A DNA stretch of 64,000 bases, taken from positions 118,606,001-118,670,000 of the forward strand of contig OX597815.1 in assembly GCA_951406725.2 (NCBI GenBank), in the 5' to 3' direction. Source of the stretch: Octopus vulgaris (taxonomy: Eukaryota). Positions within the stretch are counted from its first letter, which is position 1, and each line of letters opens with the position of its first letter. Position numbers and translations under genes: made by a program. The notes under the pieces were generated by a model, which did no database searches, had not been told where the DNA came from, and saw only the letters and a list, made by a program, of their open reading frames with translations. This document shows positions 1-64,000 of this stretch, one piece after another.

Positions 1-599
1 CGCACACATAAAATTACATGTATAACTACATAAGTGTAAATATGCATACAAATATACACACATACGGAAACGTATACAAATATACAAAAATATGTAAACA
101 AATACATGCTCACATATATAAAAGTATATGCACATATACATAGACATCTATATATGTATGCACACACATATGTATATATACATATATATTTACACACACA
201 CACAAACGCATATGCATACGTAAACACACATACATGCATATACATACATATACATACATACAATACATACATATAAATATATAGATATATCTACGTCATA
301 ACGTATGCATGCAAACAATTTTTTAAAAACTGCCTCGTGTGTATAATATTAAAATGTAAAATGTAAAATAACATAATTAAATACGTGAGTAAAAATAAAA
401 ATAAAGATAAAATAATAAAAAATAAACCTCGGCAAAGCTTAAGCTCAAAATTAAATTTATAAAATAGCCGAAAAGTTTCCTAAAAATGAAGTTGAAATAT
501 ACATTAGCGTTGCGATGCAAAATAACTATACCGTGTAAAGTCGAATTCAAATGTGATAGTCAAAAAATATATTTCGAAAGTCAAAACATTTTACCCATA

Positions 600-1060
600 C
601 GGTATTTTGTCGGTTGACATTTTAAATTTTGTGGCGCGCCTGCAGGAATGTAAGAGCTCGCGTTTCTGGTTCAAAGCGTTTTTATCCTGGAACAAGATGA
701 AGAACTTTTCTGAGAGGCAAAGATTACATTTCATAGATCATTTATAAGCTGTATGTCTGTATGCTGATACTTTTTCTAGAATTTCCCAGGTTACATTGAA
801 AAGATGAGTGTCATTCTCTTTCAATTCCCAGGCATATTTTGCAAGACTAGTCAGTCCTTTTCTCGGGGTATCGGAAAGAATTTCAGTGGAAAAAGAATCG
901 CGTCTTGAATGAATTTTCTGAAGCCCCTGTGTATGTTTTATATTCCTGCGAGCCATCTATTTGCACTTTGGTTCTATAAACAATAACTTTTCCAAGACAT
1001 TTTCCTTCCAACGGACAGCAAGTCTCATCTTTGCAGTAGCAATTCCTCAGATTAGATTCG
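600..1060 (-). mobile_element. Penelope-like retroelement remnant, GIY-YIG endonuclease region (frameshifted)
   Basis: Overlapping minus frames give CYCKDETCCPLEGKCLGKVIVYRTKV..KTYTGASENSFKTRF..H, TSLAKYAWELK..VTWEILEK and CNLCLSEKFFI..LNQKRELLHSCRR, matching the PLE GIY-YIG/CCHH C-terminus. Confidence 0.85.
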
Positions 1061-1360
1061 GCACTGTACGTGTCTGTAATAATTTTTATATATAAATACA
1101 CCAGAGTAAGCGACTAGTCTTGCAAAGCATGTCTGGGAATTGAAAGAGAATGTAACCTAGCGGTTCGGCAAAAATGACCGATAGAATATGTACTAGGCTT
1201 ATAAAGAATAAGTCCTGGGATCAATTTCTTCGTCTAAAAGCCTTTAAGGTGGTGCTCCAGCATGGAACGTTAAATAAAGAATTATACAAAATCTGACTGC
1301 CTCCTTTTTCTAAATATACAATATCTGTACATCATTTCAAACACTTTATACATAGAGTCG

Positions 1361-2004
1361 TTAATCTGTAGCGAGTGATTGAGTCTCTTCATCCAGATGG
1401 ATGCGGAGGGTGCCGGTGCTTGATTGGTTGCTCAGTCCAAGGGTGATATAGAAGAGCCAGGGGAATTTATCGCAGATGGTTGGCGGGGGACCCGGAAATG
1501 CAAGTTTTTCTTCGTGTCCTCGACGTCTGAACTCTGCTTCTTGACGTCTGTTATTTTCCATCGGGTCCGTTCCCTTGACGATGAAATGCCGCCACTTTGG
1601 ACGATCCTTGGTGATTGTCTCCCAAGTATTTGGGTCAACGGAGCAACGGAGGACAGTGGCCTTGAGCTGATCACGGAAACGAAATTTGGGGGCTCCACGT
1701 GGTTTGGTGCCTGAGGTCAACTCTGCAAAGAGGAGCTGACGCGGGAGGTGTGCTGAGGTATATGTATGATGTGTCCCGACCGCTGAGGTATATGTATGCG
1801 GTGTCATGCCATGGTAGCTTCACTACTGGGCAATCTGGTCCGGAGAAGAACCTCTTGATTGGTAATATAGTCCTTCCATCGAATACACATGACTGCGCGA
1901 AGTTTGAGCCGTTGGAAACGTTTGATTTTCTTCGAGTCACGTTGATACAACACATATATCTCACAACCGTAGAGGAGTGTGGAAAGGACGACAGCTCGGA
2001 ATAC
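1361..2004 (-). mobile_element. RTE-clade LINE 3' fragment (post-RT region)
   Basis: FRAVVLSTLLYGCE..RFQRLKLRAVMCIRWKDYITNQEVL and LPRQLLFAELTSGTKPRGAPKFRFRDQLK..WETITKDRPKWR in two frames; short internal tandem duplication at about 1752-1805. Confidence 0.85.
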
Positions 2005-2005
2005 C

Positions 2006-2025
2006 ACACACACACACACACAAAT

Positions 2026-2073
<48 letters not shown>
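2006..2073. repeat. (CA)n + (TA)n microsatellite
   Basis: Seen directly. Confidence 0.95.
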
Positions 2074-2077
<4 letters not shown>

Positions 2078-2107
2078 AATGCTAAAATAATTTTATAGTG
2101 AACATTT

Positions 2108-2145
2108 CAGTACCGGTTTCGGTCATTTTGAGACCTTTTCAACTG
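2108..2145 (-). ncRNA. Minimal type I hammerhead ribozyme motif, U3-A8 core variant, in a probable Penelope terminal repeat
   Basis: Minus strand reads CAG UUGAAAA GGUC-UCAAAAU-GACC GAAAC CG GUA CUG: stem I CAG/CUG, stem II GGUC/GACC, palindromic stem III ACCGGU. Confidence 0.65.
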
Positions 2146-2492
2146 TAACGATTAAATAATTAAATTTAGAAAAATTAGAAGAAAAGTTTTTTAAAACAAT
2201 ATTTCTATAGTAGTGTTCAGATTTATGGCATTCTGCCTTTCTCTGACTCCCTTGTTTGCACTTGTGTGTTCGAGGTAGTTGTGAGTTCTTGGTAGGGTAG
2301 TAGAGGAAGGCTGGTGAGGAAAGAGGGTGGGAGAATCTGGGAGTGCCCTGATGGTCGTATTTTGAATGGTCAGTGGCGACTGGCAGACTCAGTTCAATTC
2401 AGGAGAATATTTATATCGACAGGCTTGTTTATAGAATTAGCGTAGGTGTTATACTAAAAAACATTAGTGACAAACTTAAGGGGTAGGGGTGG

Positions 2493-2625
2493 AGAAGAAG
2501 AAGAAGAAGAAGAAGAAGAAGAAGAAGGAGAAGGAGAAGGAGAAGATGATGGTGATGGTGGTGATTCTCCCTTCTCTGTTTTTTTCTTCTTCTTCTTCTT
2601 CATCATCATCGTTATCATCATCATC
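2493..2625. repeat. (GAA)n/(GAT/GGT)n and complementary (TTC)/(ATC) low-complexity tract
   Basis: Seen directly; explains the ORF 2467-2994. Confidence 0.9.
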
Positions 2626-3483
2626 GGCGTAAATTATTTTAGCATTTTCTATTTTTTACTTGTTTTTTCATATATATCAACTCGTGTGTTCCTTTTCACC
2701 CTTATACATATATATATATATACATACATATATATATATATGACGAACTTCCACACAGTTTCCGACTATCAATATTCACTCAGAGAGCATTGTTCGATTA
2801 ATCAGTCCAGGGCTATAGTAGAACACAATTGGCCATGGTTCCATGCAATGGGATCGAACCTAGAATTATATGGTTGCAAAGCGAGCTTCTTAACGACATA
2901 CTCATGCCTTTCTAAATTCGTAACAGGGGAACCCAAATTTAGGGCAAAGCACGAAGGCATAGTTCACCACAATAAGGAATATAATAGACGATGATCCGAG
3001 AACATGACAAATATTTAGTTCAGTGACTCTGAGATGTTAAGTAGAATTGACCTCTGTTGAACTCAGAATGTATACGTTGTGAATGCCTTCCACAAAGCCC
3101 TAAAAGCATTGCTCTATGTCTTGTTACCATTATATCACCTATAGAGTTAATATTGGTAGAATTACCAGTTCTCGACCGAAAAAATGTTAGGTCAGTCTAA
3201 AGCCTGAAGAAAAAAATATTTTGTAGTGTTTCATCATCATTCAGCTGGCATTTGATTTTGTGGCATGATAAACAGATGTTGGCTCTGAAAACTTTCGGGA
3301 CTTATCTTTTTGCAGGTTGCTATTTCCCCGCAAGATAAACTTTATATAAAATAAATAAGAAATAAGTAAATAAACTAAAACGGAACCAAATCTGACCAAA
3401 GATAACTAAATTAAGACTATTTATCGCGTTTTAAGTACACATCTCTACACATATACCAACCTAACAAATTTGATTGACATGTA

Positions 3484-4359
3484 TATGAGGTCTGATCAAT
3501 AAGTATCTGGACTGTTGCCATAGTAACGACGCTAAAGCACGCAGCGTATGTAAAACAGCTCGGCAAAGATTGCCCTTGCTGTGCATGCGCACTAAGTTTT
3601 AACGTTCTAACTCACTTCGATTGTTTACAGCAGTGCCAGGAAGGAAGCTGTGTAGCGTGTGATCGTCGCATTGACCATGACAGAATAAGTTGTCATGGTG
3701 ATACCTGCTCAGGGGCCTGCGCAAAGTTGCAGAAAGTGTATGGAGAGGAGTGTATGAGCGGCACAGGAGTGTACGAGTGGTTCAGACGTTTCCAAAATGG
3801 TAGAAAAAATGTCGATACTGACGAACGTTCTGAGAGATTTGCAACCAGCGGAACTGAGAGAAACATCACAGATGTGCGTGCAACTGTGAGGGGAAATCGT
3901 CGAAATACCATCCGTGGGTTATCAGAGTATGTGCAGGTTAGTTACGGTTCAGTTCAGTCCATTATCAATGAAGATTTGGGTATGAGATACGTGTTTGCCA
4001 AGTTTGTGCCCAAACTGCTTTCAGCTAACAAAAAAGACACTCGGGTTTAAGTTGCACAAGATCCCCTTTATTGCGTCAAGACCAATGAAAACTTTTTGAA
4101 ACTTTGCGTGGGCCTTTGAGCAGGTATCGCTAAGCTTTTGGCAAAATTTGATACACATTCTATGCTCAACCTTCTCTGTCATGGTCAGTGCAACGATCAC
4201 ACGCTACGCACATTCCTTCCAAGCACTGCTGTAAACAGCTGAAGGAGCAAGAACTTTAAAACTTAGTGCACACGCACAACAGAGTTCAAGGTCGGCTTTA
4301 TTCTGAGGGCTTTAGCTTCGTTACTATGGTAACACTCCAGTTATTGATCATACCATGTA
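3484..4359 (+). mobile_element. Non-autonomous mariner element with about 250-bp inverted ends and an HTH-only transposase remnant
   Basis: TA-flanked TIRs (tgaggtctgatcaataa / ttattgatcataccatg); 3484-3728 is an inverted copy of about 4098-4359; ORF 3727-4050 QKVYGEECMS..VYEWFRRFQNGRKNVDTDERS..FVPKLL is the mariner N-terminal HTH region. Confidence 0.9.
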
Positions 4360-4370
4360 TATATATACGT

Positions 4371-4411
<41 letters not shown>

Positions 4412-4415
4412 CATG

Positions 4416-4465
<50 letters not shown>

Positions 4466-4467
<2 letters not shown>

Positions 4468-4862
4468 CGCAGCGTGGCTGTGTGGTAAGAAGCTTGCTTC
4501 CCGACCACATGGTTCCAGGTTCAGTTCCACTGCGTGACACCTTGGGCAAGTGTCTTCTATTATAGTCTCAGGCCGACCAAAACCTTGTGAATGGATTTAT
4601 TACACGGAAACTGAAAGAAGCCCGTCGTATATACATGTGTATGTGTGAGTGGGTGTGCGTGAATGTGTCTATGTTTCTTCTCCCACCATCGCTTGACAAC
4701 CAATGTTGCTATGTTTACGTCCCCGTTATTTAGCGGTTCGGCACAAGACACCGATAGAATAAGTACTAGGCTAACAAAGAATAAGTCCTGGGATTGATTT
4801 TTCGACTAAAGGCGGTACACCAGGATGGCCGCAGTTAAATGACTGAAACAAGTAAGTGAATA
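4466..4862 (+). mobile_element. tRNA-derived SINE, family A (internal microsatellite)
   Basis: A/B-box-like head tggctgtgtggtaag..ggttcagttcc; highly similar to copies at 9562 and 60315. Confidence 0.9.
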
Positions 4863-4869
4863 AATGAAT

Positions 4870-4898
4870 ATATACGCACACATACATGCATACACACG

Positions 4899-4950
<52 letters not shown>

Positions 4951-5024
4951 TTATACATATGTATGTATATATATATATGTGTGTGTATACATATATATAT
5001 ATACAAACATATATATATACATAC

Positions 5025-5059
<35 letters not shown>

Positions 5060-5120
5060 TGTATGTATGTATGTATGTATGTATGTATGTATGTATGTAT
5101 GTGTGTATGTATATACATAA
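4870..5120. repeat. Compound (CA)n/(TA)n/(TATG)n microsatellite
   Basis: Seen directly. Confidence 0.95.
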
Positions 5121-5689
5121 AGACACACAGAGTAAATTTAATGTGTGGCGGAACTGTTTAGAAGTTCACTTCGCGAACTCAAGGTTTCGACTTCGATCCG
5201 ACTGCAACGCGTCTTGGGAAAATGTTATTTTCTATAACCCCTTCTCGACCCCAAACTTTGTGAGTCACATCGGATAGATGGAAGTTGTATTGAACACCTG
5301 TAGATGGATTAAACAGTTGTTCCAAATGGTACATCCTTATCACACATGCTAATTCCGTCTGATAAGTACATTAAAGGCCTTTGGAATCCTCAGCCATTTA
5401 CATGTTAATTCAGGAACAGGTAATTAATTTGATTAAGCAACTGAATCCTCACCCTTTAACGACGGAGATTCACAAAACTGAATATGAGATCTTTTGAAAA
5501 GATTTTCTAATATCAAAGAAAACTTAGGTGCTTTTATCTCATTCTTGTTACATCACCACACTTACATAGCAACCTTCAATGAGTCACTGGTATTACAAAA
5601 CTGCCGATTGGTCACCAACGCCATTCTCTTTAGATACCCCACCCGTGGTAATCCAGGGTGCTCCAGGGAGCAAGATCACATGAAAGCGG

Positions 5690-6400
5690 TCAAATAATCG
5701 TGAAATTTGGGGGCCAAACATTCGCAAGTCATGAGGGTCGTGTGAATGTGTTCAGCTTTCTTCAGGCCAGCCCTCCGTTCGTGACTCAAGTACCGTATCT
5801 AATATCTCGATGTAGTTGGTGATATTGGCCTTGAGACCCTGTAATACGTAAGGCAGCATTGCATGACCCTCATTGCTCATGACCCACACAGGATCATGAT
5901 AGACGATGGAAACAATGTGCCTCACAGTCTGTACTTTGATAGGGTCCACACAACACCATGTATCATTCCTTCTGTTCACCTTCTGGTTCTGATCGAAGTT
6001 CTCTTCGGAGAAAACCAGAGAATTGCACAATTCTCAATGTGTTCAGAATTTATTCAACAATTACTTCGACCGGATCACACCGTTCTCTTGGAACTTATCG
6101 GATATGAACTGCATTCTCCACATCATGTACCGACGTCCTCGGCATCGCGCGTCTGATAAGTGGACTCCGATTCATTGAGTTGCTTTGTGATGACCCTCGT
6201 CGGCTTTAAGATTTATAGTCCATGTCCTGGGTGAACTTTGACTTCCTGACGACCAGGAACAACGGTTGACATGTGCTATCGTTCTCTGGGACGAGGAGAC
6301 TAAAATTCTATAAACTCGATTATCTGCTAGTGCTAACGTTTGTTGCTCAAGTAAGCAATATAAGTCAATCAACTTGACGTCATACATGCTTTAAGGAAAT
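5690..6400 (-). mobile_element. Degraded Tc1/mariner-superfamily (maT/DD37D-like) transposase
   Basis: FSEENFDQNQKVNRRND..VMSNEGHAMLPYVLQGLKANITNYIEILDTVL; similar to the fragment at 63009. Confidence 0.7.
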
Positions 6401-7039
6401 AGACAGTAAACATATCCTTATTTGGAACATGTATGTTTGTGTGTGTGAGTGTGTGTGTGTGTGTAAGGGAGAGAGAGAGAGAGAGCTTCCTTATTTAGAA
6501 AATACTTCCTCACCCAAATCACACCGAAATGAATTTTGAGTTTGAAATAAAATATTATCGTTCTTCTCTGTTCATTTATTTAGTTTCATATTACTTAGTT
6601 TCTGTTACTTCTCGAAAACATCCGCCAATGAGGTCATGCTATTCTTGTCTCCCTCAGCAGTCACTGTAATATAACAACCAAGCATCATCATCATCACCAT
6701 CACAGTTTATCCACCAGTCTTTGAGCATCAACAGCACATAGTTTTAAAAGCCTTCGCGATCGCTTTAAATGTTAAGCCTTATATTTAGGAGTGATCTCCC
6801 CTGTCAAACGCACCCTTTTAACATAGTAAAAGCTACATGTCAAAGACTTTTCTTCAGAACCAGAATATACTAATATACTTCAAACTGTAGCAACTACTAA
6901 TCCTCTGCAAAACTTGGGTGTAATCCTCAATGGAATAATATCTGGAACGGTGGTGATACTACAAACGCTGACATCGAAGGTCGCATCCACAGAAAGTCAC
7001 TCACACGTTCAAGCCTCTAATCCACAAATGTGCTGTCTC

Positions 7040-7088
<49 letters not shown>

Positions 7089-8620
7089 CGCGTTCTGTTG
7101 CTTCACAAATACTTTGTAAGTGAAATTTAACTGACAGATATTGTATTTATAGAGGCCCGTCGAGTGGATTGTACCTGTATTTAGAAGATACAATCATATC
7201 ATACACTGATTCTACTTGAGCATTACATTAAGGGTATGTACAAGTGACTGTAGAATGCTCAGCCACTTATAAATTAACTGAGGACAGGTAATGCAGTTGA
7301 TAGAACAACCGAATCATCATCGCCGAACAACGCAGATCTCCCTCTATATAAATCATTCGTTATTCTGTAAACAGTTTATTTGCTCTCGTTAAGTATACGT
7401 TAACTTTACAGCTGAACTTATCTACAACTTCACCCCAAATTTTTTTTCTTCTTCTTTTATTAAAATGACCTTTAAAAATTCAGGAAGTGAGTTTACCGAG
7501 TGACTTTTACCTGCAAATTCAGTTCTTATATCTTTAGTTTCAAATTTTAAAACCGTATTATGTTTAAACAAATGAAATCCACGTATAAACAGAGATTAGT
7601 TAACACATTGTTTAAAAAAAAAGGGAGAGGGAGAGAAACAAAATTTCATGTAAATTATATACTGTCAATTTCTTTTTCTTCCTTAATTAAAGAATGGGGC
7701 TCGGTCTCATGGTATTTGCAAAACCTGCTTGACACGGTGTAGATAATGTTCCGATAGGTCAACATCCACAAGAAAAACGTGAAAATTAACATGTACGGGA
7801 AGTGGGAAGGATGTGTAGTTTGCTACTTTTGAGGAGCATATGTTGAGCTGAAACAGCAACATTAGACGTCGCAGAGAAAAGAAAATGCGCCTCGGTAAGA
7901 CAGTGGACATGGTTAATTAGTGAATTAATCATTGTCAGTTAGCAGAATCGTCAGGTTTGAGGATATGGTCCGAAGTGCTTCTATATGTGTGGTAATTTCA
8001 TCAATTTTACTAGTCCAGAGTTAGTTGCATAGAGGGTCTAAAATTCATCAGTATTTATAATCTCGAAGAATGAGTTTATTCTTCAGACGCATTGTTGGCA
8101 TTCTGATGGAGTTCTTTCTCGATTAACGCGGTAAATCATTACCACGAATCACCTTGCTATTCGAAATCGTGTAAGTCGAGGGAGATACGTTGTTTAACGA
8201 TGCTAGTACTAAAGAAAGTCCTTGTTTCCCAACCACATAGTTCCGGTTCGATCCCATTGCATGGCACCTTGGGCCTTCTATTATAGCTTTGAGCCGACCA
8301 AAGTTTTCTGAGTAGATTTGGCAGAGGGAAACTGAAAGAAACCCGTCATGTAAATATGTAAATATACATGCATTTGTGTTCCCATGCTCTGCCAGAATCT
8401 CCTCCGTCTAAGCCAGAAAAAAGGCCTTTCGTTTGTTTTCTTGTTCATTATTTTTTTTATTTCTCGTATTGTATTTTCTTGTACATGTATTTTTATCTTG
8501 TATTTTATTTTGTAGTTTTATTTGTATCGTTTTCACGCCCTGTTTGTGTTACATTTTTTTCTTGCTTGTTTTTACCCCTCTGCGAAGTAATTTTATTTTA
8601 ATTCTCTTGCAGGAAGGATT

Positions 8621-8692
8621 AGTTTGGCGAGTCGTGTTCTGTCTCGCCTTCGAAACACGCTGGAGCCGAACTGGAGACAGCTGATGAAGGGG
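8621..8692 (+). ncRNA. Candidate rearranged (non-circularly permuted) hammerhead ribozyme
   Basis: CGUGU-U-CUGUCUC g CCUUC-GAA-ACACG ... GAGACAG-CUGAUGA-A-GGGG: 5-bp stem III, 7-bp stem I, intact CUGAUGA and GAAA cores, in swapped strand order. Confidence 0.6.
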
Positions 8693-8878
8693 ATTTTTCC
8701 TTGTGTAGTTTTTTCTGTTGTAAAAAAATGGTTTTTCCGTTTTCGTTTCTCGTTGAGTTCTACGTCTAGTTGTGGTGTCCTGTACTCACGTATATATATT
8801 TATATATGCATGTATATATACATGTAGATGTAGGTACGTACATATATGTTTGTATGTATGCATATATTTTATTTATTA

Positions 8879-8923
<45 letters not shown>

Positions 8924-8924
<1 letters not shown>

Positions 8925-9208
8925 TGTTGTGTCTGGGGAGAGAGTCATTTTCTTTTTGTGCCTTTTAAATTTAACACAGTCACTGTGTTTAATTTAACAC
9001 AGTAAAATTTCCATTTAATCCTTATTTTTATTTTCCTAAAATTTACGTTGCGTCTTGCAACCTTTTCAATAGTCTTGTCTATTGAAAAGGTTGCAAGACG
9101 CAACGAAAATGTTAGGAAAATAAAAAAAGGAATAAGTGGAAATTTTACCGGTGAGTGTTTTAAATTATAAGGCACATAAAGAAAATGACTCTCCCCAGAC
9201 ACAACAGA
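8924..9208. repeat. About 285-bp foldback (palindromic) element between (TA)n tracts
   Basis: ctgttgtgtctggggagag..cgttgcgtcttgcaaccttttcaatag / ctattgaaaaggttgcaagacgcaacg..ctctccccagacacaacag. Confidence 0.9.
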
Positions 9209-9561
9209 ATATGCTACAACACGAACTCACATAAAGAATCTTGCAAGCCAAATCCCAAAACGAAATATATATATATATATATATATATATCCCAAAACGA
9301 AATATATATATATATATATATATATTACAAAATACAAAGTTATATCTTGAGATCGCTAGTGATAACAACACTCAAAATATAAAACAGACTGGAATAGTAG
9401 TGCTCAAATGAGCTGTATACACTTTTTAATCCGAGGGCAGGCAATGTGAGCAGCAACTAAAGGAACATTAGAAAATCCACAGAAAGATCAAACACATACA
9501 TATATTCATTTATATCTACAGAACAGATATAAAGTCCGACGTTTAAAAATATAGTAATATA

Positions 9562-9722
9562 GGCGCAAGTGGCTGTGTGGTAAGTAGCTTGCTAAACAAC
9601 CACATGGTTCCGGGTTCAGTCCCACTGCGTGGCATCTTGGGCAAGTGTCTTCTGCTATAGCCCCGGGCCGACCAATGCTTTGTGAGTGGATTTGGTAGAC
9701 AGAAACTGAAAGAAGCCTGTCG

Positions 9723-9757
<35 letters not shown>

Positions 9758-9972
9758 TTGTGTGCCTGTGTTTGTCCCCCTAGCATTGCTTGACAACCGA
9801 TGCCGGTGTGTTTACGTCCCCGTCACTTAGCGGTTCGGCAAAAGAGACTGATAGAATAAGTACTGGGCTTACAAAGAATAAGTCCCGGGGTCGATTTGCT
9901 CGACTAAAGGTGGTGCTCCAGCATGGCCGCAGTCAAATGACTGAAACAAGTAAAAGAGTAAAGAGTAAGAGT
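9562..9972 (+). mobile_element. tRNA-derived SINE, family A, full length
   Basis: Near-identical to 60315-60733; (AAGAGTA)n-type tail. Confidence 0.92.
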
Positions 9973-10639
9973 AATAAATATATAAACATCATATAAAAAT
10001 ATATAAATATATAAGAATCAATGTTGCACATATAACACATTGAATTTACGCTTAAACTCGTAAAACATTTGGTATAAATTTGTTGAATTAAAAATTTGGG
10101 GTAATGAAACATGAAAATAAAAGGCACGCCACCTAAGTCTAGATATAAATTTTTATCGTTGCATCCGCTGACAGCCGACATCATCTTACTATTGTTTACA
10201 ATTCAATTTTTCCCGTTACAACTAAAAACTTTATCGTTACAAAAATCCGATGCCGTTACAAATATATAACACAACAAACTTCTTTGCGCGTGAGTCAATG
10301 AAGAGAAATGGCATCTTCCTGTGACCTTGAACAGGAAAGGATATATGTTTATTGAAGATACATTATACTATAAACAAAGAGGAGGTGAACACGTTTCATC
10401 ATAGGTCGACTCGGTTAAGGTTGAACTTGAATTAAGCCAATAATAACTACCATCCTGCAGACTGAATTCTTTTCTTGCCCCCCTAACACTCACAAGGCCA
10501 GTTAGCCAGTTTCCATGACATGGACGCTTCCTTTAAACGAGACGCCAGTCCATTGCCGAGTTCAAGCACAGCAATTTTTGAGAGAAGTGGGGAAAAGTTG
10601 ATTAAATCGACCCCAGTACGTGACTGGTATTTTATTTAA

Positions 10640-10865
10640 GGCGGCGAGCTGGCAGAAACGTTAGCACGCCGGGCGAAATGCTTAGCGGTATTTTGTCTGC
10701 GTTACGTTGTGAGCTCAAATTCCGCCGAGGTCGACTTTGCCTTTCATCCTTTCGGAGTCGATAAATTAAGTACCAGTTACGCACCAGTGCGTAATCGACT
10801 TAATACCTGTCTGTCCTTGTTTGTCCCCTCTGTGTTTAGCCCCTTGTGGGTAATAAAGAAATAGG
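10640..10865 (+). mobile_element. SINE family B (Nin-domain-like core)
   Basis: ggcggcgagctggcagaaacgttagc head and gtcgactttgcctttcatcctttcgg.gtcgataaattaagtaccag core; many copies in the window. Confidence 0.88.
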
Positions 10866-11217
10866 TATTTTATTTGACCGACCCTGAAGGGATGAAAGAC
10901 ATGGAAGTTGACCAAGACGGAACATGAACTCAAAACTTAAAGATCCGGAAGAAAAGCTGCTAAACATATTGTCCGGTGTGCTAATGATTCTATCAGCTCG
11001 CTGCCAATACAGGGCGAATTACAAAGTAATCTTTTGCGCCATAGTTTTTGGTTAACGCATAACATTATCTATTTCTTCTGATTAAATAAACGACCACTCC
11101 AAAGTTTGGTACATGACTGAATCACAGAGTCATTAATATGTCACAATTTTAATTCAGACGCACCAACAGGATCGAATTAAAATATTACAAGATATCCACT
11201 GCGGCGCCTTGATGTAT

Positions 11218-11608
11218 ACTCTTTTACTTGTTTCAGTCATTTGACTGCAGCCATGCTGGAGCACCGCATTTAGTCGAGCAAATCGACCCCAGGACTTATT
11301 TTTTGTTAGCCAAGTACTTATTCTATCGGTCTCTTTTGCCGAACCGCTAATTTACGGGGACACAAACACACCAGCATCGGTTGTCAAGCGATGTGGAGGG
11401 CGACAAACACAGACGCACAAACATATATATATATACATATATACGACGGGCTTCTCTCAGTTTCCTTCTACCAAATCCACTCACAAGGATTTTGTCGGCC
11501 CGAGGCTATAGTAGAAGACACATGCCTAAGGTGCCATGCAGTGGGATTGAACCCGGAACCATATGGTTGATAAGCAAGCTACTTACCACACATTCACTCC
11601 TACGCCTA
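11218..11608 (-). mobile_element. SINE family A
   Basis: Reverse complement of the 9562 copy. Confidence 0.9.
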
Positions 11609-12462
11609 GGTCATCTCTATTTCATAGACGACAAACACTATTACTTTAGCACGATGCTGATCAGCGAGAGCATTGTTTGTTTTTTTTATCTTCTTGATAT
11701 AACAGATAAAAATGCATTTCTTCACTATACTAAAATAGACATATGGACTAAACTAATTTAACCTGTCCTACATTTAAGTATATCTTAGCAATTCTTTGCA
11801 ATGCTGAACGTAATAAGTTAATCCTCGAGAGATTCTGCTGACATCTAGTGACACAAAAATTCCTAAAGCAGGGAGATAAAATATTAATTTACGACGAAGG
11901 AGAGTTTTATGTTAAGACCAACAGAACTGAGTACATCAAAGATAAGATACTAAGATGCATGGCAACTAATAACAGCCTTCGTTGTCAAAAATTCGTTTTA
12001 ATAAAGTTCAGAAAAATAATGGTTCCAAATTTTGGAACAAGGTCAGCAGTTTCAGTCAAGGGAGATGTTAGTCAGTTTGATTGATCCAAATACTCGCTCG
12101 GTACTTTATTTTATCGACCTCAAAAGGATGAAAGGCAAATTTAACCTAGACACGATTTGAACTCAAAACTTAAAAGAGAAATGTCGATAAGTGTTTTGCA
12201 TGAAGTGATAACGATTCTGCTTGCTCGCCAGGCTAGATGAATCTACTAAGGTTTCAAACGAAAACCTTAGATTTTCGTCTGAACGCTTAGGAAGGTTCGA
12301 GAGAAAATGAGAAACGTATTTGGTGGCTATGAATAGAGTTCGAGCTGTATAAGGAAGAAGACAATGAATCAAGAAATTCATTGAAAGGGCACAAGACAGG
12401 AATTTCAACCGTGTTTCGTGGTCTGCTACCACAACAGCTCCTTTATAGGATCCAGTTAGCTC

Positions 12463-12514
12463 AAGACATCATCAGGAGGAACCACGTCCGGTTTCGGCCC
12501 CTACTCCTCTACCG
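12463..12514 (-). ncRNA. Second candidate rearranged hammerhead ribozyme (unrelated sequence, same topology)
   Basis: Minus strand reads CGGU-A-GAGGAG ua GGGGCC-GAA-ACCG gacgugg UUCCUC-CUGAUGA-UGUCUU. Confidence 0.55.
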
Positions 12515-12899
12515 CTTTCCATTTCTTCCCTGTTCGTACCTTTGCGGGGCGGTCCCGAATGCTCTGATCTTTTGAATACCTTATCATCATTACTGTCCTT
12601 GCTTTTCCCGCCTTATATTCAGTTGTTAAATATGAAAGCAGGATTTGTCAATTGCTTTCCGCGTGTCTGATGAAAGCGCCATTCAGAGAAGACCTGTACA
12701 TTATGTTTTCTGAGATTTTAGAAAAGTTTTTGATATATTTTGGTTAAATGTTTGCCATCTCGTTAGAGCTCTCGAAAAAAGACATTTTTACGATGTGGTT
12801 GTGCGCAGCTAAAAGTGGGGACTGGTGAAGTTGTCGTAAATAGCATAGTTACACATGTGGATTGGTTGAGATGTAAATGTAGTTTACATCGCGTATTAC

Positions 12900-13465
12900 A
12901 TTTTGCTTGTTTCGGCAATGCTGGGGCATCGCCTTGAAGAGTTTGGGTCGAAAAAAATCAACCCCAGTATTTATGAGGTTTGATAAGTCTGGTACGTATT
13001 CTATCAGTTCTTTTGCTGAACCGCTGTTACTGGAACGTAAACAAATCAACACCGGTTGTTACGCGACGGCGGGGAGCATCAACAAATATACTTATATGTG
13101 CGTATTTACACCAATGCTCCGCAACCGGTATGTCGCTGCACTGGTGTGCCACGAGACGGTGCTAGAAGTGCCGCAGTATAACCTGAATATAATTTTTTCC
13201 CTATACTTTTAGTTATAATTTTAGTCCAGGTGTGCCGCCGAATTTTGAAAAGAATATGTGTACTGCAAGTGAAAAAATTTTGCAGAACACTGATATATAC
13301 GACGGGCTTCCACACAGTTTCCATATTCCAAATTCACTTACAAGGCCAGGTGACCGGCCCAAGGCTACAGGAGACACTTGACGATGATGCCGCGCAGTAG
13401 GACTTAACCCAAGACTACATGGTTACAAAACAAGCTTCTTGACCACACAGCTATGCCTACACCTG
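12900..13465 (-). mobile_element. Fragmented SINE family A
   Basis: Head at about 13300-13465 and tail at about 12910-13090. Confidence 0.7.
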
Positions 13466-14309
13466 TTATTTTTATAGTTTTTGGACATCACTGCGTGGTG
13501 AGTATTGAAGTATCTTCCCCAGTGGTGTTCGGGTGTACTCAAGTAAGTGTTTCACCTAGCACGTGTTACTTGGTGAAGATAAGAGTTCAATGTGCATATT
13601 TCTAACATTATGTTTTTGTTCTTTTACTTCCAAGTTACCCTTCCACATTAGTGTTGAAATGTACTGAAATGTTTATCTATGTTGCAAGGTTTTCACCATC
13701 GTCTGCTATATCGTGTGTTATCATAATCTAATTAGAGTCGACGTGCCGTAGCATTCTCTCATATTAATGCAACATATTAAGATGTATGATAAAGTCAAGG
13801 TTTTTTTTTCGTTGCTACTTTAGTTGTTTGTTCTGTTAAAGACTATTTTATCCAACGTACTTCTACGGATGTAAATGACTCAATTTTGTTAGGTCGACTG
13901 ACTTATTTTGTTGGTTAAGTTTGGATTTATACATAATTTGATTTACTTTATACCTATGTATATAAGAGCGGATGGTGTTGACATTGGCAAGGTCAACGAA
14001 GTTTTATTGTAATATAGAAACTGCGAGATGAATCAAAGGAATCATCCATCAGATAAAAGCGAAACCATTTTATTTGGGGTTCGTCCAGTGAAATGAGTGA
14101 ACTTTGGATTTTGATATGGCCACTGATGAAGTTAGGTAATATGGGGGAAAAGAGGAGAATCTCAGCCTTATAAAGCTGTACTGCTAACCTGGTAATAAAA
14201 TTAATCAGGAGAAACAGTTTTGAAGAATTAGATGGAGGTGGGCTGTGGTACCAGATTGGAATATGGAAGAGGCTGTCAAAAACTTAAAGCAAATAAACTT
14301 ATATTCTTT

Positions 14310-14697
14310 TCAACTCTAGGCACAAAGCCGGAAATGTTATGGCGGGGAGGGGGCCAGTCGATTAGATCGACCCCAGTACTCGACTGGTACTTAATTTAAC
14401 GACCCCGAAAGGATGAAAGGCAAAGTCAGCCCCGGCAGAATTTGAACTCAGAAAAACAATTACAGACAAAATACCTATTACTTTACTATCCACAGAGGGG
14501 CCAAACACAGAGAGGACATACAAACGGATTAAGTCGATTTTATCGACCCCAGTGCGTAACTAGTACTTAATTTATCGACCCCGAAAGGATGAAAGGCAAA
14601 GTCGACCTCGGCGGAATTTGAACCCAGAACGTAACGGCAGGCGAAGTACGGCTACGCACTTCGCCCGGCGTGCTAACGTTTCTGCCAGCTCGCCGCT
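14310..14697 (-). mobile_element. SINE family B with a duplicated body
   Basis: One head at 14697 and two copies of the cccgaaaggatgaaaggcaaagtc core. Confidence 0.88.
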
Positions 14698-15429
14698 TTT
14701 AATAGACTTATATTGCAGAGAATGACTGCCATTAGTCATCCTCAGCAAAATGGCGAAGGGAAAGAAGAGAAGTTGGTAGGAGACACCACGGAAAGAAAAA
14801 GGCGTTACAAGTTTTGGCTTTTATTTGGTCCCTTTAACTCATAAGACAGAGTGAGTATAAAGGTGTTTGGGTTTCTCAACATAAGCTCTGGTGTGCAACT
14901 AGTCTAGAATTGTTGGGCTTATGAAGGAAATATAAATTGGAGATTTTTAGAAAAATGGGAGAAGTGGTGCTAAGAGAAAGTAGAATAGAATTTAAGGGCA
15001 ATAAAAGTGAATGAGACTTAATTCTGGTTGTAGAGCGTGAAATATTAACCAAGTGCATCTCTTTTAAGTTTGTGCAACTAGATCAGCACAGTCATTTAAA
15101 TTAGTGGTACTCAACTTGGGTCCACAAAAGATTTTGTTGTCAAAATTTATGTCTATTAAGTTGATTAAACAATATGCAAAATATTTTGAATGTTTTATAT
15201 AATTCCAAATAATATTTAATTTTACCAATAGGATCCTAGAAACATAGAATGGTTATGGAGGTCCTTCCGAGTAAAATAGTTATCAAAGGGGCAAAAAAAA
15301 ATTTTTTAATGGTTGGAAACCACTGGTTTAAATTATAAACCATAAGTTATTCCATTGACCTTTACTTTCGGTATCAGAGAATTTGAATGTGAAACGTAAC
15401 TAAATATTTTAATGTACTGAATCTCTCTT

Positions 15430-15811
15430 TTATTGCAGTCTTTATTCATTTCTAACATCAAAAACATAATTCGAATATTCAAGTATTGTTAATCAAATTT
15501 CTTCAGCTCAACACTTTTGTCGACTTTGTAAGAACAGGGAACAAAGTTGACTCATATAAGATGTAAACTCAGAAGAGATATATACCACCATAAGGCAATT
15601 TTGAGGTCGATTCTGCCAATCATTCATATATGTATATATTTATATTAAATGAAAAACATGTTTAGTCAGATATACACAAGCCTTTCTAAATGTATTTAGG
15701 TGTTTAGAGTTAAAAGAAACTACTCTAGAATACATATTTACACTTTGGTAGCCATTAGTGTTAGCAACGACATATGCCCAATTAATCACTTTCAGCTGAC
15801 ACACATAAACA

Positions 15812-15853
<42 letters not shown>

Positions 15854-18800
15854 TTCAGCAGTCTTAAGAATAGTGATGTTAGTTAAATGTATATCAAGTT
15901 GGTCCAGGAAACATGGTTGTTAAAAAAAAAATATATATATATATATATATGACAAACAGTTGTATAATTACAACTAAGGGTTGAAAATAAGGTTTAAAAA
16001 AATCCTTAATAAGCAAAATGTGTGAATGTAATTTTTGCTGGCACAAAATGCCATATTTATATGAACAGAAACCAACAGTAAAGGCTTCGACAAAATTAGA
16101 TCAGATGACAATTTTAAAAGAAAATTGAAGGTTTTATATTAATAATAACAATTGCTATCCAAAGCAGACTACCAAACTAACGTAGTGTATTGACCAAGGC
16201 TGAGACAAAAACCAACATGAAAACTAAAAAACTTACAAATGTTTTAAGTATAAGTTTTATGTAATGATGGTCTGGCAATGCCTTAAACCACAATTGAAAA
16301 ATAGGCTCTGATTATACTTGATGTGAAGCATTTGCTAGTGAGGAAAACTGAATGCAGTTTACTGAAATTAGATGAGGAAATGTCAGAGTAAAGCAATTTG
16401 ACTAACTAGAAGCAGCCTCCCAACATGTAATAGCAACCATGGAACCTCAGTATTAAGGAGTTGAAGCCACAAGTTAAGTAGTTATGGGAATGAAGTCAAA
16501 GTTGTTTTTGACCTTCCTATACAACCCATTCTCTAAATATCAAAACAATTCCTCTGCCCACTCCTGATGTCACTTCAAAATTATGCATTTTATTATACAA
16601 TGGTGTTTTATGCCATTGAAACAGCTGCTGAGCACTAATTATGAACTTTATATAAACAAATAGTTCTTTGTAAGAATAAAAAGTATTAACTTCACAGGTG
16701 AAGAAAGTTTTATTTTACAGAATTTAATAGAAGGATAAAGGCTTGGAATTAATAACACAGTTGACTATTCCATTTTACCATTTACAAAAGAAAAAAAAAA
16801 TTTATATGCAGACACGAAAGAGAGCACTTTTATATGCTAGCACACATATGTAATACTAAAAGCATATGTAATATATGGCTGAGTAAAACAAGTTAGAACG
16901 ACAATCCTTTTTTGCTGCTATTACTCGGTCCTCTCAAAGGATCCTTTGTTGGCTCAGTGGTAGAAGTTATGGAAGAGTAAAGCTTTGACAAATCTAAAAT
17001 GTAAGGATTCTGACTGATGTAGCTGATTACACACTCCCCACAGAGGGACAGGAGGAATGAAAAACTTTGGCAACTTTTCTTGCACATTAAAGGGAGTAAT
17101 TTCTCTGCAATTATTTAAAATTCAGTTAGCTCCTTTAAAAATTTTTAAAAAATCACAATAAAAAGCAACATTCTTTTATATTCAATTTGTTGGTCATTGA
17201 ACTGTGGCCATGCTGAGGCACCACTTTGAAGGGTTTAGTCAAACCCTTCTTTTTTAAACCTGGTGCTTACACTATCAGACAGACCATTATGCTAGAACAT
17301 GAACAAACCAACACCAATTGTCAAGAGATGGAGAATACAAACACACAAGATGTGCTTCCACCAAATCCACTCACAGGGCATTGGTCGACCTGGGGCTAGA
17401 GCAGAATACATTTTTGCAAGGTGCCTCTAGTGCAAACAACATAATATCTGTAATAAAAGCACAACACATACAACAATACAAAGGCAAAAAATGTTCTTAA
17501 ATCTTTTATTAATACAAAATTACAGTTTACTTTACAAAATTGGTCCCTCATCCAGCCCAAATCATTACAGAAATAGTGAGATTTCACCAGTCACAGCTAT
17601 ATATATATATTTTAAGAGGAATGAAGATAAGGAACAATTCTTTACAAAAATAAAGATATTTGGACGGGTAATAATGTACAAGGGAAAGTGTCTTGTAAAG
17701 GAGTTCAATGAAACAGATATGCATACAATTTCTTGTACATTATGAAGACATTATTACACAGACTAAGCTAATTGTTCCAGTTTTAAACATTAAAAAAGTT
17801 TTTAAAATTGAAAACTTGTATAATATTCATTTAACCAAGTGTTAAATGCTCTTTTAATGGTTCCATTCATTTCCAGCTAATGGAATGTGGGGTGGGAAAT
17901 ATAACCCAGAAATAGGTGATTTGTAACAAACAGCAGTAAACTAGTTTTGCGTGATGAGACTGGATGTTGACAACCCAGCTGGAAACACAAAAGGGATGGG
18001 GTTAGCAAATCTTTAGATTTGATAAGATGATTGTATTGTCACAAATAACTATAGTAGAATATATAGTAATGTAGTCTTTTTATTAGATACACATTATCCC
18101 AAAATGGAATGTGTCAGATACTGCAAAGCGAGGACAAATGCCCAACTATTCCAAGTTAGATATAGCTTATACATAAGCTAGTTAACTTTACAAGTATTTT
18201 GCATAATAGCAAAGACATGAATCAACCAACTGAAAAACTAGTAAACAAACAAAAAAAAAAAAAAAAACCCACACAATTTAATATACAAGTCCCAGAAATT
18301 ACACAAATTGTTGCAGTGCTCAGCAAAGCCATAGCACTGTGTGTTTCAAATTAAACATGATGATAAATGAAGGTACAGGATATTTCAGACAGGTTATGTG
18401 AAAATGATATTTCTAACACCAACAAATTACTGGAGAAGGGTAAAATGTATTCTTTGGTCTGTTGATCTCAAATGAAAAGATTAAAAACACTGATAATTAT
18501 TATGGAAATTTTGAGCTAGATACCAGCTACAAATGAGAAGGGAGTTTCTAATTCTTTTACCAGAAAAAAAAAAAAAAAAATCAAAACCACTATGAATAAA
18601 AATTTAATTATAATTCACACAATGGATCGATGTTGCATATCCTGCAAATAGTCCCAAAAATATATTTTTAAAAAATGGACTACTGATATATTTTATTTTT
18701 AAAAATGTATGACCAGTGGAGAGAAAGAAAAAAAAAGAAATCAGTAACTTGATGAAGGTTTATCACAACAGTTTTATATTCTAAAATTATGCTTTAGATA

Positions 18801-19416
18801 GCAGCTTAATAGAATATACACCACAATTTTTATGCATAGTATTATACTACACTCTACAAGTACAAATGGATATTAATAAATGCCTTAGTTGGAATATGTA
18901 ATGTATAAATGTCTTAATTCAAAATACATAAATTGGTATGGAAAAAATGAATAGAAGGAAAAAATCACAAAGTGAAATCATGCAATGAGAAAAAAATTTA
19001 AAAAAAAAGTTCTACTCTTTGATTTTTTTTCACAAAATGAAATGGAAAAAATATCAACATAGAATATTATGGAACACTACAGAAGATTTTACATAACAGG
19101 AAAATCTGATAAGCTGAGTATATAAAATGGCAACTACAGAAATTACTAACAGTTCTTTGACTATGGAAGAACAGTCTTGTGATATAAAACTATGAAACTA
19201 ATTTCAAATTTATTTATTTAAGAAACAAATGAATACTAGTTAAGGTTAAAATTTTTTAGATATATTTTTGGAAGTGTCAGAAAATTTCTGCAGATTGCCT
19301 TGAAATAGAAGTTTACAACTATTATAAATATCAAACTGTTTGGTGGGGTTCCTTTATTGAAATTATTGGTTTGCATTTACAATTTAAAGTGATTGCTTCA
19401 TTTAAAGGAAGCATTC
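15430..19416 (-). other. Probable long 3' UTR of the innexin (end uncertain, about 17.5 kb or 15.4 kb)
   Basis: Repeat-poor, CpG-depleted, U-rich on the minus strand; AATAAA (plus tttatt) at 17505-17510, 15429-15434 and 15441-15446. Confidence 0.45.
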
Positions 19417-20581
19417 TTAACTAGTTGGCTTCTCTTTGAAAATCTTCCATAACTGTTTCACCAAATCTGTCAAGACTAGATCAGTTGAATTTTTACCTAT
19501 TACTCTTAAGACAAAGACTCCATCATTGCGTAAATAGTTATCTGCGAAGTTTCTATATTGTTTTTTATCGTTATTGATTAGTGGAGTAGCTGAAAGTTTC
19601 AAGTATTTCTTAACGTATGCTGCATTGTTACGTCGGTAAATCATGTAATAGAGCCAACTTATCATGTTTGCTGAAGCTAAAACGGCCACAAAAACAAACC
19701 AGAACCAAAGGAAAATAAAAATCTTTTCATTGAACAGGTTAATAGGCAAGACACATTGGACAGTAAATCGTTGCAGATTAGTCATTTGTCGAATACTGAA
19801 ATCACACAAAGTGACTCGTGGAAATAGTGGTGATTCTTTAAAAGCACCATATTCGTTGAAGTGTTGCATCACTTGGAAACCATAGATGCCAAAATCAGTT
19901 GATAGAAAACTGTTTAACATAAAGAACTGTCCAATGATATTTACAAGATATAAGACTTTAATAGTGAGATAAAGACCAGATAAATATGTTCCTTCACGTT
20001 TACCACAGAAGCAGCAGCAAATTTTGGCAAACTTTTGGCGAGTTTTCACAACAAAATTACAATGGTAAATACGATTAGAATCAAGCCAACGATCCATGAA
20101 ATATGCTATGTGCTCGATAGTTTTTTTGCGATCATCAGGTGAACCATATTGAGTCTTCTCTGCTAATTCACAAAGCTTGTCTAAATTAACGCCTGAGGTG
20201 CCATGAAGAATTCTCCAGAGCAAATTTGGGGCTTTAAACAAAAGAGCTTGAAAAAGAAGAATTAAAGGCACCCACTGGTAATATGTTAATTGTCTGTCTT
20301 CTCTTTCATTAATATTAACAGGAATCGTGTCTGACATTGGAATATAGTAAGTATTTGAAATCCAGCATATCCATTTGGTATAGGCAACATATGCTCCTGT
20401 GAATTGGGCTGGGCACCAACAGTGTATTGGGTCACCAACCAACTGGCCTGTAGTGACTACTATTGCAAAGAGAACAAGGACAACCGATGAGTATATATGG
20501 CTCATGCGATCGACCCAGTCATCATTGGCTGCTGAAGTTAGACGGGAGAAGGTGGAGAAAGATCCGAACACACCCCACACC
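19417..20581 (-). CDS. Innexin (UNC-9/UNC-7-like gap-junction protein), main coding exon; 388 aa once the split ATG is completed
   Basis: DDWVDR..TM1, GDPIHCWCP, CWISNTY, YYQWVP, FPRVTLCDF, TVQCVLPINLFNEKIFIFLWFW, YLRNDGVFVLR; four TM segments; strong acceptor tttgtttttctttctttacag ending at 20582; TAA at 19417-19419. Confidence 0.97.
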
Positions 20582-20849
20582 CTGTAAAGAAAGAAAAACA
20601 AAGCAAATTAATATTTCTGAGCTATAATCACATCTGATAAATAATCAACAATAATCAAATGGCAAACATTTATGTAGGAAAAATGGTACAATCAACCATT
20701 GATATGTAATAGTTACAAGCATAAAAGAATATTTATGCAAAGTATACAGCAACATTTTCTTTTACAAATTTGATTAAAAAAATTTTTGTTTTAAATTTAA
20801 GAAAAATTAATTTTTTTTAAAAACAAGTAAAAAAAAAATATATACTCAC

Positions 20850-20852
20850 CAC
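20850..20852 (-). CDS. Candidate 3-nt innexin microexon (GTG), phase 2-2, adds Trp
   Basis: cattcatgacag|GTG|gtgagtata; attaac branch-like motif in a roughly 48-nt AG-free zone; U-rich downstream. Confidence 0.5.
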
Positions 20853-21084
20853 CTGTCATGAATGGTATATGAAATAATATTTACCAAGTTAATTTTAAAA
20901 TTCTAATATAACTAGCTAATAACAAGCTATTTTGAAGACCACATTTTTGTAGTGACATGGCTTTTTATAGATATAGATTATGTAGCTTAGATTTTGCACT
21001 GGAGGAAGGCAAAAGCATTTTAGCAGTAGCATGCTTCTCAAATAGAGCATATTTTATTATTGAATGTCCGTCCCTTCCCGTTCA

Positions 21085-23995
21085 GACAGTAATTTGTGGA
21101 AAGCAGGTCTGGTGAGATGATTCAGATGCTTGAATGGAGATGTGTAGATTTGTGCTGTAGGGTGGAGAGGAAGTTCTAAGTTTCTCACAGGCAAAGAATA
21201 TAGGTATAAGACTTTCTGGGAAGGTAACACTGATGGGGTTGAGGGTGTGGATATACTCCTTGCTGAGAAATGGATTGATAAGGTAATCGAGGTAGTCAGT
21301 CTGCAACATGGATTAGCAACAATTATCTTGGCCTATGCCCTTCAGCCAGGGCTATCTGATGAACAGAAAGAACGATTTCATGACACCCTCTTGCAGACCA
21401 CCTTGTTGATGAATGACAGGGACCTTCTCTTCATGGCTGGGGACTTCAATGGGCATGTTGGACAACATCCAGAGAACTTCTATGGTGTACATGGTGGCAA
21501 AGGATTTGGTACCTGCAAGGAGGGAACCAGGCTGCTGGAGTTCTGTGATGCAAATGATCTTATGGTCTGTGTAATACCATCTTCAGGAAACCAGCCAGTC
21601 ACCTGTTCACCTACCAGTCTGATGGGCACACTAGTCAGATTGACTACATTCTCACCAGGAAACAAGAAAGATGGCTACTTATAAATGCCAAAACATTCCC
21701 AGGTGAAGAATGCACCCCACAACATAGGTTAGTAGTTAGTGACAGCAGGATCAAGACTAAATGGCTGCCCAGAAGATGACCAGTGTGGGGAAAAAAGGGT
21801 CTGGAAGCTTAAGGATCCTCTGAATGGACAGGGCTTTTGATGAAAAAGAGGATATAGCATCACAATGTGGAGGACAATTGGGGGTTCTTATAGGACAGCC
21901 GGTTGAGGGCTACTGACCAGGTCTGTGGCTGATGCAAAGTCCCCACTTGACCTAAGGTGACATGGTAGTTGAAGGGAAAAGAAGCAGGCATGGAAGGACT
22001 GAAGGTGTGGTGGTAGCAGGGAACTGTAGCAGATCACCAGAAGTGAATCTAGGAGACACAGGTTTACTTAGCCAGAGAGGTAGCAGATAAGTAAAAATTT
22101 GCCAATGTTCTGTGTTGTGAGAACTAGAGATTTCAAGTGTTTTCTATTGCAAGACAGAGTGTGAGAGAGAATTGTAATGCCATAGGAGAGAAATATGTCC
22201 ACTTGCGTTTAATGACGCTGCAAAAAGAGCAACTTGGAGACACCACAATACAAGGTTGGTTGCTAAATGAAGAGAATGAGTGGGTGAAAGAGTCTGCCAA
22301 ATGTCAACCCAACAGGGGGACCAGCTATTCAAATTGACAGTACCGATGGTAGATAAGCAATTAAGGGTAAGAAGGCAGGGAAAGCCCCCACCACATCGGG
22401 AATCATTGCTGAGATGCTTAAAATGTCTAGGTTTAGGCTATAGTCTAGTCACCTGTATAGTCCATCAGGTGAAACATGAAGGAGTTATACCCAATGACTG
22501 GTGTAACAGCACCATAGTCAACTGCTACAAAGGTAAAGGTGATGCATTATAGAAATAGAGCTATCAAATTGTAGGATCAGGTGACGAAAGTCAGAGAGGG
22601 TCATAGCCCAACGAATTAGGGAGAGAGTTTACAAGCCATCGACAGGGATGCTGTCAGTAAAGTGAGGGTTGACAAGGAGTATGGCAAAGAGTTCTGGGTA
22701 GAAGTTCACCAAGGATCGGTGCTCAGCCTCCTCTTGTTCATCATAGTCCTCCAGGCAATAACACAGGAATTTAAGACAGGCTGTCCCTGGGAGCTCCTCT
22801 ATGCGAGTGACATTGCTCCAATAGCTGAGTCACTGCCAGAACTAGAGAAGTTTCAATTATGGAAGCAAGGTCTAGAATCAAAGGGCCTTAGAGTAAATCT
22901 AGCACAAACCAAGTCTTAGTAAGTAGGAAGGCAGACAAATTGCAAACCCTTTCAGGTAGATGGCCTTGCTCAATGTGTAGAAAAGGCATAGGTGGAAACT
23001 CCTAGCATGTACCCGGTGTAAGATATGGACACCGAAAAGGTGCAGCAATACCAAAGGACGTTTATCTGGGAAAATAGTTTTTTTTGTGTGGAAGATGCAC
23101 AGGTGCAATAAACACCAAAGATGTACAGAATACAGATTCCATCATATGCCGGGGAAAACTAGAAGTAGTTGAAAGCTTCCATTACCTAGGTGATCAAGTC
23201 AGTAGTGGGGATGGATGCTCCGAGAGCGTAGCTGCTAGAATAAGAATAGCATGGGCAAATTTTGGAGACCCCCTACCTCTACTGATAACAAAAGGCCTCT
23301 CGCTCAGAGTAAAAGGTAGACTGACTGTATTTTGCTTGAGTTCAAACAGCTATGTCACACAGCAGTGAAACATAGGCTGTGACATGTGTAAGCTTGAAAG
23401 AAATGAAGCTTGTATGCTCCACTGGAAGTGTGATGTCAACATGCATACAGAGTGGAAGTGTCCTGAGAGAAAAGTTGAAGCATCAGATGTAGTGTGCGAG
23501 AGATGACTGCACTGGTATGGTCATGTGATGTATATGAGGACAACTGTGTGAAGATGTGTCACACCCCAACAGTGGAAGGAACCTGTTGAAGAGGTAGACC
23601 CAGGAAGACTTGGGATGAGGTGGTGAAGCATGAACTTTGAACATTGGACTTCACAGAGGAAATGACAAGTAGGCAGAAGATGCCAGTGTTGCATAAATGG
23701 CCCATTTAAAAGCACCCTTTAATCATTGGGCAATATGCCATGCTTGTGAAGACCTGTTGAACCAAGTGAAATCATAGTCATGTCAGGGCTTCCTGACTGA
23801 CACCCATGTTGGGACATAAAAATCACCATTCAGCGTAGCTGAGGGCGATGCAGCCTGACTGGCATTAGGAAGGGCATCCAGGTGTAGAAACCCTGCCAAA
23901 TCAGAGTGGAGCCTGATGCAGCCTCCCAGCTTGCTCAGTCAAACCGTCCAACTCATGCCAGCATGGAAAGCAGATGGAAAGTGGATGTTAAACTA
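21085..23995 (+). mobile_element. Degraded RTE-clade LINE (APE endonuclease + RT), antisense inside the innexin intron
   Basis: AGDFNGHVG..GTRLLEFCDANDL (APE); IPNDWCNSTIVNCYKGKGDAL and VHQGSVLSLLLFIIVL..PWELLYASDI (RT); Cys-rich insert WPCSMC..CTRC..KRC..CGRC; many stops and frameshifts. Confidence 0.93.
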
Positions 23996-24056
23996 CAATG
24001 ATGATATTTCCTGCATATGCAAAGGCTCTTTGTTGGTCCATATGTTCATGTATGTG

Positions 24057-24120
<64 letters not shown>

Positions 24121-24376
24121 CAAATAAAATGAGTTTGTTCAAAAATTTGGTTACATCATAAGTTTTATTAATAATAATGCATATGGAGTTCAATATACTG
24201 GTTCTAGTGTACAAAACTTAAATCATTCTATATAATTATATGTGCACATGTAGAATGATGTGTGCATACACATGCATGTGCATTTATAAATATATAATCT
24301 TTTGTTTCTTTCATTGGACTACAGCTATGCTGGAACACCACCTTAAGTTTTAGTCAAATTAGTCAACCTCAGTATG

Positions 24377-24420
<44 letters not shown>

Positions 24421-24424
<4 letters not shown>

Positions 24425-24735
24425 CATGGTTGTGTGATAAGAAGCTTGCTATTGTGTGGCACCTTAGACAAGTGTCTTCTACTATAGCCTTAAGCCAACC
24501 AAAGCTTTGAGAGTGGATTCGGTAGACAGAACCTGAAAGAAGCTAGTTGTGTGTGTGTGTGTCCCCTACCACTGCTTCACAACCCGTGTTGGTGCATTTA
24601 CATCCCCATAACTTAACAGACTAATAGAATAAGTATCAGGTTTAAAAAATAACTACTGGGATGGGGTTGATTCATCCAACAAAGGTTCTTCAAAGTGCTC
24701 CATCATGGCTACAGTCAAATGACTTGAAACAAGAC
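24421..24735 (+). mobile_element. SINE family A, old and CpG-decayed
   Basis: Similarity to the 9562 copy. Confidence 0.8.
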
Positions 24736-26002
24736 ATAGCCTAAGGCTATACTAGAAAACATTTGGAAAAAATGTATAGTGGGATGAGCCACATGGTTGG
24801 GAAACAAGTTTTTTTATCCACAGCTATTCCTGCATGCACACACATTATATAAATATATATATATACTACATACGTACACATGTAATTACATATATATGAA
24901 AAAGACTACCTAAACGATTTAAGCAAGACCTACTATCTTTTAAATATGTTAGCAATGTTATTTCTTAAAATCATTAGAAATAACTGTTACAATGGAAATG
25001 ATTTTTCTTTAGCTCCGAAATAGAATCATTATAGGAATTTACATATTTTATAAACATTTAAAATCTATTACATTGAGAATACAAGCTACAAAAGATCTAA
25101 AAGGTATTAACTTTATTTTACATAATTCCCCCACTCCATTGATATTATTTAGAAATAGTTTCACACGAATACTTAATAATTAAAACAGCATGTCAATCAT
25201 TTATATATTTACTTCATCACATCACCACCACCTGGGAGAAATATTTGCTCTTGTGTAACTGAGAAAATTTAGTGTATAACACAGACCACATGTTTACATT
25301 GTAATTTTTTCCCCCCTACGTTTTTATTCTATTGTTTTTGTTTTTCAAAAGCAACTGGAGAGATCCCAAAAGCTGCTGATTTAAATGTGTCCAATTGCAT
25401 TTAATGGCAACGTGTCAGCCATTGCTGACTGTAAAAGTCATTGACAAGTTGACAACCAGCTAACAGCAAATAGTAACCTTTTCTCAAAAGGTGGTCTAGT
25501 CTATTCATACACACACACACACACACACAGCAAACTAATTTTTCAATCCAAGCCAATTTCAAAAACAAAAAACTTTTTTCTTCTATTTATCTAGCCTTGA
25601 GTTAAACTAAACCAAGCAACTACAACTACCTTACTACTGTCTCTGTAAACTAGTCACATTACATTTTGAACTCAAATATTACATTAAAACCAACTAGATA
25701 TGACTAGTGAAGACTTCTTTCATTGTTTTAACTGGTGTCTGGAAGGGAGAGAGCCCCTGACTTTTGCAAGATTTTATAAATTGGTGACGATGATGCTGTT
25801 TAGATTGTTGCAGGTAAACATTGGCAAAAAATTTAAGATTCTGGGGATGTGGTAGTGTTAATACTCTGAGTATTTTTAGTGCAAAATTGGGGACACGGGT
25901 GAGAGAGTAGAGAGATGAGTTAGTAAGGGACACGAGACAAGGAGGTTATGGGTCCAGCTAGCTCTGAGGAACAGCAGCCACTATTCTATCCTTTTTTCTT
26001 CT

Positions 26003-26410
26003 TTTATGTTTCAGTCCTTTGACTGCGGTCATGCTGGAGCACTGCCTTTAGTTGAACAAATTGACACCAGGACTTTTTCTTTGTAAGCCTAGTACTTACT
26101 CCATTGGTTTCTTTTGTTGAACCGCTTTGTTATGGGGATGTAAACATACCAACATTGGTTGTCAAGTGATGGTGAGGGGACAAACACATATGCACACACA
26201 CACACACACACGTGTGTGTGTGAATATATACATATATATACATATACAACAGGCTTCTTTTAATTTCTGTCTACCAAATCCACTCACAAGGCTTTGGTCA
26301 GCTCAAGGCTATAGTAGGACACACTTGCCCAAGGTGCCATACAGTCGGACTGAACCCAGAACAATGTGGTTGGTAAACAAGCTACTAACTACACAGCCAC
26401 TCTTGCGCCA
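26003..26410 (-). mobile_element. SINE family A
   Basis: Reverse-complement similarity to the 9562 copy. Confidence 0.88.
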
Positions 26411-26678
26411 GGAGTAGCAATAAAAATATAAAAACTAGTGAATATCAATCGGGGCTTTGTGAAAGCTATTTTATCAGAACTTCTCATGAAGTAGATTTTA
26501 TCAATTTGATCTCCTAAGATATATTAAGGAACTCATTATCCCATTACCATCTAGCCATATTCATGCATGACTTCTTATATTTTTTCAAGTGCATGTGTGC
26601 GTCATCACAGATTCAATACAATTAAATAACATTGCTCACAGTTCAATTACAATTATTTTCTTTTGATGAATGACATTT

Positions 26679-27030
26679 AGGAGTGGCTGTGTGGTAAGTA
26701 GCTTGCTTACCAATCACATGGTTCTGGGTTCAGTCCCTCTGTGTGGCACCTTGGGCAAGTGTCTTCTACTATAGCCTCAGGCCAACCAAAACCTTAAGTA
26801 GATTTGGTAGACGGAAACTGAAAGAAGCCCGTCATGTGTGTGTATATATATATATACTTGACAACCGATGTTTGTGTATTTACATCCCTGTAACTTAGTG
26901 GTTAAGCCAAAGAGACCAATAGAATAAGTACTAGGCTTACAAAGATGAATTCCTGGGGGCGATTTGTTAGACTAACGGCAATGCTCCAGCATGACCACAA
27001 TCAAATGACAAACAAATAAAAGAATAAAGG
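26679..27030 (+). mobile_element. SINE family A
   Basis: Similarity to the 9562 copy. Confidence 0.88.
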
Positions 27031-27659
27031 AATACACTCACACATGATGGACTCTCCTGGAGACAACGTATGAGTGTTCAGCTTTTGCCTAATGACCTGT
27101 ACAGATGATTTGTTTATAGTGATCAAATGTATGTGCTGCACATTGGCTCACTCCCTTCATCAAATCGACATTGTCCAAACAGGTGCACTAATGCCAGGTA
27201 TCAAAGTAATCACAGAGCTACACGAGATGAGTTTTCCTCAAGAACACAATGCAGCACCGTCTAGGAATTGAACTCAGGAGTGATCATGGGTGCAACAACA
27301 CCCTAACCACTAAGCCATGTCCCATTGCACTGCACCTTGGACAAGTGTCAGCTACTATTTATTGCCTCAGAACAAACAAAACCTTGTGGATGGATTTGAT
27401 GAACTGAAAATGGAAGAAGTCCATCTTGCGTATATACGTGTGTGTGCATCTTATCTTTCGCTTATTTCAGTCACTAGGCAGTGGCCATGTTTGGAGCACT
27501 ACCTTGGAAGGTTTAGCTGAACAAATCAATCCCAGTACTTATTGTTTTTTTAAGTTTGGCACTTCTTAGTTATCATCATCGTTTATTCTTATTCTATCAG
27601 TCTTTTTTGTTAACCACACACAGAGTGTGAATGTTTGCACTTCTTTGTTCTCATGTCTC

Positions 27660-28290
27660 ATGAACCTTATTTTGGATTGAATAGTGCCTGGTGACCAAAA
27701 ATGGGTTCCCTATAAAAATGTTAAGACAGTGGGTAGGGAAAGGAGAAACATCAGCACCTCAGGCTAAAGAAGGTCTTCACCCATGCATGGTGTTATCTGT
27801 TTGGTGGGACATGAAAGGTTTAGTCCACTTTGAACTTTTAACCCCAAACTAAATAACAAAGAAGATCTACTGCAAGCAGCTTAAGTCAATGCTAGAAGAA
27901 AAATCTTTGGTTTCAAGACAAAAGGTGTTCTTCCATTAGGATAATAATGCTCACCACATGACATTCTGAAGGCTGGAGCAGTTTGAATGGGAAATTATGC
28001 CCACCCCACCCATATTCGCCAGACATTGCTCCATCTGCTTATTTATTTCAGTCTTCAAAATCATTTGGACAGAAAAATATGAATTCTGTAGATGTGGTCA
28101 GAACAGTACTGGAGGAGTATTTGCCATGGACAAGCGAATTTTGGAAGGGGGTGCTTGCAAGTTTACCAGATAGATGGAAGATCATTGTAGAAAATGAAGG
28201 AGAGCATATTTTAGGTTTAGAAAGAACTTTGTTTACCTTAATTTTGAAAAATAAAAGTATAAAAACCCATATTTTTATGGGATGATGTAA
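27660..28290 (+). mobile_element. Degraded mariner (DD34D) transposase catalytic region
   Basis: GDQKWV, VLSVWWDMKGLVHFELL, PYSPDIAPSAYLFQS, LPDRWKIIVENEGEHI. Confidence 0.9.
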
Positions 28291-31200
28291 TATATATAGG
28301 TAGCTGATCTTTTCATTTTCTATTGACGAAACCAAGGCATTTGTGCCCCTAAGCCCACGGTTGAGTGGTTGGTGTTAGGAAGGGCATCCAGCCATAAAAA
28401 CCGTGCCAAAAACAGACACAGAAGCATGATTCAGGCTCCTGTCTGGCCGGGTCCTGTCAAAACGTCCAACCCATGCCAGCATAGAAGGATGATGATGATG
28501 ATGAAGACTATAGCAGAAGGCACTTGCCCATGGAGCTGAGCAGTGTGACTGAATCCAAGACCACATGGTTGGAAAGCAAGCTTCTTAAACATGTATGAAT
28601 ATACATGCCCACATGCAAAAGATACAAAAATATTCATATCATTTAACTAGGCTCATTTAGATACTTTTACACAAAATTGGGTTGGCTTATCTTTTAAAAG
28701 GCGTCTATGTTTCCATATTTTGCCTTACTTTTTGATCAGCTATTGTTTCTTTACAAAAATATTTATCAATGAATAAATATTATGAGCAAAGTTTCACCAG
28801 ATAAAACTTAAGAAGTCAATGTTCCCTCTGATATAAGACTGAAAGAGTGCAAAGATGTTTTTGTTTTCAAACTGTTTTCAAATGATTCCAATGTACAAGG
28901 TTGTTTCAGTTATCTTTGTGACACAATGTAGACTAGTGATTCTTACCCTGGAATTGGGGAAGAACTCACAAAGGGGGAGCAACGGTCAGGAGAGGAATGG
29001 TCTGAGTGGGGTTTTTTTTTGAGGGGTGGGGTCTATTCTTCTAAACAGCCAAGCTAAGATTTAACTAGATTTTTAAAATATTTTTGGAAGTCCACTTAGG
29101 ATTCAAGCAGTTTTTTTTTTTTAGATGTAACCACTGGCATTTCATGTCAGTGGCCAATACTTGGAAAGAACCATGTAATAAAATAAAAGATCTGCTAGGA
29201 AGAAGAAGCTCATTGGATAACAAAATTTGAAGAGAAAAATATGGCTATAATAAACATTTATAAAAGGATTACCAAGCTCTGTGTATCTTAGAATGTAAAC
29301 ATAAACCCAGTATTTAAAGTTATTTGTAAAGCAGTAATATATGTGCTTGGTTCCTATTCTTGTGTTTTTGTCTTGCAGATCAAATGGAATAAAAATATGA
29401 AGTCAACAAAGCTACAAAAGAGGTTGTTCTTTTTTAATTTTCTACACTTTTGTTCTATTTCTGCCGAAATACATTGCCTTTGTTTCAATTTTAAGAATAA
29501 TGAATTAATTTGATAAGATAACTCGGTATGAAGGTGGTGTTTGGAACAAATATGAAAATTTGATAGGTTTTAATTTTAGATCACTTTTATGGAATATTGC
29601 ATCATAGAACCCAAGAGCTGTCTCATCAGTATCAAAGGGGTTAAACAGCACCTGTTGCTATGAAGGAATCGCTACATATTTAATGATGTGAAAATCAGCA
29701 ACTGACATGTATGTACGAGACGACATGCAGTAATGAGATAAAACATTTTTTGTTAGGCTGAATGGAGACTGTTGCAACTAAGGTGTAAATATAATAGCAA
29801 ACAGGTTACCCACTTTTCTCAATTGGTGAAGTCGATGTTTTTTTTTTTCCACTTCTTCCTTTTACAGAATTCATATTATTCCTATTAAACTATATTGTAA
29901 CAGAACGAGATCTTGTTACTCTGTTGCTCCATTTATATAGGAAGGAGAAATCATTTCCTTCTTAAAAGTATATCTCAACTTTCAGGTTTTGCTAAGTAAA
30001 GATTTTTTTTTTTTTAAGATTTTGTATAAATATTGGTTTAAAATTTTGGCACAACGCCAGCAATTTCAGAGAAGGGGCTAAGTTGATTACAACAACCCCA
30101 ATGCTGAACTGGAACTACCATGAAGCATTTTGCCCAACAAACTAACAAACATTTTTGCCAGCTCCCATTCATAAGATTTTGAACAAATATAAAGCATTGA
30201 ATATATTTAACTTTTTTTTCTCATTTTCAATACTAATTTTCAATACTAATTTTGTTTTCCTATAAAAAAATAAAGAACAAATAATCTTTGTAGTCAAGCT
30301 CACATATTAAAATCAGTGCACCAAATTTGGCCAGACTATAATGGTTTAAGTATTTACATAAATTCTAAGTTTGTTTCACATGAATTTTCATGACTGGGAA
30401 GATATAATTGAACTTATAAACACACTCACTAGTTGTTTGTCTATATTTTACTTCTTTTTGAAAGCAATTGAAAAATATTTTCCCAATATTTTTTCACTTT
30501 CATTATGTCCAACATGGCGGTCTTGGAACATCATGCTCCTTTAACAGGTTTTCCATGCTGGACATGGGTCGGACAGTTTGACCGGAGCTAGCAAGCTGGA
30601 GAGCTGCACCAATGTCTTGGTTCCTACTGCTGGATGTGCTTCCTAACATTAACCACTTTACAGTGTGTGCTTTTAATGTGTCACTGCACAAGCACTTTAA
30701 TGCAAAACCGCAAGCACTTTTTGTGACACCAGCACAAGATTTGCAATCCATCGTTACTGCAGATCACATATAGGTGCTTGGTGCATAAAAGAACACACAC
30801 ACACAGATCATAGATGAGAATTGTCTGTGATGAGCAGCAGAATTTCCATATGTGATTTCATTCTACAAGAAAACAGTGAAAAGCATCGTCACCACATGCC
30901 TATCAAATCTCACTGCTACAATATATAAAATACCAGCATCTTTTAAGACATTAGTATTGCAAATAGCCAGCAGATTTAGAAAAAAAATTTCATTATTACT
31001 GATGGAATGAGTATTCACTAGATGCTTCTCACTGGTGATTTCCAGGAGAATGAAATTGTAATATGGGAATTTTGGTACACATGACAGGCAATTCTTATCT
31101 GATTTGTGTGTTCTTTTAGGTACCAAGTGCCAATATGAGGGGAGCTAACAAGGCTGATAACACAGTATTCAGTATTCTAACAACACATTCATGTTAAGTT

Positions 31201-32364
31201 GGATTTAATAGTTATCATATGCAGTTTTCATAGTCACAGAAGTGACCATGTTTAGAAGATTGCTACCCAACCAAGAGGTTTCAGGTTCCAACCTACTGTG
31301 CAGCAGCTTCACAAGTGTCTTCTGCTGTAGCCAGAGGCCACTCAGACTTGTGGCTGAATTTGGTAGATGAAAACTATAGGAAAGCTATGTGTGCATATTG
31401 TTCAAAATCCGTTATGTTGCAAAAATAAATAAATAAATTGGTCTGTTCATAGGCTTTTATATTGCCTTCCTAAATACCAAATATTAAACAATCATTTTAT
31501 TGTTTAAAAACTATGTCAGAAATTTTATATATATATATATATATATTAGATCATTAAGATTAAAATGAAACTAAGGCATAATAGTAAACTACATGGGTAG
31601 CAGTCAAATTTTTCGTTCAAGTGTCTTTTATAACCCAATATTTGCATGTTTATTTTATATATAGCTTCATCTATTTAAGTTCCACTGTTCAAAAATTGTG
31701 TGTATGCACATGCACTGTAAACCACACAAAACGTTTAGCTCAGTAGTGACCCTCACTCAACCAGTATAATCTTTTTCTTTAAATTCATTTAACCTAAACA
31801 CAGTATTATTTCTAGTGGGAAGTTAAAAAGGGGAAGAGATTAGTAGAGAAAATCTTTCTTCAAAATAATATTCAGCTACAGCATTACATCATAGCCTTGA
31901 TGATGATGATAGTTTTGTTGAATGCTGCTGATTGGAAGAAGGATTTTAACACAATTGCAGTAGTGGTTTTGCTAATGTGGTAGGGATACTTGTACATATA
32001 ATAACTAAACTAAAAGGTTAAAAAGTAAGCCAATATCTAGAGCTGCTACATGCAGTAATAATACATAAAGGGCAGGCAGTGGAGCAAGACATGCAGTGAA
32101 GCATCTGACAATATTGTTTTCACTTAATAGACAGCTCAGATTTAAAGTTAGTAGAGTTTAAATGAAAAGGTGCCAATCTTGAGTACCAGTTCAGTAACTA
32201 TTTAGGTCATAAAACCCGGTAAATTTTTATGCCAGTTGAAATACACACATACACACAAAGGAGAGCAGTTAATGGAATAGCTTTACATATCAAAAATCAG
32301 CAATCAATTACTACAGTTAAGTATATACATTAAACCTAATTTATATACACTAAGCCTATAAATT

Positions 32365-33015
32365 TAACTGGCTATATCTAGTCAAAATATTGTACCTGCC
32401 TCATGTTCAAACTGGCTAGATCCAGCCTTGAACATCTACCCCTACAATGTTATTCTAAAAGTATAAACAATCACATCATCAATTGATATCTCAAAGCAAC
32501 AAGATAATTCATGATTAATTTAAAGCAATATGAATAAATATATTTCACAGAAAAATCTGAATGCTAATGGGTTAAATACCACAGCATTTAATACATTTTG
32601 ATACCAACCCATCTGAGATCACTAATGGTTCTGGTGCAAATTTACTGTTTCAAAGTGATTTAACCTTTTAGCATTCAAATTACTCAATCAAATGTAATGC
32701 TTATTTACTCATATTGTCTTGAATTAAACATGCATCGTCTTGTAGCTTTGAGATTTCAATGTAATTGTCCCTTTTTAGAATAGCATTGTAAGGTATGTAT
32801 AAAAGTCCAGATTTGGCCATTTTAAACATAAATGTGGGATATTTTGACCCAGATATGACCAGTTTAAATGCTAAATTTAAACTTTCCATCAAAATGTCAT
32901 GTTAACTTATGCAAACACCAGCTTAAGTTATTTCATTAAATTCTTCATTGTATTAATAATTGACAAACACAAAGCAAGTGCATTTCAACATAAATATAGC
33001 AATAAATATGTTAAA
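32365..33015. mobile_element. Cluster of piggyBac-type (TTAA-flanked) MITEs, partly nested
   Basis: Ends ttaaccttttagcatt / aatgctaatgggttaa; related to 56232-56726 and 29430-29645. Confidence 0.65.
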
Positions 33016-33662
33016 TCCTGAGCTTATTCTAATATCATAGTCATGCTTCTATGACTTAAGGTTACTAGCACACTTGATTCTGTAGACAAAACCTGTAAGG
33101 AAACTAAATCCTAGATACCTAAACCATTTTACCCCTCCAGTTAAGTATAAACTTGAGCTGCAGAGATATAGTTTTCATAGAGACAACAAAATGCTCACAA
33201 TAGGATAAGGAATATTGACCACCATGAAGGCTAACAACTTGAACTTTTCACCTCTTAGTATGTGAAAATACTGAAAATGTAATTATGCTGAAAGCTTTAT
33301 TAGAATTAACTTTACGACAGCATCTTCATATTTATTAAAAATTCACAGGTTCTCTCAAATGGTTACTAAAAAGATATAGCAAAGAAATATGAATGGGTAT
33401 AGAGAGAACTAGTTGAAGAGCAACATTATTAAGCAGAATAACTAAATGTAAGAGAAAAATTAAATCCAAAGCCAAAACAGTTCAAACTAGAAGCATGCAG
33501 AGAGAAGTGTATATATATATGTATGTGTGTATACACACACACATATAAAAAGACGTATATATAGAGAGACAGAGAGAGAGAGCAGAAGGAAGAAGGAGCC
33601 AGGACAGAATAAGCTGTATTGACTAAACATTCTACATGGGAGAAAAGTTGAGTTTCACTTAC

Positions 33663-33684
33663 CCCATTGTTTTATTTAAAAGGG
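33663..33684 (-). CDS. Candidate alternative start exon of the innexin (ATG GG|), either the 3' end of a first exon or a 22-nt internal exon
   Basis: cctaaccag|cccttttaaataaaacaATGGG|gtaagtg: consensus donor, phase 2, good initiation context; gives MGVWG or MGWVWG. Confidence 0.5.
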
Positions 33685-34564
33685 CTGGTTAGGATTGAGT
33701 GTATACAGATATTTCCCTAACTGTTAGAAAAATAACTAATTAAAATTCATGATAAAATAAAGACTATAATAACTTAGTAATTAAACATTTCAAGTCTTAT
33801 TTCTTACATCTACTATAGAGTGCAAAAAATAACTATTACATTATAAATATAACACCAGCTGAAATAAAAGCAATAAGCCTATCTGCTGGAGAAGTGTTGA
33901 CTTGGTGTTATAATTGAAGCGTTTTGCAATGATATTCCTTTAATATCCATCAACCTCTCTGACTTATTTTACACACTTGAGCTTTTTGAATTTCTGATTG
34001 TGTAAACTTCAATAACCAACTGTCTCAACACCAGAAACCAAGACTAATGATTGATTCTAAGAAACAGAAGCATCTGATAGAATATGTTTTGCAGCATTTA
34101 TTCTGGCTCTCTGCACATTGAGTTCAAGTCCCAAGATCAACTTCACTTCTTTTCAGATTACCAGTCAAGTGATGGGATTAATTCTCTCTTTGGAAGAAGT
34201 CAATTATGACCTGGAGAAAGATGGGCACAGCCCTATTGTAATAAGCCAAACATCTTCCTAAAATATATCTTTAATATATTTCAAAACATACTACTGGAAT
34301 ATCTTTGTCAAATCTCTTTTAGATAAGCTTTCAGAATTATTGAACCTCCAGTGATTTTCCTTGGTTACTTTGGTAATTCAAGACTTTTGTTTTCCTGCAA
34401 CTAACACTAAATTTTCCTACACAAATGAATCAGGTATTCCTGTTCAAAAAAGAAATACCAAGATTGGACTACAAATAATGAATTACATCACTTTTCAAGA
34501 CTAACACCCCATCAACTTTTTTTTTTTCAATTTGTTTAACTAACTCAACTAAAAACATACCTAC

Positions 34565-34750
34565 ATCATCATCATCATCGTTTAGCGTCCGTTTTCCATG
34601 CTAGCATGGGTTGGACGGGTCAGCTGGGGTCTGTGAAGCTGGAAGGCTTCGTCAGGCCCAGTCAGATCTGGCAGTGTTTCTACGGCTGGATGCCCTTCCT
34701 AACGCCAACCACTCCGCGAGTGTAGTGGGTGTTTTTTACGTGCCACCTGC
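34565..34750 (-). mobile_element. RTE-related 3'-end fragment with (GAT)n tail
   Basis: Similar to 23860-23995 and 28365-28505 (ggaagggcatccag..ccgtccaacccatgc). Confidence 0.75.
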
Positions 34751-37700
34751 ACATATTTTTTTATTCACAAGTAAAATTTCTATTTTGGGCCTAGACCATC
34801 ATTCAATTTTTGAAAATGTGCTACTTTACAAAATTCATCTGGGAACTCCAGTTCAGAGCAACTATATTCCTTTACTGAGGTTACAGTGTAGGACTCATGA
34901 TCATAAGTTTGTGGTTTTGATTCCCAGTCTGGGCAATGCATTGTGTTCTTGAGTAAAACACTTCATTTCACATTGCTCCAGTCCACTCATCTATCAAAAA
35001 TGATTGTGTGATGGACTGGCGTCCTGTCCAAGGAGGAATATATATGCTAGAGAAGCCAGCCCAATGCTCCTTACAGAGCAATGTGGACTAACCAATATTC
35101 CTTTATTACTACTAAGTTATTACTATTACCAGCTTTATAACAGATTTAGGTTGTACCTTTAAACTTTATGATTGATTGATTCTAGTTTCAGCTTATGAGC
35201 TGTGGCCATGCTGGGGCACCGCCATTTATAAAAAGAAATTAAAAACAAAAAACCCACCACCACTCATAAAATACATCCAAAATATTTCCTCTGCACAGAC
35301 GCCATATATAGAAATATTAACACTTTATTAAACTTTCTAAACACCAACTAGAACCAAATACAATTTTGTATGACAATCTAGAGAAACTCTGCAATATTCA
35401 AGCATTACTGAAAAGGTATAATATATACGTAATGCCCCTTTACAATCTAATCTCAGTATTTATTTTTTTTTTAAATGTCTTCTACTCATGAAAATGAATT
35501 CCACACATTTTGCAAAGTGACCTCATCAACTGGTTATGAAATTATTCAGATAATCTACAAATGTTGATTAATAATAATCTAACGGTCAAATTTCTGATTC
35601 ATTCAAATGAATATTTCTCTGTCTTTCCAATTTAAATTCATCTAATCTTGTAAAATTGTTGTCCTTGAACACCCACACTTGAACTGGAGAGAGGTCAGGG
35701 AAAATGGAAAGCAGGTTTAGTTTGAGTGTATAACAAAAACTCAAATTATAATTTCATCATTTTATGTCCACATTCCATGCTGACGTGGCTTGGATAATTT
35801 GGCATGACAGGTCTTACATTAAGTACACCATTTGCCTTTCATTGATCTTTATTAGAAAGTGTTCTTCAAATTTCATCAGAAATTACTAGTTTCTCGCCAG
35901 AGAAATAATTCAAGATTTAATATTTCCTCATGGAATGTTGTCTAAAGTAAGAAATCTACTTCTACAATACTTTAAAGCTTTGGACTAAATACAGTGCACA
36001 TATGTAAGCAAGCATGTGTACATCTGAAAGTCTAGCAATAGTAACCTTCATACTGGAAATTAGGTCTAAGTTTGAAATTAATATAGTAGTATCTCTTTGC
36101 CAATAACATATAGGTTTAATTCTTCTCTAAAAATGTCAGTCTCAGGATTTTAAAAATTAAGTTCATGAGACTAAATAAATAGCAAACTTCCCAGACACAG
36201 CCTTCAATAAAATCAAATTATTTTATTGTTACTTTTTTGTAAAAGTTCTTTCTGCTTTTCAAACTAGATTGACTTCTTTGCAATGGCTAAAGCAGGAAGA
36301 AGCAATTTATCTGAACTGGAAAAATGAATTCAGTTGTATCTACTATGACACCTATCAACCTTGACGACCTGAATATGTGACATTATGATTTCAAAATAGA
36401 AAAACGCAATGTTTAATGAATAGCCTAAGACAATGAATGCTAAAAGTTTATAAGCACAAGTTGCATGAAAAACAAAATAACTATTTAGCTTAGGTACTAG
36501 AAGACATCAACACATAAACGACAACTTAAGAAATTAAAAAGAACTCTGCAGAGAAACAGAATTATCCATTTTCAGTTCGCCTAGCTTGTAAATATCTTAA
36601 AAGGTCTCTCCCAAGATTATGTAGGACTCGTAGTTCTTCGTATAATATTAGTTCATAAGCTGTTTTGGTGCATCACATATTCCTCAGTAAACTTGATGAA
36701 ATGCTGGAGAAAACAATCTAAACTTGTATTTGAAAACATCCAATTCTTCATGCAAAAAGTATTGCTGGCTGGTTGTGTTGTTAAGAAACGCTCTCTGCAA
36801 ACTATGATTTCGTGTTCGATTCTTCTTTTCAGTACCACAGGTAATTGTTCATGCCAGCCTAGGTCAAACAAGGTCTTGTGAAATTTGGTAGACAGAACAA
36901 TTTGAACGAAACAATTGTTGCATTCAGTAAATGAAATAGTGAGTAGTGAAAAGTAGTCGTTCATAGTGAAAGAAGTTCGTAGTGAAGTAGTTCAAAGTGA
37001 AAGTAGTTCAAAATGAAAGAATTCATTCATATTGAAGACCTCATAGTGAAACTGTCTGTCATTCATTCATGAAAATAAGTCATTACATATAAAAGGTTGT
37101 AGTATTGTACTTTCATTTTCTCGCTGTTTCGATCAGTAAAGTAGCACGCAAATATCATATCATATCTTTAAAAAGTGTTAAACATTTCAAATTATACACA
37201 AACGTTGTTTTGGACTTCCTTAACATTTGCCAAAGAACTTTTTCAATTTAAATACATTTTCAGCATTCAACAGTCGGGAAAACACCATTCCAAGTTTTCA
37301 TGAACTTAACTGGGACAATAATAATAATGCTTTCATTGAATAAGAGCATACCTACAGTTTTAGCCCATAATCACCAACTTTGTTTCTTCGTAATTCAATG
37401 AAAAATGGTAATTTCTTAATGAAATTTTGCAAAGACGTATTTTAAGAAAAACAAAATTTTTAGCAGTTTCGGATCATTCTCACCTATTTTCGACAGTTTC
37501 CACATAACTCATTAAAATGTACATTTTGAAATGAAGTTTGCAGAAATAAGTTTTCAAGGATATTATAATTATATTGATAACATTTAAAAGAAAAATTGAA
37601 TATTAATAATGCCTGAAGGAAATTGATCCGAAAGTAAAAAGAAAAGCACCCAGTACACTCAAAATTTTGAGTTAGGCCGTATTCAGCCCATACAAACTAT

Positions 37701-38317
37701 GCCAAAGCAGACGTTGGAGTTTGACGCAGTCTTCTGGTTCATCAATCCTATCCAAACCGTGTCTACATGGAGGATGGACATTAACTGATGATTTTTATCA
37801 GCATAGTTGTAATTCACACACTCCAAAACTTATCCCTGCATAGTTTCATTAATAAATATGAAGAAACAAAGTCGGGGAGACATGAAACTGTAGCTAAATC
37901 ACAGAATATGCATAACTTTCAAGAGTATTCTACAGAGACGACGGGAATTGTGAGGAAACCGTTCGGAGCAACCGTTCGCATTCTTGGGCAGGCAGCAGAC
38001 TTAATCTGTCGCTCAATTTAACATCGCATCTGGCCTTGGAGTACCTTTAAAGAAGTCCGATAATTTACTCCGTTTCAGTAGCTTTAAGAGAAATGTTAAC
38101 CTTCTTCCTCGCACTGAACAATCAAAAACATTAATAAAGTTTTAAAAATATCTCAATAGATAGTGCATGCATGCAACAGCAAAGCTTGCCTTATGTACCA
38201 GGAATTATTCTGGTTTATCAAATATTACGAATGGAATATTTTTGGCAAAAGAGAGCTGAACATAACTCTAAATTAAACAAAATAGTGACAAAGAAAAAAA
38301 AAAAGAAAACTACTTAC

Positions 38318-38323
38318 TGACTC
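38318..38323 (-). CDS. Candidate 6-nt innexin microexon (GAGTCA), phase 2-2, adds Ser-Gln
   Basis: ttttcatttttctgttatatcttttcctcag|GAGTCA|gtaagtagttttc: textbook acceptor and donor; no other AG for about 160 nt upstream. Confidence 0.75.
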
Positions 38324-38472
38324 CTGAGGAAAAGATATAACAGAAAAATGAAAATTTAAATCATTTTCGCATATAAGAACCGCAAGTTGAAAAATAATGA
38401 TGAAACAAGAGTAGAAAATATATAATTATTAATTCAATTGATGATTAAATTATATTAAAGCGTTAATATTTG

Positions 38473-38813
38473 AAATGGTTAATATCTAGATCCGCACCCG
38501 GTTGGAAAAATGGAAACGAAAATGTGTAACAGTTGTAAGGCATCGTATATTGACGGAATAAGACGTAAAAAAAGCGCGCTGACAAACGGGGGGGTTGGGT
38601 TGGGGGGGAGGGGGGGAGGGAAATTCCCAGGATCAACCGTAGAGGATCCACGCCCAGGTCCGCCCGTTTGTCAGCGCGCTTTTTTTCCGTCTTATTTCGT
38701 CAATATACGATGCCTTACAACTGTTACACATTTTCGTTTCCATTTTTCCCACCGGGTGCGGATCTAGATATTAACCATTTTCCCACCGGGTGCGGATCTA
38801 GATATTAACCATT
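38473..38813. mobile_element. MITE-like foldback: about 118-bp inverted arms (38473-38590 / 38663-38780), G-rich loop, 33-bp duplicated end
   Basis: aaatggttaatatctagatccgcacccggt..cgcgctgacaaacggg / cccgtttgtcagcgcg..accgggtgcggatctagatattaaccattt. Confidence 0.9.
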
Positions 38814-41800
38814 AACCTTTGAAATTTATGCAAAAAAAAAGTAAATATTAAACAACAACAAATTGTACTTAGAAAGTTTTTAAACCTGCTTCCTACAGGG
38901 CACTTCAGAAGCAAGGTTTGAGAATGAATACACACACGTCCACATGGATTATTTTAAATACCAATTTTCAGCGTGATATTTATTGATTTATTCTTTAAGA
39001 TTTTTTATTTAGTTACTGTCAAAGTATGACGAAATCTAGAAAACAAGTCAAAATACATTTGTATTATAGATGTTATACTTATTAAAATAGTATACTCTGT
39101 GACTACTTGAGGAAAACATTTTTGAATTACCAAGTTAAAAAGTGCATTTCTTGCCAAGTCCGATAAAATGTAACGATAATAAGCTTATTTAGTTATCTAC
39201 CTAAACTTTCTAGATACTTTTTAGAAAAGATTTCCATACATTTATTTCAAAAGAAAGCATGTATTTATTCTTGAATTTTGAACGGTTGATCCTAGAGGTG
39301 ATAATCTGAATTTTTCTCACAAAGCAATCGTAATTGTTTGTCAGAAAATTCTGATGGGAAAAATGCTTAAAGGAGGATTCCATTAGATTCTGATGATTAC
39401 AATATGAACATTAGCCATTTATAACGAGATTAAAGTTCAAGCTCGACAAAACTAGAACGAGCGAGGCATACATACGATAACAATGACTGTCAGGGCATTG
39501 GAAGACGCAATACGGCAGAACTTTGCAACTTCTGTCTTACCTTCAAATAGTTTGAGAATGAAACAAATCTAGCGTCCTAAATTAGAGTTAAAAGGGGTTT
39601 ACCCTTTGTTTCAAGATAAAGATGTATAGTAAGCTAAGCAAATAACGACGCAATGTTAGGAGTGCCATGAAGTTGCCTTCGTGGCGCTATCACAGCAAGA
39701 TATCTTTTATATTTGCTGCAGTCACAGACTACGGCCAAGCTGGGCACCGCCTTCGCGGGTTTAGGCAGTTTTTTTTTTTATAAATTCTAGTACTTATTAT
39801 ATCAATCTTTTCGCCAAACCCTAAGTTACGGGGACGTAATCAAACCAATATCAGTTGTCAAGTGGGGTGGGGTAAACACTAACATATACAAACGCCGGGC
39901 TTCCACAGTTTCCGCCAACAAAATTCGCTCAAGACATTGCCCAAGATGCCGGATAGCGAAACAGAACCTAAAACTAAGTTCTTAATCACAAGGCCTATAT
40001 AAGCAATCTTGTTTACAATCGAATCTCGTAAACTTAGGATCGTTAATTCTAAACAGGAGGAAACTGAGACAAATTCTGAACTTTGCAGTCATATTTGAAA
40101 AATTGACTAGGCTTCAAAATACTATGTTGATGAATATAATTGTGCCTGGGGTTGTTCCGGGTATAAAGTAAAATCTTAGCAAGATGAAACAAATCAAAAG
40201 AAAATCTTTTTGATTACAATTTTTCGAACATTGGTCGATATTTCTAACACAATCAGCAACATGGAATGATGTCGATTTACTCGTCTTCTGTATTCGAAAA
40301 ATTTTGGAAGGTAAGTCGACCTCGCCAAGATTTGAAAAGATGTATTTCAATACCATGAAGCATTTTGGGCAGAATTGTTTCTATCACTGACTTGGAAAAT
40401 TTTTTATGAAAATGAATTTTTAACAGACATGAAACTACATATGGGTGACGATCAATGAGTCAACCCTAGTTACCCAAGTTCTTAAAGGATAACAGTTTTT
40501 AAGTAACTGCCCCCACCTCGAAGCCCCATACATCATGAAAGGAGCACGGGAGACGGCAAAAATGCATAATAGAAATTTTTGGATAATCGTTTTTCCAGGA
40601 TTATTTCCGTTGTATGGAAGAAGTATACAGGAAAGTAAAGAAAACAACTCTTGCTTTTCTCTGGTACTTCGAAATATAGGTATTCCAAAACTCCGCCCGC
40701 CAAGGGACGAAATAATCAAATCCCTCCGGTATAGTTTCTACTATTCTCTCTTTAAAACAAGGAACATTGTAGGGCTTCTGTAATGCTCGCAAGTGCAGGG
40801 ACGAATTTGCAAACACGGGTCCAACCTAAGATGCTTAAAACATTTCTGTCTTTTTTGCCCACCGACCAAAAAAAAAAAAATTTAGGGACTGAGTTTGTAT
40901 CCCCCGTTCCCGAGCCTATGGTTTATTTATTTAAAACAGATACACTCTACATGAAAAAGATGACCCTAGAGACGATTTGCTATGTTGTTAGATCTCCAGT
41001 TCGTAATCTAAAACTTTGTCATGTTTTGTAAGTGTTTTTACAACTTTACGCTGGACTTTTAATAGTTTTGAATAGGAACGTGACAAACTTGCGATATTAC
41101 CAGTTTAACGAGCAGTTTTAAAGTTACTTCCAGGATACGTTAACTGCATCATCACAATGCATTTACATTTAGATACAAAATACGTCCATATATTTAGACG
41201 TGTTGTAGCCGTTCTAGAAATCAGTTTTAATTAACATTCGGACATAAATTTGATTGGACGGAGGGGACAACAACGATATAAGTAAATTATAGGAAAAAAT
41301 ACAGGAATAAATTTTTCAGACTATGCTGAAAATATTTAAATTTCAACACATTTAATTATTTAATTTTTAAAATAACTTAAAATCAATGTGATCGGGACAG
41401 AATTTCTCAAAATGCATTTTAGGGCGAGAAGTAAATAAGGTTACATGAAATTAAATAAAAATTGAAAATAAAACTAATTTTACAATAATACTGCATAGAA
41501 AAACGCGCCAAAAAGTACAGACGTTAAAAAAAAGTTTATTAAGGAAACTGCATTGTAAATGTACATTTTTATACAGTTTATAGCTTACGTTTACTTCCAT
41601 TTGATTTAACAAATCGCAAAAAAAATAATTCGCACACATAACTTAAAAGCTGAAAATAGATGAAGACTAGACCCTAATCTTTTGTTACTACCCTCCACTT
41701 ATTTGCCGGGCGCCATTGTCAATATGACACCATTTTAGGGAGAAGTCTATTTTAACTGTCAGAACAATAAAAAATTAAAAAAACAAAAATCTGGGCTACA

Positions 41801-43071
41801 GTACTTGTATGATAAAAGTGAATTTTTCTTACAACTGACTGTCTATATCGCAAATGGTACATACAGTGGCATACAACAACCGTGAAAATCAAATCCCTTT
41901 CATTCACAAAGCTCTTTAACCACCGCCACGTTGTTAAGTGTCTATAACATGTTCCAGATTCACGATATTTACCATTATCAATCATACAAAGGAGACGGAA
42001 TTCAGGAAAGAGCTGCAGCCTGACAAAAACTTTATTATAAATGTAAATTTCTAAAAACAATTTTCTATAAAAATAATGGCATTTTTTAAAATGATGGTAA
42101 TGAAAATTCCTTCTTCCCTTACATGGGAGGAAAATTTTCCGCAAGGATTTGTTTATCAAACTTCTGAAAGTCGCCAGAAAAAACAAAGTATGGAATTATT
42201 AAGCATAGTAAGAATAAAACGAAAATGCTATTTTGCTATTAAAGCGATACATGTAGACGACAGTAAAACCGAATATTCTTCATTAATTCTACTGTCAGTC
42301 TACATTGCTCAGAGAGCTTCTCTAAAAATTGACAGAAATCCCTAGGTGCAGGTGGAAAGAGGGGAATATATCGACTCAGTCCCTCATCTCAGTCATTGCT
42401 GAAGCATGCGGGAAATGCATGAGGAGGGGGCGAAAAAATCGATTTATAATTCAACTAACAGGACATTCTCTGAAAATACCATTATTGTTCTGAACATGCT
42501 TACATCATACTATTCAGATCTCTTCTTAACCTTGAATATCCCATTATCAAAGAATATTTTGTTATCAATGAGATACAATAGATTTGGTTATCAGATAAAT
42601 ACTGATAAACTTTTAAGGGGAGGAAGGCAGCAATAACCAGACTTGCAGCCCTTAAGAATCGTCATCGCCATTACTGTTCAGATTCTTTATTTCAAAAATA
42701 TAGTTTAAAAAAGATGGAGAAGTATGTATAAAAAAATATTTTAAAATGTGAGAAATGAAAGCCTAGTCAAAAATACTTTTAAGAAATTATCGAAAAAAAA
42801 AATGAGCTGAGTTTGTAGTGCCAATAAAATAGTAATTAACCTTCAACGTAAAAAATACAAACTACGCCAAATTAAAAACGTCAGACACGTGTTATAATAT
42901 TTACATTCATAAGTTTCCATCTACCTATTATTGAGAATCAGAACCCGATGAAATATTTGACCCTTAAACGCCATACTAACAGGAAATCCCTCTCCTTCTC
43001 CAATAAATCACTAAATTTATAACTCTGAGATTTTGTACAAAATTCCATAGATTTGTAAATAATAAACTCAC

Positions 43072-43083
43072 CAATTAACTGTC
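43072..43083 (-). CDS. Candidate 12-nt innexin microexon (GACAGTTAATTG), phase 2-2, adds Thr-Val-Asn-Trp
   Basis: ttactatcag|GACAGTTAATTG|gtgagtttatt; consensus donor; about 80-nt AG-free zone upstream but weak pyrimidine tract. Confidence 0.5.
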
Positions 43084-43533
43084 CTGATAGTAATATTGTT
43101 TGTGATTTCGTGGGAGTACAATTTTATATTAAATATATATATATATATGTATGCGTGTGGAGAATATTCTACATGCTACATAATTAATTTTATATTCAGA
43201 TACAAATAAAATGGAAAGATGGATCTTTGAGCTTTAAGCATTCTTCTTCATAGAACCTTCTTCATAGAACTCGCTTAATTTGTTGGGATTAATCGTTCGA
43301 TACTATATAGTCAAATGCTAAAAAAAAAAATTCTAACGTTTTCTTTTATAGGAATAATGGTACTAAAATGTTAGTTCAGTCAGAGCTCAGGTAAATTAAT
43401 TGATTAAAGAGAACTGTAGCGGCGGTGTTAATAAGTTCAAAAACAAAACAAAACAAAAACTTTAGTCTATGCATGTAATAAAGAACATTCCATACGTTAA
43501 ATGTATTGTCTTTGGTATACAAACTGTACTTAC

Positions 43534-43850
43534 ATGTTTTCTTACTGATGTTTAAACTCGCAAGTTTCTTTTATAAAACTATGTAAAGAAAACTTTTATG
43601 TTAAGAAGGATGGCTGAGAATAAATGCTATCTCATAAATTTCCTTCATCAATATCGCGGCTTCTTTCTCTTCTGGCTTGGAGTTTCAGAAAAGTGCACAT
43701 GTTTGGAAAGCCCCCCTCAGAGAATATCGTCTATGCACGTTGCTTGTAAACATTAGAAGAACGAACCCACAACAGAAAGTAGTTCGTAGATAAAACACAC
43801 GCTCGTCGACGACGAAGACAGATCAGCTCTCTCTTTCTCTGCAAGCGACA
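43534..43850 (-). other. Predicted first exon of the innexin (5' UTR plus the first two bases, AT, of the start codon); 5' end approximate
   Basis: taa gaa aac AT|gtaagtac: consensus donor; in-frame TAA just upstream; AAAACATG context after splicing; repeat-free and CpG-retaining. Confidence 0.65.
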
Positions 43851-44040
43851 CTTTTTGTTAACAATGACATTTCTCACTCATACTACTACCTCTGTTATGT
43901 TCTTACTCATACTACTCCCTCTCTCATTTCCTTCAGCTTTTTTATCAGACCTCCACTTTTATCAACTTTCCTCTTACCCTCTTTAAAAGTTTCTACCACC
44001 CCTGTCTTTCTTCCTCTTATTTCTTCTTTCAGTCTATTTG
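43790..44040 (-). promoter_or_regulatory. Putative innexin promoter region
   Basis: CpG cluster (cgctcgtcgacgacg) and GA/CT-rich tract directly upstream of the predicted exon 1; repeat density rises sharply beyond about 44.3 kb. Confidence 0.35.
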
Positions 44041-44342
44041 TTTCATTCCGGCCTTTTCCACGTTTGTTACTGTCTATACTTATCTAGTAGACCCAATATC
44101 ACAGGCGTTCCAGTCGTGACAGTGTCATTTATATTTTTATTTTCGAACATAAGTTTCTGTAAAACGACATAATCTAATATCTCCTTCCGTTTTTTTTTCA
44201 GACTGTTAAGTGTGTGATTTGAAGGAAATTTGGATACTAATTGCAGCAGGTCGAGTGACCAACTGCTTCATTAATTTATTTTTTTTGTTAAATTATATTA
44301 CATTAATTCATTTGTTTATATTTGAACCTCCTTGTGGTTGCA

Positions 44343-44378
<36 letters not shown>

Positions 44379-44514
44379 ACATACATCCAGGGTGTCTCGT
44401 AACGGATGGGCACATTTCGAACGCAAGTAACTAGGACTGAAACAAACATTTATTAAGAAAAGTATATACTACATAACCATGGTACAGGAGTTCAAGGTTT
44501 GAATACTAGGTCCT

Positions 44515-44858
44515 TCGTCTGCCGTTACGTTCTGAGTTCAAATTCCGCCGAGGTCGACTTTGCCTTTCATCCTTTCGGGGTCGATAAATTAAGTACCTGT
44601 TACGCACTGGAGTCGATGTAATCGACTTAATACCTATGTCTGTCCTTGTTTGTCCCCTCTATCTTTAGCCCCTTGTGGGTAGTAAAGAAATAAATATTAG
44701 GTCCTTCAGACGGCTACCAACTCCAAGAGAGCATCTCCGGGCTCTCCCTTTCATGGCCATAATAGTACGATGCCACAGATCAGCTGGTTTGCGCTGTTTC
44801 TTTCCCTGTGTTGTGCCCCATCATTACGACATTATGAGACGCCCTGTGTGTGTGCGAG

Positions 44859-44889
<31 letters not shown>

Positions 44890-45285
44890 TCGTTTAAAAG
44901 TAATTTACTATTTTTTTATTATTTGCCAAATTCTGCCGCGGTCTACTTTGCCTTTCATCCTTTCGGGGTCGATGAAATAAGTACCAGTTGAGTACTGAGG
45001 TCGATGTAATCGACTGTCCCCCACTCCAAATTTCAGGCCTTGTACCTATAGCAGAAAGGATTATTATTATTATTTAGACTGGCAGAATCGTTAGCATGCC
45101 ATACGAAATGCTCGCCGGCATTTCGTCCGTCTCTAAGTTCTGAGTCCAAATTCCGCCCAGGTCAGCTTTGCCTTTCATCCTTTCGGGAGTCGATAACATA
45201 AGCACCATTGAGGACTGGGGTCAATGCAATCGACTTACCCCCTCCCCCAAATTTGAGCCCTTGTGCCTTTAGTAGAAAGGAGCAT
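44515..45285 (+). mobile_element. Cluster of SINE family B copies
   Basis: Cores at about 44550, 44945 and 45165. Confidence 0.85.
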
Positions 45286-46919
45286 TGTTATTATTTGCAT
45301 GTATGGTTGATTGGTTGATAAGTCCGTCTTGCAAGTGCGTCGTTGCGAGTTCAGGAAGTGTCTTTGGCTATAGTTACGGATTAATCAATGCCTTGTGAAG
45401 GAATTTGGTTGACGGAAACTATACCCGTACCTTGGCGTTTCGGCAAAATTAACCAAAATACTAAGATCTAGACTTAAAAAGAATTAAAAAAGCACGAGGA
45501 TCGATTTCTTCGATTGAAATCATTCTCGGTGGTGTGTAAGCAGAGCTGCAGTCCAATGACTGAAGCAAGTAAAGACATAAGAGAAACAGGAGGTGAGCAT
45601 GTATTCTTAGTACTTTTTCAGTGAGGTTTTTACCTTTTATGATAGTGTAGTAGAAAAAGAATACATCGTTGCATGTTCAAGAGAACTTAGGTGAAGTTAA
45701 GCTGCGGTGTCCTCACTTCTGTAGAAACACTGGCAAAATTACTAGAGCGCCGGGAAAAAATTACTCTGCAGTATTTTCTCTCGTTCTTTACATTCTGGGT
45801 TCAAATTCGGCCGAGATTCTCCTGGAAGTCGATAAAATGAAGTACAAAGTAAAGTACTGGAGTTAATGGTATCGCCTAACCTATCTGCTTTAAATTACCA
45901 CTATTGTGCCTAAGTTAGAAGCAATTATTATTATTATACGAGAAGAAGCTTTACAAACAATAGTTAGTTTAGAAGCTTAACAAACAATAGTTAGTTTAGA
46001 AACTATAAGGTAACGAGCTGGCGGGATCGTTGGTGCGTCGAACAAAATGCTTAGCAGCATTTCTTTCAGCTCTATACGCTCTGAATTCAGACCCTGTCGT
46101 GGTCAACTTTGCCTTCCGTTCTTTCTGGGTCGATAAAATAAAGTACAGGCTAACGACCGGGGGCGATGTAATCAACTAAACTCCCAAACTTTGAAAGCTG
46201 CTAGCCTTTTGCCAAAATTAGAAACCCTTATCTTAGTGAATGGATATCGTATTTACCGTCATACAAGTCGACGAATGAGTAGTATATGGCGTAAACATTC
46301 AAATATCGTGACTATGTTTCAAAAGCACGTTGCATTTCACATGGAATTTTTGGTCCTCCGAAGTCGTTTTGGTGTATAAGTCAACCTACCATCTTTTGGT
46401 TGAAAATTTAGGCCTGGAAAATTTCATTTGTCTGCTGGAAAATGCAGTATATGCTAATATATACTAAGTTTGGTTCATCAATCACAAACGATATACACCA
46501 GACTCTATGCACCAAGTGAAAGTGGAAGCCATAAGGTGGTCGTTCAAGCTGTTAGAAATAGCAACCAAATCTTTCTCATCGCACCCAACTGTCTTAAACC
46601 AGGGAGGCTTTGCATAATGTAGTCCCACTTATAATGTCTGAAAAATAGAAAAACGACAGGAAAGTCGTAGATCAACTTGACTTATCTATACGTTAAGAAC
46701 ACGAGAGCTTAGCTTCTCTACTCGATTTCTGCAAAAGTAAAAGAAACGAAAAATCCATTCTAAAATGAGAACGGATGATCATTATGTTTGAGAATGACTT
46801 TTGATCTTTTGCTTGGTCTAACTGGATTGATCTTGGCCTAAACAACAACAACAACAACATTCTACGACAAATCGATATATCTACACGCACAAACATACGT
46901 ATAGGTACACACATATGTG

Positions 46920-47077
46920 TAGGTGTGGCTCTGTGGTAAGAAGTTTGCTTCCAACCACATGGTTCCATGTTCAGTTCCACTGCATGGCACCTTGAATAAA
47001 AATCTCCTACAATAGCTTCGGACTAACCAAAGCTTTGTGAATGGATTCGGTAGGCAGAAACTGAAAGAAACCCGTTG

Positions 47078-47114
<37 letters not shown>

Positions 47115-47270
47115 GTGTGTGTGTTTGTGTTTGTGTTTCTCCACCAACACCATTTGTCAAACAGTGTTGGTGTCCCCGTAACTTAACGGTTCGGCCAAAG
47201 AGACCGATAGAATAAGAACCAGGTTTTAAGAAGTACTGGGGTCATTCGACAAAAAACCCTTCAAGGTGCT
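46920..47270 (+). mobile_element. SINE family A
   Basis: Similarity to the 9562 copy. Confidence 0.85.
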
Positions 47271-47630
47271 TTATTAATCCATACGATCGTTTCAACCCAT
47301 CTTGCATCGGTCATTCGCGGCTGAGATACTGCACAACTGGTAGTGGTGCATACTTCAGTGTAGCTATGTCTCATCAAGTAACTTTTCAAAAAGTACCTCG
47401 CAAAATACGTCGATATGACCCTTATGATTAACAAAAGAATCTTGTGAATCCCATTTTCTGCTTCTCTCGTTTGGTATATTCTCGATGGACATTAAGGAAT
47501 TCCTGAGGTAGATCCAGAGGCATTTATATCAATACTATGGATGACATCAGGAAGCCATAGACAGTAAAAGTGCTTTAATTGGCATACTATCAGTGTATAT
47601 ATATATATATGCAAGTATACACACACATAC

Positions 47631-47684
<54 letters not shown>

Positions 47685-47689
<5 letters not shown>

Positions 47690-47860
47690 GGGAATCCACT
47701 ATGTGGACACATTTATGCTAGAAATAGATCCGCTACGGTCTCACCACTAAGAAATGTTCTCAAGAAAAATTCAGCAAAACAACCAAAACATTTCTTAGTG
47801 GTGAAACCGTAGCGGATCTATTTCTAGCATAAGGGTGTCCACGTAGAGGTTTCCCTCTAA
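47685..47860. repeat. Foldback element (about 73-bp arms) in (TA)n
   Basis: ttagagggaa..tagaaatagatccgctacggtctcaccactaagaaatgtt / aacatttcttagtggtgaaaccgtagcggatctatttctag..ttccctctaa. Confidence 0.9.
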
Positions 47861-48094
47861 TATATATATAATACAATTTTACTGAACCTTCAGTTTTTTT
47901 TATATGCTAGACCACTGGTGTGAAATCGATGTTAATTAAATTAATATCTAATTTCTCACCCTCATTTTAAATTATATATATATACACACACACATACATA
48001 CTTATATAAAAAATATATGCATACATACACATATACACATATATAATTCCTCTATTTACCTAATATCGAAGTCTCATTCTTTTATTGTCATTTT

Positions 48095-48108
48095 ATTATT
48101 ATTATTAC

Positions 48109-48145
<37 letters not shown>

Positions 48146-48150
48146 GTTAT

Positions 48151-48209
<59 letters not shown>

Positions 48210-48230
48210 TTAATATTATTATTATTATAT
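48095..48230. repeat. (ATT)n/(ACT)n microsatellite
   Basis: Seen directly. Confidence 0.95.
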
Positions 48231-48321
48231 AGTGAGAATTTACACAAAAAAATAAAAGACGAAGACGAGTGTGTAAACAAAAAACAGGTGTATTAGTTTA
48301 ACGTTCGGGAAATGAGAAAGT

Positions 48322-48357
48322 CTTTTATGTTTCGAGCCTACGCTCTTCGACAGAAAG
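48322..48357 (-). ncRNA. Minimal type I hammerhead-like motif (A6U variant, degenerate)
   Basis: CUUU CUGUCGA A GAGC-GUAG-GCUC GAAAC AUA AAAG. Confidence 0.45.
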
Positions 48358-50250
48358 GAACTGAAATAAACAGGGAGAGGAAATAGAAAAAAGTATAGTG
48401 GCTAACGATCTATCATTGCGAATATATATATATATACAAGCATATACACAGTAGAATCTCTATCACTGATACTGTCTCTGAGATTAGAAGGTAAAAATTC
48501 ATTTCTGGGGGCGTCTAAAATCTTAAAATGACAGTAGTCAAAGTAGATAACCCCAATAACATCAGCCTTATTTAAATTTGGGGGAAATAAAGATAATGCA
48601 ATTCGGAGTAATTCATATTTTTTTAATTAGAGGGTCTTGTTTCTTAAATTAATTTGATTATTTTCTGGAGGTTTTGGATGAGAGTTGCTTGTAGAATTGC
48701 CTGTGGAATTGTTTGGTATCCTGTTTGTGGGATATACCTATATAGGAATAAAAATTGTGCATTAAAGCCTCTGGTTACTTATAGACGTGAGCTGTCCTCT
48801 ATTTGATACTTAATAATATCGTAATGTACTGAGCTATCCCGGACTTCCTCCTCCCATTCCGGAATCAGAGAAGCCGGGCGGCCAATTTGATCCAGGTGAT
48901 ATGTAACACCTCCTGCTACGAGGCTTAAACCAATGACTTTATGAGAAAAAAGTGTTGTTTTAGCTGATTCATCAAAGAATTCATCACATTTCACGGATTT
49001 CAGACTGCCACGGTGAGAAAACAATTGACAGAATGAGAAATCTTTGTTGTTTGCTCTGACGGCCAAATTACTAATAGAAACTTGTTACTCTAATATACAT
49101 GAGTACATAATGTACGCTTTAGAAACCTTCCATTGTATTTCATCATCACATATAATGAACAGGCTAAGCTCTACATTTGATATTTATCTCAGATTTCGAA
49201 AATCTTCTCAAAAATTCAACCAAGCCTGAAAATTAACTTCGCTTAATTTTCAGTTTAACGACTTCATTACTCCCTTCGTCAGCATGACGTTCTCCTCTAC
49301 TAAAACTATTAAAATTACGAGCAATTATAACGAAAGTGAATATCAAATAGTGTATATGATGGCATGTAAGATGCCTCGGGCCCTCTATGCAAAGTTGAGC
49401 TTCTCATAAGCTATTTTGTTCCTGACGCTCTTTCTCCTGAACATGCCCTTCTGAAATTGGAGTACGTCTAATATGTCCGTGCGTTTTTTATCTCACCAAA
49501 TACGGTAGTTTCAAGAGGTTTCATTTTTATCGAGATTAAAATTAGTGGTGGAAACAGTGGAGTACGTAGAGGTTTAGCGTTCCCGTTCTATGAGGATACT
49601 CGTTTAGTCTAGTCCTGCCACCTTTCATCTTATCTATAGCTTTATGGATCTCATCATGCCTCATGTTCCTAAAATCCATTCCCATTATTGCGCAAAAAGT
49701 TTTCACCCCACTTTATATCTAAGCTAATATTTCGTCATTGCAGAAGTTAGCATTACACGTTCAAAGACAATAACCTGACCACGTTTAGTCAATTATAACA
49801 ATTAATTCATCGAGTTGCTATTCGTAGAGAATGTAAGCAAGAATTTGCCGTAAAGCATCAAAACAATTACGTACTCTACGGTACTGTATATATACTCTAC
49901 GGTACTGTATATATTTAGTTTTCTGAGCACGAAGAAACGATGAAATAAAACAGTTATGATGTAACTTTATCTTTCTGCTTTCGGGAAATTTTCCTGGTGC
50001 AATTTAAAACGTATATTGTTTCTGCTTTAGCGCGGATATACTGAAACCGTCTCAAGTTTCCAGAAAGAAGAGCCTCTGAAACTGATGTGGTGGGGTGAAG
50101 GAGAAATGCCTCCTCAAACTGCAGATCTGGTCCGAATGTTACTAACAAAGTGGATTCTACTAAAGGCACCCAACGGCCAAGTGCTGATGTTAAACGGGGA
50201 GACAGATCAACATCATCGTCTAACATTCAGTCACCTCCTTTAAGTGGTGC

Positions 50251-50439
50251 AATGGAAAAGTCACTAGCATCCCATATGAATTCTCTACAACAGGGATCAA
50301 AACCAAGCTGCATGTGCAACTGGCCAAGCAGGAGCTTACTTTGTAATGGAAAAATCACTAGCATCCCATATGAATTCTCTACAACAGGGATCAAAACCAA
50401 GCTGCAGGTGCAACTGGCAAAGCAGGAGCTTACTTTGTA
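50251..50439. repeat. 94-bp tandem duplication (two copies)
   Basis: aatggaaaagtcactagcatcccatatg..gagcttactttgt starts at 50251 and again at 50345. Confidence 0.95.
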
Positions 50440-50799
50440 AACTACGTCATTTTCTTACCGGAAACTAGAACTTGATATCAAAGTTTACAGTCCAAAATTC
50501 GTTGATTTGTGTTAAAATGATCGATCATAAAAACACAAGATAAAAGAAAAACGTGTTAATTTTATCACCCGACAAGATTTTCACCATCAAACACTTTTTT
50601 GCTTGATTATGTTACAAATGGACCACGACAGAAAGAGTTAAATGCTTTAATATATCTAATTCGAAATATCAGTGTTCCGAGTTAGAATATACCAAGGATT
50701 GGCTTTACACTTCATCTCATATATACATATATAGGCGTAGGAGTGGCTGTGTGGTAAGTAGCTTGTTTACGAACCACATAGCTCCGGGTTCAGTCCCAC

Positions 50800-51040
50800 T
50801 GGCGTAGTGGTTAAGAGCGCGAGCAACTAACTCCAAGATTCCGAGTTCGATTCCGGGCAGTGACCTGAATAATAATAATAATAATACTATTAATAATAAT
50901 AATAATAATACCTTAGGAATGAGAACCCAGGTTCGAAATTTCTCCAAGATACCTGATGAAGGCTGGAGATAATATAATCCGAAACGTTGTGTTAACAACA
51001 AACAAGATGAGGACAAATATCCGTCAATTGTAAATAATTT
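50800..51040 (+). mobile_element. tRNA-head + (AAT)n + hammerhead repeat unit, copy 1, adjoining a truncated family A SINE head
   Basis: A box tggcgtagtgg, B box gagttcgattcc; GAUAC CUGAUGA A GG..CC GAAAC GUU GUGUU at 50948-50993. Confidence 0.75.
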
Positions 51041-51169
51041 AAATAAAGTAAAGTACCTAAATTCATATTTGACATTTCTAGAATGTGCACATACACATAT
51101 GTATGTAAAACGAGAGGCTAGGTGTAGGCTTAATGTATTTCAGCTAGGAAATTGAATCCCTTGAATCTT

Positions 51170-51400
51170 CTTTACATTAGACGGATATTTGTCCTCATCT
51201 TGTTTGTTGTTAACATAACGTTTCGGCTGATATACCCTCCAACCTTCTTCAGGTGTCTTGGGGAAATTTTGAACCTGGGCTCTCATTCCTAAAGTATTTT
51301 TCGATATTATTATTATTATTATTATTATAATTATTCCCTTTCTGGAATCGAACTCGGAATCTTGGAGGTAGTAGCCCGCTCTCTTAAACACTACGCCATA
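51170..51400 (-). mobile_element. tRNA-head + (AAT)n + hammerhead repeat unit, copy 2 (inverted)
   Basis: GACAC CUGAAGA A GGUUG-gaggguauau-CAGCC GAAAC GUU AUGUU at 51257-51212; a partial third copy lies on + at 51403-51520. Confidence 0.75.
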
Positions 51401-52134
51401 TGCACTTGGTGATGGCTGGAGGGTATATCAGCCGAAACGTTGTGTTAACAACAAACAAGATGAGGACAAATATCCGTCAAATGTAAATTATGTATATAAT
51501 TCGTCATCTCTAAAATATAGAACAAAATATGTACTAGTTGAGCACTGGGATCGATTAATTAACTTGTACCCTCCCCCATAATCGCTGACCTTGTGCCAAA
51601 ATTTGAAACCAGTTGAGTCCCTTAAAGTTAATACCTTAACCCTGATCATCAAGGCCTATGATCAAAGACATTCCAACTATGATCTCCCCGCCTTTTTGTT
51701 ACTAGGGTTGCATATGCAAATGAATCCTTCTGTTGTCTTTTTTAAGACGACATGGAAAATGATCATAGAGAGATTTTGCTGCTGTTTCTAACAGGTCGAA
51801 CTTCTCTTGTTGAGGCAAAGATTGCTCGAGTTTTACTAGGTGGTCATATTTTTTTTGGAAATCTCTGTAGCTTTCTGTGGGACATTCATTGCCTTTAGAG
51901 ATGAAACACTTCCTGCTGGTCTTTTGGATAACCTGTTAAATGAAATTGCTCAATTTAATACGTTCTCTGACCGTGTTTCAGGCAATCTGAATAAACATTT
52001 TCCATACTGACAGTATCACATGACATTTCAAGGCTCAGTAGTTATGAGATTCAGCATTAACATAATAGTTCTCGTTCAATTTCCTTTATTATCATTAGAC
52101 GTAGTTTTTTAAGTTGTGTTATTCAGACCTTAAT

Positions 52135-52191
52135 TGTCGTTGCTGTTGCTGTTGCTATTGCTGTTGCTATTGCTATTATTGTTGTTGTTGT

Positions 52192-52223
<32 letters not shown>

Positions 52224-52253
52224 TTGTTGTTGCTGCTGCTATTGTTGTTGTTG
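52135..52253. repeat. (TTG/CTG)n microsatellite
   Basis: Seen directly. Confidence 0.95.
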
Positions 52254-52309
52254 AGGTTTTTACTTCAGCAACTCTTTAGCAGTTGTTCATGGTATTGGTA
52301 TATTCTTTT

Positions 52310-53057
52310 CTACTCTAGGCACAAGGTCAGGAATTTTGGGGGAGTGGGGGCAGTCGATTAGATCGACACCAGTACGCAACTGGTAGTTAGTTTATCGACC
52401 CCGAAAGGATGAAAGGCAAAGTCGACCTCAGCGGAATTTGAACTCAGAACGCAAACCTATTTCTTTACTACCCACAAGGGGCTAAACACAGAGAGGACAA
52501 ACAAGGACAGACAAACGGATTAAGTCGATTACATCGACCCCAGTGCGTAACTGGTACTTATTTAATCGACCCCGATAGAATGAAAGGCAAAGTCGACCTC
52601 GGTGGAATTTGAACACAGAACGTAAAGACAGACGAAATACCTATTTCTTTACTACCCACAAGGGGCTAAACACAGAGAGGACAAACAAGGACAGACAAAC
52701 GGATTAAGTCGATTACATCGACCCCAGTGCGTAACTGGTACTTATTTAATCGACCCCGATAGAATGAAAGGCAAAGTCGACCTCGGTGGAATTTGAACAC
52801 AGAACGTAAAGACAGACGAAATACCTATTTCTTTACTACCCACAAGGGGCTAAACACAGAGAGGACAAACAAGGACAGACAAACGGATTAAGTCGATTAC
52901 ATCGACGCCAGTGCGTAACTGGTACTTATTTAATCGACCCCGATAAAATGAAAGGCAAAGTCGACCTCGGTGGAATTTGAACTCAGAACGTAAAGACAGA
53001 CGAAATACCGCTAAGAATTTCGCCTGGCGTACTAACGATTCTGCCAGCTCGCCGCCT
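52310..53057 (-). mobile_element. SINE family B with one head and four tandem copies of a 184-bp body
   Basis: cccga anchor at 52400, 52571, 52755 and 52939; head at 53057. Confidence 0.92.
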
Positions 53058-53997
53058 TCATGCTATTAGTATATTGTTGGTAAAATCAGCAGGGAGCTGA
53101 CCGAATCGTTAGAACGTCAGGGAAAATGAAAATGCTCTGAGGTATTTGTTCTGGCTTTTTACATTCTGAGTTCGAATCCCACTGAGGTCAACTTTGCCTT
53201 TCATCTTTCCAGGGTCGAGAAAATAAAGTACCAGTGAAGCACTAGGGTCGAGGTAGTTGATTAACGCTCTCTCCCAAATTTTAGGCCTTACACCTATATT
53301 AGAATTGATTACTATTGTTGTTGGTGGTGGTGGTAGTGGTGGTGGTGATGCTACTGCTGCTGTTGTTGCTGTTGCAGCTGGTATTTAGTTCTAAGTCAGC
53401 ACTGACTGAGTATGACTCTAATGAAAAACTTTGGTCATCTCGACTTCTGTTCCGACGTACTTCTGCTATAATTACATTTTCCAATGTATTTATAGCATTT
53501 TAAGACTAAACCATGATTTGAGGAAATCTTGCCTACTGTTTCCTAGCAAACGAAGCCACCATGATGGCTCCAACAGTGCTGACAATATGAAGATAGTTCT
53601 GTCCGTAGTTATCCTGCATAGAACAATAGACCTTCAAACACGTTTTTTTTTTTACTAATCAATTGTCGTTTAATTGTTGAGAAGCTCTTAGTAAAATCAC
53701 TTTGAATCTATTTTCCTTGCATAATAACAGTAACCGTAAAAATGAAACCTGGCAAGATATTTCAGACGTTTCAAGGTTACACTGTTGTTGTCTGTCATTC
53801 GTTATTAACACTTAAATAAACTGGTAATTTTGTGAGTGAGCGTGCTATGAGGGCAATTTGATATGATGGCGAAAGTTATAGTTATGACAAGTTACAATCG
53901 AGTGTCTCATACAGGTGCACTATGACATTTCTCACGTGGAAATGTTATTTGACAAATATGCCAAAATGTTTTTGTCAATGTCATGAAGCCAGGTTAC

Positions 53998-53998
<1 letters not shown>

Positions 53999-54051
<53 letters not shown>

Positions 54052-54117
54052 TAATAATAATGATAATGATGATGATGATGATGATTATGATGATGATGAT
54101 GATGATGATGGTGATGG

Positions 54118-54169
<52 letters not shown>
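53999..54169. repeat. (AAT)n/(GAT)n microsatellite
   Basis: Seen directly. Confidence 0.95.
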
Positions 54170-54171
<2 letters not shown>

Positions 54172-54399
54172 CTTTTATTGGCCACAAGGGCCCAAGATAT
54201 GGCGGACAATTGCAGAGGACGAGATGTAAAATAATAAATCAATTAAAGTTGTAAAAGATTGTAAAAGTTTTACCCTGGAAATTGCTAGAAATGGGGATTT
54301 AAAGCTGGAAACACGTGGTACAATCACCCAGTGAAAAGAGTTCTTGAGTCGGAGAAATATAAGATTTTGTAGCACTTACCTATTCAAAAGGACAAGAAG

Positions 54400-54812
54400 C
54401 TAGAAAATTATAAGCCGGACATAACAATTATAGATAAGGAAAAGCGAAGTTGCTTGCTGATCAATCTATCATTCCCGTTTGATTCCAGGATCGTAAAGAA
54501 AGAGGACGAGAAAAAGAATACAATCCCTTAAAATTTGAAATAGAAGAGGTTGGAGCATGTGAACAGTAAAGGTCGTGCCTTTAATAATTGGTGCATTGGG
54601 AACAGTAAGCAAAGATATAGACAAATGATTGAAGGAGATTGGGATAGAATACCCGGTAGAAAGTTTATCTCTTAGAGACAGCAAGGATTATTAGGAGGGT
54701 TCTAAGCACTAGAAAGACTACTGAAAACTTGTGGATACCTAAGGTTACATGTAGTAACCCGCTACCCACATAAATCCTACCGGGAATAAGACCGAACCTG
54801 AGCCAAACCAAA
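54400..54812 (+). mobile_element. 3' remnant of an R4/Dong-like non-LTR retrotransposon (restriction-like endonuclease)
   Basis: KPDITIIDKEKRSCLLINLSFPFDSRIVKKEDEK..VVPLIIGALGTVSK..TARIIRRVL; runs directly into (TAA)n. Confidence 0.8.
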
Positions 54813-54882
<70 letters not shown>

Positions 54883-54893
54883 TGATGATGATG

Positions 54894-54944
<51 letters not shown>

Positions 54945-55010
54945 GTAATAATAATAATAATAGTAATAATAATAATAGTAATAATAATAATAATAATAGT
55001 AATAATAATA

Positions 55011-55084
<74 letters not shown>
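54813..55084. repeat. (TAA)n microsatellite with GAT/TAG variants
   Basis: Seen directly. Confidence 0.95.
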
Positions 55085-55086
<2 letters not shown>

Positions 55087-55509
55087 TTTCAAATGTTGGC
55101 ACAATCATACAATTTCCTAAAAAGAACAAGTGTCCAGCTTCTAGAAATTTGCTGTTGTTGAAAACAGCATAAAACTATTGGTAGAAATATTGCAGTAAAT
55201 GCTAAGCAGTAAACAATCTCGAATGAGAAAGTAAACTTACTATCCAAAACAGGGAAAAGATTTGTTTGAAGAGATGGGCATACTGGGAAAGAAAACTACA
55301 TGTAAAATTACAAGCGAAGAAAGTGCAAATAGACGAGAAATATGAATTTAGGCAGTATTTCAAATCTTCAAATGGGTGATGCTGGAGATTCTTCAGAAGA
55401 CATTGTTTAGTTCTACTCCAGAAAACAAAATTATCACAGAATCTTTCCTCGGAGTTGGATACAAAGATTGTGTTATTTCACAACTGTAAATTCAAAGCAA
55501 GAAACCAAG

Positions 55510-55875
55510 CGTGAATGTGGTAAGAAATGTGCTCCCCAACCATATGGTTATGGGTTCAGTTCCACTGAGTGGCTCGTTGGGCAAGTGCTTTTTACTATTG
55601 CCTTGGACTAACCAAAGCCTTTTAAAAGGATTTGGTAGACGAAAACTGAAAGAAAAAAGCCTCTGTGTGTGCGTGCGTGTGTGTGTGTTCCTCGCCACCG
55701 CTTCGCAACTGATGTTGGTGTGTTTAGACTTAGCGGTCTAGCAAAAGACATCGATAAAATAAGAAACGGGCTTTAAAATAATAAGTACTGGAGTTGATTC
55801 ATTCGACTAAGAAGCCTTCAAAGCGGTGCTCCAGCATGGCCGCGGTCTAATGACTAAAACATGTAAGTGATAAAG
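55510..55875 (+). mobile_element. SINE family A
   Basis: Similarity to the 9562 copy. Confidence 0.82.
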
Positions 55876-56231
55876 ATAAGCTAAAAGATAACTTTGAACT
55901 GTGTCAAATTGGAAAGACGGATAAAGCATATATTTTTTTCTTCTCTCGTGTGCCATGGAACAGACCTCTGGATGAAATAGGAAATCAAACAATCTTTGTC
56001 AGATGAACAGGACAAAAGAGAAAAGAAGCATTTTATTGCAGTTTCGTTTTGCTTAGCAAATATGAAATGAAACTCAGTCCCGATCTTTTATTTTTTACTT
56101 GATTCAGCCACTGGAATGTTGCGATGCTGGAGTATCGCCTTGAAAATTTGTAGTCGAGCAAATCAGCCCTTTTTACTTATGGTAATTCCATGTGGTTTGA
56201 AAACTGCTTTGATTTTGATTCTAACAAATCA

Positions 56232-56726
56232 TTTAACACTTTAGCATTCAGATTATTCTGTCAAACATAATGTTTATTTATTCAAATTGGTTTGAATTAA
56301 TCATGCATTATCTCATTGCTTCTAGATTTCAGTGACGTGTTAGTATATTTTAGTATATTTTTAGAATAAGGCGGCGAGCTGGCAGAAACGTTAGCAGGCT
56401 GGGCGAATTGCGTAGCCGTATTTCGTCTGTCGTTACGTCGTGAGTTCAAATTCCGCCGAGGTCGTCTTTGCCTTTCATCTTTTCGGGATCGATAAATTAA
56501 GTACCAGTTACGCACTGGAGTCGATGTAATCGACTTAATCCGTTTGTCTGTCCTTGTTTGTCCCCTCTATGATTAACCCCTTGTGGGCAATAAAAAAATA
56601 TATATTTTAGTATATTTTTATAATGACATTGTATGGTAGGTGTGAGAGACTGAATTTGGTCAGTTTATACATAAAAAACGTAGAATATTTGGGCCTGATA
56701 TGGCCAGTTTAAATGCTAAAGGGTTA
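56232..56726. mobile_element. piggyBac-type MITE interrupted by a family B SINE (56370-56597) with apparent target-site duplication
   Basis: ttaacactttagcatt / aatgctaaagggttaa ends; a tatattt(t)tagtatattttta motif on both sides of the SINE. Confidence 0.75.
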
Positions 56727-57293
56727 AGGACGAGTTTAGTACATCATGGGTAGCGTTTGATGAAGCGGAAATAACAGCAGGAAGTATTCTATAAAACAAA
56801 AAAAAAAGTCTGACCTTGTTGAGTTTTGAAAAGCTATACCTAAACAAATGGTTTCCACACGATCTTAAAGATTGACATCAGTGAAAATTTAAATGCCAGA
56901 AGATAACCTGCTGTGGAAGGATCGCCATGTAGCCATAGATACAATTGTTTCAAAAGTCATGAGATATAGGATGGGACATTTGTGATAGACTGAAATCAAG
57001 AACAATCGCTCGAGTTATTTAAAATGGATCAAACTTTGAGGGGAATTTAAGGGATGAACTCATTTTATAAGCAATGACCTTTTTTCTTTAACCTGTGCTA
57101 CAACCTTCGTTAAATTGTTTTGAATGAAATGTTAATGACTCCAAATAGGAACCATGCCAACTTCAGCGTTTAAGTTTTACTATCTTCTTTTATCTTTATC
57201 TTTTACTTATTTCATAAGACTGTGGCTATGCTTGAATTTTAGTCGATCAAATCAACTCAAGTACTTTTTAAAGCCTGATACTTTTTCAATCAG

Positions 57294-57560
57294 TGGAGGC
57301 ACATGACCTAGTGGTTAGAGCAGCGGACTCGCGATCGCGGGTTCGAATCTCAGACCGGGCGATGTGTGTGTTTATGAGCGAAACTCCTAAGCTCCATGCG
57401 GCTCCGGCAGAAGGTAACAGACTCTTTCGCCATAACTTTCTTTCACTTTTTCCTGCTGCATCTTGCAGCTCACCTGTGTCGGACCGGCGTCCTGTCCATG
57501 TGGGGGACCTATACGCCAAGGAAACCGGCCCTTATGAGCCAGGCATGGCTTGAGAAGGAA
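57294..57560 (+). mobile_element. tRNA-derived SINE (third family)
   Basis: tgacctagtggttagagc A box and gggttcgaatc B box; related to 34880-35090. Confidence 0.75.
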
Positions 57561-57636
57561 CAAACAAAAAAAAAACTTATTCAATCAGTATTTTCGTTAA
57601 GTTACACACACACACACACACACCTACACACACTCA

Positions 57637-58358
57637 CAGGGTGGGGCAGAGTGGAGGGACGTTTTTGAAAAATTCACAAAATCATTAATTTTAGTTGCAA
57701 ACAAATTTTATTGACATCAATGTGTTCGTATTGAATTAGCATTTGTCAAAATCAAGTGTGGGAAACAATATCTATCATGTGATGTCCGTTTCCATCGATG
57801 CATGGTGTTCTTGGAAGTTGATCTCCATTCTCTCCAGTATTGCTCTGTGCATAGTCTCATGGTTTAACTGTTGCCCAATGACCAATTTGTACAGGTGGAA
57901 TTGCAGGTCTTCATACAAAATACACCTTACCGATCGATTACCGATGTCAAATCCAGTGGAATGTCCCCGAGCAGATCGATTCGGAATCCGAATCAAAGCT
58001 TGTCTGACGTGTTCTACATTTTCCGGATCCGTACTGTTCGTGGCGCCCCCACCGGTATCCTATTCATTAGTGTACCTCGTGTACGAAGTGCATTCCCCCA
58101 ACGTAAGACTGATTTCGGTGAATGTTGAAGTGGCGCTGAAACTCACGTTGAACTGCTGCGACAGATTCGTTAGTCTTCACGTTACTGTCGTAGACAAACA
58201 CACGATGCTCTATCGTACACAGCGCCATAGCTTTACCTGAAATGAAAAAATAAAGACATACTAAGACATCACAGACCGAATGTTACCTGTCGGACATATG
58301 TCCCTACCCCTGAGGCTGAGTAATAGCCATTTCAAAAACGTCCGTCCCTCCTGTCCTC
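57637..58358 (-). mobile_element. Internally deleted Tc1-like DNA transposon
   Basis: TIRs ggagggacgtttttgaaa / tttcaaaaacgtccgtccctcc; HTH remnant SVAAVQREFQRHF..RTPENVEHVRQALIRIPNRSARGHS..SVRCILYEDLQFHLYK. Confidence 0.82.
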
Positions 58359-58359
58359 A

Positions 58360-58446
<87 letters not shown>

Positions 58447-58556
58447 AAAGTCAAAATGCGATAAAATAAAATTAATTATTATCGCTGGTGATCTAGCACA
58501 GGCCATATATTATTCATATATAAGTACATTAAAAGGCTTCTAAAAGAAGAAGTGTG

Positions 58557-58714
58557 TACTAGATACACAAAAGCTGGATAAATTTAGTGAAATGAAAATC
58601 AAAAACGTTTACAAACTTGGTTCATCTTATACTTAAACTGCAGTATAAGATGAACCAAGTTTGTAAACGTTTTTAATTTTCATTTCATAAATTTATCCAG
58701 CTTTTGTGTATCTA

Positions 58715-58717
<3 letters not shown>
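58557..58717. repeat. Near-perfect 160-bp palindrome next to (TA)n
   Basis: tactagatacacaaaagctggataaattt..ttggttcatcttatac / gtataagatgaaccaa..aaatttatccagcttttgtgtatctagta. Confidence 0.92.
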
Positions 58718-58772
<55 letters not shown>

Positions 58773-59191
58773 GTGTGCGTGTGTATGTATGTATATGTAT
58801 ATATATATGTATATATATTGATGTGTCTGGAGAGAGTAATTCAGTTTTAATGTCATATATATATATATGCATGCACATATGCAACGGGTTTCTTTCAGTT
58901 TCAGTCTACTAAATCTACTCACAAGGCTTTAATCGGCCCGAGTTTGTAGTAGAAGACACTTGGGCAAGGTGTCACACAATGAGACTGAATCCGGTACCAT
59001 GTGGTTCGGAATCAAAATTCTTACCATAACACCACTAGGCTACATTTTTTTTAGTTTTTAGGGTTTTGCGTTTTGTTACAAAATTTGCAGTGATATTTCG
59101 TTTGTTTCGTTAGAAAATATTAATTTAACTATGGTTGTACATGGGTTGCATTATAGAAGAGGATAAAATACATGTTGAACGTCATTTCTAA

Positions 59192-59513
59192 AGACTCCGC
59201 CGGTTACGACGACGAGGGTCCCAGCTGATACGATCAACGGAACAGCTTGCTCGTGAAATTAACGTGCAAATGACTGAGCATTCCACAGACACGTGTACCC
59301 TTAACGTAGTTCTCGGGGATAATCAGCGTGACACAGAGAGTGACAAGGCTGACCCTTTGAAATACAAGTACAACTCATTTTTGCCAGCTGAGTGGACTGG
59401 AGCAACGTGAAATAAAGTGTCTTGCTCAAGGACACAACGCATCGCCGGGAATCGAACTCACAACCTTACGATCATGAGCCGAATGCCCTAACCACTAAGC
59501 CACGCGCCCTCAC
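59192..59513 (-). mobile_element. tRNA-derived SINE (fourth family), full length
   Basis: gtggcttagtggttaggg A box, gagttcgattccc B box, tgtgtccttgagcaagacact core; decayed relatives near 5300-5470, 7200-7340 and 27050-27320. Confidence 0.85.
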
Positions 59514-60314
59514 GTTGAACGTCATATTATATTCGCGTTAACATTGTACATCAGTAAATACGAATAGAGTTTTAACCGAAATTTCCACCAAATGTCAGCT
59601 GAAGGTCATGAAATTTAAAATGAAGTTATATTCCAAATAGCAAATCTTACTTGAAGTTACCGTTTCAAATATCTGAAAGAACTAATGCTAAAGTAAATAT
59701 TTTCTTTTCAAAATACTTGGTAAAATTTAAACAGAAGATTTCACTCAAAGTTCTCTTTTATTTGCTAACATGGATGTTTGCAAATGAAAATCTAAATGTC
59801 TACGGGACGTTCATATACACTCTGAAGAAATGTTCTTATATTATAAAGTCTCATTTGAAGACTTATTCTTTATGTTAAACCCAAAGACAGAACTTAGTTG
59901 ATATACTTTCTCAAGCTTCAGGCTACAGAATTAAATAAAAGCTTTGCTTTTTGAGGGATATATTTTCTGGGATCCGGACAAACACCCCGTAGGACAAAAG
60001 CCCCTAAAACAAAACCCCTTAGTTAAAGTGTGAAAGCGGACAAAACCTCTTTGGTTATATTTTTTGGTTATTTTCTGTTTTTTATATTTTCTAAAAATTT
60101 TCTAAAGTTTTTTTACTTGTTTCAGTCATTGGACTGCGGCCATGCTGGGACACCAGCATTTTCATGATCACAAACCTCTATCACTTGTAACTTGCTCTTT
60201 TGAGTTTAGAGGCTGAAATACCACCTCAGATTTTATGGTACACATTATCTAGAAGGTTTTGTGGGTAAGCACTTCCAATTTATACCAGTTTCATCAGCAT
60301 TGTGATGAAGGAGT

Positions 60315-60733
60315 GGCGCAGGAGTGGCTGTGTGGTAAGTAGCTTGCTTACCAACCACATGGTTCCGGGTTCAGTCCCACTGCGTGGCATCTTGGGCAGG
60401 TGTCTTCTGCTATAGCCCCGGGCCGACAAATGCCTGTTGAGTGGATTTGGTAGGCGGAAACTGAAAGAAGCCTGTCGTATATATGTATATATATATATAT
60501 ATATGTGTGTGTGTATGTGTGTGTGTTTGTGTGTGTGTGTTTGTTCCCCTAGCATTGCTTGACAACCGATGCTGGTGTGTTTACGTCCCCGTCACCTAGC
60601 GGTTCGGCAAAAGAGACCGATAAAATAAGTACTGGGCTTACAAAGAATTAGTCCCGGGGTCGATTTGCTCGACTAAAGGCGGTGCTCCAGCATGGCCGCA
60701 GTCAAATGACTGAAACAAGTAAAGAGTAAAGAG
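60315..60733 (+). mobile_element. SINE family A, full length
   Basis: Near-identical to 9562-9972. Confidence 0.92.
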
Positions 60734-61611
60734 TATTGTAAATATTATCTGGTGTTAAAGCATAGTACTCAATTATTTTTTTTAATTTTTCACAATAAAT
60801 TGACGTAGTTCACCTGAAATTGCTAATTGCCGTATGCCCCCTTGTGATGATATTCAACTTTTTCTTTAGAGTCTTTGCTTTGGCAATTAGCGTTGGTCCT
60901 GATAGTTCTTTACCTTCATTTCGCTTCGATCAAAACAATTCATGTAATATTTTATCGAACTCAAATTTGCTTTGGTCCATGAAGGAACCTTCTTTTGATT
61001 TGTCTTCTTTTATTCTCAGAGAGAGGAGCAGCATTCAATATTTCCTCCCTGTTCTTTTTCATGTAGAACAATGTGCTCCTTCCAATCTTATAATCTTTCA
61101 ATATATCACTATTTGCAATTCCTGTATCTAATTTTTCTACAATTTGACGTTTTTTGAGTAACGTTAGTGTAACTTGTTTTCATTTAGAATCATATGCCAT
61201 TATTACACTATTTTCAATACAATAAGGTAGTCTGAAAACAAATAGAATATACAGTCAATGGGAATTATCATTAGTTAACCTACTTCAATTGCACAACACC
61301 TAGATTAGTATTTCAGTACAATACCTGACTAAGAGTATTTAAAGTGTCTCACTGCAACTCTGCATCGAATATACAAATAAAATTTGAATTATGAAGAAGT
61401 CCAAATTAGAGGAGGTCTACTGTACATAATTATTGGATCCTAGACATTTTTAGCACAAAACTATCTTCAAACATGCCTCAGGTTTGCAAGGTGAAAATTG
61501 TAATATACGGTCGTTATAATTTTTTTTAAGGTAGCGAAAGATCAAGCTTTTTGCTCTTAATTCAACAAAAGTTTTTATAAGTTTATAACTAATATGCTTA
61601 GACAATGATAA

Positions 61612-61850
61612 GGCGGCGAGCTGGCAGAATCGTTAGCATGGCGGGCGAAATGCTTAGCGGCATTTTGTCCGTTTTCACGTTCTAAGATCAAATTCCACTG
61701 AGGTCGACAATGCCTTTCGTCCTTTCGGGAATTGATAAAAATAAGTATTAGTTGAAAACAGGGGTCGATGTAATCGACTTACCTACTCCTCCGGAACTGT
61801 TGGCTTACCCACTCCTCCGGAACTGTTGGCCTGGCGTCAAATTTTGAAAC
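61612..61850 (+). mobile_element. SINE family B
   Basis: Head and core as at 10640. Confidence 0.85.
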
Positions 61851-62235
61851 CAATGTTTAGACAACATAAAGTAACTTGGTCCTTACTTCTACATAAAGAA
61901 AAAGAAATGCGTGTTGAAAGGGCTCATAATGACTTGTTTTAATATTGTACTGGTATTTCATCAGCAACAGAGTACCCTCTTTACTGTTCCTGGAGATACT
62001 GCTTATGAGCCGACTGCCACAAAGAGATTTAGTAAGTTGCATGCAAGGTAGTTCAGGCTGCCAGTTCGCTTAAGAAATTATTGGAGCGTTAACTGGTATT
62101 TTGAGTCAATGAATGCTGTAACGTCCATGCATAATGTTGGCCTTAGACATTAAAACTTCTTTTCTCTCTCTCTCTCTTTTCACCCTCTCACTCTTTTCCC
62201 CATTCTCTCTTTATACGTACACATCTGTGTATGCA

Positions 62236-62265
62236 TATACATACATACATACATACATACATACA

Positions 62266-62299
<34 letters not shown>

Positions 62300-62428
62300 C
62301 ATATATATACATACACACATACACACATACATACATACATACATACATACATACATACATACATACATACATACATACATACATACATACACACATACAT
62401 ACATACATACATACATACATACATACAT
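62236..62428. repeat. (CATA)n microsatellite
   Basis: Seen directly. Confidence 0.95.
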
Positions 62429-62965
62429 GGTGGCTGCCCCCTCGTTATCGAGTATGGCCATTGCACGAAGCTTAATCAATGTTGTCATCGTGCAATGCCT
62501 GTGCAAGAAGATTTTTTTTTTAAGTGAGGAAAGGCTGTGTACTGAGTCAATCCCACTCACTAAGCAACAGCAGCCATAATCCGAAAAGAAGAACAAGTCA
62601 ACATCATCGGTAACCACTGAGCCGCAGGTTTTTATGTCGGAGTTATCCCAGTTACCTGAGTACCTTCTCCTAGAAGGATGCCCTAACAAAGGCTAGGAGT
62701 ACTTCACTCCCAATGGTTTAACCGCGCGATCGGGGTATTCAGTCCGATTATTTTTATGTCCCCGCGCATGATACAGCCTTCAGACATTTATTGGATGGCC
62801 GTTGACTCTCAAGAGTTCCTCCTCCCTTTGACGAGTTTTGTTTTTCAGCCGCATGGTGTCCAATAAACACCCTTCTCACCAAGCAAGCTTGGTGGGGTTG
62901 CCGGTTTAGTCGCCAACGACCCGACCATGCAACAGGTTGTACTGGGTTACATGTTAGTAGTAGCA
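62429..62965 (-). mobile_element. Probable 5' UTR of an RTE-like LINE
   Basis: GC-richer block with a gggcatccttctaggagaagg..aaaacct motif resembling RTE leaders; no recognisable coding part. Confidence 0.35.
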
Positions 62966-62989
62966 CTCGAAAATGACCTGACATATACA

Positions 62990-63568
62990 CACACATTCAG
63001 TCAAAATCTTGGTGTTTGGAGTTATCACTAGTGATGGTGATGTTATGATTCCATTTATCTTCCCACACGGCCTCAGACTCAACACGGAGGCCTACATCAA
63101 GTGCCCGCAGGAGGTAATGTTGTCCTGGATCAAGAGGGTGGCTACTAGAAGACCCTGTGTCTTGCATGTCTGGCAACAGGATTCTGCGTCATGTCACACA
63201 AGCAGGAAAACCCAGTCACGGCTGTCGAACAATTTCTGCGACTATATAACCACTAACATTTAGCCACCTAACTCCCCAGACTGCATTTTGTGCGAGGCGC
63301 AGTTGAGCGACAGACCAACAAAACTCCCTGTAACACGAAAGTTGAACTGAAAGCAAGGATCATTGCAGCATTCAGCAACTTAAACAAGGAGACCATCCAG
63401 AAGTCGTCTGGAGGCTGTGAAGCCAATGGTGATTTTATGGAATAAATTTAGCGTTTAGTATTTCGAGAAATTTTTATGTAATTTTGGTAAATGTATCTGT
63501 TAAAATGAGATGACAGTGTTCTTTTCGTTTTTGCGTAATTTAGACTACAATATATTCACCGAACCCTG
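62990..63568 (+). mobile_element. 3' half of a maT/DD37D-like Tc1/mariner element
   Basis: VFGVITSDGDVMIPFIFPHGLRLNTEAYI..WQQDSASCHTSRKTQ..PPNSPDC; TIR-like end ttcaccgaaccctg. Confidence 0.85.
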
Positions 63569-63876
63569 TTTGTGTGGTTATGTAAGTACAGTCACTAACA
63601 AACAAAACTTCTAAGTTAGAACTGTTACCGGTTTTTTATGTGATTGATTGCATATATGCAGGTGTATACGCCTACACTTAAAAAAGTGTGTGAAGACATT
63701 TCTGAAAGACTTCCGCCCATCCCTCACGCCAATTTCTCCAAAATTTGTTTATCTAATTTTTTTTTGCCAAAAAACCCCGTTTTCGGACTCGGAGGTTCCG
63801 GAAAATTGCCAAAAATCGGCATTGTTAAATTTTTTCCTCTCCCCACAATTCTTCAATTTTAACTTTTTCCCCAACA

Positions 63877-63905
63877 CTAACCCTAACCCTAACCGTAACC
63901 GTAAC
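63877..63905. repeat. Short (CCCTAA)-like array inside a probable DNA-transposon/MITE end
   Basis: ctaaccctaaccctaaccgtaaccgtaac. Confidence 0.6.
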
Positions 63906-64000
63906 TCCAGAAATATTTTGAAATTTTTGTCCGAATCATAATGTCCGTATTTTTCCGCATATTTAAAAAGAAAAAAAATTACAAAAATTTTTTGAAAAGT

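Follow-up and report, generated by a model that had tools for sequence, protein, structure and literature searches.

How does an octopus innexin gene set the first residues of its channel? In the window (the whole 64,000-nt stretch of Octopus vulgaris DNA analysed here), the body of the channel would be made from one exon that opens with a lone G, and the upstream exon joined to it would decide how the protein begins. An earlier note on this DNA had proposed that a split ATG is completed by any of three G-initial microexons of 12, 6 and 3 nt, and that their combinations form a three-bit code in which every added length from 0 to 7 residues is unique. We find that the N-terminal splicing socket is real and partly annotated: it comprises an ATG-completing microexon that is well supported, two more that are probable, and a cassette that brings its own ATG (Table 1).

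Table 1. Exons and a look-alike site of the innexin gene, in transcript order.
Feature	Position in window	Strand	Basis or remark
Exon 1, 5′ UTR ending in AT of the start codon	43534..43800	(-)	contig ends in 4/4 runs
Candidate 12-nt microexon, adds TVNW	43072..43083	(-)	sequence features; 450 nt downstream of exon 1
6-nt microexon, adds SQ (MSQVWG)	38318..38323	(-)	MSQVWG protein records in two Octopus species
58-nt exon, ends ATGGG, gives MGVWG	33663..33720	(-)	joined to main exon in 2/4 runs
15-nt G-initial in-frame look-alike	27042..27056	(-)	inside a high-copy repeat, not counted
Candidate 3-nt microexon GTG, adds W	20850..20852	(-)	sequence features; 268 nt upstream of main exon
Main coding exon, unc-9-like innexin	19417..20581	(-)	lone G, 387 codons, TAA at 19419-19417

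The innexin and its split start codon

Sequence comparison assigns the main exon to an Octopus unc-9-like innexin. Over its 387 residues, identity is 100% with records that bear the names Octopus vulgaris and O. sinensis and 99% with O. bimaculoides, and PF00876 is carried by all 120 protein matches listed for the main-exon query. The protein has the four membrane helices and the two cysteines per extracellular loop that mark the innexin class; these cysteines (C57, C75, C262 and C279) are invariant in a 71-sequence alignment. An alignment-based structure model (pLDDT 83.6) gave C. elegans INX-6 as its best match (E 2e-14, TM 0.69-0.74) and was preferred to a single-sequence fold, which was dropped at pLDDT 38. 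In a tree built by a quick method, the gene clusters with Argonauta and with the squid-like Logan orthologue, and no orthologue outside cephalopods was resolved. The 405-aa forms of the squid-like orthologue that begin with MWGVF are probably a gene-calling artefact caused by a GTG start. A scan of metagenome contigs returned three distant loci (46-54% identity) and no cephalopod orthologue.

On the minus strand, the acceptor of the main exon (cag/G GTG TGG GGT) lies at 20581 and the exon-1 donor (...AAAACAT/GTAAGT) at 43534/43533. The gene is present in 19 runs, and contigs from four of them were aligned over window positions 20000-20950. Three of these runs (X5, X11 and X7) are RNA by guess and the kind of the fourth (X18) is not on record; spliced junctions indicate RNA. 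In all four, contigs cover the 5′ 582 nt of the main exon, their genome match ends at the acceptor, and past it they match the window from about 43534-43538 onwards. The exon reached by this jump is therefore the first exon proposed in the earlier note, and the split ATG predicted there is borne out by the RNA junction in every one of the four runs. The default start is the AT of exon 1 joined, across a 23-kb intron, to the G of the main exon, which gives MVWG. This form is dominant or sole in three of the four runs and also appears in records from O. bimaculoides, Argonauta and the squid-like orthologue. Exon 1 contains six upstream ATGs, and its 5′ end is placed approximately, at 43770-43850, provided that the contigs are colinear.

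The octopus N-terminus aligns in register with INX-6, beginning at residue 4, and the model places a short helix at residues 2-10 with low confidence (pLDDT about 50). In INX-6 an N-terminal helix is established to line the pore funnel. The alignment and the model support the earlier idea that the variation falls where the innexin N-terminal helix begins.

Exons spliced ahead of the main exon

A second contig path enters the main exon from 33663 in two of the four runs. It comes from a 58-nt exon that interrupts the split codon and supplies an ATG of its own, so that the protein begins with MGVWG. Rough contig depths for this path were 14 vs 819 in X11 and 80 vs 62 in X7. In addition, X7 holds a 118-nt contig (30+58+30) alongside a 60-nt contig that joins exon 1 to the main exon, a geometry that would fit a cassette spliced downstream of exon 1. 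MGVWG is also found in records of O. vulgaris/sinensis and O. bimaculoides and is a transcript-supported alternative start. A possible second acceptor at 33684 would yield a 22-nt form. The sites listed in the earlier note all lie at the minus-strand coordinates it gave; the 58-nt exon was absent from its list, as was the 15-nt look-alike.

The 6-nt microexon (cag/GAGTCA/gtaagt) is well supported by comparison of the DNA with annotated proteins from two species. Its own G would complete the ATG, and the peptide predicted from the DNA, MSQVWG, is the start of two predicted proteins, XP_036354388.1 (O. sinensis) and XP_014772954.1 (O. bimaculoides). These are assumed, from RefSeq practice, to rest on transcript alignments. 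The O. bimaculoides MSQ record occurs only in a source with earlier isoform numbering; current NCBI entries for that species hold just the 389- and 388-aa forms. An exon with its own ATG was considered as another source of MSQ and rejected: in about 123 kb (the window upstream of the main exon and the next 80 kb upstream) there are 11 ATG-Ser-CA strings, none followed by GT or GC. Because no such string precedes a donor, AT/GAGTCA/G is the sole source of MSQ that was found. The site has an AG-free zone of 160 nt, a pyrimidine fraction of 0.8 and a downstream T fraction of 0.70.

The other two candidates read cag/GACAGTTAATTG/gtgagt, which has a single genome match, for the 12-nt site and cag/GTG/gtgagt, with TTAAC at -40, for the 3-nt site. 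Neither is farther than 450 nt from a constitutive exon. Canonical AG/GT borders and a preserved frame are found at the 12-, 6- and 3-nt sites alike. AG-free zones measure 83 nt (12-nt site) and 48 nt (3-nt site) and downstream T is 0.50 and 0.63, respectively, with an ordinary pyrimidine fraction of 0.53 at each. Two protein searches restricted to near-equal lengths held no record beginning with MWVWG or MTVNW, and a search for short-protein N-termini returned one candidate and no match. The microexon junctions predicted in the earlier note were sought in the RNA contigs: none of the three microexons occurs in contigs of the four runs, whose tissues are unstated, and because contigs drop rare variants this absence is weak evidence. 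Of the three microexons put forward earlier, then, the 6-nt one is supported by its protein records; the 12-nt and 3-nt ones appear in no RNA or protein record and are argued for by sequence statistics.

Two further sites were set aside as repeat-derived. The 15-nt look-alike at 27056-27042, which surfaced before repeats were masked, has 3,980 candidate genome matches, with copies of similar letters, and a 12-nt look-alike at 26952 lies at a SINE depth of 41 (its stop-free status was not used).

Chance, combination and function

We defined a strict site as YAG, an exon of <=15 nt and GTRAGT, with an AG-free upstream zone of 18 nt. The control was 520 kb of repeat-masked sequence on both strands (40 10-kb stretches and the rest of the window), which includes paralogue introns that possibly hold real exons. 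Among its 28 strict sites, 1 is G-initial, a multiple of 3 and stop-free; all three strict sites in the 18.1-kb non-repeat part of the intron are. With this donor cut-off, which was picked after the sites were seen, 0.035-0.073 such sites would be expected in the intron (Poisson p about 6e-5), and when one site is left out the two extra strict sites arise by chance with p about 0.003-0.005. The enrichment depends on the donor cut-off, because it is weaker with GTRAG donors (p 0.004-0.01) and gone with GTRA (p 0.2-0.3). Two features had no part in the site selection. The control AG-free zones have a median of 30 nt and a maximum of 72 nt, control downstream T has a median of 0.30, and 0/41 controls equal any of the three sites on both. 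With strict donors and post hoc thresholds on the two features, four control sites pass, none of them G-initial and a multiple of 3.

There are at least three other ways to read these sites. It may be that only the 6-nt and 58-nt exons are real and that the 12-nt site, the 3-nt site or both are chance look-alikes, thrown up by AT-rich sequence beside constitutive exons. Such a view would account for the missing transcript and protein records, the weak pyrimidine tracts, the post hoc thresholds and the lack of enrichment with loose donors, and the repeat-derived look-alike at 27056 in the same intron indicates that such motifs do arise by chance. It sits poorly with the two extra strict sites, with the absence of any control equal to either site in AG-free zone and U-richness, and with a 520-kb control that offers no G-initial, frame-keeping site at the same thresholds. 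We consider it unlikely, and by sequence each of the two sites is probably a real microexon.

The combinatorial code of the earlier note, with three independent microexons and up to eight N-termini as a code for electrical synapses, can point to non-random sites, to oyster records with apparent stacked N-terminal inserts and to the open frames of its products. In computed joins all eight combinations are free of stops, as had been claimed, and yield the peptides MVWG, MWVWG, MSQVWG, MSQWVWG, MTVNWVWG, MTVNWWVWG, MTVNWSQVWG and MTVNWSQWVWG. The 58-nt exon, however, contradicts the binary-length form. It adds one residue (MGVWG) and potentially two with the 3-nt exon (MGWVWG), the same lengths as MWVWG and MSQVWG, so a scheme of one length for one combination fails. 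Independent combination fares no better, since no record of this gene and no contig contains two microexons and the default is dominant or sole in three of the four runs. Moreover, nothing suggests that the channel reads length per se, and co-regulated microexons tend to switch jointly rather than independently. The three-bit code is unsupported, and we regard the whole proposal as very unlikely. A broader version, in which all three microexons are real, regulated by cell type and stackable, with the 58-nt exon as an override and up to 10 N-termini, has a small chance of being right. If it were true, ATG-completing microexons at the pore tip would let cephalopod neurons adjust the gating of electrical synapses one residue at a time, and the N-terminal socket that molluscan innexins use widely would here take its most compact form.

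Alternatively, the microexons could be splicing noise, or could act on translation through upstream ORFs and start context and not on gating. A 12-nt or 6-nt exon spliced upstream of the 58-nt exon would create a short upstream ORF before MGVWG: the computed 12+58 and 6+58 joins give uORFs of 3-7 codons (MTVNC and MSH, each followed by a stop). These uORFs, the upstream ATGs of exon 1 and the absence of microexons from the contigs favour this idea. Against it, the same MSQ form is annotated in two species, and octopus and cuttlefish records share an alternative N-terminus of a paralogue, MADFLA/MADFFA, a hint that such peptides are under selection; we think the idea highly improbable.

The best reading, which we find somewhat more convincing than not, is a phase-2 socket in which ATG-completing microexons provide minor gating variants. 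The 12-nt and 3-nt exons would be used rarely, probably in restricted and possibly neural cell types, and mostly singly. They and the 6-nt exon could add 1-7 residues, and these would occupy the tip of the helix with which the N-terminus lines the pore funnel. We therefore propose that the added residues would shift the voltage gating of homotypic and heterotypic junctions, or their rectification; by analogy, 1-7 residues or a changed second residue could plausibly tune gating. They would also alter the residue that follows Met, on which Met removal and N-acetylation depend. The innexin N-terminus is needed and acts in Vj gating, according to the accessible part of PMC5412853.

Relation to known systems and to other innexins

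In the accessible parts of the respective papers, two invertebrate systems resemble this one. The C. elegans UNC-7 gene likewise has several spliced N-termini, with V0, Gjmin and rectification that vary among the isoforms; its N-termini span 24 to 168 aa, in contrast to the change of 1-7 aa proposed here, at least one form of which would come from a split-ATG microexon (PMC7455501). In Drosophila, ShakB(Lethal), ShakB(Neural) and ShakB(N+16) are also transcript variants whose N-termini set gating and rectification, but they differ across much of the N-terminal half, and a split-ATG microexon is unmentioned in that portion of the paper (PMC5412853).

A third comparison is with the neural eMIC/Srrm234 (SRRM3/4) microexons, which are, as here, very short, frame-keeping cassettes and are marked by long AG-exclusion zones (10.1101/2021.02.24.432780). 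They sit inside the protein, whereas the octopus innexin ones would sit at codon 1. The genome holds an Srrm234 eMIC-type exon, with a PF15230 match above cut-off at G000:C25:37317492-37317626. The earlier note had named SRRM3/4-type factors as controllers of neural microexons; a UGC (TGC) lies within <=25 nt of the acceptor at none of the three microexon sites. Neither does a CTAAY (CUAAY) branch point lie within 90 nt at any of them, and a strong pyrimidine tract is present at the 6-nt site only; all three features are enrichments of the eMIC class, not strict requirements. The AG-exclusion zones fit the class; the remaining motifs do not, and eMIC control is at most possible.

The MVWG, MGVWG and MSQVWG N-termini are already known, as all three are in RefSeq; the expectation that standard gene finders would miss the system was only partly right. 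A literature search, which did not reach subscription papers, splicing databases or bioRxiv supplements, turned up no paper on cephalopod innexin microexons or split-start microexons. Three papers leave innexin microexons and split start codons unmentioned in the portions available (10.64898/2026.09.14.751627, PMC7052179 and PMC8049302). The accessible literature pairs innexin with microexon in a Schistosoma paper.

Alternative innexin N-termini known from worm and fly are large swaps. Split-start microexons with changes of 1-7 residues at the pore tip would, if confirmed, be an unusually fine tuning device and a natural allelic series relating N-terminal length and the post-Met residue to junction properties. 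To our knowledge, the molecular characterisation of octopus electrical synapses has hardly begun. The 6-nt exon could already appear in published microexon tables that cover octopus. Should the 12-nt and 3-nt sites fail, ordinary and already annotated 5′ alternative splicing would be left.

The socket itself is a family trait, because lone-G acceptors recur in paralogues and series of short inserts recur in other molluscs. Our genome search gave nine paralogous innexin loci. The lone-G phase-2 acceptor is found in 7/7 paralogues examined; L008 looks lone-A, and L010 is outside the count. Other molluscan innexins share the acceptor and the short alternative N-termini. They differ from the present gene in how the start is supplied: each of the four mapped paralogue alternatives (MGSDEE, MDYL, MSIPVS... 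and MADFLA) derives from an exon that carries an ATG itself, which means that completing the ATG with a microexon is not the rule in the family. No strict G-initial microexon cluster was found in the 10-80 kb upstream of seven paralogues. What is distinctive here is the cluster of G-initial, ATG-completing microexons.

Since the socket is found across molluscan innexins, comparative tests are possible. Scallop innexin records carry MSE, MPE and MGDG N-termini; with no orthologue resolved outside cephalopods, scallop MSE and octopus MSQ are not callable as homologous. Similar short-insert series occur in chiton, scallop and oyster records, and the oyster ones show apparent stacking (MGEG-VEG, MGEG-YFPLVSPTA-VEG and MGEG-HRFYDIGADPTA-VEG), a molluscan innexin precedent for stacked inserts. 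Among the octopus paralogues, one mapped alternative is a 19-nt exon just downstream of a split-ATG first exon, the same layout as that of the 58-nt exon in the present gene.

Alternative 5' exons with their own start codon in innexin paralogues

The combination found in the unc-9-like innexin gene, a split ATG that can be overridden by an alternative 5' exon carrying its own ATG, recurs in paralogue L012, which lies ~215 kb away. There, the first exon ends AT|GTAAGT and a 19-nt own-ATG exon follows ~350 nt below. Own-ATG alternative 5' exons were also found in two further paralogues (see the table), and the MADFLA/MADFFA N-terminus is recorded in octopus and in the cuttlefish Sepiella. Separately, the innexin paralogues G000:C20:23262697 and C2:118391350 are a recent duplicate pair that lie on separate contigs and have common upstream sequence.

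Own-ATG 5' exons of innexin paralogues in the same genome
Feature	Position	N-terminus	Record
19-nt own-ATG exon, L012	G000:C2:118404955-118404937	MGSDEE-IGS	two species
Own-ATG alternative 5' exons, two further paralogues	G000:C2:170922774 (L027); 171518094, 171502315 (L023, L021)	MADFLA, MDYL, MSIPVS...	

N-terminal inserts in other molluscan innexins

Among protein records (P0030, P0153, P0155, P0156, P0056, P0166-P0177, P0028, P0194 and P0070), the innexins of oyster, scallop and chiton have series of short N-terminal inserts, many of which start MG(D/E)G. In the oyster proteins, these inserts appear to be stacked.

A possible second path into the main exon in run X11

In sequencing run X11 (RNA by guess), the depth sums at window 20552-20581 balance only if one further, unlisted contig (31 letters, depth 650) sits on the main exon's first 30 bases; in addition, the exon-1 contig overlaps by 29 instead of 30. 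Together, these two observations point to a second upstream path that ends in T and differs from exon 1 in its penultimate base. Such a path could be a further exon (the repeat-derived 15-nt site ends in GT), an exon-1 end altered by editing, or a leftover of the assembly. In run X18, which comes from a different organism, the main exon carries a single fixed G>A (+ strand) at window 20512. At the C-terminus (window 19417-19440), the octopod copies read KEKPTS/G; the tail of a squid-like orthologue is ~18 residues longer.

Repeats and upstream ATGs

Repeats cover ~21% of the intron. By eye, fragments at window 21148-23800, 3496-4050, 27962-28285 and 1361-1819 resemble LINE endonuclease/RT and mariner transposase, and SINE copies are also numerous. 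Six upstream ATGs, each with a short ORF, lie within or just above the exon-1 5' UTR (window 43635-43881, minus strand).

Follow-up and report, generated by a model that had tools for sequence, protein, structure and literature searches.

The window analysed here, a stretch of 64,000 nucleotides of the Octopus vulgaris genome, carries an innexin gene on its minus strand (Table 1). The protein encoded by its single large coding exon matches the innexin profile of Pfam (PF00876, E = 2.1e-95), is homologous to INX-6 (E = 2.5e-47) and is identical to annotated proteins of O. vulgaris and O. sinensis. Since exon A, upstream, ends in AT (43534) and the coding exon starts with G (20581), the start codon is split between the two exons (AT/G) by a first coding intron of 23 kb. 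The acceptors of the first coding exon read AG/G in the same phase (phase 2) at all nine resolved innexin loci (L002-L008, L012 and L013; one further copy was unresolved), so a start codon split in this way seems to be a general trait of the innexin family here. Within the 23-kb intron lies a six-base candidate exon, the inclusion of which completes the split ATG and turns the protein start from MVWG into MSQVWG.

Table 1. Features of the innexin locus and of related loci (positions are those of the window, except for those prefixed C2).
Feature	Position	Strand	Basis
5' exon A, ends in AT, donor GTAAGT	43534..43837	-	inferred from contig overhangs; 5' extent approximate
Multicopy inverted-repeat (MITE-like) element	38473..38813	.	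arms, genomic matches, predicted fold
3' splice region (CAG, pyrimidine tracts, UGCs, AG-free stretch)	38324..38485	-	sequence; branch points by motif inference
Candidate 6-nt cassette microexon GAGTCA, phase 2/phase 2	38318..38323	-	sequence and MSQVWG proteins
5' splice site GTAAGT, then T-rich run	38312..38317	-	sequence
3' end of exon B (ATG GG), MGVWG isoform, downstream of the microexon	33663..33667	-	sequence and proteins P0002, P0005
Single large coding exon, starts with G	19417..20581	-	PF00876 and contigs
Alternative 5' exons carrying an ATG in two innexin paralogues (MGSDEE, MDYL, MSIPVSTSDDNFFTV)	C2:118404955-118404939, 171518096-171518086, ~171502315-171502272	-	match annotated isoforms

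On the minus strand the order of elements is TTTTCCTCAG/GAGTCA/GTAAGT, with the acceptor AG at 38325-38324. A preliminary description of this DNA had pointed to an acceptor and a GTAAGT donor only six bases apart, to two UGC triplets upstream, to a U-rich tract after the donor and to a stretch free of AG from 38326 to about 38485, and all of these were recovered. The UGCs lie at -48 (38371) and -61 (38384) from the acceptor and the T-rich run directly 3' of the donor. The previous AG is at 38487, giving an AG-to-AG distance of 162 and 160 AG-free bases (38485-38326). The same description named extended AG-free pyrimidine tracts as a feature of eMIC-dependent microexons; the absence of AG stands, but the composition of the zone is mixed and does not amount to a single tract. 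The share of pyrimidines is 51% at -150 to -97 (an A/T-rich segment), 78% at -97 to -60, 45% at -45 to -25 and 86% at -25 to -3. The distal tract (-97 to -60) is preceded by candidate distal branch points of the form TTAAY at -109 to -159, recognised by motif, whereas the CTAAY (CUAAY) form is absent from the 170 nt upstream of the microexon and CTCT (CUCU) occurs there once. With six bases, phase 2 on both sides and consensus splice sites at either end inside an intron, the element has the size of a cassette microexon (3-27 nt) and preserves the reading frame.

The far end of the AG-free zone falls in an inverted-repeat element, the AG of which bounds the zone, so that about 149 nt of it are non-element sequence. 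Its 121-nt arms are 97% complementary, one of its ends is repeated in tandem as an additional 34-nt copy, and the genome contains at least 276 matches to the element. The element is predicted to form a long hairpin in the pre-mRNA about 150 nt upstream of the microexon (z = -24). Such a duplex might be a substrate for A-to-I editing or modulate splicing.

We assessed how unusual the site is at several scales. In 928 kb, made up of the window and additional fetched sequence, 195 of the 50,429 gaps between AGs on both strands reached 162 or more. A strict search of the same 928 kb (acceptor, 3-27 nt and donor, at least 80% pyrimidines, at least 100 bases free of AG) had two matches on both strands, of which the other is a (TC)n microsatellite. 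The intron itself holds 32 short AG..GTRAG units, among which five start with G and are in frame, and only that at 38318-38323 has at least 80% pyrimidines. Across the genome, the motif Y9CAG-N-GTAAGT has 73 sites with N = 5, 61 with N = 6 and 52 with N = 7, showing no surplus of the six-base spacing over five or seven; a narrower pattern, which the 38318-38323 site does not fit, gave one match. As the frame-preserving length is not in excess, most of these sites are not exons, and the splice motif by itself is not diagnostic of one. The AG-free zone sets the site apart: among 90 of the 186 sites with this motif (the first 30 for each length), 38318-38323 has the longest (162, the next being 117, with medians of 20.5-23.5), and the AG-to-AG distances at nine constitutive innexin acceptors range from 21 to 103. 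The G-poor zone upstream came out AG-free in 2.4% of shuffles of its composition. The UGCs, in turn, are at background frequency, since 61% of 457 windows of 150 nt in this intron contain at least two, a count reached in 14% of composition-matched shuffles.

Shortly before the ATG-GG exon (approximately 33722-33663), a candidate exon of 51 nt that ends in AT (33858-33808, minus strand) could be another 5' exon for MVWG or part of the leader of the MG transcript. At 26100 (minus strand), within a high-copy repeat, the string ATG GA precedes a GTAAGT and would give MEVWG, a start for which no protein was found. A second probe in the preliminary description implied two more microexons, of 12 nt at 43083 and of 3 nt at 20852. 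Their pyrimidine tracts are weak (0.5 and 0.6), neither is seen in any of the 12 proteins with the N-terminus of this gene, and both were set aside as unsupported, together with candidates at 27056 and 26952.

Three N-termini are annotated for this gene, namely MVWG (388 aa), MGVWG (389 aa) and MSQVWG (390 aa). The last is found in XP_036354388.1 (O. sinensis, isoform X1) and in XP_014772954.1 (O. bimaculoides, from an older set), i.e., in two species of which one lies outside the vulgaris group. The earlier prediction that the six bases insert Ser-Gln thus matches independent annotation. In the 143,419 nt that precede the coding exon, M-S-Q can be obtained with consensus splice sites only from exon A joined to the microexon, the four other M-S-Q strings having non-consensus donors. 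We infer that the MSQ models use the exon at 38318-38323, a comparison made at the level of the protein rather than of exon coordinates. The records found for O. vulgaris and Argonauta have the MG and M forms, without SQ. None of the nine members of an orthologue cluster with 74% identity carries SQ, and short N-terminal fragments were looked for but did not turn up. For O. bimaculoides, the MSQ model is present only in the older source, and the renumbering of its sister isoforms (X2 to X1, X3 to X2) suggests that it was dropped.

Contigs were available from four of the 24 listed runs (presumed RNA, of unspecified tissue), aligned over 19400-26500, a range that covers the coding exon but neither exon A nor the microexon. 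The coding exon was covered in all four runs. In three of them (X1, X5 and X18) the contig passes the acceptor by four bases with one mismatch and overhangs it, with overhangs of 290, 231 and 300 nt; in the fourth (X12) it stops, at a branch, exactly at the acceptor (20581). Five possible partners upstream were compared, and exon A alone reproduces this four-base extension, provided that the single mismatch of the contig falls within the four bases. Hence, skipping would be the main form in these three runs, and is probably the major form of the gene. No junction with the microexon was found among the contigs of the four runs; as contigs drop rare variants, they neither show nor exclude inclusion.

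Taken together, the six bases are very probably spliced into some transcripts. The explanation that we favour, and hold to be probable on the whole, is that of a real but usually skipped cassette microexon of an innexin, which changes MVWG into MSQVWG and likely fine-tunes the N-terminal funnel that lines the pore. A minor, frame-preserving microexon that automated protein models already reflect is likely. Placed between exon A (AT) and the coding exon (G), it would be recognised through its strong donor and a remote branch point somewhere in the extended stretch without AG. A tissue-restricted activator may help its inclusion, most plausibly the eMIC-bearing Srrm2/3/4 protein encoded in the genome. 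The tip of the funnel would become two residues longer and, after removal of the methionine, would start with Ser instead of Val. By the rules of N-terminal processing and NatA, a second residue that is Ser promotes acetylation to a greater degree than Val does, so the MSQ form would be the more readily acetylated. Conductance or voltage dependence might then shift modestly, with the channel not being switched on or off.

What is known of innexin and connexin N-termini bears on the size of this effect. In INX-6 the N-termini form the narrowest constriction of the pore, and the first six residues (Met1-Gly6) are disordered and were not resolved in the structure, according to the available text (PMC5146279). 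Octopus Q3 aligns with Q4 of INX-6. Deletion of residues 2-3 of INX-6 is described as leaving hemichannel activity in place, while deletion of residues 2-6 abolished it (PMC7015682, in the sections available), and because the loss of residues 2-3 is tolerated the functional effect is probably subtle. Simulations of Cx26 are reported to have matched measured currents only when charge changes from co- and post-translational modification were included (PMC3206306, in part). An AlphaFold model of the octopus protein (alignment of 58 sequences, mean pLDDT of 81) has a pLDDT below 50 at residues 1-17 and is uninformative on the tip. Given the INX-6 deletion and the disordered tip, the effect of Ser-Gln may even be nil; if there is one, modulation seems more plausible than an on/off switch.

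The same observations can be read in other ways. The exon could be real but neutral, a cryptic exon arising from strong sites in an A/T-rich, G-poor intron and included at a low level, in frame, at a disordered tip. The lack of inclusion in the contigs, the MSQ model apparently dropped in one species, the shuffles in which a zone this poor in G lost AG by composition and the tolerance of INX-6 (PMC7015682, as far as available) all fit such an exon, which we nevertheless find rather unlikely, as two species that are not both of the vulgaris group have an identical Ser-Gln peptide in their annotation, and molluscan innexin models repeatedly vary their N-termini at this very position. It is much less probable that the motif arose by chance and that the MSQ proteins stem from an ATG-bearing alternative 5' exon. 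Paralogues do make their variants in this way (MGSDEE, MDYL, MSIPVS and others), each spacing of the motif has 52-73 occurrences in the genome, and there is one ATG-Ser-CA string at 23385. Yet this string has a non-consensus donor (GCCTAT), sits in a high-depth repeat and has no counterpart in the 143 kb, whereas only about 0.00025 six-base motifs are expected by chance in this intron and the one observed spells the annotated residues. The length of the intron, the extent of the AG-free zone and the strength of the acceptor would also suit a recursive-splicing (ratchet) point that removes the 23-kb intron stepwise and leaves the six bases as a by-product. Here the acceptor is followed by GA (AG/GA) instead of GT, so no donor would be regenerated at the junction; lacking AG/GT, the site was rejected as a ratchet point, which makes this the least credible of the readings.

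A stricter version of the favoured explanation holds that the exon is a canonical neural microexon dependent on the eMIC of Srrm2/3/4, with high inclusion in neurons only, obtained through the UGCs; the preliminary description had proposed neuron-biased inclusion of Ser-Gln. The genome does encode this domain: an SRRM_C match (PF15230) is above the cut-off at C25:37317492-37317636 (plus strand). An exon 24 kb downstream on the same strand, reading SARKRPVPY (C25:37341781 onward), is presumably a second eMIC exon, by a motif that we take to mark the domain. The cwf21 matches lie elsewhere, the nearest 1.5 Mb upstream of the eMIC on C25 and another on C27. As outlined in the available parts of two preprints (bioRxiv 2021.02.24.432780; 2024.09.17.613571), eMIC-dependent microexons measure 3-27 nt, are in frame and have a long AG-exclusion zone, upstream UGCs and a strong donor; in flies, the UGC of such exons is near the 3' splice site, which is very weak. 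The length, the preserved frame, an exceptional AG-exclusion zone and the two eMIC exons on C25 speak for the canonical mechanism, and the putative TTAAY branch points, the pyrimidine tract, the UGCs and the AG follow each other in the fitting order, although over an unusually long distance. The long exclusion zone is nevertheless the only eMIC hallmark clearly present in the flanks. The UGCs are distant from the acceptor and no more frequent than in the rest of the intron, the proximal tract is strong where fly eMIC exons have a very weak 3' splice site (bioRxiv 2021.02.24.432780, in part), and a weak AG-proximal region with a displaced CU-rich tract and CUAAY, which is typical but not absolute, was not found. 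Mammalian eMIC exons usually have a UGC that lies after the branch point and before the AG, yet do not strictly require it, according to the text available (bioRxiv 2024.09.17.613571). With skipping as the dominant form in three runs of unspecified tissue, we consider canonical, neuron-only regulation possible but doubtful.

A bolder extension would make the split ATG a site of neural control. Under it, a neuron-specific, eMIC-driven exon alters the first residue and the acetylation of the innexin funnel and gives differently gated electrical synapses from one gene, as an instance of a scheme shared by molluscs, with a conserved intron within the ATG acting as a slot into which different channel N-termini are plugged. 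We think this extension unlikely as a whole. The pore of innexin channels is lined by their N-termini, which also set voltage gating, and microexons are a main route by which neural proteins are tuned. With M, MG and MSQ on an identical channel, the gene provides a minimal natural series for probing the weight of the extreme N-terminus, and a compact test of eMIC rules in cephalopods. Should inclusion prove rare or silent, the MSQ form would be an ordinary annotated minor isoform.

The exon GAGTCA is not described in the literature that we found on octopus and innexin microexons and isoforms outside subscription journals, and no paper was found that links innexin N-termini with microexons. The accessible parts of papers on Limax (PMC8049302), Lymnaea (10.1101/785451) and the bobtail squid (10.1101/2022.05.26.490366) make no mention of it, and a 2026 preprint that measured the use of cassette exons in O. 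bimaculoides (10.64898/2026.09.05.749416) has no match to "innexin" in its main text. The closest records are XP_036354388.1 and XP_014772954.1 (innexin unc-9 or unc-9-like, isoform X1), which are the same 390-aa protein as that predicted from inclusion, a likeness drawn by protein alone to automated predictions that carry no regulation or function.

Swapping of the innexin N-terminus at this intron is already common in molluscan gene models and known for UNC-7 and ShakB, and the twist here would be an internal six-base exon. In models of oyster, scallop, chiton and limpet the change likewise enters just behind the methionine. Oyster innexins start with MV, MGEGV or MGEG..PTAV, those of scallop with MV, MSEV, MPEV or MGDGV, and Octopus paralogues with M or MGSDEE and with M or MDYL. 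The oyster and scallop models (P0030, P0155-P0159, P0056, P0169-P0180) place three to four such variants of each gene at this one position, and nested ones (MGEG-V and MGEG-x9-12-V) hint at cassette exons there. In two Octopus paralogues followed to the DNA the variants come from ATG-bearing 5' exons 13-41 kb upstream, unlike the internal microexon, which is thus an unusual route. A segment SSDD..NFFTV also occurs in the protein of a relative (P0148). For one paralogue, the preceding 100 kb contain no strict microexon candidate in the sense orientation; for another, two candidates of 30-39 nt lie 88-91 kb upstream.

Outside molluscs, UNC-7 of Caenorhabditis elegans and ShakB(N+16) and ShakB(L) of Drosophila likewise represent several N-termini per innexin gene. 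This part of the protein determines Vj dependence and rectification, and both properties vary among UNC-7 isoforms that have distinct N-termini (PMC7455501, in the sections available). Those variants involve tens of residues and charged motifs, whereas the octopus variant, predicted here, adds two uncharged residues through an internal six-base exon. With the eMIC microexons of mammals and of Drosophila Srrm234 the octopus exon, known here from sequence alone, shares its six in-frame bases, the AG-exclusion zone, the upstream UGC and the strong donor. It differs from them in UGCs that are unenriched and far from the AG, in a strong proximal tract and in the lack of CUAAY, and also in its place: eMIC microexons lie within a domain, whereas that of the octopus sits inside the start codon.
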